Assembly: GCA_052389755.1 (NCBI GenBank) | Contig: JBQTHP010000099.1 | Span: 3,562-67,561, forward strand | Direction: 5' to 3' | Length of the DNA stretch: 64,000 nt | Origin: Gammaproteobacteria bacterium | GTDB taxonomy: Bacteria; Pseudomonadota; Gammaproteobacteria; Steroidobacterales; Steroidobacteraceae | Part shown: piece after piece, positions 1-64,000 of the stretch | Layout: the number at the start of each line of letters is the position of its first letter | Numbering within the stretch: position 1 is the first letter of the stretch | Made by a program: the position numbers and the translations under genes | The notes under the pieces: model-generated | Told to the model about the DNA's origin: nothing | The model's database searches: none | What the model saw: only the letters and a program-made list of their open reading frames with translations

Positions 1-1
1 G

Positions 2-106
2 CGTGCATTGATGCATCGGTTTCCGTTCGGAATCTTCTATCAACTTGATGATGCCGGCGTAGTAGCGCGCTCCCATCTGTGCGGGGGCGAGGGGACGAAC
101 AAGTAG
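2..106 (+). CDS. RelE/ParE-like toxin, C-terminal fragment (gene runs off the left edge)
   Basis: Frame +2 reads RALMHRFPFGIFYQLDDAGVVARSHLCGGEGTNK, then TAG at 104-106. RFPxxIFY followed by an acidic turn and VV is the usual C-terminal core of ParE/RelE toxins. Only 34 codons are visible and the tail is atypical. Confidence 0.3.
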   Translation, partial: RALMHRFPFGIFYQLDDAGVVARSHLCGGEGTNK

Positions 107-108
107 CG

Positions 109-1149
109 CTACGCGGACACCGCCTCGTGAACCGTCGGCACGCGCGGCTTCAGCAGCGAGCGCGACTCGAGCACTTCGCGCATCGTCGTGAACTGAAACT
201 CCCCGAGCAGTCGTTTCAGCCGGCTCTCGAAGCGATGCAGGTTGGTGTAGTGCCGGAATCGCGGCACGGGGCCGACGCGCACGCGCGGCTGAGCGGGATC
301 GATCTCCCAGGGATGCATGTAGAAGACGAAGGGCCGGTGCTGCCGTGAGTTGATGCGTTGCAGCCCGGCCCGTGAGAGCCAGTACGGGAAGATCCTGAAA
401 TAGCCCCCTCCGCTCACCGGGAGCTGCAGCCCGAAGTAGTCGGCCGCTGCCATCGGAAACTCGACGATCGCGCGACCCGAAGGCGCGGTGATCGTGCCAT
501 GTTCCTTCGCGGCGCCCGGAATGCCGTAGCGATCGTGGCGGATCGGAAATACGGATGAGTCGTACTCGAACCCGAGATCGATGAGCACGTCGAGCGCCCA
601 GAGAGACTCGCGAGTGATCGAGAAGCTCGCGGCGCGATAGCCGATGACCGGCGCGCCGACGAGATCCTCGAGCTGATGCTTCGCACGCTCGGTCTCGATG
701 CGAAACGCATCGGGCGACTGCAGATAGATGAGCTCGTGCGCGAAGCCGTGGCTTGCGATCTCGTGTCCGGCGGCGGCGATGCGTTTCACGAGTCCCGGGG
801 ACTTCTCTGCGATCCAGCCTAGAACGAAGAATGTGCCGTGCACGCCGCGCTCGGCGAGCAGGCTCAGCACGCGATCGGTGTTGCGCTCGGCGCGGTACTC
901 GCGGGTCGCCCAACTCTCGCGCGTGATCGCCGGCGCGAGCGCGGAGACCTGGAAGTAGTCTTCCACGTCCACCGTGAATGCATTGACGATCCCGCTCAAT
1001 CTTGTAAACCGCGCAGGATTCGAGTTATTCGAGGCGAGCCTGCTCGCGAGGACTATATCCATTAGCCGCAGCGCGGCAAAGACGCCGCGCGCCCTGAGGC
1101 GCCCTTGCCAGCGTCTTGGGCCTTGTAAATACCCCGGCCACCGGCGCAT
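109..1149 (-). CDS. polysaccharide deacetylase, PEP-CTERM/XrtA-locus subfamily
   Basis: 346-aa ORF with the NAFTVDVEDYFQVSA block, HGFAHE and MHPWEID motifs. These fit the NodB-fold deacetylase that accompanies exosortase A loci (TIGR03006-like, from memory). An alternative ATG at 1062 would remove an Arg-rich leader. Confidence 0.85.
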   Translation of the reverse strand: MRRWPGYLQGPRRWQGRLRARGVFAALRLMDIVLASRLASNNSNPARFTRLSGIVNAFTVDVEDYFQVSALAPAITRESWATREYRAERNTDRVLSLLAERGVHGTFFVLGWIAEKSPGLVKRIAAAGHEIASHGFAHELIYLQSPDAFRIETERAKHQLEDLVGAPVIGYRAASFSITRESLWALDVLIDLGFEYDSSVFPIRHDRYGIPGAAKEHGTITAPSGRAIVEFPMAAADYFGLQLPVSGGGYFRIFPYWLSRAGLQRINSRQHRPFVFYMHPWEIDPAQPRVRVGPVPRFRHYTNLHRFESRLKRLLGEFQFTTMREVLESRSLLKPRVPTVHEAVSA

Positions 1150-1287
1150 ATTGGTCCAGCCCGGTCCTATTTCGACAAGTAATTCGCTGGGCTACAGGTC
1201 TTGCTTGAGCCTCTTTCGAAGCGGCGCGGTCGCACCGATACGAAAATTTAACGAAAGGGGGCTAGAACGCTGAGCAGTCAGGGCGCA

Positions 1288-1329
1288 GGGAATGCGCTTT
1301 GCTAGTGAGGGAATGCGCTTTGCTAGTGG
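1288..1329 (+). repeat. tandem direct duplication (2 x 21 bp); each unit carries a sigma-54-like -24/-12 element
   Basis: GGGAATGCGCTTTGCTAGTGA (1288-1308) is followed directly by GGGAATGCGCTTTGCTAGTGG (1309-1329). In each unit GG and GC are spaced exactly as in TGGCACG-N4-TTGCW, and the -12 TTGCT is perfect. Confidence 0.6.
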
Positions 1330-1337
1330 AGGCCACG

Positions 1338-2063
1338 ATGGCGCGTGAAGCGAAACCCGGTCTTTCAGATACGGGGCTGCAGCGGCTGCTGCGGCGGATC
1401 GTTCCTGATTCGCGGGCGGACGCGAAGGACACGCACCGCCAGCTGATGGAGGAATCCGAACGGCGGCTCGCTGTTGCGGCCGCTTCGGGTGACGCTGCCG
1501 AGAAGCTGGTGGCAACACGAATCCTCGGTTGTCCACACGAATTCCAGCGCTGGGAAGAAGAGCATGGGCTCATGATGCAGCGCGTGACCGACCAGCGCGG
1601 CGCCGAGGCGCAGAAGGCCGCGCTCCTGTCGGCGGCGCTGGCGCTCATCCATCGCAAGGCGCTCTTCGAGTACGTGCGCGATGAGCACGTCTGCGGCGGC
1701 GATCGCCAGCGACTGCTCGCCCATTTTCACGGCGGCAACGATTACGCGGGGTCGTTCATCCAGGAGCACGCGAACTATCTTCGCAGCGCGGCGAGCTACC
1801 TGTGCGTGTGCTATCTCGGGCAGCAGGTCATGCACGAGCCCGCCTTCGACGAGCCCCTCGCTCGGTACGAAGAGGTGTACGCCGAGTATTTCGGCCTGTT
1901 CTGCGAGGTGACGCTGGTTGGCGAAAAAGACGAGGCAGCGAATCACTCGCGTTCGTTGCTCATCCCCCTGAAGCAGCAGGTGAACGAGCTGCGCGGCGAG
2001 ATCCTGGGAACCGCCGCCGCGCGATCCGGGACCTGGAGGAAGCTGTCGGCCGGGGCCCCGTAA
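1338..2063 (+). CDS. hypothetical cytoplasmic protein (no family recognised)
   Basis: ATG at 1338 is preceded by GGAGG (1327-1331). 241 aa, with no signal peptide or TM segment, and a helical-looking composition. The ORF-track start at 1299 lies inside the tandem repeat and lacks an SD. Confidence 0.6.
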   Translation: MAREAKPGLSDTGLQRLLRRIVPDSRADAKDTHRQLMEESERRLAVAAASGDAAEKLVATRILGCPHEFQRWEEEHGLMMQRVTDQRGAEAQKAALLSAALALIHRKALFEYVRDEHVCGGDRQRLLAHFHGGNDYAGSFIQEHANYLRSAASYLCVCYLGQQVMHEPAFDEPLARYEEVYAEYFGLFCEVTLVGEKDEAANHSRSLLIPLKQQVNELRGEILGTAAARSGTWRKLSAGAP

Positions 2064-2392
2064 GCGTTCGAGCTCGCCCCGACGAGGTCGTCATGCGCCG
2101 CTGATGGGCCGTGTCGGGTGCGTTTACAGGTGAGGGTAACGTCCGACCCGCGGCCGAACCGCTTTTCAGACGCGGCAAGCGCGGCCGCATCCAACACGAA
2201 TGACAGCAATTTTAGCTGCAATGCGGGAAGTGTCGCGCGCGCGTGCGACCGACACTCATAGATGGTCGAGGCACGAATCACGGTACGTCCGAACAATATG
2301 TGACCGACGTCACGTCGATGACTTTGACGCTCGCCTTTGACCATAATTGTGCACGTGCAGCAAGCCCATGATTCTCAAGCCGGAACTCAAGG

Positions 2393-2408
2393 TGGTACGC
2401 CCGTTGCT
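2393..2408 (+). promoter_or_regulatory. sigma-54 (RpoN) -24/-12 promoter for the first PEP-CTERM gene
   Basis: TGGTACGCCCGTTGCT versus consensus TGGCACG-N4-TTGCW: one mismatch outside N4 and correct GG/GC spacing. It lies 35 nt upstream of the GTG at 2443. A GAFTGA-type activator (prsR) is encoded in the window. Confidence 0.7.
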
Positions 2409-2442
2409 TTGCGTAACGGGACCACGCACGAAAAGGAAAAAC

Positions 2443-3246
2443 GTGAAGAAGCTGACGACACTCGCATTTCTCGCCGGTGCCTTGGCCGGTGGCACCGCCT
2501 CGGCGACGATCATCGAGGGGGACAGTCTGCAGAACCTGCTCACGGAGGCAGGCGCGAACGTCAACGTCCACACCGATCAGTACCAGCCGGATGAGTGGTG
2601 GGTGCTTGGCGCCGCGAGAGGCGGCGTTGCCGAACTGATTTTCGAGCTGGCCGGCTTTGCGAACGAGACCGGTTTCGGCGTCTACGACATCCTCAACCCG
2701 GAGAGGCGACTCACCATCTTCTCCGGTCCGAATGAAGCGGGCGACCACGGCGCGCTGCGAATCCGGAACGATGAGACGAACGAGTTTTGTGCCGGCCTGA
2801 TGTTCGGCTCGAGCTCGTGCGCAATATTCGGTTCGAGGATGTTTGGCTTCTTCCTCGACAGCCCGGACGGGCTCTTCTTTTCCGAGACGGAGCTGAATCC
2901 GTACGGATTCGATCACCTGGTCGCCTTTCAGGGCGGCGAGGGGCGCGGCTCCATCAACGGATACGAGTGGCTGGCGAACGAGTTCGTCCTCGCGTGGGAG
3001 GATCTGCGCGGCGGCGGCGATCGCGACTATGACGATTTCGGCGTGATCGTCGAGTCGGTTCGCAGCGTTCCGGAACCCGCAACGCTCGCGCTGTTGGGCA
3101 TGGGACTCATCGGCATGGCATTCTTCGCCCGCCGAAACGATTTCGCAGGCTTGCAGCGGCGCGCGCCGACGCTTTCCCGTCCCACAGGTCGGGACGCCGT
3201 CCGCGCGGCCAGCGACCCTGCAGAGCCTCGCGCGCGCAGCGCGTGA
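2443..3246 (+). CDS. PEP-CTERM sorting-domain protein with a DUF4114-like domain and an unusual C-terminal extension
   Basis: GTG start follows AAGGA (2433-2437). Signal peptide is VKKLTTLAFLAGALAGGTASA. The block WEDLRGGGDRDYDDFGVIVESV resembles DUF4114. PEP-CTERM motif VPEPATLALLGMGLIGMAFFARR (3067-3135) is followed by 36 extra codons before TGA. Confidence 0.85.
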   Translation: MKKLTTLAFLAGALAGGTASATIIEGDSLQNLLTEAGANVNVHTDQYQPDEWWVLGAARGGVAELIFELAGFANETGFGVYDILNPERRLTIFSGPNEAGDHGALRIRNDETNEFCAGLMFGSSSCAIFGSRMFGFFLDSPDGLFFSETELNPYGFDHLVAFQGGEGRGSINGYEWLANEFVLAWEDLRGGGDRDYDDFGVIVESVRSVPEPATLALLGMGLIGMAFFARRNDFAGLQRRAPTLSRPTGRDAVRAASDPAEPRARSA

Positions 3247-4219
3247 CGTCGGCCGCAGTGATCAGGCGGTTCGTGCCCTCCGTAATCGTGATCGGCCGCT
3301 CCGTATTCTCCCGCAGCGTCGCGCAAGGGATTCCGAGATATGTCGTCTCCTCCTGCACGCCGCCCGAATCCGTGATCGCGATCGCGCAGGTAGCTACGAG
3401 ATTCATGAACTCGGTATAGCCGAGCGGTTCCGTGAGATGCAGACGAGATGCCGCGCGCATCCGATCGAGCAACCCGAACTCCTCCAGACGCTTGCGCGTG
3501 CGCGGGTGAAGCGCGAAAACCACGTCGAGCTCACGAGACATCTGCACGAGGCTCTCCACCAACTCCTCCAGCTTGTCGCGCTGATCCACGTTCGACGGCC
3601 GATGCAGCGTTACCACTCCGTACGGCTTCCCCGCGAGACCGAAACGCTGCCGTATGCGGCTCGCCTGGATCCGCTCCCGGAGCATCTCGAACGAATCGAT
3701 CATGATGTTGCCGATGCGATCGATGCGCGAGCGGGGAATCCCCTCCGCGACGAGGTTCTCGTCGGCATCGGGCGATGGCGTCCAGAGCAGATCAGCAATG
3801 GCGTCCGTGACGAGCCGATTGATTTCTTCCGGCATCGTGCGATCGCGGCTACGCAATCCGGCCTCAAGGTGAACCACCGGAATCCAGAGTTTCGCTCCCA
3901 CCAGAGCGCATGCCGCGGTCGCGTTGACGTCGCCGACGACGACGATGACATCCGGCGGCCCCGCCAGGCAGACGGCTTCGTAAGCGATCATCGTCCGGCC
4001 GGTCTGTTCCGCATGCGTGCCGCTGCCGATCTCGAGGTGGTGCTTCGGCTCGGGTAGCCGCAGGTCCCTGAAGAAGGCCTCGGACATGTTCGCGTCGTAG
4101 TGCTGACCCGTGTGGATGATGCTCGGCGTACACCATTGCTCGTCGACGAGCGCGTGGAAGAGCGGCGCGACTTTCATGAAATTCGGGCGCGCCGCCGCGA
4201 TCAGGTGTATCTGCTTCAA
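3107..4219 (-). CDS. wecB: UDP-N-acetylglucosamine 2-epimerase (non-hydrolysing)
   Basis: 370 aa starting MKQIHLIAAARPNFMKVAPLF, with HTGQHYD, VVGDVNATAA and DSGGVQEETTYLGIPC blocks typical of WecB/MnaA. The 3' 140 nt overlap the convergent PEP-CTERM gene. Confidence 0.9.
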   Translation of the reverse strand: MKQIHLIAAARPNFMKVAPLFHALVDEQWCTPSIIHTGQHYDANMSEAFFRDLRLPEPKHHLEIGSGTHAEQTGRTMIAYEAVCLAGPPDVIVVVGDVNATAACALVGAKLWIPVVHLEAGLRSRDRTMPEEINRLVTDAIADLLWTPSPDADENLVAEGIPRSRIDRIGNIMIDSFEMLRERIQASRIRQRFGLAGKPYGVVTLHRPSNVDQRDKLEELVESLVQMSRELDVVFALHPRTRKRLEEFGLLDRMRAASRLHLTEPLGYTEFMNLVATCAIAITDSGGVQEETTYLGIPCATLRENTERPITITEGTNRLITAADVTRCAREALQGRWPRGRRPDLWDGKASARAAASLRNRFGGRRMPCR

Positions 4220-4332
4220 GTTCTTCAGGTTGGGTTTTGGGCGATTGCGGACGGGTGGAAACCGTCAAATTCATTTTACAGGTGCTGTTTCCCGACTTCG
4301 CAGTTCTAAATGAATTCAATCAATTATGTGCA

Positions 4333-4348
4333 CGGCACGCAACGTGCA
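4333..4348 (+). promoter_or_regulatory. sigma-54 (RpoN) -24/-12 promoter for the second PEP-CTERM gene
   Basis: CGGCACGCAACGTGCA: GGCACG is perfect and -12 is GTGCA (one mismatch to TTGCA), with correct spacing. It lies 50 nt upstream of the ATG at 4399. Confidence 0.7.
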
Positions 4349-4398
4349 TGGAAGTGTCCCGTTTGCGTGATTCGTCAAAAATTCCAAGGAGAATAATT

Positions 4399-4941
4399 AT
4401 GCGTCGGGTCTTACTTGCACTCGTTGCAGTGGGTTGGGCGGCCGGAGCGCAGGCGCTTCCGGTGAACGTCCCGGTCCCCGGCAACGCCTTTATCAACTTC
4501 AACGGCCTCGACTGGGCCTGGGCTGCACCTTGCAACCCCGTGGAACCCAGTTGCGGCGTCATTGATCTGAGCTTCCAGTCGCAGTTCGGCTGGCGCCTGC
4601 CGAGCGCTTCCGAAATTCTGCTGCATCCGGCTGCGACGGACTTCGTGTTCGCCGGCGCCAATGTGCCTCTCGGCGGCTCGGATGCAAACGGCGCGCACTT
4701 CCAGTTCGGTTCTCCGGGTGGGGCTGCGGCTTGCGCTGCGCCGTACTTCAGCGTGGCCCATTTCCATTGCGATTGGGGCAACGGCGACTCCGGGCTCTGG
4801 GCCGGCCTGCCGGGCACCCAGTCGTTCTGGGAAGCACTGGTCGTTCGCGACGGTCAGGTTCCCGAGCCGGGTTCTCTGGCACTCTTCGGTTTGGGCCTCG
4901 TAGCGCTGGGACTCATTCGGCGTCGCGCGCGCACGCAGTAG
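4399..4941 (+). CDS. PEP-CTERM sorting-domain protein (small secreted cargo)
   Basis: AAGGAG (4386-4391) precedes the ATG at 4399. Signal peptide is MRRVLLALVAVGWAAGAQA. The terminal VPEPGSLALFGLGLVALGLIRRRARTQ is a textbook PEP-CTERM domain at the extreme C-terminus. Confidence 0.9.
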   Translation: MRRVLLALVAVGWAAGAQALPVNVPVPGNAFINFNGLDWAWAAPCNPVEPSCGVIDLSFQSQFGWRLPSASEILLHPAATDFVFAGANVPLGGSDANGAHFQFGSPGGAAACAAPYFSVAHFHCDWGNGDSGLWAGLPGTQSFWEALVVRDGQVPEPGSLALFGLGLVALGLIRRRARTQ

Positions 4942-4957
4942 TTCAAACAGAACGTCC

Positions 4958-7807
4958 TTAACGCTCACTCGACGGCACGTCTCGCGACGTGCCGTCTTGT
5001 TTTGTGCGCATCGATTCGAGCAGCGCGCGCACGTCGCCCGAACTGGAGAAGGGTGGCGCGGAGTGCACGAGGGCTTCAAGGTGCGTGCGCGCTTCCTCCT
5101 TCGAGCCAGACCTCAAGAGCGCGACTGCCAGGTGATACTGCACTTCGCTGTTGCCCGAAGCCGCGGAGTGCGCGGCCTTCAGCACGGGGACAGCCTCCTG
5201 GTGCTTGCCGGACTGAACGAGAGCCCAGCCGTATGTGTCGGCGACCTCGGGAACCTTCGGACTGGCGGCGTAGGCGTTCTTCGCCAGTGCAAGTGCGGAG
5301 CCGATGTCGCCGGATTCGAGTTTCAGCCACGCGAGGTTGTTCTGCGCCACGGCGTGGCCCGGCGTCTGCCTGAGAATCGTCTCATACTCGCCGATCGCCG
5401 CGATTCGATTCCCGCTGTCCTGAAAGTCTTGCGCGAGCATCAGACGGACGCTCACGTTATTCGGGTCGCGGTCGAGCCACGTACGCAGGGGTTCCTGCCG
5501 CTCGGGCGCACGCATCGCGCGCCTTGCGGCGTATTCCTTGAGTGCGAGCACCGGCGTCGGCGTTGCGGCGTTGGCGGTCGCGTACAGGCGCGCGGCGTCC
5601 GCGTATGCACCCCTGCGCATTGCGAGATCGGCCTCGAGAATCTGCACGACTGAATTGGGAGCCTGGGCCTTGCGAAGACGTCCGAGATGCTCCGCGGCTC
5701 CGGCGAGATCGCCTGCGTCGATCGAAATGGTGGTTTCGAACACCAGTGCGGGCCAGTAATTCGGATCAGCCTTCAGAGCCCGTGTGTTGGCCTCCCTGGC
5801 GTCCGGCATGCGGTCGTCCATGAGGTAGGCGCGCGCCAACGCGGCAAGAAGAGTCGCCTGGTTGGGAAGCTCGCCCACCAGATCCTCGAACATCGCTGTC
5901 GCTTCGGTGGCCTGTCGCTGCGCGAGTAAGGCGAGACCCGTCAGCGCCCGAACTTCCGGATCCTTCGGCCTGAGTTTGCGCGCCTCGGCGAGTGCTGCAG
6001 ACGCCAGCCCTACGTCGCCGCGGGACAGATACAGGCGAGCGAGGCTGATTCGGGGTTGCACGGCGCTTGCAGATATGCGGCGTGCCTTTTCGAAATGCTG
6101 AATGGCAGAGTCAATATCACGGTCCGCCGCCGCCCCGTGAGCCTTTCCCATCAACGCAGCCAGATTATCGGCGTCGAGCCGCAGCGCGCGGTCGAAAGCA
6201 GCCGACGCGGCTGCGCGATCTCCGCTTGTCCATTCGAGCAGCCCCAGCGCGACCCAGGCGCGGGCCTCGTCGGGCGTCAGTTGCGTCACCTGGGTCACGA
6301 GCGCTCGCGCACCAGCCGCGTCTTTTGCCACCAGCAGACCGCGAGCGGCAACCAGCAGTCCCTCGTCGTCTTTGGGATGAGCTGCCGCAAACGCGCGCGC
6401 TTCCGAGATTGCTTCTTCGCGGCGATCGGTCGCGAGCAACGCCGTGAGGAATAACATCTCTCGGCGGTGCAACGACGCGTCGTCAGCGGGCAAAGCTCTC
6501 AGGAGTGTCAAGGCGTCCGCCGCACGCCCCCCGACGAGGTATGCCGCAGCCAGATCGAGCGTTCGCGACGCGTCGTCTGGCGCAGTCTGTCGGCCGCGCT
6601 TGAAGTAGTCGATCGCGGTGGCGAAATCGCCCAGCAGCACGTTCGCTCGGCCCGCCAAGGCGAGCAGATCGGGATCGACAGCCGTCGCTGGCGTGCCGAG
6701 CGACTGCAGCGCCTCATCCGGCCGGTTCTGCCTCAGTTGTACGTCGGCGAGCAGCTTGCGGGCGACGAGACTGTCCGGGCTTGCGCTCACCGCCCCCTCG
6801 AGGTGCACCTCGGCCTGAGCGAGGTTGCCCTGCGCCGCGGCAACCGCGCCCATCAGCAGATTGCCCTGTCGGCTTTCGGGAGTGCGGCTCAGTAATTGCT
6901 GCAGGGCTGTCTGAGCCTCGTCCAAACGACTGCGCTTGATCGCCAGCCGCGCCTTGAGTGTGAGCACCGGCCCAGCGTTCGGCGAGAGCTTTTCGGCCGC
7001 CTCCAGGCGGCGCTCGGCCGATTCCAGCTGATTCAGCGCGAGCTCGGTCTCACCCAACGCAACGAGCACCACGACTTCGCTGCCGGAGCGCTTGGAGCGT
7101 TGTGCGAGCGCGAGCGCCTTCGTAAAGCTGCTGCGCGCGAGCTCGAGTTGACCCGCTCGGGCGTGCCACGAGCCCATCACGACTTGTGCGTCGAGATGCT
7201 CGGGAGCCAGCTCAACCGCTTTGTCCAGCTGTGCTTTCGCGGCTCCCGAATCCCCGAGCTCATCCAGCGCGGAGACGAGACCCAGGCGCGAGGCGGTATC
7301 GGCCGGACTCCTGGCGATCGCATCCTCGAACTCGACCCGCGCATCGGAGAACCGCCGCAGCCCGAGCAGTGCCTGCCCGCGAAGTTGCAGCGCTGTAGTG
7401 TCGGGGCTCTCGGCAAGCTTCGGATCCGAAAGCTGCTCGAGAGCTGCTTGAAATTTGCCTTGCCCCACAAGGCTTTGAGCGACCGGCAGGGTCAGGAGCT
7501 CCGGGGCCGTCCCCAGCTCCCGCGCCTTGCGCAATTCGATCTCGGCCGACTCGAACTCGCCGTTGCCCAGCAGCGCCTGCGCGAACTGCAGACGGAACTG
7601 TGCATTCTGCGGCTCATCGCGCACGAGGTTTCTCAGATCGACGAGCGCCGCCCGATAGTCGCCCGCCTCGAAACTGGCCTCGACTCGTGCAACCCGGGAT
7701 TCGCGGTCGGAGCCGAGGCCGCAACCGAACAGAACAGTCGCCATGGCACACGCAGCCACAACGCTCGATTGATGACCCCATGCCTGGAGCCGTGTGAGAG
7801 CACGCAT
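4958..7807 (-). CDS. prsT: PEP-CTERM system TPR-repeat lipoprotein PrsT
   Basis: 949 aa made almost entirely of TPR repeats. N-terminal lipobox VLFGC. Size, architecture and neighbourhood match TIGR02917-type PrsT. Confidence 0.85.
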   Translation of the reverse strand: MRALTRLQAWGHQSSVVAACAMATVLFGCGLGSDRESRVARVEASFEAGDYRAALVDLRNLVRDEPQNAQFRLQFAQALLGNGEFESAEIELRKARELGTAPELLTLPVAQSLVGQGKFQAALEQLSDPKLAESPDTTALQLRGQALLGLRRFSDARVEFEDAIARSPADTASRLGLVSALDELGDSGAAKAQLDKAVELAPEHLDAQVVMGSWHARAGQLELARSSFTKALALAQRSKRSGSEVVVLVALGETELALNQLESAERRLEAAEKLSPNAGPVLTLKARLAIKRSRLDEAQTALQQLLSRTPESRQGNLLMGAVAAAQGNLAQAEVHLEGAVSASPDSLVARKLLADVQLRQNRPDEALQSLGTPATAVDPDLLALAGRANVLLGDFATAIDYFKRGRQTAPDDASRTLDLAAAYLVGGRAADALTLLRALPADDASLHRREMLFLTALLATDRREEAISEARAFAAAHPKDDEGLLVAARGLLVAKDAAGARALVTQVTQLTPDEARAWVALGLLEWTSGDRAAASAAFDRALRLDADNLAALMGKAHGAAADRDIDSAIQHFEKARRISASAVQPRISLARLYLSRGDVGLASAALAEARKLRPKDPEVRALTGLALLAQRQATEATAMFEDLVGELPNQATLLAALARAYLMDDRMPDAREANTRALKADPNYWPALVFETTISIDAGDLAGAAEHLGRLRKAQAPNSVVQILEADLAMRRGAYADAARLYATANAATPTPVLALKEYAARRAMRAPERQEPLRTWLDRDPNNVSVRLMLAQDFQDSGNRIAAIGEYETILRQTPGHAVAQNNLAWLKLESGDIGSALALAKNAYAASPKVPEVADTYGWALVQSGKHQEAVPVLKAAHSAASGNSEVQYHLAVALLRSGSKEEARTHLEALVHSAPPFSSSGDVRALLESMRTKQDGTSRDVPSSER
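4971..5005 (+). terminator. Rho-independent terminator for the PEP-CTERM gene, embedded in the 3' coding end of prsT
   Basis: Perfect 11-bp stem GACGGCACGTC / GACGTGCCGTC with loop TCGC, followed by TTGTTTTGT on the + strand. It starts 30 nt after the stop at 4941. Confidence 0.65.
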
Positions 7808-7840
7808 CGGACCCCCCGCGCAGATTTTCTAGTTGGCGAC

Positions 7841-7915
7841 TGGTGGGCGGTACTGGGATTGAACCAGTGACCCCTGCCGTGTGAAAGCAGTGCTCTACCG
7901 CTGAGCTAACCGCCC
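7841..7915 (-). tRNA. tRNA-Val (anticodon CAC)
   Basis: The reverse complement folds as GGGCGGT-TA-GCTC-AGCGGTA-GAGC-A-CTGCT-TTCACAC-GGCAG-GGGTC-ACTGG-TTCAATC-CCAGT-ACCGCCC-A-CCA. This is a canonical cloverleaf with anticodon loop TT-CAC-AC and an encoded CCA. Confidence 0.92.
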
Positions 7916-7982
7916 GGTTCGCAAAGGCGGGCAAGTCTAGCGACCGTATTCCGGGCAGGCAATTGGTAACATGCGCGCCCCC

Positions 7983-9371
7983 ATGAGCATCGTCACGCGT
8001 TTTGCCCCGAGTCCCACGGGACTGCTGCACGTCGGCGGCGTGCGCACCGCGCTTTACAGCTGGCTCGAAGCCCGACGCGGCGGCGGCAAGTTCATCCTTC
8101 GCGTGGAGGATACGGATCGTGAGCGCTCGACGGTTGAAGCGGTACGCGTGATCCTCGACGGCATGCTCTGGCTCGGGCTCGACGCCGACGAGGGTCCCTA
8201 TTTCCAGACACAGCGATTTCCACGTTACGCCGAAGTTCTGACTGAGATGCTCGCTCGGGGAGCCGCCTATCGCTGCTACTGCTCCAAGGCGGAGCTGGAG
8301 CAGATGCGCGCGGAGCAGCTCGCGCGAAAGCAGAAGCCGCGCTATACGGGCCGCTGCCGGGACCGGACTGAGCCAGTGGCCGGCGTCGAGCCGGTCATTC
8401 GCTTCCGCAACCCACTCGATGGCGTAGTGGTGGTCGATGATCTGGTGCACGGGCAGGTGAGCTTCCAGAACAGCGAGCTGGACGATCTCATCATCGCGCG
8501 CGCAGACGGCACGCCGACCTACAACTTCTGCGTCGTCGTCGACGACATGGACATGGGCGTCACGCATGTCATCCGCGGCGATGACCATCTGAACAATGCG
8601 CCGCGTCAGATGAACATGCTGCGCGCGCTCGGCGCGACGCCACCGGCGTATGCCCACGTGCCGATGATTCTGGGGCCGGACGGCACGAAGCTCTCGAAAC
8701 GGCACGGCGCCGTGAGCGTGCTCGAATACAAAGAGGAGGGTTTCCTGCCGGATGCGCTCCTCAACTATCTCGTGCGCCTCGGTTGGTCACACGGGGACCA
8801 GGAGGTGTTCTCGCGCGCGGAGATGATCGAGCACTTCGATATCAGAAACGTCAACAAGGCGGCCTCGGCGTTCAACCCGGAGAAGCTGCTCTGGCTCAAC
8901 CAGCAGCACATGATGCGTGCCACGCCGCGCGACCTGGTGGCGCATCTGCGCTACCAGCTGCAGAAGATCGGACTCGACAGCGAGGACGCGGCGCTGCTCG
9001 AGGGCGTGATCGTCGCGCAGCGAGAGCGCGCGAAGACGTTCAAGGAGATGGCGGAGAACAGTCGGTACTTTTTCGCCGACGAGATCCAGATCGATCCGAA
9101 AGCGGCGGCGAAGCACCTCACCGCCGAACAGGCGCCGGTCCTGGCCGAGCTGCGGGAGCGTCTTGCACGGCTGTCGGTGTGGAAGGCCGAAGCCATTCAC
9201 GCGATGCTGGCTTCGCTTGCGGTCGAGCGGAACGTCGCCCTCGGCAAGATCGCGCAGCCGTTGCGCGTAGCGGTGACGGGCGGCACCGTCTCGCCGCCGA
9301 TCGATGCGACCGTTGCATTGATCGGACAGGAACGAACCCTCGCGCGACTGGCGCGCGCAATGGCCCACTGA
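7983..9371 (+). CDS. gltX: glutamate--tRNA ligase
   Basis: MSIVTRFAPSPTGLLHVGGVRTALYSWL (HIGH-type motif) and KLSKRHG (KMSKS motif). The longest ORF starts at 7971; the ATG at 7983 matches the usual GltX N-terminus. Confidence 0.95.
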   Translation: MSIVTRFAPSPTGLLHVGGVRTALYSWLEARRGGGKFILRVEDTDRERSTVEAVRVILDGMLWLGLDADEGPYFQTQRFPRYAEVLTEMLARGAAYRCYCSKAELEQMRAEQLARKQKPRYTGRCRDRTEPVAGVEPVIRFRNPLDGVVVVDDLVHGQVSFQNSELDDLIIARADGTPTYNFCVVVDDMDMGVTHVIRGDDHLNNAPRQMNMLRALGATPPAYAHVPMILGPDGTKLSKRHGAVSVLEYKEEGFLPDALLNYLVRLGWSHGDQEVFSRAEMIEHFDIRNVNKAASAFNPEKLLWLNQQHMMRATPRDLVAHLRYQLQKIGLDSEDAALLEGVIVAQRERAKTFKEMAENSRYFFADEIQIDPKAAAKHLTAEQAPVLAELRERLARLSVWKAEAIHAMLASLAVERNVALGKIAQPLRVAVTGGTVSPPIDATVALIGQERTLARLARAMAH

Positions 9372-9388
9372 GACGCGGTTCTCGCTCG

Positions 9389-10903
9389 TTACGGAACGGT
9401 CTTGTTCACCAGATTCGTCATGGCGCTCTCGAGACCGCCGGCCGTGTACGCCTTCATCCCGAAGTAGTACGTCCCTGGCGCCAGGTTGTCCACGACGTAC
9501 GTGGCGAGTCCCGGGTTCGCGACCTGAATCGTCTGTGTGAGGCTGCCAGGGCTCGTCCCGTAATGGATGCGATAACCCGCCAGACCGACAATGGCTGATC
9601 CATCGTCGTTCAGCGTCGGCGCCGTCCAGTTGAGAGTGACGCTGCCCAACGAAACCTGGACTACTGCGATGGCGAACGCCGCGAGCGAGGCGTTCGCACG
9701 CCCGTCACTCACAGAGATCACGACATTCCCGTAACTACCGACTTCGGCTGCAGTGGGAGTCCCCGTCAGTCCGCCCGTCTGCGCGTTGAAGCTCGCCCAG
9801 GCAGGCTTGTTCTGGATGCTGAACGTGAGCGGGTCGCCATTCGCGTCGTTGGCGCTCGGTTGGAAGTTGTAGGCTGTTCCCACGTTCACGCTCGTCAAGG
9901 GCGTTCCGGAGATCGTGGGAGCGGTGTTCGTCACCGTGATCGTGAACGCGGGCAGCGATGCGGACGCGCTGCCGTCGCTCACGGTGATGACGATGCCGCT
10001 GTGCGCGCCGACGTGTGCGGACGCGGGTGTGCCCGACAACCGGCCGGTGGACGTGGTGAACGTAGCCCACGCCGGCTTGTTCTGGATGGAGAACGTCAGG
10101 TTATTGCCGTCAGGATCCGATGCAGTGGGCTGAAACGCGTACGCGCTGCCGCTCGCGACCGACGTACCCGGTGTGCCCGAGATCATGGGCGCGCGGTTCG
10201 CGGGCGCCTGAACCTGGATCGTGAATGCGGGCAGCGCGGTGCTCGCTCTGCCATCGCTCACGGCGATCGTGATATTCGCGTAAGTGCCGACCTGCGTCGC
10301 CCCGGGCGTTCCTGCGAGCCGACCGGTGGTCGTTGAGAAGCTCGCCCACACTGGCTTGTTAACGATCGTGAAAGACAGCGCGTCGCCGTTCGCATCGGCC
10401 GCGGTCGGCTGGAACACGTACGCCTGACCCGTACCGACCGAAAGTGGAGGCGATCCGGAGATTGTCGGCGGTGTGTTCTGCGGCGGCGGTGGCGGCGCGT
10501 TCCGCGGCCGTACGGTGATTCTGAATGTGATGCTCGGGGAAGTGCTCGCCCCATCCGACGCCGTGACCTGAATCTCGCCGGTGTCGCCGACATCCGCATC
10601 GGACGGCGTGCCGCGCAGCTCGCCGTTCACCGAGCTGAACGTGGTCCATTGCGGCTGGTTGACGATCGAGAACGTGATCGTATCGCCGTCGGGATCCGAG
10701 GCGGTTGGACGATATACGTAGAGCTGGTCGACATCCGCGGTCGTGACTGGCGCACCGGACAGAACCGGCGGCTCGTTCAGCTTGCCTGGTTCGGTGAGCG
10801 ACGCTTCCTCCTCTTCGCCGCCGCACGCCGTCAGCATCCCTGACACAGCCGCGCAGCACAGCACCGCACGCACGATCCCCAAAGCCCCGAGCGTCCTCAT
10901 CAT
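9389..10903 (-). CDS. secreted lipoprotein with four Ig-like (He_PIG/cadherin-like) repeats and a C-terminal fibronectin type III domain
   Basis: GGGGGA lies 6 nt before the ATG at 10903. Lipobox is GMLTAC. There are four repeats of about 95 aa with the pattern ISGxP...Y.FQPTA.D.DGD.L.FSI.NKP.WA.F...TG.L.GTP. The terminal VTLNWTAPT...GYRIHYGTS...YYFGMKAY is FN3-like. Confidence 0.8.
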   Translation of the reverse strand: MMRTLGALGIVRAVLCCAAVSGMLTACGGEEEEASLTEPGKLNEPPVLSGAPVTTADVDQLYVYRPTASDPDGDTITFSIVNQPQWTTFSSVNGELRGTPSDADVGDTGEIQVTASDGASTSPSITFRITVRPRNAPPPPPQNTPPTISGSPPLSVGTGQAYVFQPTAADANGDALSFTIVNKPVWASFSTTTGRLAGTPGATQVGTYANITIAVSDGRASTALPAFTIQVQAPANRAPMISGTPGTSVASGSAYAFQPTASDPDGNNLTFSIQNKPAWATFTTSTGRLSGTPASAHVGAHSGIVITVSDGSASASLPAFTITVTNTAPTISGTPLTSVNVGTAYNFQPSANDANGDPLTFSIQNKPAWASFNAQTGGLTGTPTAAEVGSYGNVVISVSDGRANASLAAFAIAVVQVSLGSVTLNWTAPTLNDDGSAIVGLAGYRIHYGTSPGSLTQTIQVANPGLATYVVDNLAPGTYYFGMKAYTAGGLESAMTNLVNKTVP

Positions 10904-11309
10904 GCGAAATCCCCCGGTAAACAAGACATGTCCACGGCGCAGGGCCGTGCAAAAAACCGGGGTTCAGCTGGAATGACGGCACGCATCCGCAAGCGAATCG
11001 GTGCGGTGCCGGCAGCCCCGCTGTCTCGGCAGATCCTCGCGAACCTGCTGGACCGGAAGCTTTGCGTCCCCGCCTCACGACGGGTTTGCCCTTACGCTCG
11101 GGCTTGAGTGAATCGCGTGCGAGGTGAAGTTGCAATCTGTCGGCATCTTCGGACGTAGGCGTTTTGCGACGCCGATGAGCCGCGATTCAACTTAAAGCAC
11201 GCGATGCGAGCCCTTCGCGTGCGACGATCGTTGCCGGCGGGGAGGGCGAACACGGCGCGCTGCGCTTCTTCCAGCGACGGCTCCGGCCGGAGTGCTCTAC
11301 CATTTGCGG

Positions 11310-13370
11310 ATGCTTAGTTACGTCATTTCTGCCGCGGTCTTCCTGATTCTCCTGATCGCCGGGCTCACGGTCTGGCGACGGCGGCTAGCGGGCTCGTCGC
11401 TGGCGCCGGCCTTCGGGGCACAGCTCGTATGGTCGGTGGTGCTCGCCAGAGCCGCGGTTAGTGCCACCGTGCCGCTGGCGCTGGTAGTAGTGATCGAGTA
11501 TTTGCGCACGCTCGCCTGGGCCATGGTGCTCGCGAGGTGCCTTGCCGGATCGTCCGATCCTCGGTCGATTCGACGCGCGCTACGACCGCTGTCGGCGCTG
11601 ATCATCGTCGTCGTCGCCGGGCTGATGGCCGGCATGTTTTCGGGTCAGCTGGCCTCGGTCGATGCGTATCTGGAGCGCTGGTGGGTGTGGGGGGCTTTGA
11701 TTCTGTCCATAGCGGGGCTCGTTCTGGTCGAGCAAGTCGCGCGCAACACGCGGTCTGCGCAGGAATGGCGCCTGAAGTACGTCTGGCTCTCCATAGGCGC
11801 GCTCTTCACGCTGGATCTGTGTCTGTATTCGATTGCGCTGCTGCGCGGCGGAATTGACCCGGCCCTGTGGGTTGCACGCGGCCTCATCAACGCAGTGCTC
11901 GGCGGCCTGCTGGCCCTTGGACTCACCCGAATCGTGGGCTGGCAGTCCGCATCGTTCCTGTCTCCCAGGCTCGTGTTTTTCAACGCCACTCTGCTCGGGG
12001 CCGCCTTCTACGTATTCGCGATGGCGGGCGCGAGCTACTTCATACGCGAGTTCGGCGGCAGCTGGGGAGCGGCGGGTCAAGCGGTGTTCCTCGCCGGCGC
12101 TGCCGTTGTGCTCGCTGTGGCCGTTCTGTCCGAACAGGCTCGCGCCTGGGCGCGGGTGACACTCGCCAAACACTTGTTTCCGTACCGCTATGACTTTCGC
12201 CGCGAGTGGCAGAACTTGACGCGCGCGCTTTCGCGTTCGGACGGCGTTCCGGTGTACGAGCGCATCGTGAAAGTCATGGCGATCTCGGTCAATTGCGGCA
12301 GCGGCGGGCTGTGGTTGCGTGACGCGGACGGTGTCTTCGTTCCGAGAGGCGGGGATCTTGCACATCCCACCGCACCTCGAGAGCCGCCCGGCAGCTCGTT
12401 TCTCGAGCATCTGGGGCGCCACGAATGGATCTGCGATCTCGACAAGATCAGGGGCAGCGGCGAAAAGGGCGGAAGTCCCGAACCTCCGGCGTGGATGCTG
12501 GACCACCCGAAGATCTGGCTCATCGTTCCACTGGTGTGCGAGGACACGCTGGTCGGATTCGTCGCGATCGGACATCCGCTGGCGAGGATGCGTTTGACCT
12601 GGGAGGAAATCGATCTCCTTCGCGCGGCCGGCCGGCAGGTGGCGAGCTATCTGGCATTCGAGCAGGCTGCAAAACGGCTCGCCGAGGCGCACCAGTTCGA
12701 AGCCGTCAATCGCATCTCGACGATCCTGATGCACGACCTGAAGCATCTGGTCGCGCAGCAGGCGCTCGTCGTCGAGAACGCAGCGCGACATCGGGGCAAT
12801 CCGGAGTTCTTCGACGACGCCATCCTCACGATCGAAAACTCCGTCAAGCGGATGAACCGGCTCATGGACGAGCTAAAGAGCGGCGTGCTGGCGGAGCACG
12901 GCCATCGCGTCGATCTGGCTGAAGTGTGCGCCGAGGTCACGCAGCGATGCGGTAGCCGCAAACCCTCCCCAACCCTGGTGGCTTACGACCGGAACGTCGA
13001 AGTCGTCCTGAATCGCGACCGCCTGCTCCACGCGCTCGAGCACATCGTGCGTAATGCGCAGGATGCGACGCCGTCCTCCGGCACCGTCTCCGTGCAACTG
13101 CGCAAGGTGGCAGAGCGCGCCGTCATCGAAGTGGTCGACACTGGAGTTGGCATGGACCCTCAGTTCATCCGCGACCGTCTGTTCCGGCCATTCGACACGA
13201 CCAAGGGAGGGGATGGCACCGGCATCGGCGCCTTCCAGGCGCGCGAGTTCGTCCGCAAGTGCGGCGGGAGCATCGAAGTCGAGAGCGCCGTCGGGGCGGG
13301 AACCCGATTTCTGGTGAGCCTGCCCCTGGCGCCTCCGCTGGGTGCCGTCGAACCTGCCGGTGCAGCATGA
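11310..13370 (+). CDS. prsK: PEP-CTERM system sensor histidine kinase PrsK
   Basis: Multi-TM N-terminal half, a central GAF-like region, H-box MHDLKHLV and G-boxes DTGVGM / GTGIGAFQAREF. It is coupled to prsR by an ATGA overlap. The ORF-track start at 11292 is GTG; the ATG at 11310 is preferred. Confidence 0.85.
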   Translation: MLSYVISAAVFLILLIAGLTVWRRRLAGSSLAPAFGAQLVWSVVLARAAVSATVPLALVVVIEYLRTLAWAMVLARCLAGSSDPRSIRRALRPLSALIIVVVAGLMAGMFSGQLASVDAYLERWWVWGALILSIAGLVLVEQVARNTRSAQEWRLKYVWLSIGALFTLDLCLYSIALLRGGIDPALWVARGLINAVLGGLLALGLTRIVGWQSASFLSPRLVFFNATLLGAAFYVFAMAGASYFIREFGGSWGAAGQAVFLAGAAVVLAVAVLSEQARAWARVTLAKHLFPYRYDFRREWQNLTRALSRSDGVPVYERIVKVMAISVNCGSGGLWLRDADGVFVPRGGDLAHPTAPREPPGSSFLEHLGRHEWICDLDKIRGSGEKGGSPEPPAWMLDHPKIWLIVPLVCEDTLVGFVAIGHPLARMRLTWEEIDLLRAAGRQVASYLAFEQAAKRLAEAHQFEAVNRISTILMHDLKHLVAQQALVVENAARHRGNPEFFDDAILTIENSVKRMNRLMDELKSGVLAEHGHRVDLAEVCAEVTQRCGSRKPSPTLVAYDRNVEVVLNRDRLLHALEHIVRNAQDATPSSGTVSVQLRKVAERAVIEVVDTGVGMDPQFIRDRLFRPFDTTKGGDGTGIGAFQAREFVRKCGGSIEVESAVGAGTRFLVSLPLAPPLGAVEPAGAA

Positions 13371-14734
13371 GCGCCGCACCCCACAAACTGCTCATCGTCG
13401 AGGACGATCCTGGCCTGCAGCGCCAGCTCAAATGGGCATTGGACGGATTCGACGTGCGATGCGCCGCCACGCGCGACGAAGCCATCGCGCTGCTCAACCG
13501 AAACGAACCCGCGGTAGTGCTCCAGGATCTGGGTCTGCCCCCCGATCCCGGGGGCGTCGAAGAAGGCTTCGCCACCATCGAGGAGATCCAGCGCATCGCA
13601 CCGCGCGCGAAGATCATCGTAGTCACCGGTCAGGAAGGCCGCGACCATGCGCTACGTGCGATCGCGGCAGGCGCTTTCGACTTCTGTCAGAAGCCCGTCG
13701 ACACCCAACTGCTGTCGATCGTCGTCGACCGGGCGATTCGCATGTACGAGCTCGAAGCAGAGATCCAGCGGCTCAGCGAGACTCGCCCCGCGTCCGCGCT
13801 CGATGGCGTCATTGCCGCCAGCGCGTCGATGCTGAAGGTCTGCCGAATGATCGAACGTCTGGCGCCGACCGGGGCCACGGTCCTGCTTCTGGGCGAGAGC
13901 GGAACCGGCAAAGAGCGTCTCGCCCGTGCGCTGCACACGCTGAGCTCGCGCGCGTCGAAGCCCATGGTCGCCATCAATTGCGCGGCCATTCCCGAGACCC
14001 TTCTCGAAAGCGAACTGTTCGGCCACGAACGGGGGGCGTTCACGGGCGCCGTCAAGCAGACCATCGGCAGGATCGAAGGCGCCGCTGGCGGAACGCTGTT
14101 TCTGGACGAGATCGGCGACATGCCGCTCGCCCTCCAGACGAAGCTCCTTCGGTTCCTGCAGGAGCGGGTCATCGAGCGCATCGGTGGGCGCGAGCTCGTT
14201 GGCGTCGACGTACGAATCGTGGCTGCGACCAACCGAGACCTCGAAGCCGCAATCCAGCAGGGAACCTTTCGCTCCGATCTCTACTACAGGTTGAGCGAAG
14301 TTACGGTCGCGATCCCGCCGCTGCGCGAGCGGGAATCGGACGCAGTGCTGATTGCCACCTATCTGTTGCAGGAAGCCGCCCGGCGGCACGGACGGGGTGC
14401 TCTGCGCTTCTCACCAGACGCAGTACGGGCGATCGAGCAGAATCCGTGGCCGGGTAATGTGCGCGAGCTCGAGAACCGCGTGAACCGGGCGGCAATCATG
14501 ATCGAGGGCAGACTGGTCAGTAGCCAGGATCTCGGGCTCGCCCCAACGGAGGAGACCGACGACTTCCTGAATCTGCGGGACGTGCGGCAGCGGGCCGAAG
14601 CGCAGGCGGTTCGTCGGGCGCTCGCTATCACCGCGGGGAACGTCTCAAAGGCGGCGGAGCTCCTCGGAGTCACGCGGCCAACGCTCTATGCACTGATGGA
14701 ACGAAGCTCGATCCGGCAGGAGGGCGCGGGATGA
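13367..14734 (+). CDS. prsR: sigma-54-dependent response regulator PrsR (PEP-CTERM-box regulator)
   Basis: The start ATG overlaps the prsK stop (ATGA at 13367-13370). Receiver domain KLLIVEDDPGL, Walker A GESGTGKE, GAFTGA motif (ERGAFTGAV) and C-terminal Fis-type HTH GNVSKAAELLGVTRPTLY. Confidence 0.9.
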   Translation: MSAAPHKLLIVEDDPGLQRQLKWALDGFDVRCAATRDEAIALLNRNEPAVVLQDLGLPPDPGGVEEGFATIEEIQRIAPRAKIIVVTGQEGRDHALRAIAAGAFDFCQKPVDTQLLSIVVDRAIRMYELEAEIQRLSETRPASALDGVIAASASMLKVCRMIERLAPTGATVLLLGESGTGKERLARALHTLSSRASKPMVAINCAAIPETLLESELFGHERGAFTGAVKQTIGRIEGAAGGTLFLDEIGDMPLALQTKLLRFLQERVIERIGGRELVGVDVRIVAATNRDLEAAIQQGTFRSDLYYRLSEVTVAIPPLRERESDAVLIATYLLQEAARRHGRGALRFSPDAVRAIEQNPWPGNVRELENRVNRAAIMIEGRLVSSQDLGLAPTEETDDFLNLRDVRQRAEAQAVRRALAITAGNVSKAAELLGVTRPTLYALMERSSIRQEGAG

Positions 14735-14925
14735 CAGATCACGTCTCATGGCGTCGGTGTTTTGAGACATGACTCAAGGACCCACTGAATCAAGGGCTTA
14801 CTACGGGCAGCGGAGGTCACGCCCCGGCTAGCGTCGCTTGGGCGCGACATTCCGGCAGAATACGGCGGGTCATGAATCTGCTGATGTACGTATAAGCCGT
14901 TGAATCTAAAGGAGACTATAACTTT

Positions 14926-14941
14926 CGGTGCGAACCTTGCA
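14926..14941 (+). promoter_or_regulatory. candidate sigma-54 -24/-12 promoter
   Basis: CGGTGCGAACCTTGCA: GG and GC are correctly spaced and -12 TTGCA is perfect, but -24 is weaker (GGTGCG). It lies 72 nt upstream of the ATG at 15013. Confidence 0.45.
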
Positions 14942-15012
14942 CAGCCCGGGATGGTTCTGTCCGGCTCTCGCTTGCGCCGGCAGCTTCCCTGCTTCATGTC
15001 ATCGAGGTTTCT

Positions 15013-15393
15013 ATGGATCTGCGTCGTCAAACCCGGGTCTTGGGCACGCTTGCCGCATTCGCACTCCTCCTTACCGCGTGCGGCGGCGGGGGCGGCGGTG
15101 ACGCAGCGACTCCGGCGCCTCAAACCGGCCCCGTCGTCGGATCGGCCACGCTCAACTGGAGCGCCCCGACCCAGAATAGTGATGGTAGCGCTCTGACCAA
15201 TCTCGCCGGCTACCGCATTGTCTACGGCACCGACGCTGGCGCGCTCACCAATACCGTCCAGATTGCGAACCCCGGTCAGCTCACTCACACCATCAACAGT
15301 CTGTCCGCAGGTACCTGGTATTTCGCCATCAAGGCGTATACCAACGTCGGGGATGAGAGCGTGCTCACTGGCGTCGTCAACAAGACGATCTGA
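15013..15393 (+). CDS. small lipoprotein consisting of a single fibronectin type III domain
   Basis: Lipobox LLLTAC followed by a Gly run. The remainder (ATLNWSAPTQNSDGSALTNLAGYRIVYGT...WYFAIKAYTNVGDES...VNKTI) is clearly paralogous to the C-terminal domain of the 9389-10903 protein. Confidence 0.8.
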   Translation: MDLRRQTRVLGTLAAFALLLTACGGGGGGDAATPAPQTGPVVGSATLNWSAPTQNSDGSALTNLAGYRIVYGTDAGALTNTVQIANPGQLTHTINSLSAGTWYFAIKAYTNVGDESVLTGVVNKTI

Positions 15394-15558
15394 CCCTTCT
15401 GCGGCCCCATCTGCCGGGCCGTCCCAGCCTGCGGAATCTTCGGCTTGCCCCGGGTGCGGAGCACGGGCCGACGAAGCCTGTTCGCGCTCAAGTGCCGAAA
15501 TTGAGACGCAGCGCCGTACAATGACCCATCGATAACGGCATTCTCAAAATAGCGATTC

Positions 15559-15574
15559 GGGCACGCATTTTGCG
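15559..15574 (+). promoter_or_regulatory. sigma-54 -24/-12 promoter ahead of the EPS export operon
   Basis: GGGCACGCATTTTGCG: GGCACG and TTGC are perfect with correct spacing. It lies 134 nt upstream of the ATG at 15708. Confidence 0.6.
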
Positions 15575-15707
15575 TGGGCAGACATCGGCCGAACGAACAA
15601 GCAACAAAAGCCGCAGAGGTAGCCCGGGCTTCCGCGTAAAAGATCTTTCGCGAGGCGTTGGCGGGCGAGGGGATTGCGTGGCGCGAGTTTATGCGACGGA
15701 GCAGGGG

Positions 15708-16322
15708 ATGCGGTTGTGCACGGCCGCTGCCGCGGCGTGCGCGCTTCTGCTGGCAGCATGCGCCGGCGGGGGCAGTCGAGCACCGAAGACTGACGCAGAA
15801 GCGAGCGCCGTTCCCGCGACCGAATATCGAATCGGGCCTGGGGACATGCTCAATATCTTCGTATTCAACCAGCCCGAGCTCACCGTCACCGTACCGGTGC
15901 GGCCGGATGGTCTCGTCTCGACACCGCTCGTCGAGAACATACAGGCCGCTGGGAAGACGCCGAGCGAGCTCGGTCGCGATATCGAAAAGGCTCTGTCCGA
16001 ATATATCCGCACGCCGCAGGTGAACGTGATCGTCACCAGCTTCGTCGGTACATACAGCGACCAGGTGCGGGTGGTCGGTCAGGCGGCGAATCCACAGGCC
16101 TTGCCTTACCGCAACGGCATGACGCTTCTCGACGTGATGATCGCCGTAGGGGGCCTCGCAGATTTCGCCGCCGGCAACCGGGCGCGCCTGATCCGTCGGG
16201 TCGACGGGAAACAGATAGAAATGCGCGTCCGGCTGGACGATCTCGTCAACGACGGCGACATCGTGGCGAACATGCCCGTGCAGCCCGGCGATGTTCTGAT
16301 CATCCCGCAGTCGCGCTTCTGA
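15708..16322 (+). CDS. polysaccharide export lipoprotein (Wza-like), PEP-CTERM system-associated
   Basis: Lipobox LLLAAC, then YRIGPGDMLNIFVFNQPELT (Poly_export motif) and an SLBB-like C-terminus ending GDVLIIPQSRF. TIGR03027-like by memory. Confidence 0.85.
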   Translation: MRLCTAAAAACALLLAACAGGGSRAPKTDAEASAVPATEYRIGPGDMLNIFVFNQPELTVTVPVRPDGLVSTPLVENIQAAGKTPSELGRDIEKALSEYIRTPQVNVIVTSFVGTYSDQVRVVGQAANPQALPYRNGMTLLDVMIAVGGLADFAAGNRARLIRRVDGKQIEMRVRLDDLVNDGDIVANMPVQPGDVLIIPQSRF

Positions 16323-16335
16323 ACGAACAGGACCC

Positions 16336-17910
16336 ATGAAGGAGCTGATTGGACAGATTCTGAACCATGCGCGCGGCGCATGGCGCTTTCGCTGGCACGC
16401 GATCGGCGCTGCGTGGTCGTTCGCGCTCATCGGCTGGATCGTCGCGCTGCTCCAGCCGGACATCTACGAAGCGCGGACGCGCGTCTACGTCGACAGCGAT
16501 TCGGTTCTCAGACCGTTGCTCACGGGGCTGGCGGTCAACACCGACGTCTCGAATCGCGTCAACATGATGTCCCGCGTACTCATGGGTCGGCCGAATCTGG
16601 AGCGCGTCGCCCGCGAAACGGACCTGTATCTGCGCGCGCCGACCCCGGCGGATTTCGAGGCGCTGGTTACGTCGCTCGCCATCGCCATCGAGCTCCAGGG
16701 TGGAGGCCGCGATAACGTCTATTCGCTGCGATATTCCGACCAGGACCCCGCCATGGCGCAGCGGGTAGTCCAGGCGCTGCTCGACGTGTTCGTCGAGGAC
16801 ACACTCGGCGGAAAGCGCGCTGATAGCGACTCCGCGCAGCAGTTTCTGCAAGTGCAGATCCGAGAGTACGACAGCCGGCTCCGCCAGGCGGAAGATCAGC
16901 TGGCGGACTTCAAGAAGCGCAATGTCGGCCTGATGCCAGGGGAGACCGGGGACTACTACACGCGGTTGCAGACGGCAAGCGGCCTGCTGCAGGACTTGCG
17001 GGCCAAGCAACGCCTCGCGTCGCAGCGACGCAGCGAGCTCGAGAAGCAGCTCAAAGGCGAGGAACCGACGTTTGGCATCTTTGCCGAGGCGGACACGGGC
17101 ACCGCGGACGGCCAGATCGCCGAGTACCGCCGCCAGCTCGAGCAGCTGCTGCTGCAGTACACCGACAAACATCCGCGCGTCCTCGCGCTGCGGGATACCA
17201 TCGCGCAGCTGGAAGCGCGAGACGCCGCAACGAATTCCCGCACGCGGCGCCCCGGCGCGGTGCCGCGCGATCCTGCCGCGGCGGCCGGCTTCGCGCTCGA
17301 CATCAATCCCGTCTACCAGAATCTCCGCATCGAATTGAGCCGCACACAGGTCGAGCTGGCGGAGCTGCGGCAGCAGATTTCGGAGCAAGAGGCCCTCGTT
17401 GGCGCGCTCCGCTCGAGAGTCGACACGATCCCACAGACGGAAGCAGAGCTGGTGCGCCTCAACCGCGACTACGAGGTGAACAAGGCACAGCACCAGGCAC
17501 TCCTGCAGCGGCTCGAGTCCGCGCGGTTGTCCGAGCGAGCCGAAACGAACGCGGAGGGAGTGAAGTTCCGCATCATCGAGCCGCCGACCGCGCCGCTGAT
17601 CCCCGTGAGTCCGGACCGCGCACTCCTGCTCACGGCGGTGCTCCTGACCGCGCTGGCGGCCGGTGTCGCAGTCGCGTTCGCGTTGGACCAGATGCGGCCG
17701 GTCTTCTCGTCACGCGGACTTCTGGCGGCAGTAACGGGCCTGCCCGTGCTCGGCGCGATCAGTCTGACGGCTCCGGCAGCGCAGCCACCGTGGCTTCGCC
17801 GGCAGCCGGTGCTGGTCGCGGCGGCGTACGCGGGCCTGGTAGCGACGTACCTGCTCGCGATGCGGCTGGCCGATCCTGCGGGAAAGCTTCTGCGGACCCT
17901 GGCGGGTTGA
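16336..17910 (+). CDS. polysaccharide chain-length determinant (Wzz/PCP), PEP-CTERM locus subfamily
   Basis: 524 aa with an N-terminal TM segment after RFRWHAIGAAW, a long coiled-coil periplasmic region and a C-terminal TM pair. Its position between export and kinase genes supports the call. Confidence 0.8.
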   Translation: MKELIGQILNHARGAWRFRWHAIGAAWSFALIGWIVALLQPDIYEARTRVYVDSDSVLRPLLTGLAVNTDVSNRVNMMSRVLMGRPNLERVARETDLYLRAPTPADFEALVTSLAIAIELQGGGRDNVYSLRYSDQDPAMAQRVVQALLDVFVEDTLGGKRADSDSAQQFLQVQIREYDSRLRQAEDQLADFKKRNVGLMPGETGDYYTRLQTASGLLQDLRAKQRLASQRRSELEKQLKGEEPTFGIFAEADTGTADGQIAEYRRQLEQLLLQYTDKHPRVLALRDTIAQLEARDAATNSRTRRPGAVPRDPAAAAGFALDINPVYQNLRIELSRTQVELAELRQQISEQEALVGALRSRVDTIPQTEAELVRLNRDYEVNKAQHQALLQRLESARLSERAETNAEGVKFRIIEPPTAPLIPVSPDRALLLTAVLLTALAAGVAVAFALDQMRPVFSSRGLLAAVTGLPVLGAISLTAPAAQPPWLRRQPVLVAAAYAGLVATYLLAMRLADPAGKLLRTLAG

Positions 17911-17916
17911 GAGCCG

Positions 17917-18822
17917 ATGAGCATCATCGAACGAGCACTCGCCAAATTCCAGGGATCGCGCCCCAGCACGTCGCGTGCACCTCGTGCCTCCGGGGAACAG
18001 CTGGTGCCGCGTTCGGCGCGACCCGGCGGCACAGCGCGTCGATCGCTGAGCGACGTCGGTCGCGGTGAGGCGTACAAGCCGCGCGAGACAGTAACTGTCG
18101 ATTTCGGCGCGCTGCGCGCGGCGGGCATACTTCCGCCGGACGAGCGTTCTTCGGACGCCCTCACGCACGAGATCCGCCGCATCAAGTGGCCGCTGCTCGA
18201 ATCCGCGGCGGCGCGGGCGACGCCGGAGGCGCCCCCTGCAAACCTGATCATGGTCACGAGCTCCGTGGCGGGCGAGGGCAAGACATTCACATCGGTCAAT
18301 CTCGCGCTGAGTCTGGCGCGCGAAGAAGACTCTTCCGTACTGCTGGTAGATGCCGACGTCGCGAGGCGCCACACGACCCGGTTGTTCGGTCTCGATCAGC
18401 GGCCCGGCCTCACGGATGCGCTCGCCGACGCCACAGTCGATCCCCACGATCTGGTCGTCGGCACCGGCATTACCGGCTTTTGCGTTTTTCCTTCTGGCCG
18501 GCGCGGCGCTGGCATGCCCGAGCTGTTTGCGAGCCAGCGGATGACGGATATCGTGCGAGCGCTCGGCGGACGCGATCCACGTCAGATCATCCTGTTCGAC
18601 AGCTCACCGCTCCTCGCCACCAGCGAGGCACAGGTCCTCGGCCGCAGCGTCGATCAGATCGTGCTGGTGGTGCGCGCGGAATCGACCACGCAGCCGATGG
18701 TCCTCGAAGCGATATCCCTTCTCGACAAGAGCAAGCAGATCCGCTGCATTCTCAATCAATCGCGTATGAGCAGATTGATGGAGTACTACTACTATCCCTA
18801 TGGACAACAAGCACAGGATTGA
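17917..18822 (+). CDS. exopolysaccharide/PEP-CTERM locus tyrosine autokinase (BY-kinase ATPase)
   Basis: Walker A-like VTSSVAGEGKTFTSVNLA, VLLVDADV, IILFDSSP and a C-terminal Tyr-rich tail MEYYYYPYG. Confidence 0.8.
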   Translation: MSIIERALAKFQGSRPSTSRAPRASGEQLVPRSARPGGTARRSLSDVGRGEAYKPRETVTVDFGALRAAGILPPDERSSDALTHEIRRIKWPLLESAAARATPEAPPANLIMVTSSVAGEGKTFTSVNLALSLAREEDSSVLLVDADVARRHTTRLFGLDQRPGLTDALADATVDPHDLVVGTGITGFCVFPSGRRGAGMPELFASQRMTDIVRALGGRDPRQIILFDSSPLLATSEAQVLGRSVDQIVLVVRAESTTQPMVLEAISLLDKSKQIRCILNQSRMSRLMEYYYYPYGQQAQD

Positions 18823-20227
18823 CATAGCAGCGGTCTGCGGGTGTCTGTTCGTCATGGCCTGCTGTGCCCCCGCCGTGGCCGAGTCGCGGTTTTCACCCCG
18901 CGTCAGCGTGAGCGCGGTGTGGACGGACAACTTCCTCCTCGTCAGTCCCCCGGAGCCGAAGGACGAGGAGCTGATTGGACAGGTGCGGCCGGGATTCGAG
19001 TTCGTACGCGACAGCCCGCGGCTCCGTGCCTTCGTAGACTACGAGCTGCAGGCGCTGTATTCCGCGCAGTACGAGAGCGACGCCGAGGTCTATCACAAAG
19101 GCAATCTGGGGGTCGTGTTGCGCGCGGTGCCCGACTGGCTGTCCGTCGATCTTGCGGGCGTCTATCAACAGAGCGTCGTCGATCCCACCCAACCGCACAA
19201 TGTCGACAATCTTTTCCGGGTCGCCAATACGGCCGATACCTTCTCCGCCAGGGTCACACCGGCACTCCACCATGCTTTCAGGGCGATTCGACTCGATGCC
19301 GAGTACTCGTACGGCGTCGTCGAATACAAGGGCATCGATGGCACGGATCCCCTCGATCCCAGTCTCGCCGAGAGTACGTATCAGGATGCGAGCCTCTCAC
19401 TCGGTTCGTCCGACGCAGAGGCGGCGCTCACGTGGAGCGCGCGCTATCGCGCACACCGAGTCGATTACGACGAATTCCAGACCTTCGAACACGAACGTGC
19501 GGATGCGGAGCTCGGCTTGAGAGTCGCCCGGGCGCTCTGGCTCATCGGGCGAGGTGGTCTCGAAAGCGATCCGCTGGAAAGCATCCGGGATGGGGGACTC
19601 GACGATACATTCTGGCAAGCCGGATTCGCGTGGCGGCGCAGCGAGCAGGACGAATTCCGGCTGCTCGCCGGCGAGCGGTTTTTCGGCACGAGTTACGAAG
19701 CAGTGTGGCGACGTGTGGGGCGGAGCGTGAATTGGGATGTGAGCTACACCGAGGAGCCGACCACGCAAGCCCAGGAGCTGGTCCTCCGCGAAACGCCTGA
19801 CGCCGAGGACGTGCTGACGCCGGACAGGCCATTCGATCGGCCAGGTTCGGACGTTTACCTGTTGAAACGGCTCGCGGGACGGCTCGGCCTCTCCGGCCGC
19901 ATTACCGAGATCGCCCTCGAGGTACATTCGGAACGGCGCGAATACATCATCGCGTCCGGCATCGAGGACCGCATTCGAGGTGCGTCGGTGATCGTGACGC
20001 GAGCACTTGGCCCGCGAGTGAGGGCCGAATTGGAGAGCGGTATCGACGAAAATGAGTTACGGGAGGGGTCGGAGTTCGACGAGCGATACTATTCATTGAA
20101 GTTATCGCGTCGTCTCGGTACGCGGACGTCTGCAGATCTCACCATCAGGCGTAGTGAGCGTAGTGGGGCAATCCAGGCAGGGTATGAGGTCAACTGGGTT
20201 GTACTCGGCGTTCAGGCAAGCTTCTGA
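18800..20227 (+). CDS. PEP-CTERM system-associated outer-membrane beta-barrel protein (TIGR03016-like)
   Basis: Signal peptide ends CCAPAVAES. Alternating beta-strand-like sequence ends in an aromatic residue (VLGVQASF). It overlaps the preceding gene by 23 nt. Confidence 0.7.
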   Translation: MDNKHRIDIAAVCGCLFVMACCAPAVAESRFSPRVSVSAVWTDNFLLVSPPEPKDEELIGQVRPGFEFVRDSPRLRAFVDYELQALYSAQYESDAEVYHKGNLGVVLRAVPDWLSVDLAGVYQQSVVDPTQPHNVDNLFRVANTADTFSARVTPALHHAFRAIRLDAEYSYGVVEYKGIDGTDPLDPSLAESTYQDASLSLGSSDAEAALTWSARYRAHRVDYDEFQTFEHERADAELGLRVARALWLIGRGGLESDPLESIRDGGLDDTFWQAGFAWRRSEQDEFRLLAGERFFGTSYEAVWRRVGRSVNWDVSYTEEPTTQAQELVLRETPDAEDVLTPDRPFDRPGSDVYLLKRLAGRLGLSGRITEIALEVHSERREYIIASGIEDRIRGASVIVTRALGPRVRAELESGIDENELREGSEFDERYYSLKLSRRLGTRTSADLTIRRSERSGAIQAGYEVNWVVLGVQASF

Positions 20228-20249
20228 CGGGGTCGCGTCGGCAGCCTCG

Positions 20250-21278
20250 ATGATCACGCTCGTCGACGAACCGGGCGCGTCAGACTGGGATCACTTCGTC
20301 GACGATACGCCGGACGCATCTGCTTACCATCGCTACGGATGGCGGCGCGTCATTCGAAGCGTCTTCGGCCACGAAACGTTCTATTTCGCGGCGCGCAGTG
20401 CCGCGGGAGGCATGGTCGGGGTGTTGCCGCTCGTCCGGCTTCGCAGCGTGATGTTCGGCGATTTTCTGGTCTCGCTGCCGTACTTCAACTACGGCGGCGC
20501 GCTGGCTCAGTCGGCCGACGTCCGGACGCGGTTGCTCGACGCCGCGACGGATTTCGCGCGCCGCCTGCGCGTAAGCCACCTGGAGCTGCGTCACCGCTGC
20601 GCCGAGCCGGAGGGGTGGCCGGTGCGCACCGACAAGGTATCGATGCTGCTCCGCCTTCCGGAAACGCCGGAGCAGCTCTGGAAGAACCTCACCTCGAAGC
20701 TGCGCGCCCAGATCAAGCGGCCGCTGCGCGAGGGCGCGGCCTGCGCATTCGGACGGGCAGAACTGCTCGACGAGTTCTATGGTGTGTTCGCCGAGAACAT
20801 GCGCGATCTCGGTACTCCCGTGTATCCGCAGTCTTTCTTCCGTGCGATGCTTGCGGAGCTTCCCGAAGCTACGGCGCTCGCAGTCGTGCGCCTCGGAGGG
20901 CGAGCGGTAGCGGCAGCGTTCATGCTCCGGCATCGCCACACGATGGAGATCCCGTGGGCCGCATCGCTGCGGCGGACCAACAGCCTCGGAGTGAACGTGC
21001 ATCTGTACTGGAAGCTGCTCGAGCATGCCACGGCCAGTCGGCTCGCCGTATTCGACTTCGGCCGCTCGAGCCGCGACAGCGGCGCGTACCGGTTCAAGCG
21101 TCAATGGGGCGCGCAACCGGAACAACTCTACTGGCACTACTGGCTGCGCGATGGGAAGACCGTTCCGGGTCTCAGCCCCGCAAATCCGAAATATCGCGCT
21201 GCCATCGCGGCATGGCGGCGTTTGCCGCTTCCGGTCGCCAACTGGCTCGGGCCTCGCATCGTCAAGAATCTGCCCTGA
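20250..21278 (+). CDS. FemAB-family (peptidyl/aminoacyl transferase-like) protein, PEP-CTERM system-associated
   Basis: MITLVDEPGASDWDHFV...AYHRYGWRRVI...LPYFNYGG...FDFGRS...AYRFKRQWGA are hallmarks of the TIGR03019-type FemAB-related protein. The ATG at 20250 is chosen over the ORF-track start at 20154. Confidence 0.85.
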   Translation: MITLVDEPGASDWDHFVDDTPDASAYHRYGWRRVIRSVFGHETFYFAARSAAGGMVGVLPLVRLRSVMFGDFLVSLPYFNYGGALAQSADVRTRLLDAATDFARRLRVSHLELRHRCAEPEGWPVRTDKVSMLLRLPETPEQLWKNLTSKLRAQIKRPLREGAACAFGRAELLDEFYGVFAENMRDLGTPVYPQSFFRAMLAELPEATALAVVRLGGRAVAAAFMLRHRHTMEIPWAASLRRTNSLGVNVHLYWKLLEHATASRLAVFDFGRSSRDSGAYRFKRQWGAQPEQLYWHYWLRDGKTVPGLSPANPKYRAAIAAWRRLPLPVANWLGPRIVKNLP

Positions 21279-23212
21279 TGTGCGGAATCGTCGGACTCAC
21301 ATTCGCTGAAGGCGAGCTCGGTGCTTCCGTCGAGGCAGTCCGCCGCATGTCGGGTTCGATCGTGCATCGCGGTCCGGACGACGAGGGCGTGTACTCCGGC
21401 GAGGGCGTGGTGCTCGGCATGCGCCGCCTTTCCATCATCGATCTTGCGGGCGGGCATCAGCCGATCGCAAACGAAGACGAGACCGTGTGGGTGGTGTGCA
21501 ACGGCGAGATCTACAACTTTCGCGAGTTGCGGGCCGAGCTCCGGCGCGCCGGTCATCGCTTTCGGACGGGCAGCGACGTCGAGGTGCTCGTGCACCTGTA
21601 CGAGGAGCACGGCGATCGTTTCCTGGACAAGGTATCCGGCATGTTCGCGTTGGCGCTGTGGGACGTCAGGCGACGGCAGCTGACGCTCGCGCGGGACCGG
21701 CTCGGCATCAAACCGCTCTACTACACCGAATCGCAGGGACGGTTCGGCTTCGCGTCCGAAGTGAAGGCGCTGCTCACCGTGCCCGGCGTGCGCGCGAGCA
21801 TCGACCGCCAGGGTCTGCGCGATCACCTCGCGCTCGGCTATGCCGTCGCGCCTGTAACGATCTTCGCTGGCATCCGCAAGCTGCCGCCGGCGACGAAGCT
21901 CGTCTGGACGCCGTCGGGATGGCGTACCACCGTCTACTGGGCGCCGCCCGATCGGACGGACGAGCAGCTCGAGGAAGCGGACTGCATCGAGCTCATTCGG
22001 GCCGAGCTCCGGCGCGTGGTCACGGAGCACATGGTGAGCGACGTGCCGATCGGCGCGTTCCTGAGCGGCGGCATCGACTCGAGCGCCGTCGTCGCTCTCA
22101 TGGCCGAGCGCAGCGACCGGCCGGTGAACACCTATTCCATCGGATACGGCGGCGACGCCTCGGCCAGCTATTACAACGAGCTGCCGTATGCGAGCCAGGT
22201 CGCGCGGCAATTCGCGACACTTCATAACGAGATCGTGGTGCATCCGGACGCTTCGGCGCTGTTGCCGAAGCTGCTGTGGCATGTGGAGGAGCCGTTGAGT
22301 GACAGCGCCACGGCAACGACGTATCTCGTCTCCGACCTCGCTGCCAGACACGTGAAAGTGATCCTCTCCGGCGTCGGCGGCGACGAGCTCTTCGCCGGCT
22401 ACACGCGATATCTCGGCGATCATTACACGCGCCGTTACCGGCAGCTGCCAGGCTGGCTGCGCCGGCACGTCATCACTCGCATCGCGCGCGCTCTTCCGAG
22501 CGGCCGGCACAGCCGCGTCATGGATCTGTCGCGCTACGCGAGAAAGTTCGTCGGTGCGAGCGAGCTCGGATGGCGCGAGCAGTACCGCCGGTTCATGGAG
22601 ATTCAGACGCGCGATCAGCTGGCTGTCCTGCTCACCGACGCACCAGACGTTCCCGATGGCCTCGATCGCGTCCTGTCGGAGGAGACCGGTGCTGACCCGC
22701 TCCTGCGGCTGCTGCGCGTCGATGCGCGCACGCAGCTCGCCGAGGATCTGCTGCTGCTCACTGACAAGATGACAATGGCGCGTTCCATCGAATGCCGCGT
22801 ACCGTTCCTCGATCACCGCCTGGTCGAGGCCGCGGCACGGATCCCGGCGCGACTGAAGCTGCGGCGCGGTGAGCTGAAATACGTGCTGAAGCGGGCGCTC
22901 ACGGGCATTCTCCCGGATACGATCCTCGAGCGAGGCAAGCGCGGTTTCGGTGCACCGATCGGCGCCTGGTTCAAGGCCGATCTCAGACCGCTGCGAGACA
23001 CGCTGCTGAGCGAGGCTGCGGTCGAGCGGCGCGGACTGCTCGCGTGGCCGGCGGTGCACGAGCTGCTCGAAGCGCACGATGCGAGTCGCGAGGACTACAC
23101 GGACCTGATCCTCACGCTCGTCAATCTCGAGATCTGGTGCCGCATGTTCCTCGACGGCCAGAGCGCGGACGATGTCGGTCACGAGCTTGCCGAGCAGACT
23201 CTCGCGGCTTGA
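21278..23212 (+). CDS. asparagine synthase (glutamine-hydrolysing) family amidotransferase, paralog 1
   Basis: Starts MCGIVGL (Ntn Cys2) at the TGATG junction with the FemAB gene, and contains SGGIDSS (PP-loop). The 957-aa ORF-track entry from 20339 is an out-of-context upstream extension. Confidence 0.9.
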   Translation: MCGIVGLTFAEGELGASVEAVRRMSGSIVHRGPDDEGVYSGEGVVLGMRRLSIIDLAGGHQPIANEDETVWVVCNGEIYNFRELRAELRRAGHRFRTGSDVEVLVHLYEEHGDRFLDKVSGMFALALWDVRRRQLTLARDRLGIKPLYYTESQGRFGFASEVKALLTVPGVRASIDRQGLRDHLALGYAVAPVTIFAGIRKLPPATKLVWTPSGWRTTVYWAPPDRTDEQLEEADCIELIRAELRRVVTEHMVSDVPIGAFLSGGIDSSAVVALMAERSDRPVNTYSIGYGGDASASYYNELPYASQVARQFATLHNEIVVHPDASALLPKLLWHVEEPLSDSATATTYLVSDLAARHVKVILSGVGGDELFAGYTRYLGDHYTRRYRQLPGWLRRHVITRIARALPSGRHSRVMDLSRYARKFVGASELGWREQYRRFMEIQTRDQLAVLLTDAPDVPDGLDRVLSEETGADPLLRLLRVDARTQLAEDLLLLTDKMTMARSIECRVPFLDHRLVEAAARIPARLKLRRGELKYVLKRALTGILPDTILERGKRGFGAPIGAWFKADLRPLRDTLLSEAAVERRGLLAWPAVHELLEAHDASREDYTDLILTLVNLEIWCRMFLDGQSADDVGHELAEQTLAA

Positions 23213-24710
23213 GGCGCTCCGGGCGGCCGTGAGCATCGGGCGCGGTGCGCGCGTGTGGCTCGCCGTGGCCGGACTCGCGGCGCTCGTCGTGGCCATATAC
23301 AGCGAGAGCTTTCTCGCCATCGTGAAGCTGTGGACGCTGAGCGCCTACGCTCACTGCTTTCTCGTGTTTCCGATCGCGTTCTATCTGCTGTGGCGCCGCC
23401 GCCAGGCGCTGGCCGCGATCGCGATCGAGCCGAGCTGGCCAGGGCTCGCTCTCGTGTGTGGCCTGGCTGTCGCCTGGTTCGTGGGGCGCGCGATCGCATT
23501 GCAGGCGCTGGAGCACGCCGCCGCGATCGCTGCGATTCCCGCGATGGTGCTCGCGGTAATGGGCACGCGCTTCCTGCGCGCAGCGCTGTTGCCGATGGTA
23601 TTCCTGTTGCTGGCCGCTCCGGTCGGCGAGTTTCTCATTCCCGTTCTGATGGAAGTGACGGCGGCCATCGCGAGCTTGCTCCTCGGTGTCGTCGGCATCC
23701 CCGTGTATCGCGAGGGCATGTTCATCAGTCTGCCGGGCGGAGACTTCGAAGTCGCCGAGGTCTGCTCGGGATTGAAGTACCTGCTCGCCAGCCTGCCGCT
23801 CGCGTTGCTGTTTGCGTCGTGGGCCTATCGCCGGACGCTCCATCGCGTGGTGTTCGTCGCCGTCACGGTAGGTGTGTTCATCGTGGGCAATGGCCTGCGG
23901 GCGTTCATCGTGATGATCGTCGCCTCCGGGTCGGACCTGCGCTATTTCGCGGGCCAGGATCACGTCGTCTTCGGAAACGTGTTGTTCGTCGCGCTGCTCG
24001 CGCTCGTCTGCTGGGTGGGCTGGAAATACGCCGATCCGCCCGAGGCAGCGAAAGCGATCGGTCCAGCGGACTCGCACGCAGGAAGCGCCGTGCGCTCGAT
24101 CGCGGTCGCGGCCGCGGCGGCCGCGAGCCTCTCGGTCGGTTCCGCCGCCCATGCCTGGCGCGTGCCGGTGGCAGGGCCGGCCCCGACCGCGCCGCGGCTG
24201 CCGGCGCTCACCGGCTGCACCGGTCCCGGCGAATGGGCCGCCGACTGGACGCCGGTGCTGCTCGGAGCAAGTCTACAGACGCGGGCCACGTATCGCTGCG
24301 GCGAGATAGAAGTCCACATGCTGGTCGCTGCCTACCGCGGCACGAACCAGGGCCACGAGCTGGCGAGCAACGCCAATGTGCTCGTGCCTCAGGCGTGGTC
24401 CAGCAGCGGCTCGCGCGCGGACGCGCAGCTTGATCTCGGCGCAGACCGCACCCTGCTCATGAATGAAATTGCCATCGCTCGGTCCAGCCGTGCACTCTTC
24501 GCGTGGTACTGGTACAGCGTGAACGACGAGCCGACCCGTACGCCCCGCGGAGTGAAAGTGCGCGAAGCGCTGGGGGCGATCTTCCTGAAGCCCACCGTCT
24601 CCAGAGCGTACCTCGTCGCGGCCACTGGCCCTGCGGATCGCATCGAGGCGCTGCGCGGTCCGGTGATCGACCTTGCTCGAGAGGTCTGGCACGCACGGGA
24701 GGCGCGATGA
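23172..24710 (+). CDS. xrtA: exosortase A (XrtA/EpsH) fused to an EpsI-family domain
   Basis: The N-terminal ~300 aa is polytopic with exosortase-like blocks (YAHCFLVFPIAFYLLW, FEVAEVCSGLKYL, GNGLRAFIV). The C-terminal ~200 aa is soluble and resembles EpsI (TIGR02914), which is often a separate gene. Confidence 0.85.
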   Translation: MSVTSLPSRLSRLEALRAAVSIGRGARVWLAVAGLAALVVAIYSESFLAIVKLWTLSAYAHCFLVFPIAFYLLWRRRQALAAIAIEPSWPGLALVCGLAVAWFVGRAIALQALEHAAAIAAIPAMVLAVMGTRFLRAALLPMVFLLLAAPVGEFLIPVLMEVTAAIASLLLGVVGIPVYREGMFISLPGGDFEVAEVCSGLKYLLASLPLALLFASWAYRRTLHRVVFVAVTVGVFIVGNGLRAFIVMIVASGSDLRYFAGQDHVVFGNVLFVALLALVCWVGWKYADPPEAAKAIGPADSHAGSAVRSIAVAAAAAASLSVGSAAHAWRVPVAGPAPTAPRLPALTGCTGPGEWAADWTPVLLGASLQTRATYRCGEIEVHMLVAAYRGTNQGHELASNANVLVPQAWSSSGSRADAQLDLGADRTLLMNEIAIARSSRALFAWYWYSVNDEPTRTPRGVKVREALGAIFLKPTVSRAYLVAATGPADRIEALRGPVIDLAREVWHAREAR

Positions 24711-25876
24711 GGGCGGTCGTCGCGCGATCCGTGGATCCCCGCCCGCTGATCGTCCACGTGGTGTTTCGGTTCGACTACGGCGGCCTCGAAAATGGAGTGG
24801 TGAATCTCGTGAACGGCCTGCCGGAGAACGCGTTTCGTCACGTGATCGTGGCGCTTTCACAGGCGTCTGGCTTCGCGAACCGCATCTGGAGCACGGGCGT
24901 GCAAGTACACGAACTGAACAAACGGCCGGGTCACGACCCTGCCGCCTACCTCCGGCTGTTTCGCCTGCTGAAATCCCTTCGCCCGGCCATCGTTCACACT
25001 CGCAATCTCGGTACGCTGGAGGGCGCGCTGGTCGCGCGGCTCGCCGGTGCGCCATGCCGTATCCATGGAGAACACGGCTGGGACGTGCACGACGTGGACG
25101 GCGCGAGCCGCCGCTATCGCGCGATGCGCAAGCTCATCAATCCGGTGATCGACCGATTCGTGGCCGTATCGCGCGAGCTCGAGAGGTGGTTGACGGGAAC
25201 CGTCGGCATATCGCCGAGCAAGGTCGTTCGAATCTGCAACGGAGTCGACACGGCGCGGTTCACGCCTGCCGGCACCGCGCGGGACGCTCTTCGTTTCGGG
25301 CGGTTTCCGCGCGAAAGCCTCGTGGTCGGCAGCGTGACGCGTTTCAGCGAGATCAAGGATCCCCTCAATCTGGTGCGAGCCTTCATCGCGGCGCGCGGAG
25401 ATCCGGAGGGTGGTGCGCTGCGGCTCGTCATGGTCGGCGACGGCCCGTTGAAGCCTCAGGCGGAGCGTCTCCTGCGCGATGCGGGCGCCGCCGATGCCGC
25501 GTGGCTGCCCGGTAGCCGCGACGACGTGCCCGAGATGATGCGTGCCATGGACGTGTTCGTGCTGAGCTCCCGTCGCGAGGGAATCTCCAATACGATTCTC
25601 GAGGCCATGGCGTCGGGATTACCGGTGGTTGCGACGGCCACCGGCGGTAATCCCGAGCTCGTACTCGATGGTGTGACGGGGCAGCTCGTGCCTCCGTCGG
25701 AGCCGGCGGCGCTCGCGCGAGCGCTGGTCGCTTATGCCTGCAGCGCCACGGCACGCGCGGCGCACGGTCGTGCTGCGCGCGCGCGCGCGGAACGCGAGTA
25801 CTCGCTCGGCCGCATGGTGGCCGACTACGAGGCGCTCTATCGGGAACACTGCGTCACGACGGGAGAGGCGGCCTGA
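24707..25876 (+). CDS. glycosyltransferase family 4, PEP-CTERM/EpsH1 system-associated
   Basis: ATGA overlap with the xrtA stop. LIVHVVFRFDYGGLENGVVNLVN is the N-terminal block of the TIGR03088-type sugar transferase. C-terminal EGISNTILEAMASGLPVVAT is a GT4 E-x7-E region. Confidence 0.85.
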   Translation: MRAVVARSVDPRPLIVHVVFRFDYGGLENGVVNLVNGLPENAFRHVIVALSQASGFANRIWSTGVQVHELNKRPGHDPAAYLRLFRLLKSLRPAIVHTRNLGTLEGALVARLAGAPCRIHGEHGWDVHDVDGASRRYRAMRKLINPVIDRFVAVSRELERWLTGTVGISPSKVVRICNGVDTARFTPAGTARDALRFGRFPRESLVVGSVTRFSEIKDPLNLVRAFIAARGDPEGGALRLVMVGDGPLKPQAERLLRDAGAADAAWLPGSRDDVPEMMRAMDVFVLSSRREGISNTILEAMASGLPVVATATGGNPELVLDGVTGQLVPPSEPAALARALVAYACSATARAAHGRAARARAEREYSLGRMVADYEALYREHCVTTGEAA

Positions 25877-27822
25877 TGTGCGGCATCACGGGTATCGTCG
25901 ACCTACTCGATCAGCGCCCGGTGGATGAGCGCGTTCTGAGGGCGATGAACGCCTCGTTGAGCCACCGCGGCCCGGACGGCGACGGCTTTCACATCGAGCC
26001 GGGGGTCGGCTTCGGACATCGCAGGCTCTCGATCATAGACCTCGAAGGTGGCAAGCAGCCGCTCTATAACGAAGACGGAAGCGTCGTCGTCACGTTCAAT
26101 GGCGAGATCTTCAACTTCATGGAGATCGAGAGAGAGTTGCGGCACCGGGGACACGTCTTTCGCACGCGGTGCGACACGGAAGTGATCGTTCACGCGTGGG
26201 AGGAATGGGGCGAGAGTTGCCTGCAGCGATTCAACGGCATGTTCGCCTTCGCGGTATGGGATCGACGCCAGAAAGCCCTGTTCATCGCGCGCGATCGTCT
26301 CGGCGTGAAGCCGCTGCACTATGCCGTGCTGCCCGACGGCCGCCTGGTTTTCGCATCGGAGCTCAAGGCAGTTGTCGCGCATCCCCAGGTCTCCCTCGGC
26401 ATAGATCCTCAGGCCATAGAGGAGTACTTCGCCTTCGGCTACGTTCCGGATCCGAAGACGATCTATCACGCGGTCAGGAAACTCGAGCCGGGTGCGTACC
26501 TGAGCGTGCGGCGGGGAGCGGCGAAGATCGCTCCCGTGCGGTACTGGGACGTGCCGCTCTCGGGCAAGAAGCTTCCGGCGAGCCCGCCGTCGCACTGGGA
26601 GGCGGAGCTTCGCGAGCGGCTGCAGGAATCGGTTCGCAAGCGTCTCATCTCGGACGTGCCGCTGGGCGCCTTCCTTTCCGGAGGCATCGATTCGAGCGCG
26701 GTCGTGGCAATGATGCGCGAGATCGGAGCAAACCGGATTCTCACGTGCTCGATCGGTTTTCGGGAGCCGCAGTTCGACGAGTCGAGCTACGCCGAGATCG
26801 TCGCGCGCGCAAAGAACACCGATCATGAGACCGAGATCGTCGAAGCCTCGGACTTTGGTCTGCTCGAACGGCTGGTGGACCTCTACGACGAGCCCTACGC
26901 CGACAGCTCCGCGATACCGACCTATCGAGTCTGCCAGCTCGCTCGGCGCCACGTGACCGTGGCGCTCTCAGGTGACGGCGGTGATGAGACCTTCATCGGA
27001 TACAGGCGGTACAAGCTCTTCGCGATGGAGCAGTCGGTGCGCGATCGACTTCCGGCATCAGTGAGGCGCGCCATCTTCACGCCGCTGGGACGCTGGTTTC
27101 CAAAGCTTGATTGGGCGCCGCGTTTCCTGCGCGCCAAGACGACATTCCAGGCGCTGGGGCGCGACACGATGGACGCCTACCTTCATGGCGTATCGGTCTG
27201 CTCCGACGAAGACCGCGCGGCTCTTTTCTCCGCCGGGTTCCGCCGAGACCTCCAGGGCTACGATGCGCGTGAGGTGTTCCGTCGTCACCTCGAGGGCAGA
27301 TCGTTCGACGACCCGCTCTCGCTCGTACAATACCTCGACTTCAAGACCTATCTGCCGGGCGACATCCTGACGAAGGTCGATCGCGCGAGCATGGCTCACA
27401 GCCTCGAAGTGCGCACGCCGTTTCTCGACTACGAATTCATCGCGTGGGCTTCGCAGCTGCCCTCCAACGTCAAGCTGCGCGGTGGCGTGGGCAAGCACAT
27501 TCTCAAGGAAGCGCTGCGGCCGCTTCTGCCCGCGGAGATCCTGTTTCGGTCGAAAATGGGTTTTGCCGTACCCATCGATGCGTGGTTCCGCGGATCACTC
27601 AAGTCCAGGGTCGCAGGCGCAATTCGGAGTCCGCACATGCGCGACTCCGGGATCTTCGATACGGATCACCTCGATCGTCTGCTCCGGGAGCACGCGAGTG
27701 GCCGGCGCAACCACAGTATGGTTCTGTGGGCGCTTCTGATGTTCGAGGGATTCATGCGCCGACAAACCGCGCCCGCCGCCCGCCTCGTCGAGACGATGCC
27801 ACCGGCGGCAGTGGCCATCTGA
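25876..27822 (+). CDS. asparagine synthase family amidotransferase, paralog 2 (exosortase A-associated amidotransferase 1-like)
   Basis: MCGITGIVD (Cys2), HRGPDG, SGGIDSSAV. It follows the GT directly (shared A of TGATG-type junction at 25876). Confidence 0.9.
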   Translation: MCGITGIVDLLDQRPVDERVLRAMNASLSHRGPDGDGFHIEPGVGFGHRRLSIIDLEGGKQPLYNEDGSVVVTFNGEIFNFMEIERELRHRGHVFRTRCDTEVIVHAWEEWGESCLQRFNGMFAFAVWDRRQKALFIARDRLGVKPLHYAVLPDGRLVFASELKAVVAHPQVSLGIDPQAIEEYFAFGYVPDPKTIYHAVRKLEPGAYLSVRRGAAKIAPVRYWDVPLSGKKLPASPPSHWEAELRERLQESVRKRLISDVPLGAFLSGGIDSSAVVAMMREIGANRILTCSIGFREPQFDESSYAEIVARAKNTDHETEIVEASDFGLLERLVDLYDEPYADSSAIPTYRVCQLARRHVTVALSGDGGDETFIGYRRYKLFAMEQSVRDRLPASVRRAIFTPLGRWFPKLDWAPRFLRAKTTFQALGRDTMDAYLHGVSVCSDEDRAALFSAGFRRDLQGYDAREVFRRHLEGRSFDDPLSLVQYLDFKTYLPGDILTKVDRASMAHSLEVRTPFLDYEFIAWASQLPSNVKLRGGVGKHILKEALRPLLPAEILFRSKMGFAVPIDAWFRGSLKSRVAGAIRSPHMRDSGIFDTDHLDRLLREHASGRRNHSMVLWALLMFEGFMRRQTAPAARLVETMPPAAVAI

Positions 27823-27834
27823 TCGCATCGACCC

Positions 27835-29049
27835 ATGGTGCGGGTGCTCACCTTTACCAATCTTTATCCCAATCCGGCGCAACCGCGGCATGGGATCTTC
27901 GTCGAGCATCGCCTTCGCAGGCTCGTTGCGACCGGCGGGGTATCGACGAGCGTCGTCTCGCCCGTTCCGTGGTTTCCGCTCAGGCGTGGTCCATTCAGCC
28001 GCTTCCGAACCACTGCGGAAGTCCCCGCGACAGATGAGCGCTACGGCATCCGCATCTGGCATCCGCGCTTTCCGGTCGTGCCCGGATTCAGCGCATGGAT
28101 CAATCCTCTGTCGATGGCTTTGAGCGCTCTACCGACGGTGCTCCGCGTGCGGCGCGAGCACGGAGACTTCGATCTGGTCGATGCTCAGTTCGTATACCCG
28201 GACGGCATCGCTGGCGCGCTCATCGGTGGCTGGCTGGGTAAGCCCGTAGTGATCACGGCACGAGGCTCGGACATCAACGCGGGCGGCCGCAATCGTGTCG
28301 TTCGCGCGTGGATCCGATGGGCGGCTGCCCGCTGTTCGGGCTTCGTCGCCGTGTCGACAGCGTTGAGCGTCGCGTTGGTCGAGATCGGCGTTCCCGGGCA
28401 GCGTGTCACGGTAGTGCGCAACGGCGTAGATCTGGAGTTGTTCCGGCGCCGAGACCGCGAGCTTGTGAGAGCAAGGCTGGGCATCTCCGGGCCGGCGTGG
28501 CTATGCGTGGGCAACCTGGTCGCAGAGAAGGGCCACGAGATCGTGATCGAGGCGCTGGCCGGGCTGAAGAATGAACGACTTATCGTGATCGGATCAGGTC
28601 CGCTGGCCGCCGATCTGCAGAAGTTGGCGCAGAGCAGGGGGGTCGCCGAACGGATTACCTGGATCGCGCACGTGCCTCAGGAATCGCTTCCCGCCTACTA
28701 CGCGGCCGCGGACGTGACGGTGCTTGCTTCGAGCCGCGAGGGGATGCCAAACGTGCTGCTCGAGAGTCTCGCCTGCGGAACACCCGTGATTGCTTCCGCC
28801 GTGGGTGGAATTCCGGAGATAGTTGGCTCGCCCGAGGCGGGCGGATTGATGGACCATAGATCGCCGGGATCGCTCCTCGACGCGTACCGCCGGCTGCGCG
28901 AGGCGCCGCCGGCGGCCGAAGCCGTCCGCGCATATGCGGAGAAATTCGGATGGGATGAGCCCGTCATGCGTCAGCTGCGCCTGTTCGAATCGGTCGTCGC
29001 GTCAGCGCCGGCCTCCCGCGACGGCGCGCATCGCGCGTCCGAGTATTGA
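27835..29049 (+). CDS. glycosyltransferase family 4
   Basis: MVRVLTFTNLYPNPAQPRHGIFVEHR N-terminus and EGMPNVLLESLACGTPVIAS C-terminal GT4 signature. Confidence 0.8.
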   Translation: MVRVLTFTNLYPNPAQPRHGIFVEHRLRRLVATGGVSTSVVSPVPWFPLRRGPFSRFRTTAEVPATDERYGIRIWHPRFPVVPGFSAWINPLSMALSALPTVLRVRREHGDFDLVDAQFVYPDGIAGALIGGWLGKPVVITARGSDINAGGRNRVVRAWIRWAAARCSGFVAVSTALSVALVEIGVPGQRVTVVRNGVDLELFRRRDRELVRARLGISGPAWLCVGNLVAEKGHEIVIEALAGLKNERLIVIGSGPLAADLQKLAQSRGVAERITWIAHVPQESLPAYYAAADVTVLASSREGMPNVLLESLACGTPVIASAVGGIPEIVGSPEAGGLMDHRSPGSLLDAYRRLREAPPAAEAVRAYAEKFGWDEPVMRQLRLFESVVASAPASRDGAHRASEY

Positions 29050-29065
29050 TCGCCTCTGCTTGCCC

Positions 29066-30292
29066 GTGCGCATCCTCCATGTATTCGATCACTCGCTCCC
29101 GGAGCAGAGCGGTTACGCGTTCCGCAGCGCCGCCATCATCCGCGAGCAGCGGCACGTTGGCTGGGAAACCATCCAGTTGACCGGGCCGAAGCAGCAGATT
29201 GCCGCGCAACCACGTGAGTGTGTGGATGGCATCGACTACTACCGGACGCTCGACCACGGATCAGTCCTCGGGCGCGTCCCGGTCCTGAACCAGCTCGACG
29301 TGGTAAGACGCATTCGCGCGCGTCTGCGCGAGATCGTGGCGCTCGCGAAGCCCGACGTCGTTCATGCGCATTCACCGTGCCTCAACGGCCTTGCCGCGCT
29401 TGGACTCGGTACGCCGCTCGTCTACGAGCTCCGTTCGTCGTGGGAAGACGCCGCCGTCAGTTCCGGTACGACGACCGAAGGCAGCTTGCGCCACCGAGCG
29501 TCGCGCGCACTCGAGACTCACGTGCTCAGGCGGGCCGACGCCGTTACGACCATCTGTGAGGGCCTGCGAGAGGAAATCCTGCGTCGCGGGATCGATTCAC
29601 GACGTGTCACGGTGATCCCGAACGGGGTCGATCCGGACGCTCTGGCGGCGCGACGCGCGAGCGGGACAGACGTGCGCGCGAGATTCGGCCTTCAGGAAAA
29701 GTACGTGCTGGGGTTCATCGGCTCGTTCTTCGCGGGGGAGGGTCTCGTGCTGCTGGGCGAGGCGCTTCCGAAGTTCCTCCGATCACGCGCGGACGTGCGC
29801 GTCCTGCTGGCTGGCGCGGGGCCGGACGCGCCGCGCGTGCGGGCCGCCGTCGCGCGGCTGGGCCTCGAGCCGTACGTCGTATTCGCCGGATCGGTGCCGC
29901 ACGATGAAGTGGGTGCGACCTATGACGCTCTCGATATGGTCATCTATCCACGGACGCCGATGCGCCTCACCGAGATCGTGACTCCCCTCAAACCTCTGGA
30001 AGCCATGGCGCTCGGGAAGGTCATCGTTGCATCCGACGTCGGCGGCCATCGCGAGCTCATTCGCGACCGTCTCACCGGCGTATTGTTCCGTGCCGGCGAT
30101 GCGAACGCACTTGCTGCGGCAGTGCTTGCCGTAGCCGGCGACTCGAGGCTGCGGAAGGCGCTTGCGGCCTCCGGGCCACGCTTCGTCCGCGAGCATCGAG
30201 CCTGGTCGAGCCTCGTCAGGAGATACGAGCCTGTCTACCGGCGCGTCATGCACCGTGACGAGCCGGCGGCCGCGGAGCCGGAGCGTCCGTGA
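29066..30292 (+). CDS. PEP-CTERM/exosortase A-associated glycosyltransferase (GT4)
   Basis: VRILHVFDHSLPEQSGYAFRSAAIIREQRHVGWETIQLTGPKQ matches the N-terminal pattern recalled for the Daro_2409-type family. The start is uncertain (GTG 29066 or TTG 29060); the ORF-track start at 28934 overlaps the previous gene. Confidence 0.75.
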   Translation: MRILHVFDHSLPEQSGYAFRSAAIIREQRHVGWETIQLTGPKQQIAAQPRECVDGIDYYRTLDHGSVLGRVPVLNQLDVVRRIRARLREIVALAKPDVVHAHSPCLNGLAALGLGTPLVYELRSSWEDAAVSSGTTTEGSLRHRASRALETHVLRRADAVTTICEGLREEILRRGIDSRRVTVIPNGVDPDALAARRASGTDVRARFGLQEKYVLGFIGSFFAGEGLVLLGEALPKFLRSRADVRVLLAGAGPDAPRVRAAVARLGLEPYVVFAGSVPHDEVGATYDALDMVIYPRTPMRLTEIVTPLKPLEAMALGKVIVASDVGGHRELIRDRLTGVLFRAGDANALAAAVLAVAGDSRLRKALAASGPRFVREHRAWSSLVRRYEPVYRRVMHRDEPAAAEPERP

Positions 30293-31275
30293 ATCCCTTG
30301 TCCGGTGTCGAGGCCGCACTGGTACGCGCCTTTGGCTCGGTCGTCGCGCCCGGCGGAGCGCGTGGTTCTCTGCTCATTCTGATTTTTCACCGAGTCCTTC
30401 CCGTCCCGGATCCGCTGCTGCCCAATGAGCCCGACGCGCGCCTGTTCGCCGCACAGATCGATCTGTTGAGGGAGAATTTCAGGATCCTGCCCCTTTCCGA
30501 GGGCGTAGAGCGATTGTTCTCGGGCAGTCTCCCGCCACGCGCAGCGTGCATTACGCTCGACGACGGCTACGCCAACAATTTCGCGGTAGCCGCTCCCATT
30601 CTTGCGGCTCGCAGGATGCCCGCGACCGTTTTCGTGGCCACCGGCTTCATCGGAAAGACCCGGATGTGGAACGACACGGTCATCGAAGCGGTGCGAAATG
30701 CGGGCGTCGAGCTCGATCTGACGAGTATCGGCCTCGGACGCTACACGCTCCACGACGACGCCGCGCGGCGCGCTGCGATCGATGTGCTTCTGGACGCGCT
30801 CAAGTATCGGGATCCTGCCGAGCGCGCCGCTCGGGCGCTCGCCATCGCCGACCGCGCCGGCGGCGATTTGCCGCAAGACGTGATGATGAACGAGGAGCAG
30901 ATCCGGGCGCTGGCGGGGCGCGGTATCGCCGTCGGCGCGCACACGGTCAGTCATCCGATACTCGCGCGTCTCGATGAGGAGACAGCACGCCGCGAAATCC
31001 TGGAGAGCAGATCGGTGCTGCAGTCCATCACCGGGGCGCCGGTGACCGCGTTCGCGTACCCGAACGGACGACCACTCCGTGACTACGATCGGTTGCACGT
31101 CGAGATCGTGAGGCGTGCGGGGTTCGCCGCGGCGGTCTCGACGGCGTGGGGGGCGGCCGGGCGCGGGGCCGACAGGTTTCAGCTTCCGCGCATGATGGCG
31201 TGGGACCGCTCGGCCCGCAGATTCGCAGCCCGGCTGCTGCGCACGTATCGCGAGCAGCGCACGGCGGCGGCTTGA
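30289..31275 (+). CDS. polysaccharide deacetylase family protein (NodB fold)
   Basis: GTGA overlap with the preceding stop. ITLDDGYANN, TVFV, GAHTVSHP and FAYPNG motifs. Confidence 0.8.
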   Translation: MNPLSGVEAALVRAFGSVVAPGGARGSLLILIFHRVLPVPDPLLPNEPDARLFAAQIDLLRENFRILPLSEGVERLFSGSLPPRAACITLDDGYANNFAVAAPILAARRMPATVFVATGFIGKTRMWNDTVIEAVRNAGVELDLTSIGLGRYTLHDDAARRAAIDVLLDALKYRDPAERAARALAIADRAGGDLPQDVMMNEEQIRALAGRGIAVGAHTVSHPILARLDEETARREILESRSVLQSITGAPVTAFAYPNGRPLRDYDRLHVEIVRRAGFAAAVSTAWGAAGRGADRFQLPRMMAWDRSARRFAARLLRTYREQRTAAA

Positions 31276-31297
31276 GAGGGCAGGCTGGCGGCCGCGA

Positions 31298-33169
31298 TCA
31301 GGGCGCCACGCGGTGCTCCTGAAACCATTGCTCGAGCATCGCGAAGGTCCACACCAGCACGCCGTAATAGCTCGCGTCTTCCTCGCCGTGGAGCTGCCGC
31401 AGTCGATCGATGAACTCCGCGCGGATCACGCGTCGGGCGCGCAGTCCCGCCAGGCTGGTCTCGATCATCTCGGCCAGGCGCGAAGAGCGCTGGAGCCACA
31501 GCCCGAACGGCAGGCCGAAACCATGCTTGGTCTTCTGAATGATCTCCCGGGGCAGGAACGTCGCCATGGACCGCTTGTAGAACGTGCGCAGGTCCGTGCC
31601 GCGCATCTTGAGGCCGGCGGGGACACGGGTCGACAACTCGATCACGTCCCGATGCAGCATCGGATAGGAGACACGAACGCCTGCGAGCTCGCACATCGTT
31701 CCGACCTTGCGCAGATCGTTGTCCGCCAGCGTGAAGCGCCAGTCGTAGTGGAGCATGTGATCGATGAGGGCGACGGCCGGCGACGACGAATACACGCGAC
31801 GCATGTGCTGCAAAGGCGCGCTCGTGTCGATCACGTCGAGCAGATCGGGATGAAGGACCATCTCGGAACCGAGCCGGTGCAGGAAGTTCCAGCTCTCGAG
31901 CCGGTCGGGCAGCGGCGTATTCGCCTGCGCGACGTAGCCGCGCGCCTTGCGTACGAGCCTGTTCGTCAACCGCACCGGCATCCGGTCCAGCATGGGTTCG
32001 AGCAACCGCGTACGGAACAGGCCGGGAACGAGCTTGTAGCGTTCGAACACCATCTGCTCCGCGTACCGCTTGTTCCCCGCGAACAACTCATCACCGCCGT
32101 CGCCCGCCAGCAGGTGTGTCATGCCGCTCTCGCGAGCCAGCCTCGCGCAGCAGTAGGTAGGCAGAGCGGAGGCGTTCCCGAATGGCTCGTCATAGGCGCG
32201 CGCGATACGGGGAAGCAGGTCGACGATGTCGTCGGGGCCCACGGTGTAGTATCGGGCGTCGAACCCGAAGTGCGCGGCGGCAATTCGCGCGTAACGCAGC
32301 TCGTCGTAGTCTTCCAGGCCGAACCCTATGGAAAACGTCCGTGCCGGGCGCGCGGTGACCTTGCTCAGGTAGCCCGCGACGGTCGAGCTGTCGAGCCCGC
32401 CGCTCAGAAACGCTCCGGTGGCATCGTCGGGCTGCGCCGCGCGCACGCCGGCCTCGAGAGCCGCGTGCAAGGAGCGTTCCGGTGCGTCAGAGCCTTTCCG
32501 GCGCGGCTCTGCGAAACGCGGTTGCCAGTACGTCTCCTGCCACAGGCGATCATCCTCGACGAACACTGCTGTGGCAGGCGGGATCTTCTGGGTCGCCTCG
32601 AAGACCGTCTGCGGCGAAGGGATCATGTGAAAGAAGACATAACTGAGAAGCGACTGATGTGCGATCCGCGGCGCCCTGCCGAAAGCGCGCGCGGCGGCTT
32701 CCGCGGACGACGAAAACGTCAGACCCTCATCCGTCCTGCGGAATGCGAGCCGCTCGATGCCCATTCTGTCGACGGCCAGTATGGCGGCACGCGCTGCACC
32801 GTCCATCACCACTACCGCAAAGCTGCCTTGCAGCAGCTCGAGAAAGCGCTTCCCGTGCAACCGGTAAGCTTCGATTACCGCGTGCGCGTGGCTTCGCGCT
32901 CGCGTGATGCGCCCGTCGCTGGTGTCCCATGCCGGCGTTCCCCGTATGACCGCGGCGACGTCGCCGACTCTTGCAACGGAGGGACCGACAAATACCCACG
33001 CATCGCCGGCAAGGACCGGAGGAACCCCCGGGGCGTCGGAAGACAGAGGCTGTCCAGCCGCTTCCGTAAGGTGTCGCTTCGCCGAGGAAGTAAGCCCGGT
33101 TGCCGACGGCGCGCCGATCCAGCCGGACAGACTCAACATTGCATGCAAACCCTCGCGCAAGAGCGGCAT
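31298..33169 (-). CDS. asparagine synthase-related protein lacking the N-terminal Cys nucleophile, paralog 3
   Basis: C-terminal synthetase domain with FLSGGLDSSTV. The N-terminus reads MLSLSGWIG (alternative ATG at 33139) where Cys-type enzymes have MCGIxG. Confidence 0.8.
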   Translation of the reverse strand: MPLLREGLHAMLSLSGWIGAPSATGLTSSAKRHLTEAAGQPLSSDAPGVPPVLAGDAWVFVGPSVARVGDVAAVIRGTPAWDTSDGRITRARSHAHAVIEAYRLHGKRFLELLQGSFAVVVMDGAARAAILAVDRMGIERLAFRRTDEGLTFSSSAEAAARAFGRAPRIAHQSLLSYVFFHMIPSPQTVFEATQKIPPATAVFVEDDRLWQETYWQPRFAEPRRKGSDAPERSLHAALEAGVRAAQPDDATGAFLSGGLDSSTVAGYLSKVTARPARTFSIGFGLEDYDELRYARIAAAHFGFDARYYTVGPDDIVDLLPRIARAYDEPFGNASALPTYCCARLARESGMTHLLAGDGGDELFAGNKRYAEQMVFERYKLVPGLFRTRLLEPMLDRMPVRLTNRLVRKARGYVAQANTPLPDRLESWNFLHRLGSEMVLHPDLLDVIDTSAPLQHMRRVYSSSPAVALIDHMLHYDWRFTLADNDLRKVGTMCELAGVRVSYPMLHRDVIELSTRVPAGLKMRGTDLRTFYKRSMATFLPREIIQKTKHGFGLPFGLWLQRSSRLAEMIETSLAGLRARRVIRAEFIDRLRQLHGEEDASYYGVLVWTFAMLEQWFQEHRVAP

Positions 33170-33268
33170 CCTACAACGCGGGAAGCGACAAAAACCTCGA
33201 CCGAGGTCCGGTCATCCTGGCCGCCCATCGGCTATTCTTACCGAGCTGTCGCAGAAGAACGGAGAACG

Positions 33269-34411
33269 ATGGCAATACTCTTCTGGGTGGCGTTGGCGGC
33301 GATCGGGTACGTCTACGTCGGTTATCCGCTGCTTCTGATGCTCGTTCGCGCGGCGGGCGGCCGCCGCGTGGTGCGGACCGGAGAACACCGTCCGCCTGTT
33401 ACGCTCGTCATTTCTGCCTACAACGAAGCCGGCGTCATCGCCCGGAAGCTTTCGAACAGCCTCGCGCTCGAATATCCGCGCGGTCAGCTCGAGATCATGG
33501 TGGTTTCCGACGCCTCCACGGACGGCACCGACGACTTCGTGGTTCAGGCGGCCTCGCGGCACGTACGGCTGTTGCGCATGCCGGAACGAGGCGGCAAGAC
33601 CGTCGGTATCAACGCAGCGCTTCGCGAGGCCCGTGGTGAAATCATCGTCTTTTCAGATGCGAACGCCATGTATCGGCCGGACGCCATCGCGCAGCTCGTA
33701 CGGAATTTCGCAGACTGCGCGGTCGGAGCCGTCGTCGGCGAATCGAGCTATGTCGACGCCGACGCAGGCGCGGACAAGGAGGAGACGCTTTACTGGCGAT
33801 ACGAGGTGGCAATCAAGAGTCTGGAATCCGCGATCGGGTCGGTCGTAGGCGGAGACGGGGCCATCTACGCTATCCGGAAGCAGCTGTATCGCGACATGGC
33901 GCCGGACGCGCTTTCCGACTTCGTCAACCCCCTGCAGATAGTGCAATCAGGATATCGCTGCGTGTACGAGCCGCTCGCCCGCTCGGTGGAGAGCGCGACT
34001 GGCGACTTCACGAAAGAGTATCGACGCAAGGTGCGCATCGTGAACCGGGGCTGGCGGGCATTGATTTCGATGAAGGCGCTCCTCAATCCCTTCAGGTTCG
34101 GATTCTTCTCCGTTCAGATCGCCTCTCACAAGTTGCTCAGGTGGCTCACGCCGATCTTTCTCGTCGCATTCTTCTGCGCGAATCTGCTCCTCGTGGGCAG
34201 GGGCGCGATCTACGACGTGGCCTTCACCTTGCAGCTCGGGCTGTACGCTCTCGCGTACGCAGGATACGTTCTGCGCAGACGGGCAAGACTGCCACGCCTC
34301 GTCGCCTTTCCCTTCTATTTCGTGATGGTCAATGCCGCCAGCGCGCGGGGCATCATCGGGGCGTTTCTGGGAGAAACTTATACGACGTGGGCGACGGTTC
34401 GCGTCAGATGA
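33269..34411 (+). CDS. glycosyltransferase family 2 (membrane-anchored, processive-type architecture)
   Basis: GGAGAA precedes the ATG at 33269. N-terminal TM, then VTLVISAYNEAGVI, VVSDASTDGTDD, FSDANA and C-terminal TM helices. The upstream 650 codons of the 1032-aa ORF are antisense to the AsnB-like gene. Confidence 0.85.
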   Translation: MAILFWVALAAIGYVYVGYPLLLMLVRAAGGRRVVRTGEHRPPVTLVISAYNEAGVIARKLSNSLALEYPRGQLEIMVVSDASTDGTDDFVVQAASRHVRLLRMPERGGKTVGINAALREARGEIIVFSDANAMYRPDAIAQLVRNFADCAVGAVVGESSYVDADAGADKEETLYWRYEVAIKSLESAIGSVVGGDGAIYAIRKQLYRDMAPDALSDFVNPLQIVQSGYRCVYEPLARSVESATGDFTKEYRRKVRIVNRGWRALISMKALLNPFRFGFFSVQIASHKLLRWLTPIFLVAFFCANLLLVGRGAIYDVAFTLQLGLYALAYAGYVLRRRARLPRLVAFPFYFVMVNAASARGIIGAFLGETYTTWATVRVR

Positions 34412-34436
34412 ACCTTGGGCAGGGGCCGACACATCC

Positions 34437-34688
34437 ATGAACGATATTGACAGAGTTCGGAACGTCTTGCGTGACGCGTTACAGCTGGGTCCACGTGCCG
34501 ACACGCTGGTCGAGCAGAGCCCGCTGCTCGGAGCCATTCCGGAACTGGACTCCATGGCGGTCGTAAACGTGATCACCATGATAGAAGACGAGTTCGGCAT
34601 CGTCGTCGAAGATGAAGACGTCTCGGCGGACATGTTCGAAACCATCGGTTCACTGACAGCTTACGTTGCCAGGAAGGCAAATCGCTGA
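34437..34688 (+). CDS. acyl carrier protein (exosortase A locus type)
   Basis: 83 aa and acidic, with phosphopantetheine-site context LGAIPELDSMAVVNVI. Confidence 0.8.
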   Translation: MNDIDRVRNVLRDALQLGPRADTLVEQSPLLGAIPELDSMAVVNVITMIEDEFGIVVEDEDVSADMFETIGSLTAYVARKANR

Positions 34689-34697
34689 GGCGCGCCG

Positions 34698-35510
34698 ATG
34701 ATCGCGTCTCGTTTCCTCGAGGGTCGACGTGGGCGGATCTTCGCGGTGATGCACCGGCCGGCAACAGGATCGGGTCGCGGGGTACTCGTCGTGCCCCCGT
34801 TCGCCGAGGAGATGAACAAGTCGCGACCGATGATTCGCGATGTGGCGCGCGAGCTCCTGAAGCACGGCGTCGCCACCGTCGTCCCGGACTTGTTCGGAAC
34901 CGGCGACAGCGAGGGAGAGTTTTGCGACGCGGATTGGCAGGTCTGGAAGGCCGACCTGCAGACGGCGGCTGTCTGGGCGAGACGAGAAGGTTGGCCGATC
35001 TCGGCTTTGCTCTGCGTGCGTCTCGGATGCGCCCTCGGCGCGGCGGCGGCGCGCGATTCGCTTCCCGGGATAGAGTGCACCGTATTCTGGCAGGCCGTTA
35101 CGAGCGGGCCGTCTTTCCTCGCCCAGTTTCTGCGCCTGCGCGTTGCTGCCTCCATCGGCGATGACCAGAGGAAAACCGTCAACGAACTCAGGGAGCAACT
35201 GTCCGCTGGTCAGGCACTCGAGGTGGCGGGATACGAACTGACTCCACGTCTCGCAGTGCAGCTCGAGCAGGTGCGGCTTGCCGACGTCCTCGGCCCGCAG
35301 TTGGGACAACTGCACTGGATGGACGTGGTGAGGCGCTCGGAGTCCGAGCTGTCGACTTCGGCACGGGAGGCGATCTCATCGGCGAAGTCCGCTTCCGTTC
35401 CGGTCACTGCCTGCCCGGTAGTGGGAGAGCCATTCTGGTCGTCGACCGAAATCGTCCGCGTTCCGGCGCTCGCAGATCGGACAGTTCGAGCGTTGGTGTC
35501 GAGTTCGTGA
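34698..35510 (+). CDS. alpha/beta hydrolase 2, exosortase A system-associated
   Basis: GRIFAVMHRP...VLVVPPFAEEMNKSR...PDLFGTGDSEGEF resembles TIGR03101-type hydrolase 2. It is adjacent to its usual paralog. Confidence 0.8.
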   Translation: MIASRFLEGRRGRIFAVMHRPATGSGRGVLVVPPFAEEMNKSRPMIRDVARELLKHGVATVVPDLFGTGDSEGEFCDADWQVWKADLQTAAVWARREGWPISALLCVRLGCALGAAAARDSLPGIECTVFWQAVTSGPSFLAQFLRLRVAASIGDDQRKTVNELREQLSAGQALEVAGYELTPRLAVQLEQVRLADVLGPQLGQLHWMDVVRRSESELSTSAREAISSAKSASVPVTACPVVGEPFWSSTEIVRVPALADRTVRALVSSS

Positions 35511-36391
35511 AGGATTGGACGGAACAACCCGTCGTCTTCGCATGCGGCGAAAGCGCGCTCCTGGGTATTGTCCACCATGCGCGGGGTCAATCTGCCGGAT
35601 TAGGCGTGCTCGTGGTCGTCGGGGGTCCCCAGTATCGCGTCGGAAGTCATCGACAGTTCACGTTGATGGCGCGGGCGCTGGCGGCCGGCGGTTTCCCGGT
35701 GATGCGGTTCGACTACCGCGGAATGGGAGACAGCGAGGGTGAGACCAGGAGCTTCGAAGCGGTAGGCGCTGACATTCGCGCCGCGATCGACGCATTCGTG
35801 CATGCCGTTCCATCCCTTCGAACGTTGGTCTTATGGGGGTTGTGTGATGCGGCGTCTGCGATCCTCATCGACGGTTGCGATGATCCGCGCGTAGGCGGAC
35901 TGATCCTCGTCAATCCATGGGTGCGAACGGGAGCCGGCGAAGCTCGAAGTTACGTGAGGAACTATTACCCAACGAGATTGCTGCACCCGACCCTGTGGAG
36001 GAAGCTGTTTTCCGGCCGGCTCAATCCATCGAAGGCGCTCGCCGAGTTTTTCCGAACGTATCGCCTGGCGCGGACGTACCGGGCAGAAGACAGCGTGGGC
36101 GGATCTCATTTCATCGAACGAATGCGGCTCGGTCTCGAAGCATTCCGCGGTCCGGTACTCGTACTGCTCAGCGAACGGGATCTGACCGCTCGGGAATTCG
36201 CCGATCTTGCGGGTAACGCGAGCTCGTGGAGCCGCATCATGACGAGAAGCAACGTACGCGTCGTCGATGTCCTGGGCGCCGATCACACGTTCTCGGAGCG
36301 CAAGGCGCTGGCGGAGGCGATCGAGCATTGCAGAGCGCAGCTGGAAGGTCTTCTCGGGTCGAATCGTGCCGAGATCGGCAATGCGAAGTAG
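35507..36391 (+). CDS. alpha/beta hydrolase 1, exosortase A system-associated
   Basis: GTGA overlap with the previous gene. VVVGGPQYRVGSHRQF...RFDYRGMGDSEGE...LWGLCDAAS resembles TIGR03100-type hydrolase 1. Confidence 0.8.
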   Translation: MKDWTEQPVVFACGESALLGIVHHARGQSAGLGVLVVVGGPQYRVGSHRQFTLMARALAAGGFPVMRFDYRGMGDSEGETRSFEAVGADIRAAIDAFVHAVPSLRTLVLWGLCDAASAILIDGCDDPRVGGLILVNPWVRTGAGEARSYVRNYYPTRLLHPTLWRKLFSGRLNPSKALAEFFRTYRLARTYRAEDSVGGSHFIERMRLGLEAFRGPVLVLLSERDLTAREFADLAGNASSWSRIMTRSNVRVVDVLGADHTFSERKALAEAIEHCRAQLEGLLGSNRAEIGNAK

Positions 36392-37643
36392 TCGCACCGT
36401 TCTGCTGGTGGCGTTTCACTTTCCACCGATGCAAGGCAGCAGCGGCGTTCAGCGCACGCTGCGTTTTTCACAGCACCTTCCCAAGTTCGGATGGCGGCCC
36501 GTGATCCTGAGCATCGACTCGCGGGCGTACGGAGCGAGTTCGGAAGCGAGCGGTAACGAGGTGCCGCCACGCGTCGACGTGCATCGCGCTTTCGGCGTCG
36601 ACGCGGCCAGGACGCTGAGCATGTTCGGCCGCTATCCGCGGGCGCTTGCATTACCTGATCGCTGGGCGAGCTGGCGGCTATGGGCCGTACCCAAGGCGCT
36701 GAGGATCATTCGCGAGGAGGGCGTCGACGTCATCTGGTCGACGTTTCCGATCGCAACCGCCCACCTCATAGGCCTCCACATCGCTCGCCGCTCCGGCCTG
36801 CCCTGGGTCGCCGAATTTCGTGATCCCATGTGGCAAGGGGACTATCCTCCCGATGCGAAGTTGAATCGTGCGTGGCGGGAGCTCGAGACACAGGTCTTCG
36901 GCAGAGCCAGTCGAGTGGTCGTGACCACGCCCGGAGCCGTTGCGATGTACGCCGACCGGTTTCCGGCGCTCGATCGCTCGGGACTGGTGCTGATCGAGAA
37001 CGGTTATGACGAGGAGGCATTTGGGCGCGCGCGGGCGGACGAGCGGCAGAACTGTGATGCCGCCCTTCCTCGCGGACAGCCGGTGAGATTGCTTCACAGC
37101 GGCATCATCTATCCCAGTGAGCGGGATCCCACGCAGCTGTTCGGGGCGGTAGCGTCGCTCAAAAGGAAAGGCGCGATTTCAGCGGGCGGGTTGCAGATCG
37201 TGCTTCGCGCCAGCGGTCACGAGCCGGAGTATCGAAAACGTCTGGATGCGCTGGGAATCGCGGACATCGTCAGCCTGCAGCCCCCGCTAGCCTATACGGC
37301 CGCGTTGCGCGAAATGCTGGACGCGGACGGTCTGCTGATTCTGCAGGCGTCGAACTGCAATGCGCAGGTACCTGCGAAACTCTACGAGTATCTTCGGGCC
37401 GAGAAACCGATTCTCGCGTTGACGGATCCCTCGGGGGACACCGCCAGGACGTTGAGTGCCGTGGGCGCCGGTCAGATCGCCAGGCTCGACTCGCAGGATG
37501 AAATCGAAGCCGGGCTGCTCGAGTTCCTGCGTCAGATCGCGGGCGGGCGCTGGCGGCGTCCATCGTTGGACAGCATCAGAAGGTATTCTCGCGAGGTCCA
37601 GACAGGCGAACTGGCAGCGGTGCTGGATCAGGTTGCAGCCTGA
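36381..37643 (+). CDS. glycosyltransferase (GT-B fold, GT4-like)
   Basis: The ATG at 36381 overlaps the hydrolase 1 gene by 11 nt. VLLVAFHFPPMQGSSGVQR N-terminus. The C-terminal half has PAKLYEYLRAEKPILAL, a GT-B nucleotide-sugar binding region. Confidence 0.65.
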   Translation: MRSSRTVLLVAFHFPPMQGSSGVQRTLRFSQHLPKFGWRPVILSIDSRAYGASSEASGNEVPPRVDVHRAFGVDAARTLSMFGRYPRALALPDRWASWRLWAVPKALRIIREEGVDVIWSTFPIATAHLIGLHIARRSGLPWVAEFRDPMWQGDYPPDAKLNRAWRELETQVFGRASRVVVTTPGAVAMYADRFPALDRSGLVLIENGYDEEAFGRARADERQNCDAALPRGQPVRLLHSGIIYPSERDPTQLFGAVASLKRKGAISAGGLQIVLRASGHEPEYRKRLDALGIADIVSLQPPLAYTAALREMLDADGLLILQASNCNAQVPAKLYEYLRAEKPILALTDPSGDTARTLSAVGAGQIARLDSQDEIEAGLLEFLRQIAGGRWRRPSLDSIRRYSREVQTGELAAVLDQVAA

Positions 37644-37659
37644 AGGCCAACGATAGCGA

Positions 37660-38430
37660 TCAGGAAAGCAGTACGTCGGGGCGCAACTGCAAGTGGACCC
37701 GCTGTGATTTCGCGATCGACAGATGTACGTAGGGCGCGATCGTCGCGAACATCAGTTCGACTCCCCAGAGCTTCAGAAAGATCGCCCGAGCTGCGACCTT
37801 TGCCCCGAGACGCCTGTGAGCACGTCGCGTGGCGAGATTGAAGCGTGTCACCCTGCTGAACGTGAAGCGGGCGCCGCGCTTGCGAAGAAATTCGTTGGCC
37901 GCGTTCCAGATCCCGGCGAAGCCGAAGCCCATACGATGCTCGGGCAGGACGAACAGATCAAAGTCGAACACGGCTTCGTTCTCCGGGCGGAGCAGGAATG
38001 TGCATCGGACTTCGTCCTCTGCGTACTCACGAAAGCAGAACCAGATGTACCCGATGAGCTGACCCTTGAAGAATGCACCGAGACATATCGCATTCTGATC
38101 AAAGCGCGATTGCCTGATATCAGGTTGTGCGGGCATCAGTTCGAGCTCGGGATCCCCTCGCGTGATCTGGCGCGATTCGAAGTTCCGGGCCATGCGCGCC
38201 GGAAGCAACGGCTTGTCCACGATCGGTTGAACCATCAGCTCATAGACGTACAAACGCATTCCCGGCGACAAGCGCATCAGTACACGATCGATGCCGTACA
38301 GGAGAGCGGCAGCGACGCCGAGTTCTCTGACGGTACCGAAGAATCGCCGGGTCACTTTTGCCTTGGCTCGGATCCGCTGGAGAGCGCCGGCCTTTCGTGA
38401 CTTCTTCCCAGATCGCCGATCTCCAGTCAA
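37660..38430 (-). CDS. GNAT-like N-acetyltransferase (putative)
   Basis: GQLIGYIWFCFREY...FDLFVLPEHRMGFGFAGIWNAANEFLRKRG is a motif A-like region of the GNAT fold. The basic N-terminal leader makes the true start uncertain. Confidence 0.5.
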   Translation of the reverse strand: MTGDRRSGKKSRKAGALQRIRAKAKVTRRFFGTVRELGVAAALLYGIDRVLMRLSPGMRLYVYELMVQPIVDKPLLPARMARNFESRQITRGDPELELMPAQPDIRQSRFDQNAICLGAFFKGQLIGYIWFCFREYAEDEVRCTFLLRPENEAVFDFDLFVLPEHRMGFGFAGIWNAANEFLRKRGARFTFSRVTRFNLATRRAHRRLGAKVAARAIFLKLWGVELMFATIAPYVHLSIAKSQRVHLQLRPDVLLS

Positions 38431-38586
38431 GGTCGAGGCGAGAGCTCGCTTACTCGATCAGCATCGGGTGCGGGTACGTACCCGCCCGTGCAAACGCATC
38501 GGAAACTGGACGCACGGACATTTTTCGCGCTACCTTGAAGCGGCAGTTACGTGAGCTCATGCTCGAGCTCGTCGGTGGCTGAAAAC

Positions 38587-39402
38587 ATGACAAGCGGCCC
38601 GCCAGCTGCAGACCCATTCACGGAGTACTACGCGCGCGAAAGCCTGAGTGAGGCCACGCGTGCACGGTTCGCCGGCACCAAGGACGCGATCTTCTGCGTA
38701 CTCCGACAACGCGGTCTCCCGTGCGAGCGGCTCACCGTGGCGGATATCGGTTGCGGTGCAGCCACGCAGGCAATCCTGTGGGCGCGCGACGGGCACCGGG
38801 TATTTGGAGCTGACATCAACGAGCAACTGATCGCGCTCGGTCGCGAACGCGTGCGAGAGGCGGGTGTGCGCGTGGAGCTCGAGGCAGCGAGCGCCGTGAG
38901 ACTGCCCTGGGCCTCACAGAGCATGGACGTCTGTCTTTTGCCGGAGCTGCTGGAACACGTCCGCGACTGGCGCAAGTGTCTCAGTGAAGCGGCACGCCTG
39001 CTCAAACCGAGCGGCCTGCTCTTTATCAGCACCACGAACCGCCTCTGTCCGGTGCAGCAGGAGTTCGAGCTGCCGTTCTACAGCTGGTATCCGGCGCGTC
39101 TCAAACGGCGCTTCGAACGGCTCGCGACGACGACGCGCCCAGATCTCGTAAACAACGCAGAGTTCCCGGCTGTCCACTGGTTCGATTTCTATTCGCTGCG
39201 GCGCGCGCCCGAGCTGAGTGAGTTCACCTGCCTGGATCGCTTCGACGTCGCCGCGCTGCGCGAGCGAGGCGCGGCGACACGAACCCTCCTCAAGCTCATC
39301 ACGCAATCGCCGCTCTTGCGCGGGCTCGCGCACGTTGCCACTCCGTACACCACTGTGTTTGCGATACGCAGCCGCCCCATGATGCCGGACGCTCGGCAGT
39401 AG
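38587..39402 (+). CDS. class I SAM-dependent methyltransferase
   Basis: VADIGCGAATQA (motif I), VFGADIN, MDVCLLPELLEHV and LKPSGLLFISTTN. The ATG at 38587 is preferred to the GTG at 38551. Confidence 0.8.
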   Translation: MTSGPPAADPFTEYYARESLSEATRARFAGTKDAIFCVLRQRGLPCERLTVADIGCGAATQAILWARDGHRVFGADINEQLIALGRERVREAGVRVELEAASAVRLPWASQSMDVCLLPELLEHVRDWRKCLSEAARLLKPSGLLFISTTNRLCPVQQEFELPFYSWYPARLKRRFERLATTTRPDLVNNAEFPAVHWFDFYSLRRAPELSEFTCLDRFDVAALRERGAATRTLLKLITQSPLLRGLAHVATPYTTVFAIRSRPMMPDARQ

Positions 39403-39529
39403 ACGGCCGTTCGAACGCGGCTGCGCGATTAGTTGGAAGTGCGAAGCACGTCACGCAACCTCGCGTCAGAGGCGGTTGTCGTTCGCTAACGACAATTGCG
39501 GAGGAGTCGAGTGTCCGGGTACAGTGATT

Positions 39530-39621
39530 CCAGCGAAAGGGCAAACCCGTCGTAAGGCGGGGACGCAAAGCCACCGGTCCGTGGGATTCGAGGATAGCGG
39601 GGTTGCCGGATGAAACGCTGG
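39530..39621 (+). promoter_or_regulatory. c-di-GMP-I (GEMM-I) riboswitch aptamer
   Basis: CCAGCG-AAAGGGCAAACC-CGUC-GUAA-GGCG-GGGACGCAAAGCCACCGG...AUAGCGGGGUUGCCGGAUG-AAA-CGCUGG. All conserved GEMM-I blocks are present in order, with a GNRA-capped hairpin and a closing P1 CCAGCG/CGCUGG. It lies 111 nt upstream of the ATG at 39733. Confidence 0.85.
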
Positions 39622-39732
39622 GGTAGTCCGAGCGGTTCACAGCCACCTGCCGATTCCCGCCGATCCTCTAGCGACCATGTCGATTCGGATGGTCAGCGTC
39701 GTAATGCGTGTGTTTCAGCTGGGGAGTGTTGA

Positions 39733-40980
39733 ATGAAACGTAGGGATTTCCTCGCTACGTCCGCGGGCCTCGCCGGTGCGATGCTTCCGGCTCTGGGACG
39801 GGGTCTACCGTGCCCTCCGCCCGCATTGAGCGCAGTTGGTGGAACGTCGTCCACGAACCCCTGCAATGCACCGGGCACTGCGCCGGCTTGGTTCACAGGC
39901 ATGGGTGACAGGACCTGGGCCGCGCCTGTGAGCAACTGGCTGGGAGCGAGTGGTGTAAAGGATCCGCTCGCGGACACGATCAACCGCGGGAACGACGGAC
40001 ACTCCGCGCTCATCAGCAACTGGACGGGCATGCTGGCGGATGACACGCGTCGCATGATCGCCATGCTCGGGAACGGAGGGCATGCGGGTTACAACGGCAA
40101 CGAGGTTTACTCGTGCGACCTCGGCCTGAGTACGCCGGCTTGGGTGCGGCGTCGCAACGCGACACCATCTGTGCCGGGAGTAGATCTGACGAAATGGCCG
40201 GACGGCAGTCCCGTGGCGGACCACACCGCGCAGTTACAGTGCGCGGGCGGAGGCCGCTGGTTCAAGTTCGGCCTCGCCTCAACGAACTACAACGGCTGGG
40301 CTCACTACGAGAGTTGGTGGGAGTACAGCCTCGAGAGTGAGGACTACATCGATCGGTCGAGTTCGGCTTACGCCTTGAGCGGCTCGGTGCTTGCGGTCGA
40401 TGGCCTCGCGCTCTTCGATCCGATCGACCGGAGTTTCCTGGTCTTTCACAAGAACTTCGTGTCGCCGGGGATTGGTGTTGTTGATTCCAATACGCTCGCA
40501 CTCAAACGAGGTGCAAACCCAGGCGGCTTCGCCACCTCCAACACACTGACCGCAGCGATCGACACGAAGCGCCGTCTGCTTCTCGTGCGCATGGATATCG
40601 GCTGTGAAGTGTGGAACCTCGAAAACTTCACCAAGCTCGCGACGATCACACCTAGCGGTGCGCAGCCAACTCTGCACAGCTCACTGTACTATCACGAACC
40701 CTCTGATGCCTTCATTACTTGGGATGGTGGCAGCAGCATCCGAAAGCTCAAGCCTACCGTGAATGCGCAGGGCACCAATTACACCGCGGTTGCGTGGTCA
40801 AGCGTGACGCCTGCTGGTGGTAGCACGGCCACTCCTCCGGGAAGTGGTCCGGAGCAGGGCATGTATAACAAAGTGCAGCTTCTGCAGAACATGGGAAACG
40901 GACAGAGCGCGCTCGTCATCGTGCCGCAGTACGCCGCACCCGACGTGTTCGTGTTCAAGCTCCCTGCGACAGGCATCTGA
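39733..40980 (+). CDS. Tat-signal secreted protein of unknown function (possibly beta-propeller-like)
   Basis: GGGGAG SD at 39721-39726. Twin-arginine motif MKRRDFLATSAG...ALGRG, then PCPPP...GGTS..PC. The remainder is rich in short W/G/N beta-like segments (GNGGHAGYNGNEVYSCDL). No family could be assigned. Confidence 0.75.
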   Translation: MKRRDFLATSAGLAGAMLPALGRGLPCPPPALSAVGGTSSTNPCNAPGTAPAWFTGMGDRTWAAPVSNWLGASGVKDPLADTINRGNDGHSALISNWTGMLADDTRRMIAMLGNGGHAGYNGNEVYSCDLGLSTPAWVRRRNATPSVPGVDLTKWPDGSPVADHTAQLQCAGGGRWFKFGLASTNYNGWAHYESWWEYSLESEDYIDRSSSAYALSGSVLAVDGLALFDPIDRSFLVFHKNFVSPGIGVVDSNTLALKRGANPGGFATSNTLTAAIDTKRRLLLVRMDIGCEVWNLENFTKLATITPSGAQPTLHSSLYYHEPSDAFITWDGGSSIRKLKPTVNAQGTNYTAVAWSSVTPAGGSTATPPGSGPEQGMYNKVQLLQNMGNGQSALVIVPQYAAPDVFVFKLPATGI

Positions 40981-41015
40981 GCGCAGCTCATCCTTACGAA
41001 GATCGGGAACGATAA

Positions 41016-42143
41016 ATGAAGCGCAGAGATTTCCTCTTGTCGTCTGCTGGAGTTGCGGGCGTCATTCTGCCGGCCTTGGGCAGGGGACAGAATCGACCGT
41101 GTCCTCCGCCTTCCGTCAACGTCAGCGGGGGAACGTCGGCGACGACGCCATGCGGTAGTGCCACCGCAGAAGCGGACTGGCTCGCGCGCTCCACCGGCCA
41201 GGGCGTTGTCTGGGCGCACGACTTCCGGAATCAGGCCGAAGTCGATCTCTTCCGCTGGACCGGAGGATACTCGGGCGGTAACGATCCACTCGGGAAGGGC
41301 AGCGGTGCCATGAAGTGTTTCCGCCAGACTGCTGACGGTGTCACCGGCGGTGCGTGTCTCGAGCAGATTCGGCCTGCGGGAGCCAATGAAGCCTCGGGTG
41401 CGTGGTGGCGTCCCTTCTCGGCCGTGAATAACAACGGGCGCGGATTTCCTGATCCGGCAGCGAATGGCACTGTGCCGGTGCAGAATTGGAATCCCACGGA
41501 CGGCGGCAATCAGACGAATAGTTGGGGGACGCGGGGTGTCTACGGTCATCCCAGTTACGCTGGACCCGGCTTTGACGGTACCGAGTTTTATCTCCAGATG
41601 CGCGTCAGGATGGACCCGCGTCGACTCAGCACTGGCATGCCACAGGTCGGTAAGCTCACCTTTTTGTCGCACACCGCAGCCTCGCTTACCGCGCAGGAAC
41701 TCGTGACGTATTCGGGCGCGATCTTCAATGGACGGAACTTCTTCCGCGTGTACGGCCCGGGATTCACGCCGCTGGAAGTGCTCGACATACTGGGACGCCC
41801 CGGGCAGCAGGTCGGGAACGATCTCGGGTTCTGCGATGTTACAGCGAGTCCCGGCAACTGCTGGGCGTGGTCGGGCGGCTGGGACACCGTGATGTACCAC
41901 ATCACGCCCGGTAGACGAGGTGTCGCGGAAACGCGCTTCGTAGTTCTTGCCGCGCATGAAGGCGAGACGGTGTACCGCAAGATCTGGGACCAAGGCTATG
42001 CGACCAACTATGACTTCGACAACGGCTGGAATGCGCTGATCACCTCGACCTTCCAGAACGGGTTCCCCTGCCCAAGTGAGTTCTGGCACCGCTACGATCA
42101 GATCATTCTGTCCAAGCAGTTCATTGCCTGTCCGTTGGTATGA
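41016..42143 (+). CDS. Tat-signal secreted protein of unknown function; N-terminal module paralogous to the upstream gene
   Basis: MKRRDFLLSSAGVAGVILPALGRGQNRPCPPPSVNVSGGTSATTPC is about 65 percent identical to the first ~48 aa of the 39733 protein. The rest is unrelated by eye. It starts 35 nt after the upstream stop, so is probably co-transcribed. Confidence 0.75.
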   Translation: MKRRDFLLSSAGVAGVILPALGRGQNRPCPPPSVNVSGGTSATTPCGSATAEADWLARSTGQGVVWAHDFRNQAEVDLFRWTGGYSGGNDPLGKGSGAMKCFRQTADGVTGGACLEQIRPAGANEASGAWWRPFSAVNNNGRGFPDPAANGTVPVQNWNPTDGGNQTNSWGTRGVYGHPSYAGPGFDGTEFYLQMRVRMDPRRLSTGMPQVGKLTFLSHTAASLTAQELVTYSGAIFNGRNFFRVYGPGFTPLEVLDILGRPGQQVGNDLGFCDVTASPGNCWAWSGGWDTVMYHITPGRRGVAETRFVVLAAHEGETVYRKIWDQGYATNYDFDNGWNALITSTFQNGFPCPSEFWHRYDQIILSKQFIACPLV

Positions 42144-42313
42144 GCCGTGGCACATGGAGTAGTATCGTCTGTCCACGGTACTGCGCGCTGAGGACGATCA
42201 ACCTCGCCATCGAGGGCAGCCGCGCGCGACGGAGACGTGGCTCCCGGCGATTACGTTCATCTGGGCGGTAGCGGGGATAATCCTGCTATCCTGACGGGCG
42301 ACAGGTTTCCGGC

Positions 42314-43063
42314 ATGCGCGCAGCCCCGCACACGATCCTCACATTCATATGCGTGTCGGTATCCGCCTACGTTCTCGGAGCCGCGTGTGTTCCTGGGGCC
42401 GCCTCCGCCGCGCAGCCGCACGTTGATGATTTTGTTGCGTGTGGCAAGAAGCGCGAGATAAAAACGGGGGGAAACTACGGGCTAACCGATTACCGCTTGC
42501 GAGAGATCTCGTCGGCGACGAAGCGCGCCCTCGCTGACCTGGATTCGCACCACACGAATCCCGCGGTGGAAGCCATGTTCCGCGGCGCCTACGGCGGAGA
42601 GGTCAAGGCCGACCTGAACTTTACGTTGGTGCATTCCCCGAATCACCATCGAGCATTGCAGGCATTGGTTCAGTACGATCGCGCGGGAGGCAAGGCTGGC
42701 GGATTTCCGGCCACGGAGTGCTATTTCCATTGGGCGCAGGTTTTCGCACCTGACGACTCCCGAGTTTGGATGATAGGGGGTTACTACTTCTGGACGAAAG
42801 GTGACCGTTCGCGGGCGGAGACGTGGTACCGCCAGGCGCTCCAGTTCGACCCCGAATACGCCGACGCACACTACAATCTCGGCCTGCTCTACTTCGAGCT
42901 GGCGGATTTCGAGCGATCTCTCGAGCATGCGCGGGCCGCGTATGAAGCTGGCTACCCCTTGGTAGGACTACGAAACAAGCTCGAGCGCTCGGGACATTGG
43001 CAGGCGTCGCCGCCGCCCGCGCCGCTGCAATCCGCCGAAAATCCCCGGGACAACGGCAGGTGA
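42314..43063 (+). CDS. secreted TPR-repeat protein
   Basis: Signal peptide ILTFICVSVSAYVLGAACVPGAASA. TPR units AETWYRQALQFDPEYADAHYNLGLLYFELADFERSLEHARAA. Confidence 0.7.
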   Translation: MRAAPHTILTFICVSVSAYVLGAACVPGAASAAQPHVDDFVACGKKREIKTGGNYGLTDYRLREISSATKRALADLDSHHTNPAVEAMFRGAYGGEVKADLNFTLVHSPNHHRALQALVQYDRAGGKAGGFPATECYFHWAQVFAPDDSRVWMIGGYYFWTKGDRSRAETWYRQALQFDPEYADAHYNLGLLYFELADFERSLEHARAAYEAGYPLVGLRNKLERSGHWQASPPPAPLQSAENPRDNGR

Positions 43064-43100
43064 ACTGCAAGCTCGACTAGCAGTACCGAGCGCGTGCCTT

Positions 43101-44234
43101 TCAGTCATAAGTGGCCTGCGTTCGCCCTTTCTCTGGCTCTACATGGCGAAAGGTCCAGTACGAGTTCAGGAAATAATTGACGAGCGTAGCCGGCACAATA
43201 CCGACGAGCTGGTGGATCTGAGGGGCGACCGTTGGAAGCAGGAGCGACAGAGCTACGAACGTGCCGTAGCTGATGCCGAGGGCGACCAGCGATACGACGT
43301 TGAATTTCACTCCTTTTATCCGGACCTTGTCCTTCGTGTTCCGCCATCGAAAGGTCCAGTAATTGTTCAGCAGGAAGTTCGAGATGATCGATACCTCGAT
43401 CGCGATCGGCGAAGCCAGATACTTGTTCATCCCTCCTGCGAGCATCAGGGTGAAAGTGCCAAGATTCACTGCGACGCCGCTCGCGCCGACGAGCCCGAAT
43501 TTGATGAACGTCCTCGATGCCTGGAAGCGGATCCACCAGGCATTGACCACGAACTCAAGGACGTCGCGCCAGCCGAGCTTGGAAGCGCCGTGGGTGCGAT
43601 CGATGAAGTCCACGGGAACCTCGACGATGCGCACGTTTTGCACGACGGCCGCATGCAGGAGCGCGACCTGGAACGCGTAACCCTGTACGCGCATATTCTT
43701 CAGGTCGATACGCCGCAAGACCGACGCCCGAATCGCGCGAAAGCCTGCAGTACAGTCGCGCACGCGGTAGATGCCGGCCACGTACCGCGCAACGATGTTG
43801 CCTATCAGCGAGTTGGCGCGACGCAGAGGCGCCCACTCGCGAGGAATCGTGCCGCCGGGGACATAGCGACTTCCGATCACGAAATCAGCGCCGTGATCGA
43901 TATTCGTCATGAGACGCAACACGTCCTCGGGGCAGTGCGACAAGTCCGCATCCATCTCGAAGACGACTTCGGCGCCCAGAGCGTTCAGGGCATGCGTCAT
44001 GCCGCGGATGTATGCGGCACCTAATCCCTTCTTGGCACCTGAGAGGAGATGCAGATTCGTGTAACGCCCCTGCAGATCGCGTACGACGTCGGCCGTTCCG
44101 TCCGGCGAGCTGTCATCTACCACCAGAATGTGCATCTCGTGCGTCGTCCGCACGAACTGCTTCTGGAGCGCGACGATCAGGCGGTCTATGTTGTCGCGCT
44201 CGTTGTACGTCGGAACGATGATGATGGTTTTCAT
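43101..44234 (-). CDS. polyprenyl-phosphate sugar synthase-like GT2 fused to a GtrA-family membrane domain
   Basis: MKTIIIVPTYNERDNI...VVDDSSPDGT...FEMDADLSH (Dpm1/ArnC-like). The C-terminal 120 aa has FGLVGASGVAVNLG and NFLLNNYWTFR (GtrA). The start ATG at 44234 overlaps the upstream stop (ATGA). Confidence 0.85.
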   Translation of the reverse strand: MKTIIIVPTYNERDNIDRLIVALQKQFVRTTHEMHILVVDDSSPDGTADVVRDLQGRYTNLHLLSGAKKGLGAAYIRGMTHALNALGAEVVFEMDADLSHCPEDVLRLMTNIDHGADFVIGSRYVPGGTIPREWAPLRRANSLIGNIVARYVAGIYRVRDCTAGFRAIRASVLRRIDLKNMRVQGYAFQVALLHAAVVQNVRIVEVPVDFIDRTHGASKLGWRDVLEFVVNAWWIRFQASRTFIKFGLVGASGVAVNLGTFTLMLAGGMNKYLASPIAIEVSIISNFLLNNYWTFRWRNTKDKVRIKGVKFNVVSLVALGISYGTFVALSLLLPTVAPQIHQLVGIVPATLVNYFLNSYWTFRHVEPEKGRTQATYD

Positions 44235-45730
44235 CGATGGTTGCGTGCGAGCACCTTCACTGCGTCGCGCGTTGTGTGTGCTGAAGGGACGCCCGAAAGC
44301 GGAGCGCCGGTGACCACGTCCCACGTCTCGCCCAGTACTCTTAGCATGAGGCCCGTAGCACCCCACAACCGGTCAGGATGTGGCGGAATCCAGATGCGGT
44401 TGGGCTGCTGAACTGCGTCGAAGGCGTCCGCGACTTCCGTTGCCATATACGCGATCGGCGTGCAGTTGAACTCGGGCACCATGTAAAGATCATAGGAAAC
44501 TCTGCCAATGTTTGGCGTGTATACGTCACGCAGCATTGCGAGCAGTGCGGTACGCTGCCGTTCGGAAAGCAGAGCCCAGCGCTCGGGACCGATACGCTTG
44601 GCGTACTCGTCCGCGTAATACCTCGCGACCAGCGCCTGAACCTTCGTTGCGAACTCGAAATCACTGCTCAGCCGATACACGGCGGCGCGGCTGAATGTCT
44701 TGAGGTGGTCACGGTACCTCGTGTAGTACTCGATGTCGCGTTCCGGATGACTGTACGGCGCGTCGTACGGCTTCATCGGCGATACACCTTCCAATGCGCT
44801 GAACGATCGCGCGAGAGGGTCAGTCGATGCAGCAGCGTCAGCGAGCTCAGGGAATTCCGCCTTGTACTCGGTGAGTACAAGCAGCAGATCAGACAGAACG
44901 CTGTTCATGTATGGAGAGATCGCGATGTCGTAAGTCGCCTTTTGCAGCGCGTAGCGAAGCTTGACGGCAATGCTTCGGCCCGCGATCCGGTCGAAGAAAG
45001 GACCTTCGATCAGTGCACGGCGCAGCGGACTCTCGACAAACCACGAGGGCAGATGCGCCTGCACGAGGTCACGGAGCATTTCTCCGTTGATTTCGGAGAA
45101 GAACGGCGTCGGGCCCGCCGGTGCTTCGCCGTAGAAACTGTCGAGGTATGCCCAGTGCAGCAGGAGTATCGGGCTGACACCGTAGCGTGTCGCGTGCTCG
45201 TCGATTACAGCACCAATGGAGACTCGGTCGAAGACGCTTGGCCGGTTGATCGCTATTCGGGCGAACATCAGCGCAAGACGCTCTTCGTCCGCTTGCGGAA
45301 ACCTTCGCTTGAATGCGGTGAGACTTCCGTCCGCACGGGATCGCCCTATCGCGGTTGCGACGGCGGCAAGCTCGTCGTCCTCGCTGATCAGCGCGTTCGC
45401 AAGGCGGACCGTAAGGGGCTCTTCCAAGAACGTCCATTCCGCCAGCCAGGCCACACCGATGCCCCAGATGACCAAGATGATCCATACCGTAGCGGAAGGT
45501 AGACGCGGTCTTTGCGCAATTGACGCTACGCGCCACATGGCGACGCTTAGCAGCGCAAGACCGGCGGTCAGGAAGGCGAGGAATGAAACCCCGCCAACTC
45601 CTGCCAGCTGCAAGAGCGGAGTCCACTCGAAGTCGCGCACGTCAAGCAGCACGGCACCGATGGAAACCAGAGCCGCTATGGCCGCAAGACCCAACGCGCC
45701 GCACAGGATCCGCTTCAGAATCGTTCGCAT
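44231..45730 (-). CDS. membrane protein of unknown function (about 4 N-terminal TM segments plus a large soluble domain)
   Basis: 499-aa ORF translationally coupled to the GT2-GtrA gene. Coding-like composition; no recognisable motif. Confidence 0.65.
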   Translation of the reverse strand: MRTILKRILCGALGLAAIAALVSIGAVLLDVRDFEWTPLLQLAGVGGVSFLAFLTAGLALLSVAMWRVASIAQRPRLPSATVWIILVIWGIGVAWLAEWTFLEEPLTVRLANALISEDDELAAVATAIGRSRADGSLTAFKRRFPQADEERLALMFARIAINRPSVFDRVSIGAVIDEHATRYGVSPILLLHWAYLDSFYGEAPAGPTPFFSEINGEMLRDLVQAHLPSWFVESPLRRALIEGPFFDRIAGRSIAVKLRYALQKATYDIAISPYMNSVLSDLLLVLTEYKAEFPELADAAASTDPLARSFSALEGVSPMKPYDAPYSHPERDIEYYTRYRDHLKTFSRAAVYRLSSDFEFATKVQALVARYYADEYAKRIGPERWALLSERQRTALLAMLRDVYTPNIGRVSYDLYMVPEFNCTPIAYMATEVADAFDAVQQPNRIWIPPHPDRLWGATGLMLRVLGETWDVVTGAPLSGVPSAHTTRDAVKVLARNHR

Positions 45731-45817
45731 CGTTCCTTATTCTTCCGGACCTGTCCGGTCCCGGATCTGCGTGTTCGGTGCCGTGTGCCAGAATGCGCCC
45801 GGGGCTAGTGAGTCGAG

Positions 45818-47182
45818 GTGTCCCGCGTGAGTTTCACCAGCGTCCTGTTTCTGCTGGGGTTCATGGCAGGCCTTGGCCTCGCGTTCGTCAAACATCCCAT
45901 CTTCGGACTCATCACTTATGTAGGCGTGTTCTATCTTCACCCGCCCGCCAGATGGTGGGGTTACGCACTTCCGGATCTGCGATGGTCTTTGTTAGCTGCC
46001 GCAATCACATTGCTCGCAGTGTTCGTCGCGCGAAAGAAGCCGGGTCCGCAGCGTTCACGGGAATCCGTGATCATCGGTCTGCTCGTGTTCGTCATGTGGC
46101 TCGGCATTCAGACGCCGTGGGCCCTCAGTCGCGACCTTCACCTGGAACTGCTCACACTGATGGCGAAATACGCGCTGCTGTTGGTGCTCATGCACAAATG
46201 CATCGACTCGGAGCAGCACCTGAAAGTCTTTGTCTGGAGCCACGTCGCTGGTACCTGCTTTCTCGGATGGATTACCTTCACGGAGTACCTGGGTGGTCGG
46301 TTCGAGGGGTTCGGTGCGCCGAACATCGATGAGGCGAACGCAGGTGCTTTGCAGATCGTTACCGGCATATTCGCCGCATCCGGGCTGTTGCTGGCAGGCA
46401 AGCTTACCGAGCGCGCATTCCTGTTGGGCTCCATTCCGCTTATCGTAAATGCATTCGTTGCGACCATGAGTCGCAGTGGGTTTTTGGCGGCCGCGTTCGG
46501 TGGATTCGTCTTCAATCTGTTCACACCGAGCCGCTTCCGTCGGCGCGTTCGCGTCCTGTCGATCCTTGCACTGGTGCTGTTCGCGCTGCTAACCAACCCG
46601 ATCTATTGGATGCGCATCGCCTCCTTGAAGCAGCTCGGCGAAGAAGTGGAGGGCGTCGATACCGGTGCTGGCCGAATCGTGCTTCTAACGGCGCAATGGC
46701 ACATGTTCGGGCAGCATCCGCTCGGGTGTGGACATCGCTGCACGGCGGTCCTGAGTCCGGCGTTTCTCGACGACAAGCATCTGACTGGGATCGGCGAAAA
46801 CCGGGCACGATCATCTCACAGTACTCCCATGAGCATGCTCGTCGAGCACGGCTTTCCAGGGGCACTATTTTATGTCCTGCTGATTGGTTGGACGTCGAAA
46901 GCCCTGCTGAAGGTCCGTCGCGAACATGCAGGCGCCTCGGGATTGGTGGCATCTTTGATCCCGGCCGTCGCCGCAGCGCTCGGCGCCATCACGATCAGCG
47001 ATCTTTTCGTAGACAATATTCGGCTCGAAGTCAGATTCTGGTTCATAGGAATTCTGTTGGCGCTGATGCGAATGCCTGTCATGCACGCCCAACCGGCAGC
47101 CGAAAGCAGTCGGGCGGTGGGCTTCAGACGAACACCTCTGCCGGCGCGGGATGACTCAGAAAGCCGAGCGGGCTCGCCGTAA
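45818..47182 (+). CDS. O-antigen ligase-like (Wzy_C) membrane protein, exosortase A system-associated putative O-glycosylation ligase
   Basis: Polytopic. FVKHPIFGLITYVGVFYLHPP N-terminus, the central loop MSRSGFLAAAFG and HSTPMSMLVEHGFPG resemble TIGR03097-type proteins. GTG start at 45818 (or 45827). Confidence 0.75.
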   Translation: MSRVSFTSVLFLLGFMAGLGLAFVKHPIFGLITYVGVFYLHPPARWWGYALPDLRWSLLAAAITLLAVFVARKKPGPQRSRESVIIGLLVFVMWLGIQTPWALSRDLHLELLTLMAKYALLLVLMHKCIDSEQHLKVFVWSHVAGTCFLGWITFTEYLGGRFEGFGAPNIDEANAGALQIVTGIFAASGLLLAGKLTERAFLLGSIPLIVNAFVATMSRSGFLAAAFGGFVFNLFTPSRFRRRVRVLSILALVLFALLTNPIYWMRIASLKQLGEEVEGVDTGAGRIVLLTAQWHMFGQHPLGCGHRCTAVLSPAFLDDKHLTGIGENRARSSHSTPMSMLVEHGFPGALFYVLLIGWTSKALLKVRREHAGASGLVASLIPAVAAALGAITISDLFVDNIRLEVRFWFIGILLALMRMPVMHAQPAAESSRAVGFRRTPLPARDDSESRAGSP

Positions 47183-48362
47183 GCCCATAGGCGCCGCTCT
47201 GCAGGATCACGATGAGATCGTCGACCTCTGCGCTCGCGAGCTCGACGCGATCCGCGAGTAGATCGAGCGGCGTGCACAACGGTCCCACCACGGACGCGAT
47301 CTCACGTCTGGTTCCCCGCACGCGATTGCCGACGATCACAGGGTAGTTCTTGCGGATGACCTGACCGAAGTTTCCCGAGGCAGCGAGGTGATGGTGCAGG
47401 CCGCCGTCAGTTATCAGAAAGACCTGACCACGAGACACCTTACGGTCGATCACGCGACATACAAAGATGCCGGCCTCACCGACAAGATAACGCCCGAGCT
47501 CCAGTACCAGGGTCGCCTCAGGAAGCTGCATCCGCAGCGCCTCGATCATGCCGGTGAGGTTCGCCGCGATGGGCGCAATGTCGAGCGGTTTTTCACCAGG
47601 GAAGTACGGGATCCCGAAGCCGCCGCCGACGTTGAGAATTCTCACGGGTGCAGGTGCTACGCGCGCGAGGCTCAGTGCGAGTGCCAGAGAGTTCTGCTGG
47701 GCTTCGATGATAGCCTCGGCGCGCAGATTCTGTGAGCCACTGAAGATGTGAAAGCCGATGAACTGCAGCGGCAAACCGGCTATATGTCTGAGCAAGTCCG
47801 GCACGCACTCGGCATCCACACCGAACTGCTTCGGGCCGCCGCCCATCTTCATACCGGATGCCTTCAGCTCGAAGTCGGGATTCACGCGAACCGCTACCCG
47901 CGGGCGGGTACCCGACTGCGCCGCCAACTCGCCAAGGCGCTGCAGTTCGAGCTCCGATTCCACGTTGAGCACGATGCCCGCCGCGACCGCTGCCGCCAGC
48001 TCCGCGGGCGTCTTGCCCGGCCCCGCGAAGCTGATGCGTTCGGCGGGAACGCCGGCATCGAGCGCCACCTGCATTTCGCGGGCGGAAGCAACGTCCACAC
48101 CATCTACGAGCCGACCCAGATACCTGACCACGTCCGGCATGGGGTTGGCTTTCATGGCGTAATGAAGATGTACCGCGGTGGGAAGCATGCGCCGCAGCTG
48201 CGCCACACGATCCGCAAGATGCTGCCGCGCGTATGCGTAGAAGGGCGTTCGTCCGGCCTCGCTCGCGACATCGAGGAGCGATCGTCCGCCGATCGTGAGG
48301 CAGTCGTCGCGTACTCCGAAGAACGGATGTGGAGCATGCTGCGGCAGCGAGTCGAGGCTCAA
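47124..48362 (-). CDS. pyridoxal-dependent decarboxylase (Orn/DAP/Arg decarboxylase fold), exosortase A system-associated
   Basis: FYAYARQHL...HYAMKANP (PLP Lys), GGGFGIPY and SGAYG motifs. It overlaps the upstream ligase gene by 4 nt. Confidence 0.85.
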   Translation of the reverse strand: MSLDSLPQHAPHPFFGVRDDCLTIGGRSLLDVASEAGRTPFYAYARQHLADRVAQLRRMLPTAVHLHYAMKANPMPDVVRYLGRLVDGVDVASAREMQVALDAGVPAERISFAGPGKTPAELAAAVAAGIVLNVESELELQRLGELAAQSGTRPRVAVRVNPDFELKASGMKMGGGPKQFGVDAECVPDLLRHIAGLPLQFIGFHIFSGSQNLRAEAIIEAQQNSLALALSLARVAPAPVRILNVGGGFGIPYFPGEKPLDIAPIAANLTGMIEALRMQLPEATLVLELGRYLVGEAGIFVCRVIDRKVSRGQVFLITDGGLHHHLAASGNFGQVIRKNYPVIVGNRVRGTRREIASVVGPLCTPLDLLADRVELASAEVDDLIVILQSGAYGLTASPLGFLSHPAPAEVFV

Positions 48363-49948
48363 GCGACACCCTCCGCGTACAGAGCTCTGAGCTCTTCCGC
48401 CAACTTCGTGCGATCGTATTTTCCGTTGGGGTTGCGCGGAAGCTCATCCCGCCACTCGACGTGATGCGGCACCATGAATGCCGGGAGCTGCCGTCGGCAC
48501 GCGGCGAGTAGCTCATCCTTGTCGACGGTGGCGCCGCGCACCGGCGTCGCGACGATTACTATCGCCTGGCCGAGCGCGGGATGAGGAACACCGACTGCCG
48601 CGACATCCGCCACCAGCCCGGTATCAAAGACGATCTCTTCGACTTCTGTGGGACTGACGCGATAGCCGGATGTCTTGATCATCTCGTCGCGTCGACCGAT
48701 GAAGTACAGGTAACCTTCCGCGTCCATCCGCACGGTGTCCCCCGACCATACCGCCATTTCCTTCAGCACGAGATTCGGGTCCTGCCCCGGCACGGGCTTG
48801 AAGCGCTCAGCGGTCTTCTCCAGATCGTTCCAGTAACCGAGCGCGACGAGCGAGCCGCGGTGGACGAGCTCGCCCGGTTCGTTCGGTCCGCAGCGGGTGC
48901 CGTCCGGCCGTACCACGATGATCTCGGCGCTCGGAATCGCCTTGCCGATCGAATCCGGTCGTCGGTCGACCTCCGAGGGGGGCAGGTACGTCGACCGGAA
49001 CGCCTCGGTGAGGCCGTACATCAGAAACACCTGCGTGTCCGGCAGTGTGCTGCGCAGTTTCTGCAGCGTGGCACGAGGCATCGCGCCCCCGGAATTCGTG
49101 ATGTAGCGCAGACGTCGCGCGACTTCCGTCGGCCATTCGACGTTGACCAGCTGTGCCCAAAGCGACGGCACACCGGCGAGGCCCGTTACGTGTTCTCGGC
49201 TTGCGATCGTGAGCACGTCCCTGGCAAAGAGGTAGTCCATGAGAACCACGCTGGCGCCGACGTGGAAGGCCGTCGAGAGCTGGCTGAAACCGTAGTCGAA
49301 ACTGAGGGGCAGGGCGGCGAGCAGCCGATCCTGCGGCACGTTGCCGAGGTAGCGCGCGACACTGTGTGCGCCAGTAACCATGTTCTTGTGAGAGAGCACC
49401 ACCCCCTTCGGTTTGCCTGTGCTCCCCGAGGTGTAGAAGATCGCGACGACATCGGCATCGATGACCCGATGCATCTGCCGCGCATCCGCGGCCCGAAGCA
49501 GGGAGTCCCAGGCATGCACCGCGAGTCGATCCGGTCGCGGACGCGGCGAGAAGTTGTCCGTCACTATGAGATGCTGCAAGTCGGGACAGTGGGGCAGCAC
49601 CTCGCCGAGGTCTTGCGCGCGCTCCGGTGAAGTCACGAGAACCCGCACGTTGCAGTCGCGCAGGACGTACCCCACCTGTACTGGCTTGAGCAGTGGATTC
49701 ACTGGTACGAACACGCAGCCGGCGCGCGCCGTGCCGAAGATGGCGACCACGGCTTCCGGCTGCTTCGGCAGGTAGATCGCCACGCGTTCCAGCCGGCCAA
49801 GCCCAAGCTGCATGAGCGCCGTGCCGAAACGCTCGATGCCCAAGCCGAGCGTGCCGTAGTCGAGCGTTTTCCCTTTGAACACCAGGCTCGGCGCGTGGGA
49901 TGCACGTTCGGCCGAACGTAACGGAAGTTCGAACAGCAGTTCACTCAT
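48359..49948 (-). CDS. acyl-CoA ligase (AMP-forming), exosortase A system-associated
   Basis: AMP-binding signature IFYTSGSTGKPKGVVLSH, YGLTE, SGDTVRMDAEGYLYFIGRRDEMIKTSGYRVSPTEVE and PRNPNGKYDR. Confidence 0.88.
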   Translation of the reverse strand: MSELLFELPLRSAERASHAPSLVFKGKTLDYGTLGLGIERFGTALMQLGLGRLERVAIYLPKQPEAVVAIFGTARAGCVFVPVNPLLKPVQVGYVLRDCNVRVLVTSPERAQDLGEVLPHCPDLQHLIVTDNFSPRPRPDRLAVHAWDSLLRAADARQMHRVIDADVVAIFYTSGSTGKPKGVVLSHKNMVTGAHSVARYLGNVPQDRLLAALPLSFDYGFSQLSTAFHVGASVVLMDYLFARDVLTIASREHVTGLAGVPSLWAQLVNVEWPTEVARRLRYITNSGGAMPRATLQKLRSTLPDTQVFLMYGLTEAFRSTYLPPSEVDRRPDSIGKAIPSAEIIVVRPDGTRCGPNEPGELVHRGSLVALGYWNDLEKTAERFKPVPGQDPNLVLKEMAVWSGDTVRMDAEGYLYFIGRRDEMIKTSGYRVSPTEVEEIVFDTGLVADVAAVGVPHPALGQAIVIVATPVRGATVDKDELLAACRRQLPAFMVPHHVEWRDELPRNPNGKYDRTKLAEELRALYAEGVA

Positions 49949-50209
49949 GCGTGGAATCCAACCCGGTGCGGTCGCGCGGATGCGCTTGTCATTGGCGGAA
50001 ATAGTATCAAGCGGATCGTGCAGTGTGCGGCCACGGCTCGTGCCTCGAAGGCGCTAAAAATGCCCGGATATGTTCAAATCGGCCGATGTGCCCGGGCAGC
50101 CGCCCTAGCGTAAAGATTCGCACGCAGGTGATTGAAATGAATATCATGTTATCTAGTCAGATACGATATTTCGGGATTCGAGATCTCGATTTCCGACCGG
50201 AGAGTAACG

Positions 50210-51580
50210 ATGAAACCGGGAACGAACAGCGGCTCCGTCCGCAACATGGCGATATACAACGTATTGCAGGTGCGCGAGGCCGAGCAACGACCCATCCGCG
50301 TCGGAGTGATCGGCGCCGGCGCGACCGCTCGCGCGATCGCCCTGCAGCTGGGAACTCCGGTCCCTGGCATACGCCTCGCCGGAATCGCGAATCGCACTCC
50401 TGAGCACGGCGAGCGCGCCTTCCGGGAGGCCGGCATCGCAAACTGGGAGGCCGCGGAAACCGCGCGGGACGCCGACGCGAAGATCACGCGCGGCGTGCCG
50501 GTGTTGTCCGACGATCCCGCGGTGCTCACGCGCTGTAATGCGATCGACATCATCGTAGAAGTGACCGGGAGCGTCGATTTCGGCGCCAGCGTGGCTCTCG
50601 ACGCGTTCGCGCACGCAAAGCCCGTGGTTCTCGTCAATGCAGAACTGGATTCGCTGATCGGGCCGATACTCAAGGCCAAGGCGGACGAGGCGGGCGTCGT
50701 CCTCACTCACACGGACGGCGACGAACCCGGCGTCGCGATGACGCTGTTCCGGTATGTCCAGTCCGTGGGATTGCGTCCGGTCGCCGCCGGCAACATCAAA
50801 GGAATGGTGGACCACTATCGAACACCCGATACACAGCGCGCGTTCGCGGCGAAGCACGACCAGGACGTGCGGAAGGTCACCTCGTTTGCGGATGCGACGA
50901 AGTTGTCGATGGAAACGACCGTGCTCGCCAACGCCACTGGCTTCGGAGTTGCGCGCCGTGGAATGTGCGGGCCCGCCTGCGGATACGTGAGAGATCTCGC
51001 GAAACTGCTGCCCGCAGAGCCCATGCTGAGCGGCGGGATCGTCGACTACTCGGTGGGCGCGGCACCTCACACCGGCGGTTTCGTCGTCGTGCACGAGGAG
51101 AATCCGTACAAGCAGACCCAACTCGCGTACTACAAGCTGGGCGATGGTCCGTTCTACGTGTTCTACACGCCCTTCCACCTGCCTCACATTCAGTTGCCAT
51201 CCACGATCGGACGGGCTGTCATTCACGGCGATCCGACCGTGACACCGCTCGCCGGACCCTCGTGCGAAGTCGTAACGGTTGCCAAGCGGCCCCTCGGCTC
51301 GGGCGAACGTCTCGACGGCGTCGGCGGATTCTGCAGCTACGGGTTGATCGACAATCGAAGTGCGGCACGCGCAGCCAACGCGCTGCCGATAGCACTTTCG
51401 GAGGATTGCGTTCTGCTCAGGGACCTCGCCAAGGACGAAATCGTCAGCTTCGACGACGTGAGACTTCCGCCCACGCGCCTGAGTGACGAGCTATGGCTCG
51501 AACAGCAACGCCGCTGGCCGCTCGCGGGCAGGCAGCAGTCGACTCCCGGGATGCGCCCCCGTCGCGTCGCCGGTGCATGA
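50210..51580 (+). CDS. NAD(P)-binding oxidoreductase with C-terminal SAF-like domain (COG4091-type)
   Basis: GGAGAG lies 5 nt before the ATG at 50210. Rossmann motif VGVIGAGATARAIA; central GDEPG block; C-terminal VVTVAKRPLGSGERLDGVGG resembles a SAF domain. Confidence 0.65.
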   Translation: MKPGTNSGSVRNMAIYNVLQVREAEQRPIRVGVIGAGATARAIALQLGTPVPGIRLAGIANRTPEHGERAFREAGIANWEAAETARDADAKITRGVPVLSDDPAVLTRCNAIDIIVEVTGSVDFGASVALDAFAHAKPVVLVNAELDSLIGPILKAKADEAGVVLTHTDGDEPGVAMTLFRYVQSVGLRPVAAGNIKGMVDHYRTPDTQRAFAAKHDQDVRKVTSFADATKLSMETTVLANATGFGVARRGMCGPACGYVRDLAKLLPAEPMLSGGIVDYSVGAAPHTGGFVVVHEENPYKQTQLAYYKLGDGPFYVFYTPFHLPHIQLPSTIGRAVIHGDPTVTPLAGPSCEVVTVAKRPLGSGERLDGVGGFCSYGLIDNRSAARAANALPIALSEDCVLLRDLAKDEIVSFDDVRLPPTRLSDELWLEQQRRWPLAGRQQSTPGMRPRRVAGA

Positions 51581-51597
51581 TCTAGAGACCTTCTTCA

Positions 51598-52908
51598 ATG
51601 ACGAAGATCGTTGTGCTCGGTACCGGCATGGCCGGCTTCGGCGCGAGTCAGTTTCTTTCCGCAGAGGGAATCCGGCCGGTCGTATACGACAAGAATTCCT
51701 ACCACGGGGGACACACGGCTTCGTTCCGCGACGGTAGTGGCTTTCTGTTCGATCAAGGGCCCCATATCTCGTTCACGAAGGACCCGCGCATCCAGAACCT
51801 TTTCGCGGGCTACATCGACGGGAAGCACGAATCCGTTCAGATCAATCTCGACAACTACTGGCGTGGCCTCAAGCTGACGCACCCTGTACAGCTGCATCTG
51901 CACGGACTGCCGACCGACCTGGTCGTGGAGATCATCGCCGACTTCGTGAAGGAGCAGCACGCTCCCGAGCGGCCCATCGCGAACTACGAGGATTGGCTGA
52001 TAGCAAGTTACGGGAAAAAGTTCGCCGAAGTGTTCCCGATGACGTACACGCGCAAGTACCACCTGACCTCAGCCAGCAACATGAGCACGGACTGGCTCGG
52101 TCCGCGCATGTACCGCCCGAATCTCGAGGAGATGCTTCGCGGGGCGCTCGCACCGTGGACGCCGGATCTGCACTACATCACGCATTTTCGTTATCCGAGC
52201 AACGGGGGTTTCGGCTCGTACCTGCGGGATTTCCCCGGTGTCGCAGACCTCAGGCTGAGCCACGAGCTCGTGCGGATCGATCCCGCTGAGAGAGAGCTCC
52301 GGTTCTCGAACGGCGTTGCGACTGATTACGACGGCCTGGTCTCGTCGATCGCGCTGCCGGATCTCGTGCCGATGATCGCGGGCGCACCGCAGGACGTCAT
52401 TGAGGCGGCGAGCCGGCTCGCATGCTCGACGTGCGTTCTGGTCAATGTTGGCGTCGACCGCTCGGATCTGTCGAATGCGCAGATGACCTACTTTTACGAC
52501 GAGAATATCTGTTTCACGCGCATCAGCTTCCCGCACATGCTGTCTGCCAGCAACGTGCCTTCAGGGTGCGGAAGCATCCAGGCGGAGGTGTATTTCTCCA
52601 GGAAGTATCGGCCTCTCAGCCAGCCGCCCGAAAGCCTGATCGACCAGGTGATCGCGGATCTGCGCAGCAGCGGGACCATTCGGGAAAGCGACGGGATCCT
52701 GTCGCGTCATGCCAGAGTGGTGCAGTACGCGAACGTGATATTCGACCTCGACCGCGCCGCGGCTCTGAAGACCGTACATGGTTATCTCGATGAGATCGGA
52801 ATCGCGTATTGCGGCAGGTACGGCGACTGGGGATACATGTGGACCGATGAAAGCTTCAAGAGCGGGGAGCGGGCCGCCCAGACGGCACTGTCACAGTGCT
52901 GCGTTTGA
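51598..52908 (+). CDS. FAD-dependent oxidoreductase (amine oxidase / protoporphyrinogen oxidase-like fold)
   Basis: N-terminal dinucleotide motif KIVVLGTGMAGFGA...VYDKNSYHGGH and C-terminal GRYGDWGYMWTDES. Confidence 0.7.
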   Translation: MTKIVVLGTGMAGFGASQFLSAEGIRPVVYDKNSYHGGHTASFRDGSGFLFDQGPHISFTKDPRIQNLFAGYIDGKHESVQINLDNYWRGLKLTHPVQLHLHGLPTDLVVEIIADFVKEQHAPERPIANYEDWLIASYGKKFAEVFPMTYTRKYHLTSASNMSTDWLGPRMYRPNLEEMLRGALAPWTPDLHYITHFRYPSNGGFGSYLRDFPGVADLRLSHELVRIDPAERELRFSNGVATDYDGLVSSIALPDLVPMIAGAPQDVIEAASRLACSTCVLVNVGVDRSDLSNAQMTYFYDENICFTRISFPHMLSASNVPSGCGSIQAEVYFSRKYRPLSQPPESLIDQVIADLRSSGTIRESDGILSRHARVVQYANVIFDLDRAAALKTVHGYLDEIGIAYCGRYGDWGYMWTDESFKSGERAAQTALSQCCV

Positions 52909-52920
52909 CGGCCGCACGAT

Positions 52921-54123
52921 GTGATGCACCACCGGAGCTACTGGAAGACCATCGCGATCTCGGCCTCGATCGGCGCACTGACCCTGTTTGCCATGTTGTC
53001 GATGACGATGGTGCGCCTACCGCGCGCTTTGCTCGTCCTCATGCTCCTGATTTCGGCCGTCGTGTTCGCAGTGTGCATCCTCGTCACCCTCGGCGGCCTG
53101 GTTTGTCTGTGGCGCGACGCTGGCGAAGCCCGCGGGCAGGCCGACCCATTCGTCCTCGCCGCTGACCGGCCGCGGTCGGGAAGCGTACTGTCTGCGCTCG
53201 GACTCGGGTTTCTTCGCGGGCGCAAGCTGTACGCCGGCGACGTAGTGCAGGTGAGATCGCTGCAAGAGATCGAGTCGACGCTCGATGACGCGCGAACGCT
53301 GGACGGCTTGCCGTTCATGGGGGAGATGGAAGCGTTCTGCGGGAAGACTTTCCGGGTGCATCGGCGCATCGACAAGATCAACGACATGCGCAACAAGACG
53401 GGCCTGCGGCGCATGGATGACACCGTGACGCTGGCAGACGTGCGATGCTCGGGGTCGCACCACGGCGGTTGCCAGGCGGAATGTCAGATCCTGTGGAAGG
53501 AGGCGTGGCTGAAGAGGACGCCCGGCCGCGCCTCCGGGTTCCTGGCACCCGCGTCCGAATCGCTGCCGCAGGTTTTCGACGATCGGACCTACGTCTGCCA
53601 GATGACGGGTCTATGGGGTGCCTCTCACCCGATGTCCGTGGCGGACATCCGCCAGGATCTCCGGCCGATTCTCGCGGGGAACGTGACCGTGGTCGCCTAT
53701 GTGTTGGCCATCCTGACGCGCATCTTCAACCGCGCACAACGTCTGCGCGGTGGGGCCGGCTACCCGTACATGCCGGATTCGCCGACCCGGGGCCACAGTC
53801 CGTCTGAAGACCTGCAGCTCGCCCCGCGCGAAGCGGTCGTGATTCGGAGCAGAGAGGAGATCGCGAAGACGCTGGTGAACGGCAGGAATCAGGGTCTCTG
53901 GTTCGACCGGGACATGTCGCGGTTCTGTGGGCAGAGCGCTATCGTTCGCCGCCGCATCGATCACATCATCCACGAAGGTACCGGCAAGATGGTCGTACTC
54001 AGGACCCCCTGCGTGACGCTCGAAGGCGTCGTCGCGACCGGCGAGTTCCTGAGATTCTGTCCCCAGCACGAATGGATCCTCTGGCGCGAGATCTGGCTTC
54101 GACGGGCGGACCAGAGCCAGTGA
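52921..54123 (+). CDS. membrane-anchored protein of unknown function with an internally duplicated ~95-aa Cys-containing module
   Basis: Two N-terminal TM helices. Module 1 (aa ~104-199) is GDVVQVRSLQEIESTLD...FCGKTFRVHRRIDKI...ILWKEAWLKR. Module 2 (aa ~300-396) is REAVVIRSREEIAKTLV...FCGQSAIVRRRIDHI...ILWREIWLRR. Confidence 0.65.
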   Translation: MMHHRSYWKTIAISASIGALTLFAMLSMTMVRLPRALLVLMLLISAVVFAVCILVTLGGLVCLWRDAGEARGQADPFVLAADRPRSGSVLSALGLGFLRGRKLYAGDVVQVRSLQEIESTLDDARTLDGLPFMGEMEAFCGKTFRVHRRIDKINDMRNKTGLRRMDDTVTLADVRCSGSHHGGCQAECQILWKEAWLKRTPGRASGFLAPASESLPQVFDDRTYVCQMTGLWGASHPMSVADIRQDLRPILAGNVTVVAYVLAILTRIFNRAQRLRGGAGYPYMPDSPTRGHSPSEDLQLAPREAVVIRSREEIAKTLVNGRNQGLWFDRDMSRFCGQSAIVRRRIDHIIHEGTGKMVVLRTPCVTLEGVVATGEFLRFCPQHEWILWREIWLRRADQSQ

Positions 54124-54128
54124 AAACG

Positions 54129-55013
54129 ATGTCCGAGCCTCCCCTGGTTACCATCGGTCTGCCTGCCTACAACAGTGAGCGATTCATCAGGCGTTCCATC
54201 GACTCGCTCCTCGCGCAGACGTTCTCAGACTTCGTACTGGTCATCAGCGACAACGCCTCGACCGACAGTACGCCGCGCATCTGCCAGGAGTATGCCGAGA
54301 GCGATCGGCGGGTCAGATGCTTCCATAACCCGACGAACATCGGCAATCCGCGCAACTTCAACCGCCTGTTCGAGCTGACGGCCACCAAGTATCTGAAGTG
54401 GTCCACCACGGACGACTACTGGGAGCCGACATTCGTGGAGCGCGCGCTGGATGTAATGGAGCGCGACCCGACCGTCGCGCTGTGTTACCCGAAAACCTAC
54501 CTCATCGATGCGGAAGGTGGAACTCGAACGCCGTACGAGGACAACCTGCACCTGATGCAGGAGGATCCCGCGGAGCGGTTTCTGACGCTGCTCGGAAGCA
54601 TCGGGCTGGCACATCAGCACCTCGGGCTGATCAGGATGTCCTGCCTGCGGCGCACGCATCTTCTCGGCGCCTATGTCGCTTCCGACATCGCGCTGCTCGC
54701 CGAGCTGACTCTGTACGGTAAATTCTATGAATTGCCCGAGCGGCTTTACACCCGGACCTTTCATGAGAGGTCCGGGAGCTGGAAACGCGGAGACGCAGCA
54801 CACGAGGCCAGGCACTACCACAGCGCGGATCGCAGGCGAACCGGCCTGAAGAAATGGCGGGGTCACATGGGATTGCTGTCGGCCGTGCGGACAGCGCCTC
54901 TGCCGCTGCGCTCAAAAACCAGAATCTATCGTCACCTCCTGAGGCGCATGTTTTGGGATCGCCGCGACCTGATCGCCGAGCTCACAGGCCGGGAGCCCGC
55001 GCGGCCTCTCTAG
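54129..55013 (+). CDS. glycosyltransferase family 2
   Basis: VTIGLPAYNSERFIRRSIDSLLAQTFSDFVLVISDNASTD. ATG at 54129, just after the previous stop. Confidence 0.85.
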   Translation: MSEPPLVTIGLPAYNSERFIRRSIDSLLAQTFSDFVLVISDNASTDSTPRICQEYAESDRRVRCFHNPTNIGNPRNFNRLFELTATKYLKWSTTDDYWEPTFVERALDVMERDPTVALCYPKTYLIDAEGGTRTPYEDNLHLMQEDPAERFLTLLGSIGLAHQHLGLIRMSCLRRTHLLGAYVASDIALLAELTLYGKFYELPERLYTRTFHERSGSWKRGDAAHEARHYHSADRRRTGLKKWRGHMGLLSAVRTAPLPLRSKTRIYRHLLRRMFWDRRDLIAELTGREPARPL

Positions 55014-55537
55014 GCGAGAGGCGGCCAACCGAGATCCTGCTCGGAGATCGACGCCACTGGCAAGGGCCAGTGAATCGCGAGCGCAGGATCGTCGAATCGT
55101 GCCCCCCGCACATCCCGCGGGGAATATACGGCGGACGTCATGTAATGGATCTCCGTTGCGTCTTCGATCGACTGACAGCCGTGGGCGCAGCCGCTCGGCA
55201 CGAGCAGCATGCATCCATTCGCCGCGCTCAGGTACGTCCCGTACCAGCGCCGATACGTCGGTGACGTCGGGCGAAGATCCGCGACGACGTCGAACACGGA
55301 TCCCCGCGTGCACCGGACCAGCTTGGCTTCAAGCGCCGGATCCGCCTGATAGTGCAGACCCCGAATCGTTCCCTTGCGCACGCTGAAGCTCATGTTCGCC
55401 TGAACGGGAGTGAAGTCGATTCCCTGGGCCGTAAACTCGTCGCGGCACCACGCACGCATGAACCGACCGCGATCGTCGTCGTGGGGCGACGGCTCTACCA
55501 GCCACGCGCCGGCGATGCCGCATTCACGGAAAAGCAT
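55010..55537 (-). CDS. NDP-4-dehydro-6-deoxyhexose 3,5-epimerase (RfbC/RmlC family)
   Basis: DDRGRF...RGLHYQ...KLVRCTRGSVFDVVADLR...VPSGCAHG cupin-type RmlC signature. The nucleotide specificity (dTDP versus CDP) is not deducible. Confidence 0.8.
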   Translation of the reverse strand: MLFRECGIAGAWLVEPSPHDDDRGRFMRAWCRDEFTAQGIDFTPVQANMSFSVRKGTIRGLHYQADPALEAKLVRCTRGSVFDVVADLRPTSPTYRRWYGTYLSAANGCMLLVPSGCAHGCQSIEDATEIHYMTSAVYSPRDVRGARFDDPALAIHWPLPVASISEQDLGWPPLA

Positions 55538-56636
55538 GTCGATCCGAGATCAGTGGCGTCCGAACCATCGTGAAACGGTCCTTTAATCTGAGGAGCGGTT
55601 TCTCCAGCCCATAGTACGAAACGCTGGCGATGACGAACGTCGCAATCGTGCCCGCGATGATCCCCTTGTGGGTGAGCCCGTGCCCATGCAGAAGACTGTA
55701 GATCGGGTAGTGCCACAGATACAGGCCATAGGAGATCGTGCCCACCCACACGAGTGGTCGCAGCGAGAGGAACCACTTCAGCGCTGAGCGTTCCGCGACG
55801 AATATCTGCAGAATTATTGCCGCCACCATGATCTCGACCACGGCGAGCAGCCAGTAGTACAAGTGCGCGGACCGCCAGTTACCGAAGAACAGAACGGACG
55901 CGAACACGATCGCAGACAAGGGGGCGACGATTCTCAGTTTCTTCGCGACTGCTTGCCGAGTGTCGCTGCCAATGAGATCGGAGGCCAGCAGGATGCCGAC
56001 CGCGCAGCCGATCAGGAGCGAATCCGCCCTCGTGTCGAGCCCGTTGTACACACGACCCACGGTTGCGCCGTCGAGCATCAACCAGACGCGAAGCAGCCAG
56101 CTGAGTGCTGCCCCCGCGCAGACCAGATAGACGATGTGGGCTCTCGAACGGATGGTGCGCAGCATTGCGAGCAGGATGATCGGCCAGAGCACGTAGAACT
56201 GCTCTTCCGCGGACAGCGACCAGGCGTGGCCGAGCAGGTGAGGCGGATGAATGTCGAAGGCGCGTGCCCAGTTCGCTGCGTAGAACAGCGTGATCAGCGC
56301 ATCGATGAGATTCGACTGCGCGCTCTCGGCGTCGAGGAATACGCAGCTTCCCAGCGAAAAAGTCAGCAGCAGCAGGATGAGCGCGGGGCCGAGTCGCAGC
56401 GCTCTTCGCGCGTAGAACTTGCGAAAGCTCAGCCGCTGACCTTTGCGGTCGTACTCCCGGACCAGAAGGTAGGTGATCAGAAATCCGCTGAGCACGAAGA
56501 AGACGTCAACGCCGATCGAACCACCCTGCAGATACGATCGGCCGTACACCGCGTGGGTGATCATCACCGCTGCAACGGCCACGCCGCGCATGCCGTCGAG
56601 CGCCGGCACATGTCCGCCATCTGCGTGACGGTTCAT
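55524..56636 (-). CDS. acyltransferase 3 family membrane O-acyltransferase
   Basis: ALDGMRGVAVAAVMITH...GVDVFFVLSGFLIT and 10 predicted TM segments. Confidence 0.85.
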   Translation of the reverse strand: MNRHADGGHVPALDGMRGVAVAAVMITHAVYGRSYLQGGSIGVDVFFVLSGFLITYLLVREYDRKGQRLSFRKFYARRALRLGPALILLLLTFSLGSCVFLDAESAQSNLIDALITLFYAANWARAFDIHPPHLLGHAWSLSAEEQFYVLWPIILLAMLRTIRSRAHIVYLVCAGAALSWLLRVWLMLDGATVGRVYNGLDTRADSLLIGCAVGILLASDLIGSDTRQAVAKKLRIVAPLSAIVFASVLFFGNWRSAHLYYWLLAVVEIMVAAIILQIFVAERSALKWFLSLRPLVWVGTISYGLYLWHYPIYSLLHGHGLTHKGIIAGTIATFVIASVSYYGLEKPLLRLKDRFTMVRTPLISDRHAFP

Positions 56637-56654
56637 GATGATGTGGTTCCACCC

Positions 56655-57731
56655 CTATGTTCGGTCGTACCCGAGCTCCATGTAGCCGTCGAGCTGTTCG
56701 TCGCACAGAGCCCGCGCGTTCGCGCCCCTTGCGAGACCGCGGTACCACTCGGCGGTCCATGCCAGCGCCTGCTCGAGCGGCAGGCGGCAGCCCCAGGCGA
56801 GCAGCTGGTTGGCCTTCTGCGAGTCGAGATGCAGAACCATGTCCTCGTGCGGATGCTCACCCGGATCGCGCACCCACGCGGGCTCCACGCCCCAGTGCTT
56901 CGCGAGCATCCCGACGACGTCGGATACGGCTCGCATGTGCGCATCCGGCGGACCGAAGTTCCAGTCCTCGGAATAACGGGCGGCGTCGCCATGCAGAGCC
57001 TGCGCGAGCGCAAGGTACCCCGACAGACAGTCGAGCACATGTTGCCACGGTCTGGTCGCTTCCGGATGGCGCAGCACCACTGGGCGTCCCTGACTGAAAG
57101 CCAGAACGGCGTCGGGAATCAGCTGCCACGGAGTCCAGTCTCCCCCGCCGATGACGTTGCCTGCACGAGCGTTCGCGAGCCCGACACGGGCTCCTTCTCT
57201 CTGCGTGAAGAATGATTCGCGGAAGGAGTGGGCCACGAGCTCGGCGCAAGCCTTGCTGCTCGCGTACGGATCTCGCCCCCCCAGCTGGTCGTTCTCGCGA
57301 TAGCCCCAGATCCAGCCTCGATTCTTGTACACCTTGTCGGTCGTGACGTTCACGACCGTGCATCCGGCTCGCGTGCGCCGGACGGCCTCCAGCAGGCCCA
57401 CGGTCCCGATCACGTTAGTCGCGTAGGTCTCGAGCGGATTCTCGTAAGCTCGTAAGACGACGGACTGGGCGGCCAGATGAAAGACGATGTCGGGCCCGAA
57501 GCGGGCCAGTTCGCCCGCGAGCAGCTCGTGGTCCCTGACGTCGCCGATCTTCGAGACGATGACCTCGTCGACCGCCGCCAGGTCAAAAAGGCTGGGAGTG
57601 GTGGGAGGCGGCAGCGCGTAACCGTACACGCGCGCGCCGAGCCGCGCGAGCCACAGGGCGAACCAGCTCCCCTTGAATCCCGTGTGCCCGGTCAGGAATA
57701 CTTTTTTTCCGCGCCAGAAATCCCAGCTCAC
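56655..57731 (-). CDS. rfbG: CDP-glucose 4,6-dehydratase
   Basis: FWRGKKVFLTGHTGFKGSW, YASSKACAE (YxxxK). The GTG at 57731 lies just after the rfbF stop; the ATG at 57836 would overlap rfbF by ~100 nt. Confidence 0.85.
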   Translation of the reverse strand: MSWDFWRGKKVFLTGHTGFKGSWFALWLARLGARVYGYALPPPTTPSLFDLAAVDEVIVSKIGDVRDHELLAGELARFGPDIVFHLAAQSVVLRAYENPLETYATNVIGTVGLLEAVRRTRAGCTVVNVTTDKVYKNRGWIWGYRENDQLGGRDPYASSKACAELVAHSFRESFFTQREGARVGLANARAGNVIGGGDWTPWQLIPDAVLAFSQGRPVVLRHPEATRPWQHVLDCLSGYLALAQALHGDAARYSEDWNFGPPDAHMRAVSDVVGMLAKHWGVEPAWVRDPGEHPHEDMVLHLDSQKANQLLAWGCRLPLEQALAWTAEWYRGLARGANARALCDEQLDGYMELGYDRT

Positions 57732-57738
57732 GCGATGC

Positions 57739-58515
57739 TCAACTCTTCCATACCATCCAGGGACACTTGCCGTTTGCTTCCATTCGATCGAACGTGATCT
57801 TGTCCTTGAATGTATCCATTGCGCGCCAGAAACCATCGTGCCGATACACGCCGAGCTTCCGGAGCGCGATCAGGCGCGTGAAAGGCTGCTCGACCAGCTC
57901 GTCGCCCGGCTCGATGTAGTCGAATATATCCTGACTCAGCACGAAGAATCCGCCGTTGATCCGGAACTCGCTTCCCTGGATTGGCCCCATGCGGACGGCG
58001 TAGCCGTCGGGCGTCGCATCCACGGTGTGGAAACTGTGCCAACCGTTGATCGCCGCGAACGAGGCGACCACGTCGTTCTGATGGAACGCAGCGACCATAT
58101 TGTCGAGAGGAATGTCCGACAGTCCGTCTGCGTAGTTCGCCAGAAAGCAGCTCTCCCCCGCGACGTAATCCCGGACACGCACCAGGCGCTCACCGATATT
58201 GGAATGCAGGCCCGTGTCGACGAAGGTGATGCGCCAGTCCCCGATGTCGCTGGTGTGCAGCTCGATCCGCCGCCCGCCCTCCGAGAGCGTGAAGTCGTTC
58301 GATATGCACTCGTTGTAGTTGAGAAAGTACTCGCGAATCATGTCGCCGCGATATCCGAGACACAGGACGAAATCCTTGTGGCCGAAATGCGCGTAGTAGC
58401 GCATCAGGTGCCACAGGATGGGCCGCATGCCCACGTTGACGAGCGGCTTCGGAACGGTATCCGAGTGCTCGCGCAGGCGAGTGCCGAGGCCACCACAGAA
58501 AAGAACCACTTTCAT
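57739..58515 (-). CDS. rfbF: glucose-1-phosphate cytidylyltransferase
   Basis: MKVVLFCGGLGTRLREHSDTVPKPLVNVGMRPILWHLMRYY is the typical RfbF N-terminus; 258 aa. The ORF-track upstream extension was rejected. Confidence 0.9.
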   Translation of the reverse strand: MKVVLFCGGLGTRLREHSDTVPKPLVNVGMRPILWHLMRYYAHFGHKDFVLCLGYRGDMIREYFLNYNECISNDFTLSEGGRRIELHTSDIGDWRITFVDTGLHSNIGERLVRVRDYVAGESCFLANYADGLSDIPLDNMVAAFHQNDVVASFAAINGWHSFHTVDATPDGYAVRMGPIQGSEFRINGGFFVLSQDIFDYIEPGDELVEQPFTRLIALRKLGVYRHDGFWRAMDTFKDKITFDRMEANGKCPWMVWKS

Positions 58516-58549
58516 GCTCGTACTCGTCCCGATGTCGTACCAGCAGCCG

Positions 58550-59260
58550 CTAGAGGCGGAGCTTCCGCCCGTGAAATGCTTCGGCGAAGCCGCCCTCCGC
58601 GCCGCATTCGATGCCTCGCAGTCGCGCGAGCGCGCGGAAAGTGTCTTCGGTGAACCATGCGCGGTCCCGCTGGGAAGGAAAGCAGTCGATGAGACAACGG
58701 GTCTTCTCGTCGATCTCACTGGCGCCGAGGGGCACGAAGACGTTGGGATGTCCGAGGTCGCCCTCGTACTTCGGTATCTCGTATTCGAGGATCAGGTGTG
58801 AGCGATAGGTGTTCCACGTGAGCTCGCCGATCAGCCTGTGGTCCTGGTGCCGGTCGTTCAGGTAGTGGGTCAGGACGACGTCGGGTGTGAGCGTTTCCTT
58901 CAACTGCTCGAACGCATCCTTGATCTGGCCGGACTGGCTCGGGAAATAGGTGTCGCGGAAATCGAAGAAGCGCAGCTCCACCGGCGCGAGCCCGCCAAGC
59001 AGCCGGTCGGCGGCGGCGCGCGACTCGCGTTCCCGAACGGGCTCGCCCGAAAAGATCACCCAGGTGAATCGCGCGGCCGGATACTCTCGCGCCCACCGGC
59101 GCAGCGTCGCACCGCAACCGATCTCGATGTCGTCGCAATGCGCCCCGACGCACAGCACCTGCGGGTGATGAGCCGAATCCCCGAACTTCAGTGGCAGCAC
59201 ATACACGCCCCTGCCGCGCCGGCAGGACGACTTCTTATGCCATGCAGTGTGCCACAGCAC
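58550..59260 (-). CDS. PIG-L/LmbE family deacetylase
   Basis: VLCVGAHCDDIEIGCG (AHPDD-like metal motif) and HQDH further downstream. Confidence 0.75.
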   Translation of the reverse strand: MLWHTAWHKKSSCRRGRGVYVLPLKFGDSAHHPQVLCVGAHCDDIEIGCGATLRRWAREYPAARFTWVIFSGEPVRERESRAAADRLLGGLAPVELRFFDFRDTYFPSQSGQIKDAFEQLKETLTPDVVLTHYLNDRHQDHRLIGELTWNTYRSHLILEYEIPKYEGDLGHPNVFVPLGASEIDEKTRCLIDCFPSQRDRAWFTEDTFRALARLRGIECGAEGGFAEAFHGRKLRL

Positions 59261-59291
59261 CTGTTGGCTGTTATGTTCGCATCCTCGATCG

Positions 59292-59307
59292 TGTGAGCGT
59301 CGTCACA
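59292..59307. promoter_or_regulatory. perfect CRP/Clp/FNR-family half-site pair TGTGA-N6-TCACA
   Basis: TGTGAGCGTCGTCACA sits in the 54-bp divergent intergenic region between the PIG-L operon (start 59260) and the flippase gene (start 59315). Confidence 0.35.
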
Positions 59308-59314
59308 GCTTCCA

Positions 59315-60787
59315 ATGCCCCGGGATCTCGCCAGAGGTGCTGCTTGGATGGTGGGCTTCAGGCTGGCCGAACGCTCCCTGGGGCTCGCCAGCACCATCGT
59401 TCTCGCGCGCCTGCTCGTGCCCGAAGACTTCGGGCTGATCGCCATGGCGATGTCCGTGATCGCGGCCATCGAGCTCATCGGGGCATTCGGATTCGACAAT
59501 GCACTGATTGCGCATCCCGCGCCGGAGCGCCGTCACTACGACAGTGCGTTTACGCTCAACGTGCTGCTCGGTATCGCGTGTGCGGCCGTGGTGGTGGCCG
59601 CCGCAACGCCCACCGCCGGGTTCTTCGGCGACGCGCGCATCGCCGGTGTGATGACCGTGCTCGCGTTCGTCTGGGTCGTGCAGGGTTTCGAGAACATCGG
59701 CACTGTGACTTTCCGCAGGAACCTCGAGTTTGACCGGGAGTTCCTGTTTCTCACCAGCAAGCGGGTGATCTCCTTCTGCGTCACGCTGGTCGCGGCGTTC
59801 TGGCTCCGCAACTACTGGGCACTCGTGATCGGGGCAGTGTCGGGGCGGGTGGCCACGGTAGTCTTCAGCTACGTGTATCACTCATATCGTCCGCGCTTCA
59901 CGCTCCGCGCCACTCGCGAGCTGATGGGCTTCTCGATGTGGATGTTCGCCACGAACGCGCTCGGCTTCGTTCTCACGCGGCTCTCCACCTTCGTCGTGGG
60001 CCGCCTGCACGGAGCCCACGCGCTTGGGCTCTACACCATGGCCCATGAGATCGGAACGCTGCCGACATCCGAGCTCCTGGCTCCGGTCAATCGAGCCATG
60101 TTTCCGAGCTTCGCGAAGTTGGCCCACGATGCCGTGCAGATTCGACGCGCCTTCCTCGACGTGCTCGGATCCACGGCGCTATTGGCCATTCCGGCCGCAT
60201 TCGGCATCGCGGCAACCGCCGAGCCACTGGTCCTGGTGTTCCTGACGACCAAGTGGCTCGAGGCGGTGCCGATTCTGAAGGTGCTCGCATTCACCGGAGC
60301 GGTTACGGCGCTCACCAGCACGAATATGCCGGCATACATGGCGCTTGGACGACCGCACATCACCACAGCGGTGGCCGGGATGCGCGTGCTGGTGCTGGCG
60401 CCCGCAATGATCTGGGCCGGCACTAGCTTCGGCACGCTGGGCGTCGCGTGGGCCGAGCTCGTAACGGGACTGGTGTTCCTTCCGGTCAGCATGGCTGTAC
60501 TGCAAAGGATTCTCGACGTGCGCGTCGCGCAGCTTCTGGCACACATGTGGCGACCGCTCGTGGCGGCAGCCGTGATGTTTTTGGTCGTGCGGTCCACGAT
60601 GCAGTGGCTGCAGTACGGACCCGCCGCGTGGCCTGCTTCAGGCGCGCTGCTGGCGGGCATTGCCACCGGTATGGCAACGTACGTCGTGTGTGTCGCGGCA
60701 TTGTGCATGGCAAGCGCAGCGCCTGACGCAGCAGAACTTCGGCTGGTGACGTACCTTCGCGAGAAGCGCGCCCGGCCCGGCGCGTGA
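59315..60787 (+). CDS. polysaccharide/O-antigen flippase (Wzx, MOP/PST family)
   Basis: 490 aa with about 12-14 TM segments. The N-terminal IVLARLLVPEDFGLIAMAM block is typical of PST-family lipopolysaccharide biosynthesis proteins. Confidence 0.85.
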   Translation: MPRDLARGAAWMVGFRLAERSLGLASTIVLARLLVPEDFGLIAMAMSVIAAIELIGAFGFDNALIAHPAPERRHYDSAFTLNVLLGIACAAVVVAAATPTAGFFGDARIAGVMTVLAFVWVVQGFENIGTVTFRRNLEFDREFLFLTSKRVISFCVTLVAAFWLRNYWALVIGAVSGRVATVVFSYVYHSYRPRFTLRATRELMGFSMWMFATNALGFVLTRLSTFVVGRLHGAHALGLYTMAHEIGTLPTSELLAPVNRAMFPSFAKLAHDAVQIRRAFLDVLGSTALLAIPAAFGIAATAEPLVLVFLTTKWLEAVPILKVLAFTGAVTALTSTNMPAYMALGRPHITTAVAGMRVLVLAPAMIWAGTSFGTLGVAWAELVTGLVFLPVSMAVLQRILDVRVAQLLAHMWRPLVAAAVMFLVVRSTMQWLQYGPAAWPASGALLAGIATGMATYVVCVAALCMASAAPDAAELRLVTYLREKRARPGA

Positions 60788-60797
60788 GCACGTGCCG

Positions 60798-61826
60798 CTA
60801 GCCGGCGCGGGGCATCGGGGTCTTTGGCGTGCGCAACCGGAAAGCCGCGACGAACGGTCGGAAGTAGAGAGCTGTGACGGTGTCGAATTTGCCTGCCGCG
60901 GACGGAAGTCCAAACTCGAACTGTTCGCCCTTGTCCGGAATATGGAGCGTGCCGGCGAGTCTGTCCCAAAACGAGAAAATGAAGCCGAAGTTCCTGTCGT
61001 GATGCCGCGGATCCTTACTGTGGTGCAGCTGATGCATGACCGGGCTCACGAACAGCCCGCTCAAGCGGCCGAAGCTCAGCTGCACGTGCGAGTGGCGCAG
61101 CAGGCTCGTAAGGGAGTAGATGAACGTGATGACGCCATGATTGAGGATCGTCAGTTCCACGATGCCGCGCGGGTAGAAGTAGGCGAATGTGCCGGTGACG
61201 ACCGACGCTCCAACCAACCGGAACAGGAACTCGATCATCTGGTCGACGGGATGCGATCGGTAACCGGTGATGGGTGTCAGCACTTCGGCCGCATGGTGCA
61301 CCTTGTGGAACTCCCACAGCACCGGAATCCGGTGGTGCATGTAATGCACGATGAACCGGGCGTAATCGAACGCGAGAGTCATCAGCAGCGAGAACAACAC
61401 GGCCGCGAATATCGTGGGGCTGCTCTCGCCCGGTCTCGGTCCGAGCATCCATTCAAGCAGCGCCCGTAGGCCGTCGGCCACGTATAGAAGGCTCACCAGT
61501 CCTGCAATCCATTGCCCCAGGCGCAGATGCGCAAGCACGAGTTGTGTGAGGACGTAGAACTTGTAGTCGAGGACCGCCGACGGGTGGCGATAGACGGCGC
61601 GCGGTACGAGGTACCGAACGAAATCCCGTACCGATCGATGCCCGGGCGCTGCTTCCTGGGATACGAAGTAGAGCCACGCGGCGAACACGGCGGCGCTGAT
61701 GAATAGCCAATGGAGCGTGGGTTGGTCGAGGATCGGCGCAATGACCGCCCAATAGACGCCCGAGAGCAGTCCGGTGACCGGCGGTCCGATTACCTGTGAA
61801 AGCAACGTCTTGGCTTCTTCGAGCAT
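60798..61826 (-). CDS. sterol desaturase / fatty acid hydroxylase family membrane di-iron enzyme
   Basis: His boxes HRIPVLWEFHKVHH, HPVD and HQLHHS...HHDRNFGFIFSFWDRLAGT. Confidence 0.8.
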   Translation of the reverse strand: MLEEAKTLLSQVIGPPVTGLLSGVYWAVIAPILDQPTLHWLFISAAVFAAWLYFVSQEAAPGHRSVRDFVRYLVPRAVYRHPSAVLDYKFYVLTQLVLAHLRLGQWIAGLVSLLYVADGLRALLEWMLGPRPGESSPTIFAAVLFSLLMTLAFDYARFIVHYMHHRIPVLWEFHKVHHAAEVLTPITGYRSHPVDQMIEFLFRLVGASVVTGTFAYFYPRGIVELTILNHGVITFIYSLTSLLRHSHVQLSFGRLSGLFVSPVMHQLHHSKDPRHHDRNFGFIFSFWDRLAGTLHIPDKGEQFEFGLPSAAGKFDTVTALYFRPFVAAFRLRTPKTPMPRAG

Positions 61827-61955
61827 TGTTAGTAGTGCCGCAGGACACCGCGGGGAGCAATATCAATATGTCAAGAGGCGCCTTGGTGTCGGGAAACGCA
61901 TCGCCACGATCCGACACAATACTGCGCATCTTACGGGCGCGTCCGGAATAATTGT

Positions 61956-63734
61956 TTGAGAACCATCACGGACTGCGAAGCTCAATTGACGATTTTTGCA
62001 GGCATTCTCGCGCGCGGCAAATCGGCCGGCGTACTTCCCGAGCACGCGATCGAGGAGTTGGGCGCAAAGCTCAGTCGCCACGGGCCTGATGCACCGCGCA
62101 TCGTGCGGACTCCACGGTTCGCGCTCGCGACGATCGACCTGAACGTCCTTGACGGCCCGAGCCTCGAGGTCGATCCGACGGGAGCCATGACAGTCCTCGC
62201 GGGCGACCCGATTCTCCGCAATACGGGAGGAGGTCGGACACGGGGAGGCGACCTGCATCGCCTGCATGAAGACTGCAGAGCGCACCGCACGTCGTGTCTT
62301 CGGGACGCGCGTGGTGCCTTTTGCGCGGCGCATATCGATCCCGCGGCTGGACGCGTCTGGCTGATCACGGACAAGCTCGGGCTGCGACCCATCTACTACT
62401 CCGTGCAGCCGCAATACGTCGTCTTCGCTACTGCGTTTCGGATCCTCTCGCAGAGCACGCTGGTGGATCGACGGGGCGATCTGCAGGCGTTGGCCGAAAC
62501 GGCTTGTCTGGGCTATCCACTGGGGCCGCGCTCCCAGCTCGCGCAGGTACGCAGCGTCGAGCCCGGTCAGGTCGTCGAGATCCTTCCGGAGACGATGAGC
62601 ACCGATGCGTATTGGCGGTGGGACGACGTGGAGCCATCGGAGGCGACCGACGAAGAGTTCTGTCGCCGACTGTTCGCGGTGTTTCGCGATGCGATTTCGA
62701 TCCGGCTCGGCGCGCGCAAGCACGCGGCAGCGCTCCTGTCGGGCGGCCTGGATTCCCGCTGCGTGGCCGCCGGGCTGCGGTCGCTCGACGCGCACGTCGA
62801 CACGATAGGCTTCGGTCCCGAAGGTACTGCGGACCAGATATTTGGCCGTCAGGCGGCCGCGGCAATGCGGACGAGGCATTTCGAGCTGACGCACGGCGTA
62901 CCGGATTTCTGGCCGCGGCTCGCGAGCGCGTTCTCGGCATGGCGGCAGCAGGCGCAAGCCGAGGCATGCGGACGATCCGGGGGCCATCTCTGGAGCGGAG
63001 AGGGTGGTGATCGCGTTCTGGCGCCGGTAAATCTGTCCGCCCGCGTGGTGTCCGCGATGCGAAACGGTGCTGTCGAGGCGGCCATCGGCACTTACATGCG
63101 TGACGAACGTGCCGGGCTGCCGCCACGGCTCTTTCAGCCTCGGCTGCGCGATCACATGCTCGCTCTGCCGAGGAGCGGCATCAGGTCGGAACTGGAACGG
63201 CGCACCAGCCACGATCCGGCGCGACGCTTTCATGTCTACGTCCTCACAAACGAATCGCGCCGTAACATCGCCCGACACTTCGAGGACCTCGATCTCAACC
63301 GGTTCGAGCTCGTCATGCCGTTCTACGATTCCGATGTCGTGCAGATCGCGCTCTCACATCGATTCGACCCCTTCATCGCACACCGCCTCTACTATCGCTG
63401 GCTCGCCGAGTTTCCCCCCGAGGTCGCATCAGTTCCGTGGCAGGCGTATCCGTCGTCCGCGCCATGCCCGCTGCCGGTCCCCGACGGAATCCGCATGCAA
63501 TGGGATCGCTGGTATTCGCACCGTGAGCTCCAAACGCGCTGGCAATACCAGGAGTCGCTCGCGGACAACGTCCTGAACGATCGAAAGTTCCCCGATTGGC
63601 TGTTGAATCGGACGCTGCTGCGCTGCGCCAGGGTGCTGCATCGGATGGGGCTTCGCAGCTACGGTTACCTGTTTGAGGTCGCGTCGCCGTTCCTCCAGTA
63701 TCCGCCGGCGTTGCCGAGGGCGTTTGGAGGCTGA
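61956..63734 (+). CDS. asparagine synthase-related protein lacking the Cys nucleophile, paralog 4
   Basis: LLSGGLDSRCVAAG PP-loop. The N-terminal region aligns by eye as (L)TIFAGIL where MCGIAGI is expected. Start uncertain: TTG at 61956 or TTG at 61986. Confidence 0.7.
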   Translation: MRTITDCEAQLTIFAGILARGKSAGVLPEHAIEELGAKLSRHGPDAPRIVRTPRFALATIDLNVLDGPSLEVDPTGAMTVLAGDPILRNTGGGRTRGGDLHRLHEDCRAHRTSCLRDARGAFCAAHIDPAAGRVWLITDKLGLRPIYYSVQPQYVVFATAFRILSQSTLVDRRGDLQALAETACLGYPLGPRSQLAQVRSVEPGQVVEILPETMSTDAYWRWDDVEPSEATDEEFCRRLFAVFRDAISIRLGARKHAAALLSGGLDSRCVAAGLRSLDAHVDTIGFGPEGTADQIFGRQAAAAMRTRHFELTHGVPDFWPRLASAFSAWRQQAQAEACGRSGGHLWSGEGGDRVLAPVNLSARVVSAMRNGAVEAAIGTYMRDERAGLPPRLFQPRLRDHMLALPRSGIRSELERRTSHDPARRFHVYVLTNESRRNIARHFEDLDLNRFELVMPFYDSDVVQIALSHRFDPFIAHRLYYRWLAEFPPEVASVPWQAYPSSAPCPLPVPDGIRMQWDRWYSHRELQTRWQYQESLADNVLNDRKFPDWLLNRTLLRCARVLHRMGLRSYGYLFEVASPFLQYPPALPRAFGG

Positions 63735-63737
63735 CGG

Positions 63738-64000
63738 ATGATCGTCCTCGATAGGCCGATCGGCGTTCTGCATGAGCCGCTGACCGGGCGACGGCTCACG
63801 TCGGCGGAGTGCGGCCGGCGCATGCGCGAGCGCGCCGCGCTCTTTCAGCGGGCGGGCATGGCGGCGCAGGATCGCGTATTCATCCACTACGGCAATCGCG
63901 CGGAGTTCTTCATCGATGTCGTCGCGGTGTGGCTGCTCGGCGGATGCGTCGTGCCGCTGGATCCACGCTTCAGCGCGTTTGAGGTCGAATCTCTGGCCAA
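63738..64000 (+). CDS. AMP-dependent synthetase/ligase, N-terminal fragment (runs off the right edge)
   Basis: GGAGG (63727-63731) precedes the ATG at 63738. MIVLDRPIGVLHEP...FIHYGNRAEFFIDVVAVWLLGGCVVPLDPRFSAFEVESLA matches the substrate-side N-terminal region of adenylating enzymes. Confidence 0.6.
   Translation, partial: MIVLDRPIGVLHEPLTGRRLTSAECGRRMRERAALFQRAGMAAQDRVFIHYGNRAEFFIDVVAVWLLGGCVVPLDPRFSAFEVESLA

Follow-up and report, generated by a model that had tools for sequence, protein, structure and literature searches.

The PEP-CTERM genes and the prs locus

The window, by which we mean the whole stretch of 64,000 nucleotides that was analyzed, contains two PEP-CTERM genes on its forward strand. 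Gene 1 (2443-3246, +) encodes a protein with a signal peptide, a DUF4114 domain (Pfam, 35.6 bits), and a PEP-CTERM domain (Pfam, 30.7 bits; TIGR02595, 24.3 bits against a cut-off of 16), and its GTG start codon at 2443 is preceded by AAGGA at 2433-2437. Gene 2 (4399-4941, +) likewise encodes a PEP-CTERM domain (Pfam PF07589, 30.8 bits; TIGR02595, 24.5 bits against the same cut-off of 16). Both downstream genes encode the domain defined by TIGR02595, as do the genes downstream of the regulatory region described by Haft et al. (2006; PMC1569441), and the PF07589 matches agree. We searched the rest of the genome assembly (3.78 Mb in 271 contigs) for further PEP-CTERM genes and found none beyond these two, both of which lie within the window.

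Gene 1 extends approximately 35 codons beyond its PEP-CTERM basic cluster (3140-3246), antisense to the 3' end of wecB. In a close relative, the gene 1 protein is 240 amino acids long and stops soon after the PEP-CTERM signal (its last residues before the stop codon being ...FFARRRVRAYIARS). Because the relative's protein ends near the signal, the extension is specific to the present assembly or strain.

The genes for the regulatory proteins lie nearby. prsT (4958-7807, -) matches TIGR02917 with 492 bits (cut-off 312), prsK (11292-13370, +) matches TIGR02916 with 620.6 bits (cut-off 300), and prsR (13367-14734, +), which encodes a sigma-54-dependent response regulator, matches TIGR02915 with 655.7 bits (cut-off 502.6). 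Haft et al. (2006; PMC1569441) reported that the phylogenetic profile of the regulatory element matches those of PrsK, PrsR, and PrsT, and all three are encoded here with scores above their cut-offs. The window also encodes an XrtA-type polysaccharide deacetylase that scores above its curated cut-off. The ATG of prsR at 13367 overlaps the stop codon of prsK (ATGA, window 13367-13370), an arrangement that suggests translational coupling.

Two rpoN genes are present in the genome, on contigs C254 (13483-14865, -) and C168 (4536-5864, +), with TIGR02395 matches of 452.8 and 439.4 bits (cut-off 277). A perfect sigma-54 consensus sequence, TGGCACGGACCTTGCT, occurs at position 3815 (+) of contig C168, approximately 700 nt upstream of the second of these paralogues. 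Elsewhere in the window, two c-di-GMP-I riboswitch aptamers score above the gathering score, one at 11008-11100 (-; 62.7 bits) and the other at 39532-39611 (+; 65.9 bits). The former precedes the gene for an Ig-repeat/FN3 protein at 9389-10924 (-), and the latter precedes an open reading frame at 39733-40980 with a weak TAT-signal match.

A sigma-54 promoter upstream of gene 1

The initial annotation had placed a near-consensus -24/-12 element at 2393-2408, upstream of gene 1, and its letters prove to be right. The sequence TGGTACGCCCGTTGCT (2393-2408, +) agrees with the sigma-54 consensus at 11 of 12 positions, with GG at 2394-2395 and GC at 2406-2407 in the correct GG-N10-GC spacing. Its -24 hexamer is TGGTAC, not TGGCAC, which is compatible with the older sigma-54 consensus TGGYAYR-N4-TTGCA. 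The element ends 34 nt before the GTG, a distance within the published range of 23-221 nt between the end of the 17-nt sigma-54 motif 2 and the start codon (Haft et al., 2006; PMC1569441).

Taken alone, the pattern match is weak evidence, since the sigma-54 pattern with at most one mismatch occurs twice in the 64-kb window where 0.66 matches are expected; it is conservation that makes the evidence strong. We compared gene 1 with homologues drawn from related genomes, metagenome contigs, and a large protein collection, and counted an element as equivalent if it had at least 10 of the 12 consensus positions and the correct GG-N10-GC spacing. Of 22 distinct upstream regions of homologues, 18 contain an equivalent element 28-330 nt ahead of the start codon, while the chance expectation is approximately 0.012 elements per 300-nt region (303 candidates in 7.56 million genome positions). 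On the basis of its sequence and its conservation, we judge that this is a real sigma-54 promoter and one of an already described kind. The earlier proposal that this promoter is linked to PrsR also gains support from the conservation of the element in homologues, from the presence of two rpoN genes, and from the location of prsK and prsR 9 kb from the gene 1 promoter.

Assuming the usual sigma-54 geometry, with C2407 taken as -12, transcription would start near 2419 on the forward strand and produce a leader of approximately 24 nt. A comparison with Rfam showed no RNA family in the upstream region of gene 1 or in its vicinity.

Predicted PrsR boxes upstream of gene 1

We next consider the sequences to which an activator of this promoter might bind. 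In an unbiased count of 6-mers in the 300 nt upstream of the -24 elements of 23 related PEP-CTERM genes, the most over-represented were TTACAG, TTTACA, TTGACA, and TGTCGA (z of 8-10). These assemble into YGTCG-N6-YTKACR, a 17-bp imperfect dyad (TGTCR-N7-YGACA), and we re-derived this box consensus from 29 sites in other genomes. All 28 of the boxes in the 23 related promoters have the N6 spacing, with none at N5, N7, or N8. In one arrangement a single box stands 52-75 nt from the -24 element; in the other, two boxes stand at approximately 128-141 and 230-243 nt.

Two such boxes lie upstream of gene 1. The distal box, TGTCGGGTGCGTTTACA (2112-2128, +), matches YGTCG-N6-YTKACR and ends in TTTACA, as does the 17-nt motif 1 for which Haft et al. 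(2006; PMC1569441) predicted binding by PrsR. The proximal box, CGTCGATGACTTTGACG (2313-2329, +), ends in TTGACG, a variant of TTTACA; in relatives, TTGACA is a frequent ending. The proximal box stands 63 nt from the TGG at 2393, which is close to the mean spacer of 62.8 nt (range 32-92 nt) that Haft et al. (2006; PMC1569441) gave for the distance from the 3'-most copy of motif 1 to motif 2. The distal box stands 264 nt upstream of the -24 element and 201 nt beyond the proximal box, and its distance exceeds that of all 28 comparison boxes, of which the largest is 243 nt. No second promoter with at least 10 of 12 consensus positions was found approximately 63 nt downstream of the distal box, and a candidate middle box near 2213-2247, between the two boxes, was rejected because its best sequence, TGTCGCGCGCGCGTGCG, scores -6.7 bits.

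The pattern YGTCGN6YTKACR occurs four times in the window where 1.07 matches are expected, and two of these four are the boxes described here, both on the strand of the gene. We then scored the genome with a position weight matrix built only from the 29 sites in other genomes. For the distal box the score is 18.5 bits, and of the 7.56 million positions in the genome only 8 reach this value. For the proximal box it is 12.8 bits, which 71 positions attain; a site of this quality would turn up in the canonical 24-nt spacer window with a probability of approximately 2e-4. The invariant columns of the matrix are partly circular because its sites were picked by a regular expression; this circularity affects neither the independent scan of the genome nor the comparison to the close relative. 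The other high-scoring boxes in the genome (on contigs C248, C57, C74, C245, and others) were rejected as candidates: they fall within coding DNA, no sigma-54 element follows them, and we therefore regard them as chance matches.

Among homologues, one whose protein is 66% identical to that of gene 1 (L136) has a canonical box, CGTCGGCTGGCTTTACA, that is orthologous to the proximal box, shares the context cgtcacgtcg with it, and has the same 63-nt spacer; in another (L137), the spacer of the box measures 62 nt. Eight orthologues from related genomes share the conserved Fis-type helix-turn-helix of PrsR (GNxSxAAELLGxTRPTLYxL), and an equal DNA specificity is therefore expected. The PEP-CTERM genes in the genomes of these orthologues carry the same boxes. 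In the literature we came across no biochemical demonstration, for any species, that PrsR binds motif 1. The sequence comparisons suggest that PrsR probably binds the two conserved boxes at 2313-2329 and 2112-2128.

A 6+1+6 inverted repeat, CGACGT-C-ACGTCG, is present at 2306-2318, where it overlaps the 5' half of the proximal box. The region that contains it has 14 short inverted repeats where shuffled sequences have approximately 7, and in the close relative the left arm of the repeat has one change (CCACGT).

Only two of the 303 sigma-54 candidates are preceded by two boxes, namely that of gene 1 and one at a locus on contig C142. At the latter (C142 approximately 3300-3770, -; locus L035, C142:2600-4400), predicted PrsR boxes lie 139 and 241 nt upstream of the sigma-54 element TGGCATGCGCGTTGCT. 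There is no PEP-CTERM gene behind this promoter, which is followed after approximately 180 nt by a strong intrinsic terminator, cagccccgcgaaagcggggctagttttttc. The predicted transcript is rich in A-R-N repeats (AACAACAGCAAGAAAA, AAUAACAAGAAGAAGA) and has a folding z of -2.6. In three relatives (L003, L023, L024), the same two-box layout precedes a gene 1 paralogue, after which come a comparable A/C-rich 3' UTR and a terminator. Given this paralogue in the relatives, the C142 locus is either what a deletion left behind or a small RNA that arose from such a remnant and is driven by PrsR and sigma-54.

Conservation of the boxes and the promoter in a close relative

The close relative, whose gene 1 protein is 95% identical to the one studied here, was found in four samples (L132-L135) as Logan contigs; in two cases (L132 and L133) the contig carries the full order gene 1 - wecB - gene 2 - prsT. 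The distal box is identical in the relative at 17 of 17 positions. The proximal box is identical at 16 of 17, with the one change falling in the N6 spacer, and the gene 1 promoter at 15 of 16, with the change falling in the N4 spacer and all consensus positions kept. Altogether, the boxes and the promoter comprise 34 specified positions, all of which are unchanged, compared to a background divergence of 13% (P of approximately 0.005-0.008).

The close relative carries an insertion of 27 nt, CCTTCTGGGCAACGAACGCGATCGCGG, immediately behind the -12 element (window 2409, alignment A1). With this insertion, the predicted leader would be approximately 51 nt in the relative compared to approximately 24 nt here. 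The sequence of the start site is not conserved in the relative.

The region upstream of gene 2

The region upstream of gene 2 has a similar layout. A predicted sigma-54 promoter, CGGCACGCAACGTGCA (4333-4348, +), agrees with the consensus at 10 of 12 positions, has GG at 4334-4335 and GC at 4346-4347 in the correct spacing, is identical in the close relative, and lies 50 nt before the ATG at 4399. Another candidate, TGGAAG..TTTGC at 4349-4366, was rejected because its GG-to-GC spacing is 3 nt too long.

Upstream of the promoter lies a variant of the predicted PrsR box, CGTCAAATTCATTTTACA (4263-4280, +), which has an N7 spacer instead of N6 and is atypical among the predicted boxes in this respect. 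The distance from this box to the promoter is 52 nt, within the spacer range of 32-92 nt given by Haft et al. (2006). The decamer TTTACAGGTG has only two copies in the genome, one in the gene 2 box and the other at 2123, within the distal gene 1 box. The close relative retains both half-sites of the gene 2 box as well as its N7 spacing, and the two changes fall in the spacer; because the extra base is kept in the relative, it is not an assembly error.

The palindrome at 2350-2359

The initial annotation also reported a perfect 10-bp palindrome upstream of the gene 1 promoter, and TGCACGTGCA is indeed present at 2350-2359, 33 nt from the -24 element. Its arms were likened to NtrC enhancer half-sites, and the palindrome was proposed to be the enhancer of PrsR, dimers of which would bind TGCAC/GTGCA half-sites at both PEP-CTERM genes. 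The half-sites do resemble those of NtrC, and an inverted TGCAC/GTGCA pair common to both upstream regions is mildly unusual, being found in 67 of 3000 shuffles (2.2%). The same half-sites are present at gene 2, as the annotation stated, but there they (TGCAC at 4329-4333 and GTGCA at 4344-4348) flank, and overlap, the -24/-12 element of that gene itself, and their spacing differs from that at gene 1. The enhancer sites of NtrC at glnAp2 are TGCACC-N5-GGTGCA, a 17-bp dyad whose hexamers are 5 nt apart. The likeness to NtrC sites does not extend to this spacing, since the pentamers abut (0 nt) at gene 1 and are 10 nt apart at gene 2. Because these two spacings are so different, one dimeric protein could not read both pairs.

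The comparison with other genomes bears more directly on this proposal. In the close relative, the palindrome reads TGCTAGCGCA, with three substitutions and both half-sites lost, while PrsR, the promoter, and the boxes are kept. The TGCAC..GTGCA pair is absent from every homologous promoter examined, although the recognition helix of PrsR is conserved, and none of these promoters has a palindrome of any kind between the box and the promoter. The 6-mers of the palindrome occur at background frequency in the 23 related upstream regions. A position 33 nt from the -24 element would also be unusually near for an enhancer. Given these observations, it is exceedingly improbable that the palindrome is the site at which PrsR acts.

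A palindrome of this size is expected by chance. When the 379-nt intergenic region was shuffled with its dinucleotides preserved, 924 of 2000 shuffles (46%) held at least one perfect 10-bp palindrome; for the 120 nt that immediately precede the -24 element, the share was 14%. The palindrome lies within 2330-2392, the most diverged segment, in which 17 of 63 positions differ in the close relative. The decamer TGCACGTGCA has 15 copies in the genome, and the 14 others are in DNA with the strong third-position GC periodicity of coding sequence. Non-coding enrichment of TGCAC-Nx-GTGCA was found in the genome at none of the spacings from 0 to 12. A role as a genome-wide motif is ruled out by these results, and a role as a degenerate second sigma-54 promoter by the lack of a GG-N10-GC register.

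The copy at 2350-2359 is the sole non-coding one, and this could be taken to indicate the operator of a second, strain-specific regulator that would modulate looping or repress a weak sigma-70-type promoter. A sigma-70-like sequence, ATGACT-18-CATAAT, does occur at 2318-2347, where it matches 9 of 12 positions and ends 3 nt before the palindrome, such that its predicted start would fall inside the palindrome. Its -35 hexamer, however, overlaps the proximal PrsR box, and an operator with no other non-coding copy in the genome would have no regulon. These points, together with the loss of the palindrome in the close relative and its expected occurrence by chance, make such an operator very unlikely. 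A related idea draws on the inverted pair at both genes: the hexamer pair TGCACG/CGTGCA might be an operator that the strain has gained recently for one more regulator, which would compete with RpoN at gene 2 and prevent loop formation at gene 1. If true, this would add a strain-specific layer of control on top of PrsR. We mention it because an inverted pair is shared in only 2.2% of shuffles, and we give it hardly any credence.

The spacer that contains the palindrome could instead matter as a whole. According to this interpretation, 2330-2392 is no more than a bendable or IHF-bound looping segment in which an IHF-like sequence at 2361-2373 is the functional part. The sequence in question, the speculative AATCATGGGCTTG (2361-2373, -), was recognized by eye. 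It matches WATCAANNNNTTR with one mismatch and is centred approximately 52 nt upstream of the predicted start; a comparable sequence, AATCAAttatgTG, precedes gene 2 at 4318-4330, and himA is encoded in the genome. In the close relative, however, 3 of the 13 positions differ, including the W position, and a 63-nt spacer may loop without a bending protein. We consider this interpretation unlikely, and because the IHF-like sequence is poorly conserved we give IHF-assisted looping little weight, although it is compatible with, and not exclusive of, activation by PrsR from the upstream boxes.

The palindrome itself, for the function of which we found no evidence, is most likely a chance sequence. 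It lies in what would be a poorly conserved looping spacer, and the comparisons above indicate that it has no specific role there.

A model for the regulation of gene 1

In our preferred reading, to which we assign a probability of roughly 0.78, the 379 nt upstream of gene 1 form a standard PEP-CTERM regulatory region as described by Haft et al. (2006). According to this model, RNA polymerase containing RpoN would bind the -24/-12 element at 2393-2408 and form a closed complex that would remain inactive until PrsR, phosphorylated and having PrsK as its partner kinase, bound the 17-nt dyad boxes YGTCG-N6-YTKACR. PrsR would assemble into an oligomer on the boxes, reach the polymerase via DNA looping, and open the promoter using ATP, so that transcription would begin near 2419 with its short leader. 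We infer that gene 2 would be controlled from the same layout, with its variant box at 4263-4280 and its promoter at 4333-4348.

This model has several consequences. The annotation of gene 1 is corrected to that of a predicted sigma-54/PrsR target, and footprinting or mutagenesis would be directed at the boxes at 2313-2329 and 2112-2128 rather than at the palindrome. The predicted PrsR site is sharpened to YGTCG-N6-YTKACR, with N6 invariant in 28 sites and two recurrent layouts, the second of which has its two boxes approximately 100 nt apart. The sharpened site offers a concrete target for PrsR binding tests.

Comparison with known systems

PrsR is a member of the NtrC family, with receiver, AAA+, and Fis-type helix-turn-helix domains. 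The predicted PrsR box, TGTCR-N7-YGACA, is a 17-bp dyad as are the NtrC sites, but its half-site sequence differs from theirs. The palindrome TGCACGTGCA has half-site letters in common with the NtrC site but not the N5 spacing, and it is not conserved.

PEP-CTERM genes under RpoN control have been studied experimentally in betaproteobacteria. The pepA gene of Aquincola tertiaricarbonis RN12 is RpoN1-dependent, with a start mapped downstream of TGGCAC/CTGCTT, and the same paper mentions a predicted upstream enhancer (PMC9850573). A PEP-CTERM gene of Zoogloea resiniphila MMB is under the control of RpoN and PrsK-PrsR, as far as the summary of that work in PMC9012009 relates. Gene 1 resembles these genes in being a PEP-CTERM gene with an RpoN-type promoter, which here is predicted from sequence. 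It differs from them in that they belong to the PepA family and were tested experimentally, whereas gene 1 is a DUF4114/PEP-CTERM gene known from its sequence, and its named homologues come from Steroidobacteraceae MAGs.

The closest comparison is with the region described by Haft et al. (2006; PMC1569441). The region upstream of gene 1 shares with it a box that ends in TTTACA (distal) or a close variant (proximal), the 63-nt spacer, a -24 GG and -12 GC element that ends 34 nt short of the start codon, the organization as a single-gene PEP-CTERM unit, and a long upstream region. It differs in the TTGACG ending of the proximal box and in the presence of a second box 264 nt upstream; in addition, the spacer of the gene 2 box has one extra base, and there are only two PEP-CTERM genes here. 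With these variations, the locus is an ordinary instance of the regulatory architecture described in 2006.

Follow-up and report, generated by a model that had tools for sequence, protein, structure and literature searches.

A c-di-GMP-I riboswitch aptamer lies at 39527-39624 on the plus strand of a gammaproteobacterial window of 64 kb (the whole stretch of DNA that was analysed), ahead of propA, a gene predicted to encode a secreted beta-propeller, in an exosortase A (XrtA) exopolysaccharide locus. The account preferred here, to which a probability of roughly 0.8 is given, is that this aptamer is functional and belongs to the leader of a two- or three-gene unit, the translation of which it would control. 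The RNA class is a textbook one, as are its ligand and its frequent position before secreted or biofilm-related genes, and identifying it here is routine annotation; the 39-kb riboswitch represents a known RNA class, with the same pairing in XrtA clusters of other bacteria. What is new here is the recurrence of the predicted pairing of riboswitch and propeller in five or more further loci from proteobacterial MAGs. The features of the window are collected in the table.

Table. Coordinates of the riboswitch elements and associated genes in the 64-kb window
Feature	Position	Strand	Basis or remark
PEP-CTERM protein	2347-3246		
Ig-repeat lipoprotein gene, downstream of the 11-kb aptamer	9389-10903	-	He_PIG, Big_9, Cadherin_4, fn3; N-terminus MMRTL...LTAC
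Second c-di-GMP-I aptamer	11008-11100	-	RF01051, 62.7 bits (gathering score 35); GUGA loop, canonical G/A/C
Outer helix, 5' strand AUUCCAG (strand 1)	39527-39533	+	Pairs with 39618-39624 (RNAfold, isolated aptamer)
Aptamer core	39532-39611	+	Rfam match, R1 model
Inner conserved P1, 5' strand (C39534, G39535)	39534-39535	+	Rfam consensus structure, covariation
G, presumed Vc2 G20 equivalent	39540	+	Next to the invariant G39541-C39566 pair, on its 5' side (alignments)
P2 hairpin CCCGUC-GUAA-GGCGGG	39546-39561	+	GYRA loop 39552-39555; compensatory changes in 5/6 pairs
A, presumed Vc2 A47 equivalent	39567	+	A in 11/11 aligned aptamers
P3 hairpin AGCC-A-CCGGUC ... GAU-AG-CGG-GGUU	39569-39604	+	Short, without tetraloop receptor
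C, presumed Vc2 C92 equivalent	39606	+	Alignments
Inner conserved P1, 3' strand	39607-39608	+	Pairs C39534-G39608 and G39535-C39607
Outer helix, 3' strand CGCUGGGGU (strand 2)	39616-39624	+	Contains GCUGGGG, heptamer shared with the SD region
CCUCUAGCG (strand 3), candidate anti-SD/switching strand	39665-39673	+	Complementary to strand 2 and the SD region; role inferred
SD region GCUGGGGAG (strand 4)	39718-39726	+	GGGGAG ends 6 nt before AUG; identical in the 92%-identity relative
propA, 415 aa, Tat-like signal (MKRRDFL...), Kelch-like beta-propeller	39733-40980	+	First gene of the unit, putatively regulated
protB, 375 aa	41016-42143	+	ORF; 35 nt downstream of propA
TPR protein	42314-43063	+	170-nt gap after protB; joined to propA/protB in many loci

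Identity and fold of the 39-kb aptamer

In an Rfam cmscan of the 64 kb (both strands, 4227 families), RF03167 (c-di-GMP-I-GGC, clan CL00126) was matched at 39532-39611 (+) over its full model length, with 65.9 bits for a gathering score of 59 and an E-value of 2.4e-13. The run at gathering thresholds reported one further, lower-scoring CL00126 match within 39450-39740, which reached the gathering score of its family and almost certainly corresponds to RF01051 (gathering score 35). An own covariance model, R1, scores the same aptamer at 98.8 bits. The sequence-only reading had quoted a 92-nt RNA at 39530-39621 (+) and assigned it to the c-di-GMP-I (GEMM-I) aptamers. The quoted letters are exact, the four sequence blocks listed are all found, and the assignment is borne out by the CL00126 matches above gathering score, with RF03167 as top model.

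The P1/P2/P3 architecture is formed by the isolated 100-nt RNA alone in RNAfold. In an alignment of 11 related aptamers, which had been fitted to the model, 97.3% of the cells pair and compensatory changes are found in 11 of the 20 pairs; this level of pairing was matched by none of 500 shuffles and drops to 30-48% in slid-partner controls. Among the same aptamers, the inner P1 covaries, C39534-G39608 being represented by UA (5), CG (4) and GC (1) and G39535-C39607 by GC (8), CG (1) and UA (1). The 6-bp P1 proposed earlier (CCAGCG/CGCUGG) is not confirmed: its strands are complementary and are used by RNAfold, but the P1 conserved and covarying in the family consists of the two inner pairs. 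As the same two 5' bases are engaged in both cases, only one of the two pairings can form there at a time. The subtype proposed from the GYRA loop proved right in alignment A5, with a GUAA loop present and the receptor absent. In this alignment, GAAA loops go with a CUAAG...UAUG receptor and GUAA, GUGA or GCGA loops stand without receptor, loop type and receptor covarying perfectly, and both aptamers of the window are found in the receptor-less group.

The Vc2 aptamer of Vibrio cholerae, reportedly described by Sudarsan et al. in 2008, is the prototype of the c-di-GMP-I class (RF01051). In Vc2, G20 touches one ligand guanine, A47 intercalates between both ligand bases and C92 forms a Watson-Crick pair with the other ligand guanine; by comparison with the crystal structures, these are presumably matched by G39540, A39567 and C39606. 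Besides these three equivalents, the window aptamer shares with Vc2 the three-helix junction, the invariant blocks GGCAAACC, GACGCAAAGC and AGCGGGG, a GNRA-type P2 loop and a 5'-leader position before a gene for a secreted or surface protein. It differs from Vc2 by its type-2 organization (GUAA loop and short P3 without the tetraloop receptor of Vc2), a J1/2 shorter by one nucleotide, an unrelated expression platform and an extra 7-bp outer helix following a 9-nt 3' bulge. Since A39567, G39540 and C39606 are all canonical, the element is confirmed, as judged from sequence, to be an ordinary type-2 c-di-GMP-I aptamer with a GUAA loop and without receptor. Taken together, the fold, its covariation and the canonical bases at the three ligand contacts point to c-di-GMP, which would bind where the three helices meet, at a junction that the inner P1 closes.

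The ranking of the 'GGC' variant as best Rfam model had not been foreseen by the sequence-only reading, and the label is misleading, the defining G being absent. The c-di-GMP-I-GGC class (RF03167) was reportedly introduced by Weinberg et al. in 2017, and its altered site may bind a different or unknown ligand. Membership of the 39-kb aptamer in this class would agree with the overall architecture and with the highest covariance-model score over the whole model span. However, the RF03167 consensus reads GACGC-G-AA, whereas the window has GACGC-A-AA (A39567, left blank in the cmscan match line), so that the aptamer does not belong to the variant by binding-site definition, the meaning of 'GGC' being derived from the consensus lines of RF01051 and RF03167. 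Three other aptamers assigned to RF03167 (in L024, in L035 and on the minus strand of L068) likewise carry an A. The higher score of RF03167 is thus explained by shared architecture, i.e. a modelled P1 and a short receptor-less P3, and not by the variant base, and membership in the GGC class has an almost negligible probability. Canonical A47 aptamers of the 39-kb type may be systematically captured by RF03167, a proposal held jointly with the module reading discussed below and at slightly less than even odds. A naive Rfam run would mislabel the 39-kb riboswitch as a 'GGC variant'.

Another ligand to be considered is 3',3'-cGAMP, as for the Geobacter GEMM-Ib riboswitches, which are characterized by A20, cGAMP sensing and terminator platforms. 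These belong to the same clan, adopt the same fold and are also found near PEP-motif/exosortase-substrate genes. The A at position 20 is said to have been associated with cGAMP selectivity by Kellenberger and by Nelson, both in 2015, whereas the equivalent position in the window is a G (G39540), as in 11 of the 11 aligned aptamers, and the window leader has no terminator. Sensing of cGAMP instead of c-di-GMP is therefore very improbable.

Leader, expression platform and downstream genes

Aptamer and propA lie on the same strand, with 121 nt between the aptamer and the ATG, which is preceded by GGGGAG. This interval contains no intrinsic terminator. The GCUGGGG heptamer of the outer-P1 3' strand (39617-39623) is repeated exactly in the Shine-Dalgarno (SD) region (39718-39726), and two segments, UUCCAGC (39528-39534) and CUCUAGC (39666-39672), are complementary to both copies. 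Translational control is favoured because there is no intrinsic terminator and the SD region repeats the outer-P1 3' strand exactly; the expression platform thus probably works by SD sequestration, at translation initiation.

Ligand binding would alter downstream expression via the 121-nt leader. In the presence of the ligand, strands 1 and 2 would be locked together, strand 3 would pair with the SD region and translation would be OFF, and in its absence strands 2 and 3 would pair, or the linker would invade P3, leaving the SD free. This OFF logic is the simplest reading of the four-strand scheme and is put forward tentatively, with less than an even chance of being right. An ON switch, in which the 5' P1 strand would sequester the SD when the ligand is absent, is doubtful, and so is a different route, for instance control by Rho or by read-through.

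In isolated folds, an 8-bp helix joins 39616-23 and 39665-73 (-20.7 kcal/mol; z -1.2), and a hairpin at 39661-39731 pairs 39666-72 with 39718-24 (-21.4 kcal/mol; z -0.5), neither going beyond shuffles. The minimum free energy structure of the full leader instead pairs 39528-39534 with 39718-39724, and RNAfold leaves most of the SD paired whether the leader is unconstrained or the aptamer is enforced. As the non-aptamer fold of the leader is more stable by 17-24 kcal/mol, control would need to be kinetic. The stability of the whole leader is no better than that of shuffles (z -1.25; z -1.84 in a separate run). A duplex of the linker with the 3' half of the aptamer reaches -52.6 kcal/mol vs -39.8 +/- 4.1 kcal/mol for shuffled sequences, a value attained by 3 of 500 shuffles. 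The figures bearing on the linker as an 'anti-aptamer' are mixed (duplex energy z -3.1, cofold z -1.4, whole leader z -1.25), and this role is a suggestion only. A relative with 92% identity retains the aptamer and leader with approximately 7 changes in approximately 190 nt; by inspection, these substitutions favour no platform model over another. The leaders available for comparison are near-identical.

A search of 38800-40200 for a sigma-70 promoter or an intrinsic terminator gave no promoter match, and the sole terminator-like site was inside the methyltransferase gene. A sigma-54 promoter ahead of the aptamer was rejected: the sole match, with 3 mismatches, overlaps the aptamer itself, and the window-wide counts correspond to chance.

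The aptamer could also be real and exert its control on transcription, by Rho-dependent termination or by processive read-through out of the methyltransferase operon that precedes it. In favour of this, the 128 nt that separate the methyltransferase stop (39402) from the aptamer gave no promoter match, the leader is long (121 nt) with some C-rich stretches, the helices that would sequester the SD are without statistical support and the related L029 leader, read by eye and not by a terminator scan, displays an apparent hairpin and then a U-run just before the SD. Against this stand the lack of an intrinsic terminator in the window leader and the two identical copies of GCUGGGG, one in the P1 3' strand and one in the SD, which, together with two complementary strands, have the look of a translational platform. 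Transcriptional control is considered unlikely, and translational control is retained as the preferred reading.

The Pfam TAT_signal match of propA is weak. The AF2 model of the protein (pLDDT 84.4, pTM 0.85) retrieved only generic propellers (YncE, Kelch, WD40; TM 0.3-0.5) by Foldseek against the PDB, which gave no specific function, and the propA family profile matches designed Kelch propellers at 1e-11. The second protein, ProtB, has no match in Pfam, NCBIfam or the PDB and shares with PropA only the N-terminal Tat-signal/PCPPP module. Its gene is probably co-transcribed with propA, and the TPR gene is a possible third gene of the unit. PropA and ProtB were rejected as exosortase substrates: they display no PEP-CTERM tail and no PF07589 match, their C-termini being ...FVFKLPATGI and ...FIACPLV.

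The XrtA locus and its second aptamer

The cluster around the RNA is a genuine exopolysaccharide locus of the XrtA/PrsK/PrsR/PrsT type. XrtA, PrsK, PrsR, PrsT, hydr1_PEP, hydr2_PEP, dCO2ase_PEP1 and ligase_PEP_1 are all found above the NCBIfam cut-offs, with 246 bits for TIGR03109 (cut-off 208), 620 for TIGR02916, 655 for TIGR02915, 492 for TIGR02917, 328 for TIGR03100, 228 for TIGR03101, 606 for TIGR03099 and 764 for TIGR03098, and an exosortase A with an EpsI domain is present in the window. The XrtA-associated genes flank the RNA on both sides, in agreement with the earlier description of a riboswitch embedded in such a locus. That no GGDEF, EAL or PilZ protein is encoded also stands, as none was detected, HD-GYP included, among the approximately 55 window ORFs scanned with Pfam. 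The conclusion that the 39-kb RNA is the only visible c-di-GMP input has to be abandoned in view of the second c-di-GMP-I aptamer at 11008-11100 (-). This 11-kb aptamer sits in the gap adjoining prsK and would give a c-di-GMP input to the Ig-repeat lipoprotein gene. Regulation of XrtA/PEP-CTERM systems is described through PrsK/PrsR and sigma-54, beside which the 39-kb riboswitch would add a direct c-di-GMP input.

In alignments, the 5' halves of both window aptamers are near-identical, over the first ~55 nt, which could mean that the 39-kb aptamer is a decaying or non-functional duplicate of the 11-kb one, deprived of any regulatory role; the closest homologous cassettes also function without a riboswitch. 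However, the conserved junction and the ligand-contact bases of the 39-kb aptamer are all intact, every helix pairs and the P3 changes relative to the 11-kb copy preserve pairing (G-U to G-C, C-G to U-G). Moreover, aptamer and leader are kept in a relative with 8% protein divergence, and the same gene family is found under predicted riboswitch control in several other lineages. Decay is thus quite improbable.

Recurrence of the pairing and its meaning

In five other loci (L024, L029, L068, L074 and L077), a c-di-GMP-I aptamer immediately precedes a distant propA-like propeller gene, and a sixth aptamer stands at the corresponding position in L059, where the propeller match is weaker. The aptamers of these loci were found with the R1 model and score 50-83 bits in Rfam. 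In L024, the gene order is that of the window, namely hydr2_PEP (256 bits), hydr1_PEP (332 bits), GT4, aptamer and propeller.

Conservation of the riboswitch in the loci of the nearest propA homologues was considered and rejected, with no Rfam matches in L001-L011 and no R1 matches in L001-L023 and L086/L087. The closest homologues (30-48% identity; L001-L011, L086 and L087) display the same XrtA-locus arrangement without the riboswitch, and the element is thus dispensable for the cassette. A riboswitch ahead of a secreted Kelch-like propeller, just after hydr2-hydr1-GT4, may constitute a recurrent module of XrtA loci in Proteobacteria, one not described as such in the literature searched; module and novelty are proposed jointly, their chance of being correct falling just short of one half.

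The novelty that the sequence-only reading implied for a riboswitch in an XrtA system is overstated in view of two reports (PMC12530212 for Methylophaga GP59, PMC10599522 for Geobacter). In Methylophaga nitratireducenticrescens GP59, the EPS cluster contains 4 c-di-GMP riboswitches within 18 kb, each of them preceding a PEP-CTERM or VPLPA-CTERM gene (PMC12530212). The GP59 locus and that of the window both combine several c-di-GMP riboswitches with an exosortase-type EPS locus, each before a secreted-protein gene. They differ in that the downstream genes of GP59 encode PEP-CTERM-tailed exosortase substrates, whereas those of the window show Tat-like signals, no PEP-CTERM tail and a propeller family conserved beside the XrtA hydr1/hydr2 genes. 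In Geobacter, gsu1945 and gsu1948 are listed as GEMM-I-regulated (PMC10599522) and are examples of genes preceded by GEMM-Ib riboswitches; their locus numbers adjoin those of GSU1943 and GSU1944, PEP-motif genes for exosortase substrates.

The added value of two predicted c-di-GMP riboswitches wired into one XrtA locus is contextual and modest. Among environmental and wastewater bacteria, XrtA/PEP-CTERM systems are drivers of floc and biofilm formation. For the window, the 39-kb aptamer would provide a specific link between c-di-GMP and the uncharacterised, locus-conserved secreted pair propA/protB, and so a handle on their function. If the recurrent module is real, it would represent a direct RNA-level c-di-GMP input parallel to PrsK/PrsR/sigma-54, and the propA/protB cassette would be the step tuned by c-di-GMP, such as an activity that modifies or degrades the EPS.

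Identity and fold of the c-di-GMP-I aptamers

The 92-nt string in which the sequence-only reading had recognized a c-di-GMP-I (GEMM-I) riboswitch is exactly the + strand of 39530-39621. An Rfam cmscan of the whole window gave three matches above gathering score, one tRNA and two of the c-di-GMP-I clan, and the clan aptamer at 39 kb is real, far beyond chance. The output displays the best family per clan, leaving lower-scoring clan matches unnamed and their scores unprinted; a gathering-threshold run on 39450-39740 gave one more such match, also at its own gathering score, which is almost certainly RF01051. As this second clan family passes, with name and score undisplayed, the 39-kb RNA very probably scores above the RF01051 threshold that had been proposed as its check.

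Features of the XrtA locus and its two aptamers (positions within the window)
Feature	Position	Strand	Support
39-kb aptamer core	39532-39611	+	RF03167, 65.9 bits, gathering score 59, E 2.4e-13
Inner P1 pairs	C39534-G39608, G39535-C39607	+	covarying in alignment A5
Second c-di-GMP-I aptamer	11008-11100	-	RF01051, 62.7 bits, gathering score 35
DUF4114/PEP-CTERM protein	2347-3246		
PrsT	4958-7828	-	NCBIfam 492 bits
PrsK	11196-13370		NCBIfam 620 bits
PrsR	13055-14734		NCBIfam 655 bits
XrtA with EpsI domain	23109-24710		NCBIfam 246 bits, cut-off 208
hydr2_PEP	34698-35510		NCBIfam 228 bits
hydr1_PEP	35507-36391		NCBIfam 328 bits
XrtA-associated decarboxylase	47124-48443	-	NCBIfam 606 bits
XrtA-associated acyl-CoA ligase	48359-50053	-	NCBIfam 764 bits

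RF03167, the 'GGC' variant, reads GACGC-G-AA in the junction strand where the RF01051 consensus has GACGC-A-AA. The 39-kb aptamer reads GACGC-A-AA, and its cmscan match line against RF03167 is blank at that column. The RF03167 label reflects a common architecture, without the variant base, because this family models P1 and a short P3. In the numbering of the Vibrio cholerae prototype Vc2, G20 and A47 lie 5' and 3' of the invariant G-C pair, respectively, and C92 lies 5' of inner P1. A covariance model (R1) was built from both window aptamers, and these were aligned with others from related loci, 11 in all (alignment A5). The 39-kb aptamer carries the canonical ligand-contact set at G39540, A39567 and C39606, the equivalents of G20, A47 and C92, with which it would bind c-di-GMP. 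G/A/C are found in 11/11 aligned aptamers, including three others with the canonical A labelled RF03167 by Rfam (L024 5512-5599, L035 2307-2391 and L068 3640-3724(-), all in homologous loci). The G at position 20 counts against a GEMM-Ib (cGAMP-type) reading. RF03167 outscores RF01051 on these canonical-A aptamers (39532-39611, L024, L035 and L068 minus), and automated annotation would mislabel them.

The aptamer structure is well supported on A5, which was fitted to the model and so tilts the test towards structure, but with a large margin: 97.3% of cells are standard pairs, compensatory double changes occur in 11 of the 20 pairs, the observed values were reached by 0/500 shuffles, and pairing falls to 30-48% when the 3' partners are slid by 1-3 columns. 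The inner P1 covaries (UA 5 / CG 4 / GC 1 and GC 8 / CG 1 / UA 1). The P1 proposed earlier, CCAGCG (39530-35) with CGCUGG (39616-21), is indeed complementary, but it is not this covarying helix, from which it reuses C39534 and G39535. In the isolated RNA, RNAfold lengthens it to 9 bp. A 9-nt bulge on the 3' side would separate inner P1 from the outer 7 bp (39527-33 with 39618-24), which can stack beneath it. The 39-kb aptamer has GUAA as its P2 loop and the 11-kb one GUGA. In A5, aptamers with a GAAA loop have a CUAAG...UAUG receptor in P3, whereas those with GUAA, GUGA or GCGA loops, both window aptamers included, are without it, a pattern that bears out the receptor-less (type 2) assignment.

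The XrtA cluster and the genes behind the aptamers

The RNA does lie inside an XrtA locus: NCBIfam models show a complete system, with XrtA-associated genes on both sides, and an XrtA amidotransferase and FemAB-like proteins are also encoded. Three asparagine-synthase-type amidotransferase genes are present (21281-23212, 25651-27822 and 61836-63734, +), two of them flanking xrtA; the middle one, the only one compared with the XrtA/PEP-CTERM amidotransferase model, scores 969 bits. Of all sigma-54-like -24/-12 matches in the window, the best, TGGTACGCCCGTTGCT (2393-2408(+), 1 mismatch), stands at the 5' end of the DUF4114/PEP-CTERM ORF, as would fit PrsR/sigma-54 control of an exosortase substrate.

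None of about 55 ORFs from across the window matched a GGDEF, EAL, HD-GYP or PilZ domain in Pfam, in agreement with the sequence-only reading on GGDEF, EAL and PilZ, but the 39-kb RNA is not the only c-di-GMP input, given the second aptamer. The latter, which over its 5' half hardly differs from the 39-kb copy, sits in the divergent gap adjoining prsK and is followed by an Ig-repeat lipoprotein gene (9389-10903(-); He_PIG, Big_9, cadherin-like and fn3 domains). Its leader contains a CCCCGG / CCGGGG anti-Shine-Dalgarno/Shine-Dalgarno pair.

The 39-kb aptamer lies 128 nt 3' of a class-I methyltransferase gene (stop 39402) and 121 nt 5' of the propA start codon, the ATG at 39733, with GGGGAG before it. 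A perfect 8+4+8 palindrome, TTGTCGTTCGCTAACGACAA (39476-39495), unique in the window, is found 31 nt upstream of outer P1; it may serve as an operator, or as a processing/terminator hairpin of the methyltransferase gene. PropA (415 aa) carries a Tat-like signal, MKRRDFL, matched weakly by Pfam TAT_signal, and is confidently predicted as a beta-propeller (pLDDT 84.4, pTM 0.85); Foldseek retrieved generic propellers only (YncE, Kelch, WD40), and a profile of the family picked out designed Kelch propellers (1e-11). The protB gene starts 35 nt further 3' and encodes 375 aa with no Pfam, NCBIfam or PDB match; it resembles PropA within the first ~50-90 residues (the Tat-like MKRRDFL...LPALGRG signal, PCPPP and GGTSxTxPC), the rest being unrelated. 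A TPR gene follows after 170 nt, and gene direction then reverses. Neither PropA nor ProtB carries a PEP-CTERM tail, which rules them out as exosortase substrates.

Recurrence of the riboswitch-propeller pairing

About 27 clear PropA homologues were found in a 5.8-billion-protein set, and hundreds more distant ones in GTDB genomes, mostly of uncultured Gammaproteobacteria, including Steroidobacteraceae and Woeseiaceae. In many of these loci, tblastn with window proteins places propA, protB and TPR beside hydr2/hydr1, GT4, Wzy and the decarboxylase/ligase pair. The three make up an XrtA-locus cassette without NCBIfam model, and neither Pfam nor NCBIfam holds a model for PropA or ProtB, these conserved neighbours of hydr1/hydr2.

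The riboswitch-propeller pairing is recurrent, not universal, and lies demonstrably inside XrtA loci at least twice. It is recurrent because R1 and Rfam place c-di-GMP-I aptamers (50-83 bits) directly 5' of propA-like genes in L024, L029, L068, L074 and L077, L024 with the window's gene order: hydr2_PEP (256 bits), hydr1_PEP (332 bits), GT4, aptamer (GC 50%), propeller (about 25% identical to PropA). These propA-like genes are more distant, longer and Sec-signal. In L029, hydr1, GT4, TPR and an XrtA-type O-antigen-ligase homologue surround the aptamer, and in L068, L074 and L077 the flanks fetched hold GT4/TPR homologues only. A sixth aptamer occupies the corresponding position in L059, where the gene start is ambiguous and the propeller match falls short of tblastn E 1e-8; in L035, another precedes the next gene. 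No riboswitch turned up in the closest propA loci, by Rfam and R1 in L001-L011 (30-48% identity) and by R1 in L086/L087. In L068, aptamers at 3640-3724(-) and 5526-5610(+) flank one GT4 gene, facing outward to two secreted-protein genes, and the propeller protein ends in a sorting-signal-like tail, GGS...LLLGLGALVAARRR.

Aptamer and leader are retained in a 92%-identity relative, where some 190 nt show about 7 changes; its contigs break within the aptamer as expected of a multi-copy element. Three of its Logan contigs, independent of one another (L081, L083, L084), begin at one identical base of the aptamer (CAAACCCG...), and L082, the fourth, also begins inside it, further downstream. Such starts would be expected were the conserved 5' half of the aptamer a multi-copy repeat on which assembly graphs break.

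Candidate expression platform and known systems

GCUGGGG occurs twice in the leader, in the outer-P1 3' strand (39617-23, strand 2) and in the Shine-Dalgarno (SD) region (39718-24, strand 4), and both of these copies can be paired by UUCCAGC (39528-34, strand 1) and likewise by CUCUAGC (39666-72, strand 3). When folded in isolation, segments form helix 2:3 (39616-23 with 39665-73, -20.7 kcal/mol) or hairpin 3:4, which buries the SD (-21.4 kcal/mol) and is predicted in the 92% relative too. The RNA is read as a c-di-GMP riboswitch that most probably acts on translation initiation; the commitment stops there because whole-leader and cofold energies (z -1.25 and -1.4) and those of individual platform hairpins are not unusual against shuffles. 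The linker-to-aptamer duplex is unusual (z -3.1, reached by 3/500 shuffles). With the aptamer enforced, the full leader (-70 to -77 kcal/mol) pairs the SD with strand 3; an OFF logic, given a probability of about 0.4, would have ligand lock 1:2 and strand 3 sequester the SD. Left unconstrained, the full leader (-93.7 kcal/mol) has strand 1 paired to the SD and linker 39650-39700 to the aptamer 3' half. The opposite, ON logic is rated somewhat less likely than OFF, and a transcriptional or Rho-dependent route about as likely as ON. Around the leader, neither an intrinsic terminator nor a sigma-70 or sigma-54 promoter was detectable.

Multiple c-di-GMP riboswitches are tabulated within a PEP-CTERM-type EPS cluster of Methylophaga GP59 (PMC12530212), and GEMM-I elements are listed for gsu1945 and gsu1948 of Geobacter (PMC10599522), locus numbers that adjoin the PEP-motif genes GSU1943/1944. 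Full-text literature searches combining riboswitch with exosortase or PEP-CTERM found nothing beyond these two papers, in which the pairing with a propA/protB cassette beside hydr1/hydr2 appears undescribed. The observation is confirmed and its earlier interpretation partly supported. As an RNA, the 39-kb aptamer is an ordinary example of a well-known class; rather than a new kind of element, the new part is an incremental regulatory detail.

Follow-up and report, generated by a model that had tools for sequence, protein, structure and literature searches.

A predicted beta-propeller and jelly-roll pair with a shared Tat-type, Cys/Pro leader in XrtA/PEP-CTERM exopolysaccharide loci

The gene pair and its shared N-terminus

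Two neighboring genes, ORF A and ORF B, were analyzed together with their flanks in the window, which is the whole stretch of 64,000 nucleotides of DNA under study. The features were as follows.

39403..39732, + strand: leader of 330 nt from a methyltransferase gene to ORF A, conserved against strain L033
39532..39611, + strand: c-di-GMP-I (GEMM-I) aptamer (Rfam RF03167, 65.9 bits against a gathering threshold of 59, E 2.4e-13)
39733-40980, + strand: ORF A, 415 aa
39733..39804, + strand: ORF A residues 1-24, Tat-type signal peptide MKRRDFLATSAGLAGAMLPALGRG with the RR-x-F-L motif
39805..39864, + strand: ORF A residues 25-44, Cys/Pro hinge LPCPPPALSAVGGTSSTNPC, from conserved residues in module alignment A3
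39865..40980, + strand: ORF A body, predicted Kelch-type beta-propeller with the signature NGGHxDYxGNEVY (AlphaFold2 and Foldseek)
41016-42143, + strand: ORF B, 375 aa
41016..41087, + strand: ORF B residues 1-24, Tat-type signal peptide MKRRDFLLSSAGVAGVILPALGRG (Pfam TAT_signal 14.9 bits, below cut-off)
41088..41153, + strand: ORF B residues 25-46, Cys/Pro hinge QNRPCPPPSVNVSGGTSATTPC, from B-family alignment A2
41154..42143, + strand: ORF B body, predicted beta-jelly-roll like polysaccharide lyases, ending FIACPLV (AlphaFold2 and Foldseek)
42314..43063, + strand: small secreted TPR protein, often third in the cassette (Pfam TPR matches)

Both frames were accepted as real genes because homologues were found for each (297 for B and about 27 full-length for A) and because the divergence from a 92-94% identical strain fell mostly at codon position 3. 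BLASTP of A against B gave a single significant segment, which was N-terminal (E 3e-17), and all remaining segments had E > 1. When the two families were compared profile to profile, only A 1-83 and B 1-96 were aligned, confidently to about residue 50. A and B had only their first 44-46 residues in common, namely a Tat-type signal (MKRRDFL...) and a Cys/Pro hinge (PCPPP...GG.S..T.C). The two coding stretches carried many synonymous differences, which ruled out that the leader had been duplicated or gene-converted recently. The module was also kept across both families, and the similarity was neither chance nor a recent copy. No further copies of the module besides those of A and B were found in the window. 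An earlier reading made without database searches (the sequence-only reading) had given the coordinates of the pair and the lengths of both frames, which held exactly. It had also counted about 31 of 48 identical N-terminal residues and claimed that the proteins share only this module and then diverge. The count on the BLASTP alignment was 31 of 48 columns, and the divergence was upheld by both comparisons.

K2-R3-R4-D5-F6-L7 was present in both proteins and satisfied the twin-arginine motif, (S/T)-R-R-x-F-L-K close to the N-terminus. R3 and R4 were invariant in module alignment A3, which contained 36 module sequences. In the case of the A hinge, C27 and C44 were invariant in A3, and P26, P29, G36 and G37 were at least 90% conserved. 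In the case of the B hinge, P28, C29, P30, P31, G39 and C46 were at least 90% conserved in A2. The leader resembled described Tat signals (PF10518, TIGR01409) in its K-R-R-x-F-L motif, in its mildly hydrophobic h-region rich in Gly, Ala and Ser, and in a basic c-region residue and a small-x-small cleavage motif, all read from the sequence. However, the HMM scores remained under the curated cut-offs. The 22.7 bits required by PF10518 (TAT_signal) were not reached by A (17.3) or B (14.9), and A scored 13.8 against the TIGR01409 cut-off of 16.7, for which B had no match. Weak TAT_signal matches were seen in 13 of 57 B-family members. The Tat assignment rested on the motif alone, and Tat-dependent export was inferred. 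A further difference from Tat signals was the equally conserved PCPPP...C peptide that followed, which lies outside any described Tat signal model.

A lipoprotein reading was rejected, as A and B had no lipobox ([LVI][ASTVI][GAS]C). The first Cys was preceded by G-L-P in A and by N-R-P in B, and Pro at position -1 was conserved family-wide. PEP-CTERM was absent from both proteins, which ended in ...FVFKLPATGI (A) and ...QFIACPLV (B) and gave no NCBIfam PEP-CTERM match. The module resembled the PEP-CTERM/exosortase signal as a short conserved sorting-type peptide specific to proteins of XrtA-type loci. Each of the two combines a hydrophobic helix with a Pro-rich motif and clustered basic residues, and the module read like a mirror image of PEP-CTERM with the basic cluster N-terminal. 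In contrast to PEP-CTERM, the module was N-terminal and carried invariant Cys and the RR motif, and there was no indication of XrtA processing. AlphaFold2 modelled the leader at low confidence in both A and B (pLDDT < 50 for A residues 1-46), so no structural role could be read from the models.

Predicted folds of the two bodies

Pfam and NCBIfam had no model that matched either body, and searches of PDB sequences, made with single sequences and with profiles, assigned no family to A or B. No sequence family connects either body to a characterized enzyme, which counts against the explanation that we favor below.

The A body was predicted by AlphaFold2 (pLDDT 82.9, pTM 0.83, about 25 strands) to be a Kelch-type beta-propeller. 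Foldseek against the PDB returned Kelch propellers with TM-scores of at most 0.49, headed by the Kelch domains of MKLN1, FBXO42 and KLHDC3. Among viral models, an uncultured Caudovirales protein was matched with E 1.1e-16 and TM 0.68. The Pfam Kelch motif gave no match on ORF A itself; weak Kelch matches were found in a divergent propeller class and in protein P0028. Across bacterial and phage members of the A family, G116 and H117 were invariant, and Y120, N123, E124, Y126 and H164 were at least 86% conserved.

One alternative explains the Tat route by a cofactor. In this case, A would be a metal or redox propeller (galactose oxidase-like or another Cu/His-Tyr type) oxidizing exopolysaccharide sugars, with B as a carbohydrate-binding partner. 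Tat substrates are often cofactor enzymes. This alternative was supported by the conservation of G116, H117, Y120, Y126 and H164 and by weak matches of divergent propeller relatives to Kelch and galactose-oxidase central-domain models. However, no galactose-oxidase or other redox family scored on A. The phage-tail homologues described below had no signal and nothing redox-like in their context, and B carried the same leader without a comparable conserved His/Tyr cluster in its alignment. We considered a cofactor role unlikely.

The B model (pLDDT 88.5, pTM 0.85) was a beta-jelly-roll whose closest solved folds were PL36 and PL14 polysaccharide lyases, as predicted by the model. The best Foldseek match in the PDB was PL36 Aly36B with E 6.5e-9 (6kzk, target TM 0.58; 6kcv, 0.60). 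It was followed by PL14 AkAly30 and vAL-1, TtX122, heparinase I (PL13) and PL7; the lyase structure 5gmt was matched with a target TM of 0.56. The best-scoring matches were all lyases, of PL36 and PL14 and then of PL13 and PL7, and legume lectins and ERGIC-53 were also among the matches. TM-scores were moderate when normalized to B (0.40-0.42). Among bacterial, phage and fused members, R58, Q194, Y246 and W289 were invariant, and R196, K213, E228, N348 and Q362 were at least 92% conserved. The conserved R196, K213, Q194, Y246, H68 and Q362 lay on predicted strands; any catalytic role for them would be inferred from conservation alone, with no superposition on lyases, which use Lys or His with Tyr as base and acid and an Arg or Gln neutralizer in the cleft. 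Polar residues of the kinds typical for jelly-roll lyase clefts (R, Q, K, Y, H, N) were kept from bacteria to phages.

B was similar in overall fold to the jelly-roll lyases PL36 (Aly36B), PL14 (AkAly30 and Chlorella virus vAL-1), PL7 and PL13, over a Foldseek range of E 6.5e-9 to about 1e-4 and target TM 0.45-0.60. B also had conserved Arg, Gln, Lys, Tyr and His on predicted strands. However, B was about 100 residues larger and had no match to PDB sequences at E up to 10, and no Pfam lyase model matched any of 57 B-family members. The sequence-only reading had described a beta-propeller-like A body and a possibly jelly-roll B body, and both descriptions held with AlphaFold2 and Foldseek. It had been unable to name a family for either body, which also held in the Pfam, NCBIfam and PDB-sequence searches. 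The case that it had named as refuting, in which both bodies fall into characterized families outside matrix biology, was not seen, as neither matched any family in these searches.

The exopolysaccharide locus, its riboswitch and phage homologues

The surroundings of the pair were identified with NCBIfam as an XrtA/PEP-CTERM exopolysaccharide locus, including PrsK, PrsR, XrtA and the chain-length determinant. TIGR03109, TIGR02916, TIGR02915, TIGR03007, TIGR03016 and TIGR03088 scored above their cut-offs, and strong scores below cut-off were given by TIGR03018 (203.1 against 230.65 bits) and TIGR03108 (541.1 against 816.9 bits). Amidotransferase, exosortase-associated ligase, decarboxylase and Wzy_C genes were also present. 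About 22 of the 28 genome loci obtained with the B profile had the same exopolysaccharide synteny, and a second module-bearing propeller gene stood beside or near B in 13 loci. The usual order was B, A and then often a TPR gene. TPR homologues adjoined the propeller gene in 12 bacterial loci with a module-bearing pair, compared with 0 of 87 viral loci. In uncultured Gammaproteobacteria, the B/A pair recurred as a conserved cassette of XrtA/PEP-CTERM exopolysaccharide loci, and its position in these loci was fixed across Steroidobacteraceae, Woeseiaceae and other Gammaproteobacteria.

The aptamer lay 122 nt upstream of ORF A and scored above the gathering threshold of RF03167, which belongs with RF01051 to clan CL00126. 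The name of the RF03167 variant refers, as we take it, to the position where canonical aptamers carry A. At this variant-defining site the window read GACGCAAAG, which is the RF01051 consensus, compared with GACGCGAAG in the consensus of the GGC variant (RF03167). The aptamer carried the canonical A and not the variant G, and the variant criterion was not met. Its P1 stem was extendable by 39529-39534 and 39617-39622 (CCAGCG/CGCUGG), which paired when the aptamer was folded alone. The same aptamer scored 65.6 bits (RF03167) in strain L033. The leader was 96.7% identical between the window and L033, compared with 87-89% at codon position 3 of A and B and 62% in the spacer between B and the TPR gene. 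By Rfam, the aptamer was absent from eight homologous loci (L001 and seven more), and a pattern search found it in none of the other homologous loci that were fetched. The linkage to the riboswitch was real but, among the loci examined, confined to this lineage; the family as a whole does not conserve it.

The leader contained neither a recognizable sigma-70-like promoter nor an intrinsic terminator, and no such promoter or terminator was found after B. A sigma-54 promoter was also considered and rejected, as pattern matches occurred at chance level only. Folding of the leader was insignificant (z-score -1.2) and gave no convincing alternative or sequestering helix, and the Shine-Dalgarno sequence was predicted to be mostly unpaired. 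Without a terminator or a clear sequestering helix, no expression platform could be defined. The aptamer resembled GEMM-I riboswitches that precede adhesin, pilus and matrix genes in its score above the Rfam threshold, its canonical A and the matrix-related genes downstream. It differed in scoring best with the RF03167 variant model, in its short P2 hairpin and in the lack of a recognizable terminator-type platform. A second copy of the c-di-GMP-I aptamer in the window preceded an adhesin-like lipoprotein gene. The sequence-only reading had placed the pair behind a c-di-GMP riboswitch in an exopolysaccharide locus. The riboswitch held by Rfam and the locus by NCBIfam; switching of A and B by the second messenger was inferred. 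In the co-occurrence of RF01051-clan aptamers with homologues, which that reading had proposed as a check, the aptamer was found only in this lineage.

In 15 viral loci on 13 contigs and in one prophage, B came directly before A, and two B-A fusion proteins were found. This adjacency and the fusions suggested that A and B are functionally coupled. Tail proteins directly preceded the phage pair, or the pair stood with a head-tail adaptor on one side and a tail protein on the other. Phage members at identities down to 27-31% kept the invariant charged and aromatic residues, and the B and A proteins of phage pairs shared short N-terminal peptides with each other. A tblastn search of 50,697 GenBank phage records with both bodies found no homologue, so the phage evidence came from metagenomic viral contigs only. 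The module-less Myxococcota loci L020 and L024 were not counted as phages, as they had no structural-gene PHROG matches. Phage tail fibres and depolymerases conserve their N-terminal anchor, whereas the receptor-binding bodies can be swapped. They were similar to our system in that A and B bodies occurred in tail modules, and the short peptide common to both phage proteins paralleled the shared bacterial leader. In contrast, the N-terminus in the window was a putative bacterial export signal with a Cys/Pro hinge, in a chromosomal exopolysaccharide locus without nearby phage genes. The presence of the same pair on phage tails suggested that A and B probably bind or cut that polysaccharide.

A second alternative was that the cassette was captured from phage and now serves in phage defence or receptor editing, trimming or masking the exopolysaccharide receptor with no part in biogenesis. 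The B-then-A pair in tail modules of many uncultured phages and a prophage favors it. However, the fixed syntenic place in XrtA loci across the lineages named above, the dedicated bacterial export module and TPR partner, both absent from phages, and the lack of phage genes flanking the cassette in the window all spoke against it. We regarded it as very unlikely.

It remains possible that A and B are non-catalytic. In this case they would be matrix lectins or scaffolds that bind, cross-link or guide the exopolysaccharide, and the phage versions would be receptor-binding only. Jelly-roll and Kelch are common lectin folds, legume lectins and ERGIC-53 were among the B matches, and the jelly-roll is common to lyases, hydrolases and lectins. 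Phage tail fibres often merely bind, and none of the catalytic motifs that mark named lyase families was detected in B. TtX122, one of the Foldseek matches of B, had no detectable activity when tested (PMC10916295). Against this reading, the top structural matches of B were all lyases, and the dense invariant charged and aromatic residues persisted into the most divergent phage members. Exopolysaccharide operons also characteristically encode a glycanase (AlgL, PelA, PslG, BcsZ), which counts against a purely binding role.

Spread of the leader and proposed function

A 49-position profile of the module found 277 clusters at 50% identity, nearly always at residues 1-48. The module was carried by at least four unrelated body classes: B-like, A-like, a class of about 247 aa, and a class of about 711 aa with a rhamnogalacturonan-lyase-like RIFT barrel. 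It was also found on one Disaggregatase/CBM96/weak-PL14 protein (P0194). When B was compared with the weak PL14 domain of P0194 by hhalign, the leader alone aligned and no link between the bodies was seen. Where checked, module-bearing proteins were in exopolysaccharide loci or had glycan-related domains, and one member of the 247-aa class was located in an exopolysaccharide locus. In other lineages, bodies of the A and B type had a Sec signal, a lipoprotein anchor with linker, or phage-specific N-termini in place of the module. For B this was a Sec signal or a lipobox followed by a Pro-Ala linker of about 100 aa, and a true lipobox version was found in locus L028. A betaproteobacterial relative had a lipid anchor and Pro-Ala spacer at the position of the module. 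Two modules within one genome were more alike than modules of different genomes (permutation p about 5e-5). The sequence-only reading had proposed a shared export or anchoring module, and the 277 clusters, the variety of bodies and the leader swaps supported it as far as computation allows. The hinge was interpreted as an exchangeable targeting part; its role as a tether or docking site is a prediction without binding data. Neither the module nor the A/B pair was described in the literature that we searched.

The shared N-terminus might instead be a mere Tat signal with an inert linker, spread by domain shuffling and serving export without any tether or docking. The module was modelled at low confidence in both proteins, the bodies occurred with other leaders or none, and the Tat motif accounts for the block that is conserved most, MKRRDFL. 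However, the part after the predicted cleavage site was as conserved as the signal, with both Cys invariant and PCPP and GG at least 90% conserved. This conservation spanned at least four unrelated body classes and 277 clusters, and inert linkers are not so conserved. The betaproteobacterial relative had a tether at the equivalent position, phage pairs likewise shared N-terminal peptides, and modules were more alike within than between genomes. On balance, the inert linker was disfavored.

The reading that we prefer, by a modest margin, is that A and B are exported, co-operate in binding or degrading exopolysaccharide and carry an exchangeable targeting or tether module. Besides the missing family match, it is weakened by the moderate TM-scores, the Tat scores below cut-off, the low-confidence model of the leader, the range of functions found on the jelly-roll fold, the restriction of the riboswitch to this lineage, the undefined expression platform and the purely metagenomic phage evidence. 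What the analysis showed was the shared module, the conservation of the locus, the aptamer, the phage homologues, the fusions and, as predictions, the folds. Tat dependence, cleavage, enzymatic activity, tethering, the direction of the switch and co-transcription were only inferred. In this model, the two genes would form a cassette, and A and B would act jointly on the exopolysaccharide of the surrounding XrtA/PEP-CTERM locus. B would most likely be a polysaccharide lyase or another glycanase, and the propeller of A would bind or also process the polymer. The twin-arginine signal peptide would export both proteins folded. Cleavage of signal-peptidase type is predicted at GRG in the window and at AxA followed by Q in most relatives. 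The mature N-terminus would begin a few residues before PCPPP, leaving a short Pro-rich peptide with two invariant Cys. This hinge may tether or dock A and B to one partner. The two proteins could be linked to each other via disulfides, or the partner could be the TPR protein of the cassette or, with an uncleaved signal, the membrane. In this lineage only, the c-di-GMP-I aptamer in the conserved 330-nt leader would tie expression of the cassette to c-di-GMP. The sequence-only reading had suggested matrix-acting proteins such as a lyase, hydrolase or lectin. This was supported by the lyase-like matches of B, the position in the XrtA locus and the phage tail modules, with catalysis unproven.

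The proposed system was similar to the periplasmic glycanases AlgL, PelA, PslG and BcsZ in that a secreted polysaccharide-active protein would be encoded in the biosynthesis locus of its own polymer, and B had a lyase-like fold and a conserved locus position. Neither A nor B was related to any of them in sequence. The proposed system also differed in that two proteins would co-operate, with a TPR protein in addition, and in that the two share a Tat/Cys-Pro leader and have homologues on phage tails.

A bolder reading is possible but, taken as a whole, less likely. The Cys/Pro peptide PCPPP-x-LSV-x-GG-x-S-xx-T-x-C, which follows the Tat signal, may be a sorting or docking signal that acts at the N-terminus in XrtA-type exopolysaccharide systems and has not been described before, a counterpart of PEP-CTERM. 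It would tether at least four unrelated glycan-active families at the polymer assembly or export machinery, for example via the TPR protein or mutual disulfides. The B+A cassette would then serve to recognize or depolymerize glycans, and phage tails and the exopolysaccharide loci of hosts would have exchanged it as a unit.

In many environmental and wastewater bacteria, flocs and biofilms are built on the XrtA/PEP-CTERM polysaccharide, whose processing enzymes are essentially unknown. Our analysis nominated two uncharacterized, widely conserved families as polymer-active proteins of these loci, with B as a possible new lyase family, A as its propeller partner, and specific residues available for mutation. 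The lineage-specific riboswitch would be a simple handle on second-messenger control of matrix processing. That phages of these uncultured bacteria have the same pair on their tails hints independently at its function, and candidate depolymerases may be sought in these phages. The Cys/Pro leader that 277 protein clusters share offers a specific candidate for a new targeting or tether signal, which can be put to the test.

The gene pair and its locus

The window was an XrtA/PEP-CTERM exopolysaccharide locus, as shown by NCBIfam matches. The pair under study, A and B, was followed by a gene for a small secreted TPR protein.

Features of the window
9389-10924, minus strand, adhesin-like lipoprotein of 511 aa, beside prsK
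11008-11100, minus strand, second c-di-GMP-I aptamer (RF01051, 62.7 bits), preceding the adhesin-like lipoprotein
11292-13370, PrsK (NCBIfam)
16336-17910, XrtA chain-length determinant (NCBIfam)
23172-24710, exosortase A (NCBIfam)
38551-39402, methyltransferase
39532-39611, c-di-GMP-I-clan aptamer (Rfam), 122 nt ahead of the start codon of A
39733-40980, plus strand, A, 415 aa
41016-42143, plus strand, B, 375 aa
42314-43063, secreted TPR protein, after the pair
Also matched by NCBIfam: PrsR, tyrosine kinase, TIGR03016 outer-membrane protein, XrtA-type amidotransferase, stp2 glycosyltransferase
Also in the window: additional asparagine-synthase-like genes, GT4 genes, deacetylase, hydrolase, GT2-GtrA, Wzy_C, exosortase-associated decarboxylase and AMP-ligase

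A and B were adjacent on the same strand with a gap of 35 nt. The sequence-only reading had placed the two ORFs at these positions with these lengths, and had counted about 31 of 48 identical N-terminal residues as the only part common to both proteins. All of this held. With BLASTP, only the N-termini aligned significantly (E 3e-17; 31 of 48 columns identical), and no other segment had E <1. In the profile-profile comparison of the two families, A 1-83 was aligned with B 1-96 at a probability of 99.3%, and the per-column confidence was high only up to about residue 50. Many homologues were found for both sense frames. Against a strain that was 92-94% identical, the identity of A and B was 87-89% at codon position 3 and 96-97% at positions 1 and 2. 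An antisense ORF spanning all of B (40779-42176, minus strand, 465 aa) was unsupported as a gene and was rejected as an artefact of high G+C content (64%).

Two further observations were made in the locus. The B-TPR spacer was a variable region, in which window 42144-42313 (170 nt) and 3992-4203 of the close strain locus L033 (212 nt) were 62% identical, unlike the genes, which were 93-96% identical. In addition, the 511-aa protein had LTAC as its lipobox, an FN3-like domain at the C-terminus and four cadherin-like tandem-95 repeats, and was therefore read as an adhesin.

The leader module and the two bodies

Residues 1-24 of both proteins consisted of MKRRDFL, a Gly/Ala/Ser-rich hydrophobic stretch and LPALGRG. 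By motif this was inferred to be a twin-arginine (Tat) signal; scores with Pfam TAT_signal and TIGR01409 were under the cut-offs. The Cys/Pro hinge came next, with 20-22 residues (A, LPCPPPALSAVGGTSSTNPC; B, QNRPCPPPSVNVSGGTSATTPC). Across 36 aligned modules of the two families, neither the two cysteines nor R3 and R4 varied, and M1, K2, P26, P29, G36 and G37 were at least 90% conserved. Most relatives' modules had AxA and then Q, 2-4 residues ahead of PCPPP, and a signal peptidase cut would make the Cys/Pro peptide the mature N-terminus. A lipoprotein reading of the leader was rejected, since Pro precedes Cys and there is no lipobox. Recent copying of the leader between A and B was ruled out by many synonymous differences between the module-coding stretches, so the similarity was kept at the protein level. 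No further module copy was found in the window. The two modules of one genome were more alike than modules between genomes (permutation p ~5e-5). This fits co-evolution with a common partner, and occasional conversion or compositional effects were not excluded. A second P-C-P motif, resembling that of the hinge, was seen at the other end of the B family, where ~90% of members ended F-I-P-C-P-Q-V (window 42120-42143); its Cys was kept even in the hinge-less member P0155.

The module was also found on other bodies. A 49-position profile searched against 1.84 billion cluster representatives matched 277 proteins at E ≤1e-3 (138 at E ≤1e-10), almost always at residues 1-48. When the best 150 matches were clustered by body with 18 module-bearing sequences already known, the classes were B-like (48), A-like (38), ~247 aa (18), ~711 aa (17) and several singletons. 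A match to the PcRGLX rhamnogalacturonan-lyase RIFT barrel was obtained for one ~711-aa member. A further protein with the module contained CBM96, a Disaggregatase repeat and a weakly matched PL14 domain, and P0030 of the ~247-aa class was located in an exopolysaccharide locus. In that locus (L034 7973-11418), a block of amine oxidase, an unknown protein of ~400 aa and GT2 adjoined P0030; the block recurred from the window (51598-55013), which had no ~247-aa gene. The B body occurred with other N-termini as well: Sec-type signals in three loci (L012, L026, L029), short signal-less N-termini in two (L020, L024), and in a betaproteobacterial MAG (L028 9668-11056) an LSAC lipoprotein signal and a ~100-residue perfect (Pro-Ala)n linker in place of the Tat/Cys-Pro module. 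Nearly all module-bearing B genes were in an XrtA-type context, whereas module-less B genes mostly were not, and this contrast was confounded with taxonomy.

Neither body matched Pfam, NCBIfam or PDB sequences, which was consistent with the earlier inability to name a family for either. AlphaFold2 models were built on family alignments, and together with Foldseek they supported the beta-propeller and the possible jelly-roll that the sequence-only reading had suggested. A was modelled as an all-beta propeller from residue ~47 (pLDDT 82.9, pTM 0.83), with residues 1-46 below pLDDT 50, and matched Kelch propellers in the PDB with modest TM-scores (≤0.49). Its family signature was NGGHxDYxGNEVY, and H117, Y120, N123, E124, Y126 and H164 were invariant in a 24-sequence alignment. 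B was modelled as a beta-jelly-roll (pLDDT 88.5, pTM 0.85), and its best solved-structure matches were polysaccharide lyases. PL36 Aly36B was at the top (E 6.5e-9, target TM 0.58-0.60), and then came PL14 AkAly30, the orphan TtX122 domain, Chlorella virus vAL-1, heparinase I and PL7; scores were lower for lectins and GH-associated jelly-rolls. The fold alone does not prove the predicted lyase activity. TtX122, itself a match, showed neither activity nor binding on testing (PMC10916295).

Bacterial cassettes and phage homologues

Scanning genomes with the B profile gave 28 loci, all from MAGs, mostly of Steroidobacteraceae, Woeseiaceae and other Gammaproteobacteria, with a few of Myxococcota, Bdellovibrionales and Planctomycetales. 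The exopolysaccharide synteny of the window was seen in ~22 of them. A second module-bearing gene followed B or lay a few kb away; it was A-like in seven loci (L001, L005, L017, L021, L027, L030, L036) and a more divergent propeller in six (L006, L007, L008, L010, L013, L019), with weak Pfam Kelch matches in three of four tested (L006, L010, L013). The commonest order was B, A and, in many loci, TPR; the window and L033 had A, B, TPR. In the genome collection, the relative closest to B (59% identity) was in an XrtA-type locus labelled Candidatus Saccharibacteria (L005, CAZSVP010000004.1), probably a mis-binned proteobacterial contig given its locus content.

The main new result was the presence of A and B homologues in phages. 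P0018, a leader-less A-family member, was located in a prophage with Phage_capsid_3, SU10_adaptor and GP38, and the 515-aa protein directly upstream was B-like (39% identity over B residues 48-375). The IMG/VR scan gave 95 A relatives and 7 B relatives, and tblastn placed a B-like gene immediately upstream of a co-directional A-like gene in 15 viral loci on 13 contigs. The pair in L123 had a head-tail adaptor (phrog_332) on one side and a tail protein (phrog_376) on the other, and tail proteins directly preceded the A-like gene in L041 and L039. Phage B-like proteins often had long N-terminal extensions reading like FN3-type repeats. Two independent IMG/VR contigs encoded the B-like jelly-roll joined directly to the A-like propeller in a single chain: L048 6717-9281 (854 aa), which began with the Tat-like MHRRDFIG and lacked a PCPPP hinge, and L057 6501-9215. 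Among viral models, A was matched best in structure by a protein from an uncultured Caudovirales phage (E 1.1e-16, TM 0.68). No homologue of either body was found in GenBank phages. The polar residues kept from bacteria to phages were R58, H68, R132, Q194, R196, K213, E228, Y246, N348 and Q362 in B, and H117, Y120, N123, E124, Y126 and H164 in A. In 12 bacterial loci the propeller gene had a TPR homologue as its neighbour; this was so in 0 of 87 viral loci.

In several phages, a short N-terminal peptide was common to both pair proteins, as in L123 (MVtLvLRAkSAVGlF and vVnLaIRAsSAVGiF) and L040 (SWDIkYqT and SWDIlYkT). It mirrored the common leader of the bacterial pair. Signal-less members of the two families (P0012, P0013, P0014, P0018, L020, L024, L041, L113) had short starting peptides just before the body that resembled one another (SNPFxVTI, SNSFNITI, SNAFNVTV). 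Some carriers were clearly phage, and L020, L024 and L038 were not obviously so. This peptide may be a common docking strand.

Proposed riboswitch control and role

The c-di-GMP riboswitch that had been proposed ahead of the pair was confirmed by Rfam. The aptamer scored best with the GGC-variant model RF03167. It reads GACGCAAAG where the RF03167 consensus has GACGCGAAG, a position which we take to be one defining the GGC variant, and it is therefore canonical there. c-di-GMP is probably the ligand, as inferred from sequence alone. The same aptamer was present in L033. Over the whole leader the two strains were 96.7% identical, a conservation above that of synonymous sites and far above that of the B-TPR spacer. 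A search of the leader revealed no terminator, promoter-like site or significant alternative fold. Co-occurrence of homologues with the riboswitch did not extend beyond this lineage, since the aptamer was not found at any other homologous locus examined. Riboswitch control of the pair is a lineage-specific addition, with regulation by c-di-GMP itself inferred.

That A and B act together was indicated by the two fusions and by their being kept side by side in contexts as different as bacterial loci and phages. On balance, we favor a two-protein, polysaccharide-directed cassette of a lyase-like jelly-roll and a Kelch propeller, in which enzymatic activity, binding and export are inferred. The N-terminus would be its exchangeable targeting part: a virion-docking peptide in phages, a lipid anchor and spacer in the betaproteobacterial protein, and a Tat signal, assigned by motif, with the Cys/Pro hinge in the XrtA loci of these Gammaproteobacteria. 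The hinge may serve as a disulfide link, in TPR docking or as a spacer behind an uncleaved anchor, and it might be a sorting or docking signal that is genuinely new. No model in Pfam or NCBIfam (release of June 2026 for NCBIfam) covered the A body family, the B body family or the module, and the searchable literature yielded no description of the module or pair.

AlgL, PelA, PslG and BcsZ are precedents for polymer trimming or clearing by exopolysaccharide-locus enzymes. By analogy, the most likely role of the bacterial pair would be to trim or clear the polymer of its own locus in the periplasm. A modified polymer, of unknown composition, would be compatible with the many amidotransferases and acyl-modifying enzymes of the locus. 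Systems in which an exopolysaccharide operon controlled by c-di-GMP encodes secreted proteins that process the polymer are a known kind; this one has an unusual targeting module and an unexpected phage connection.
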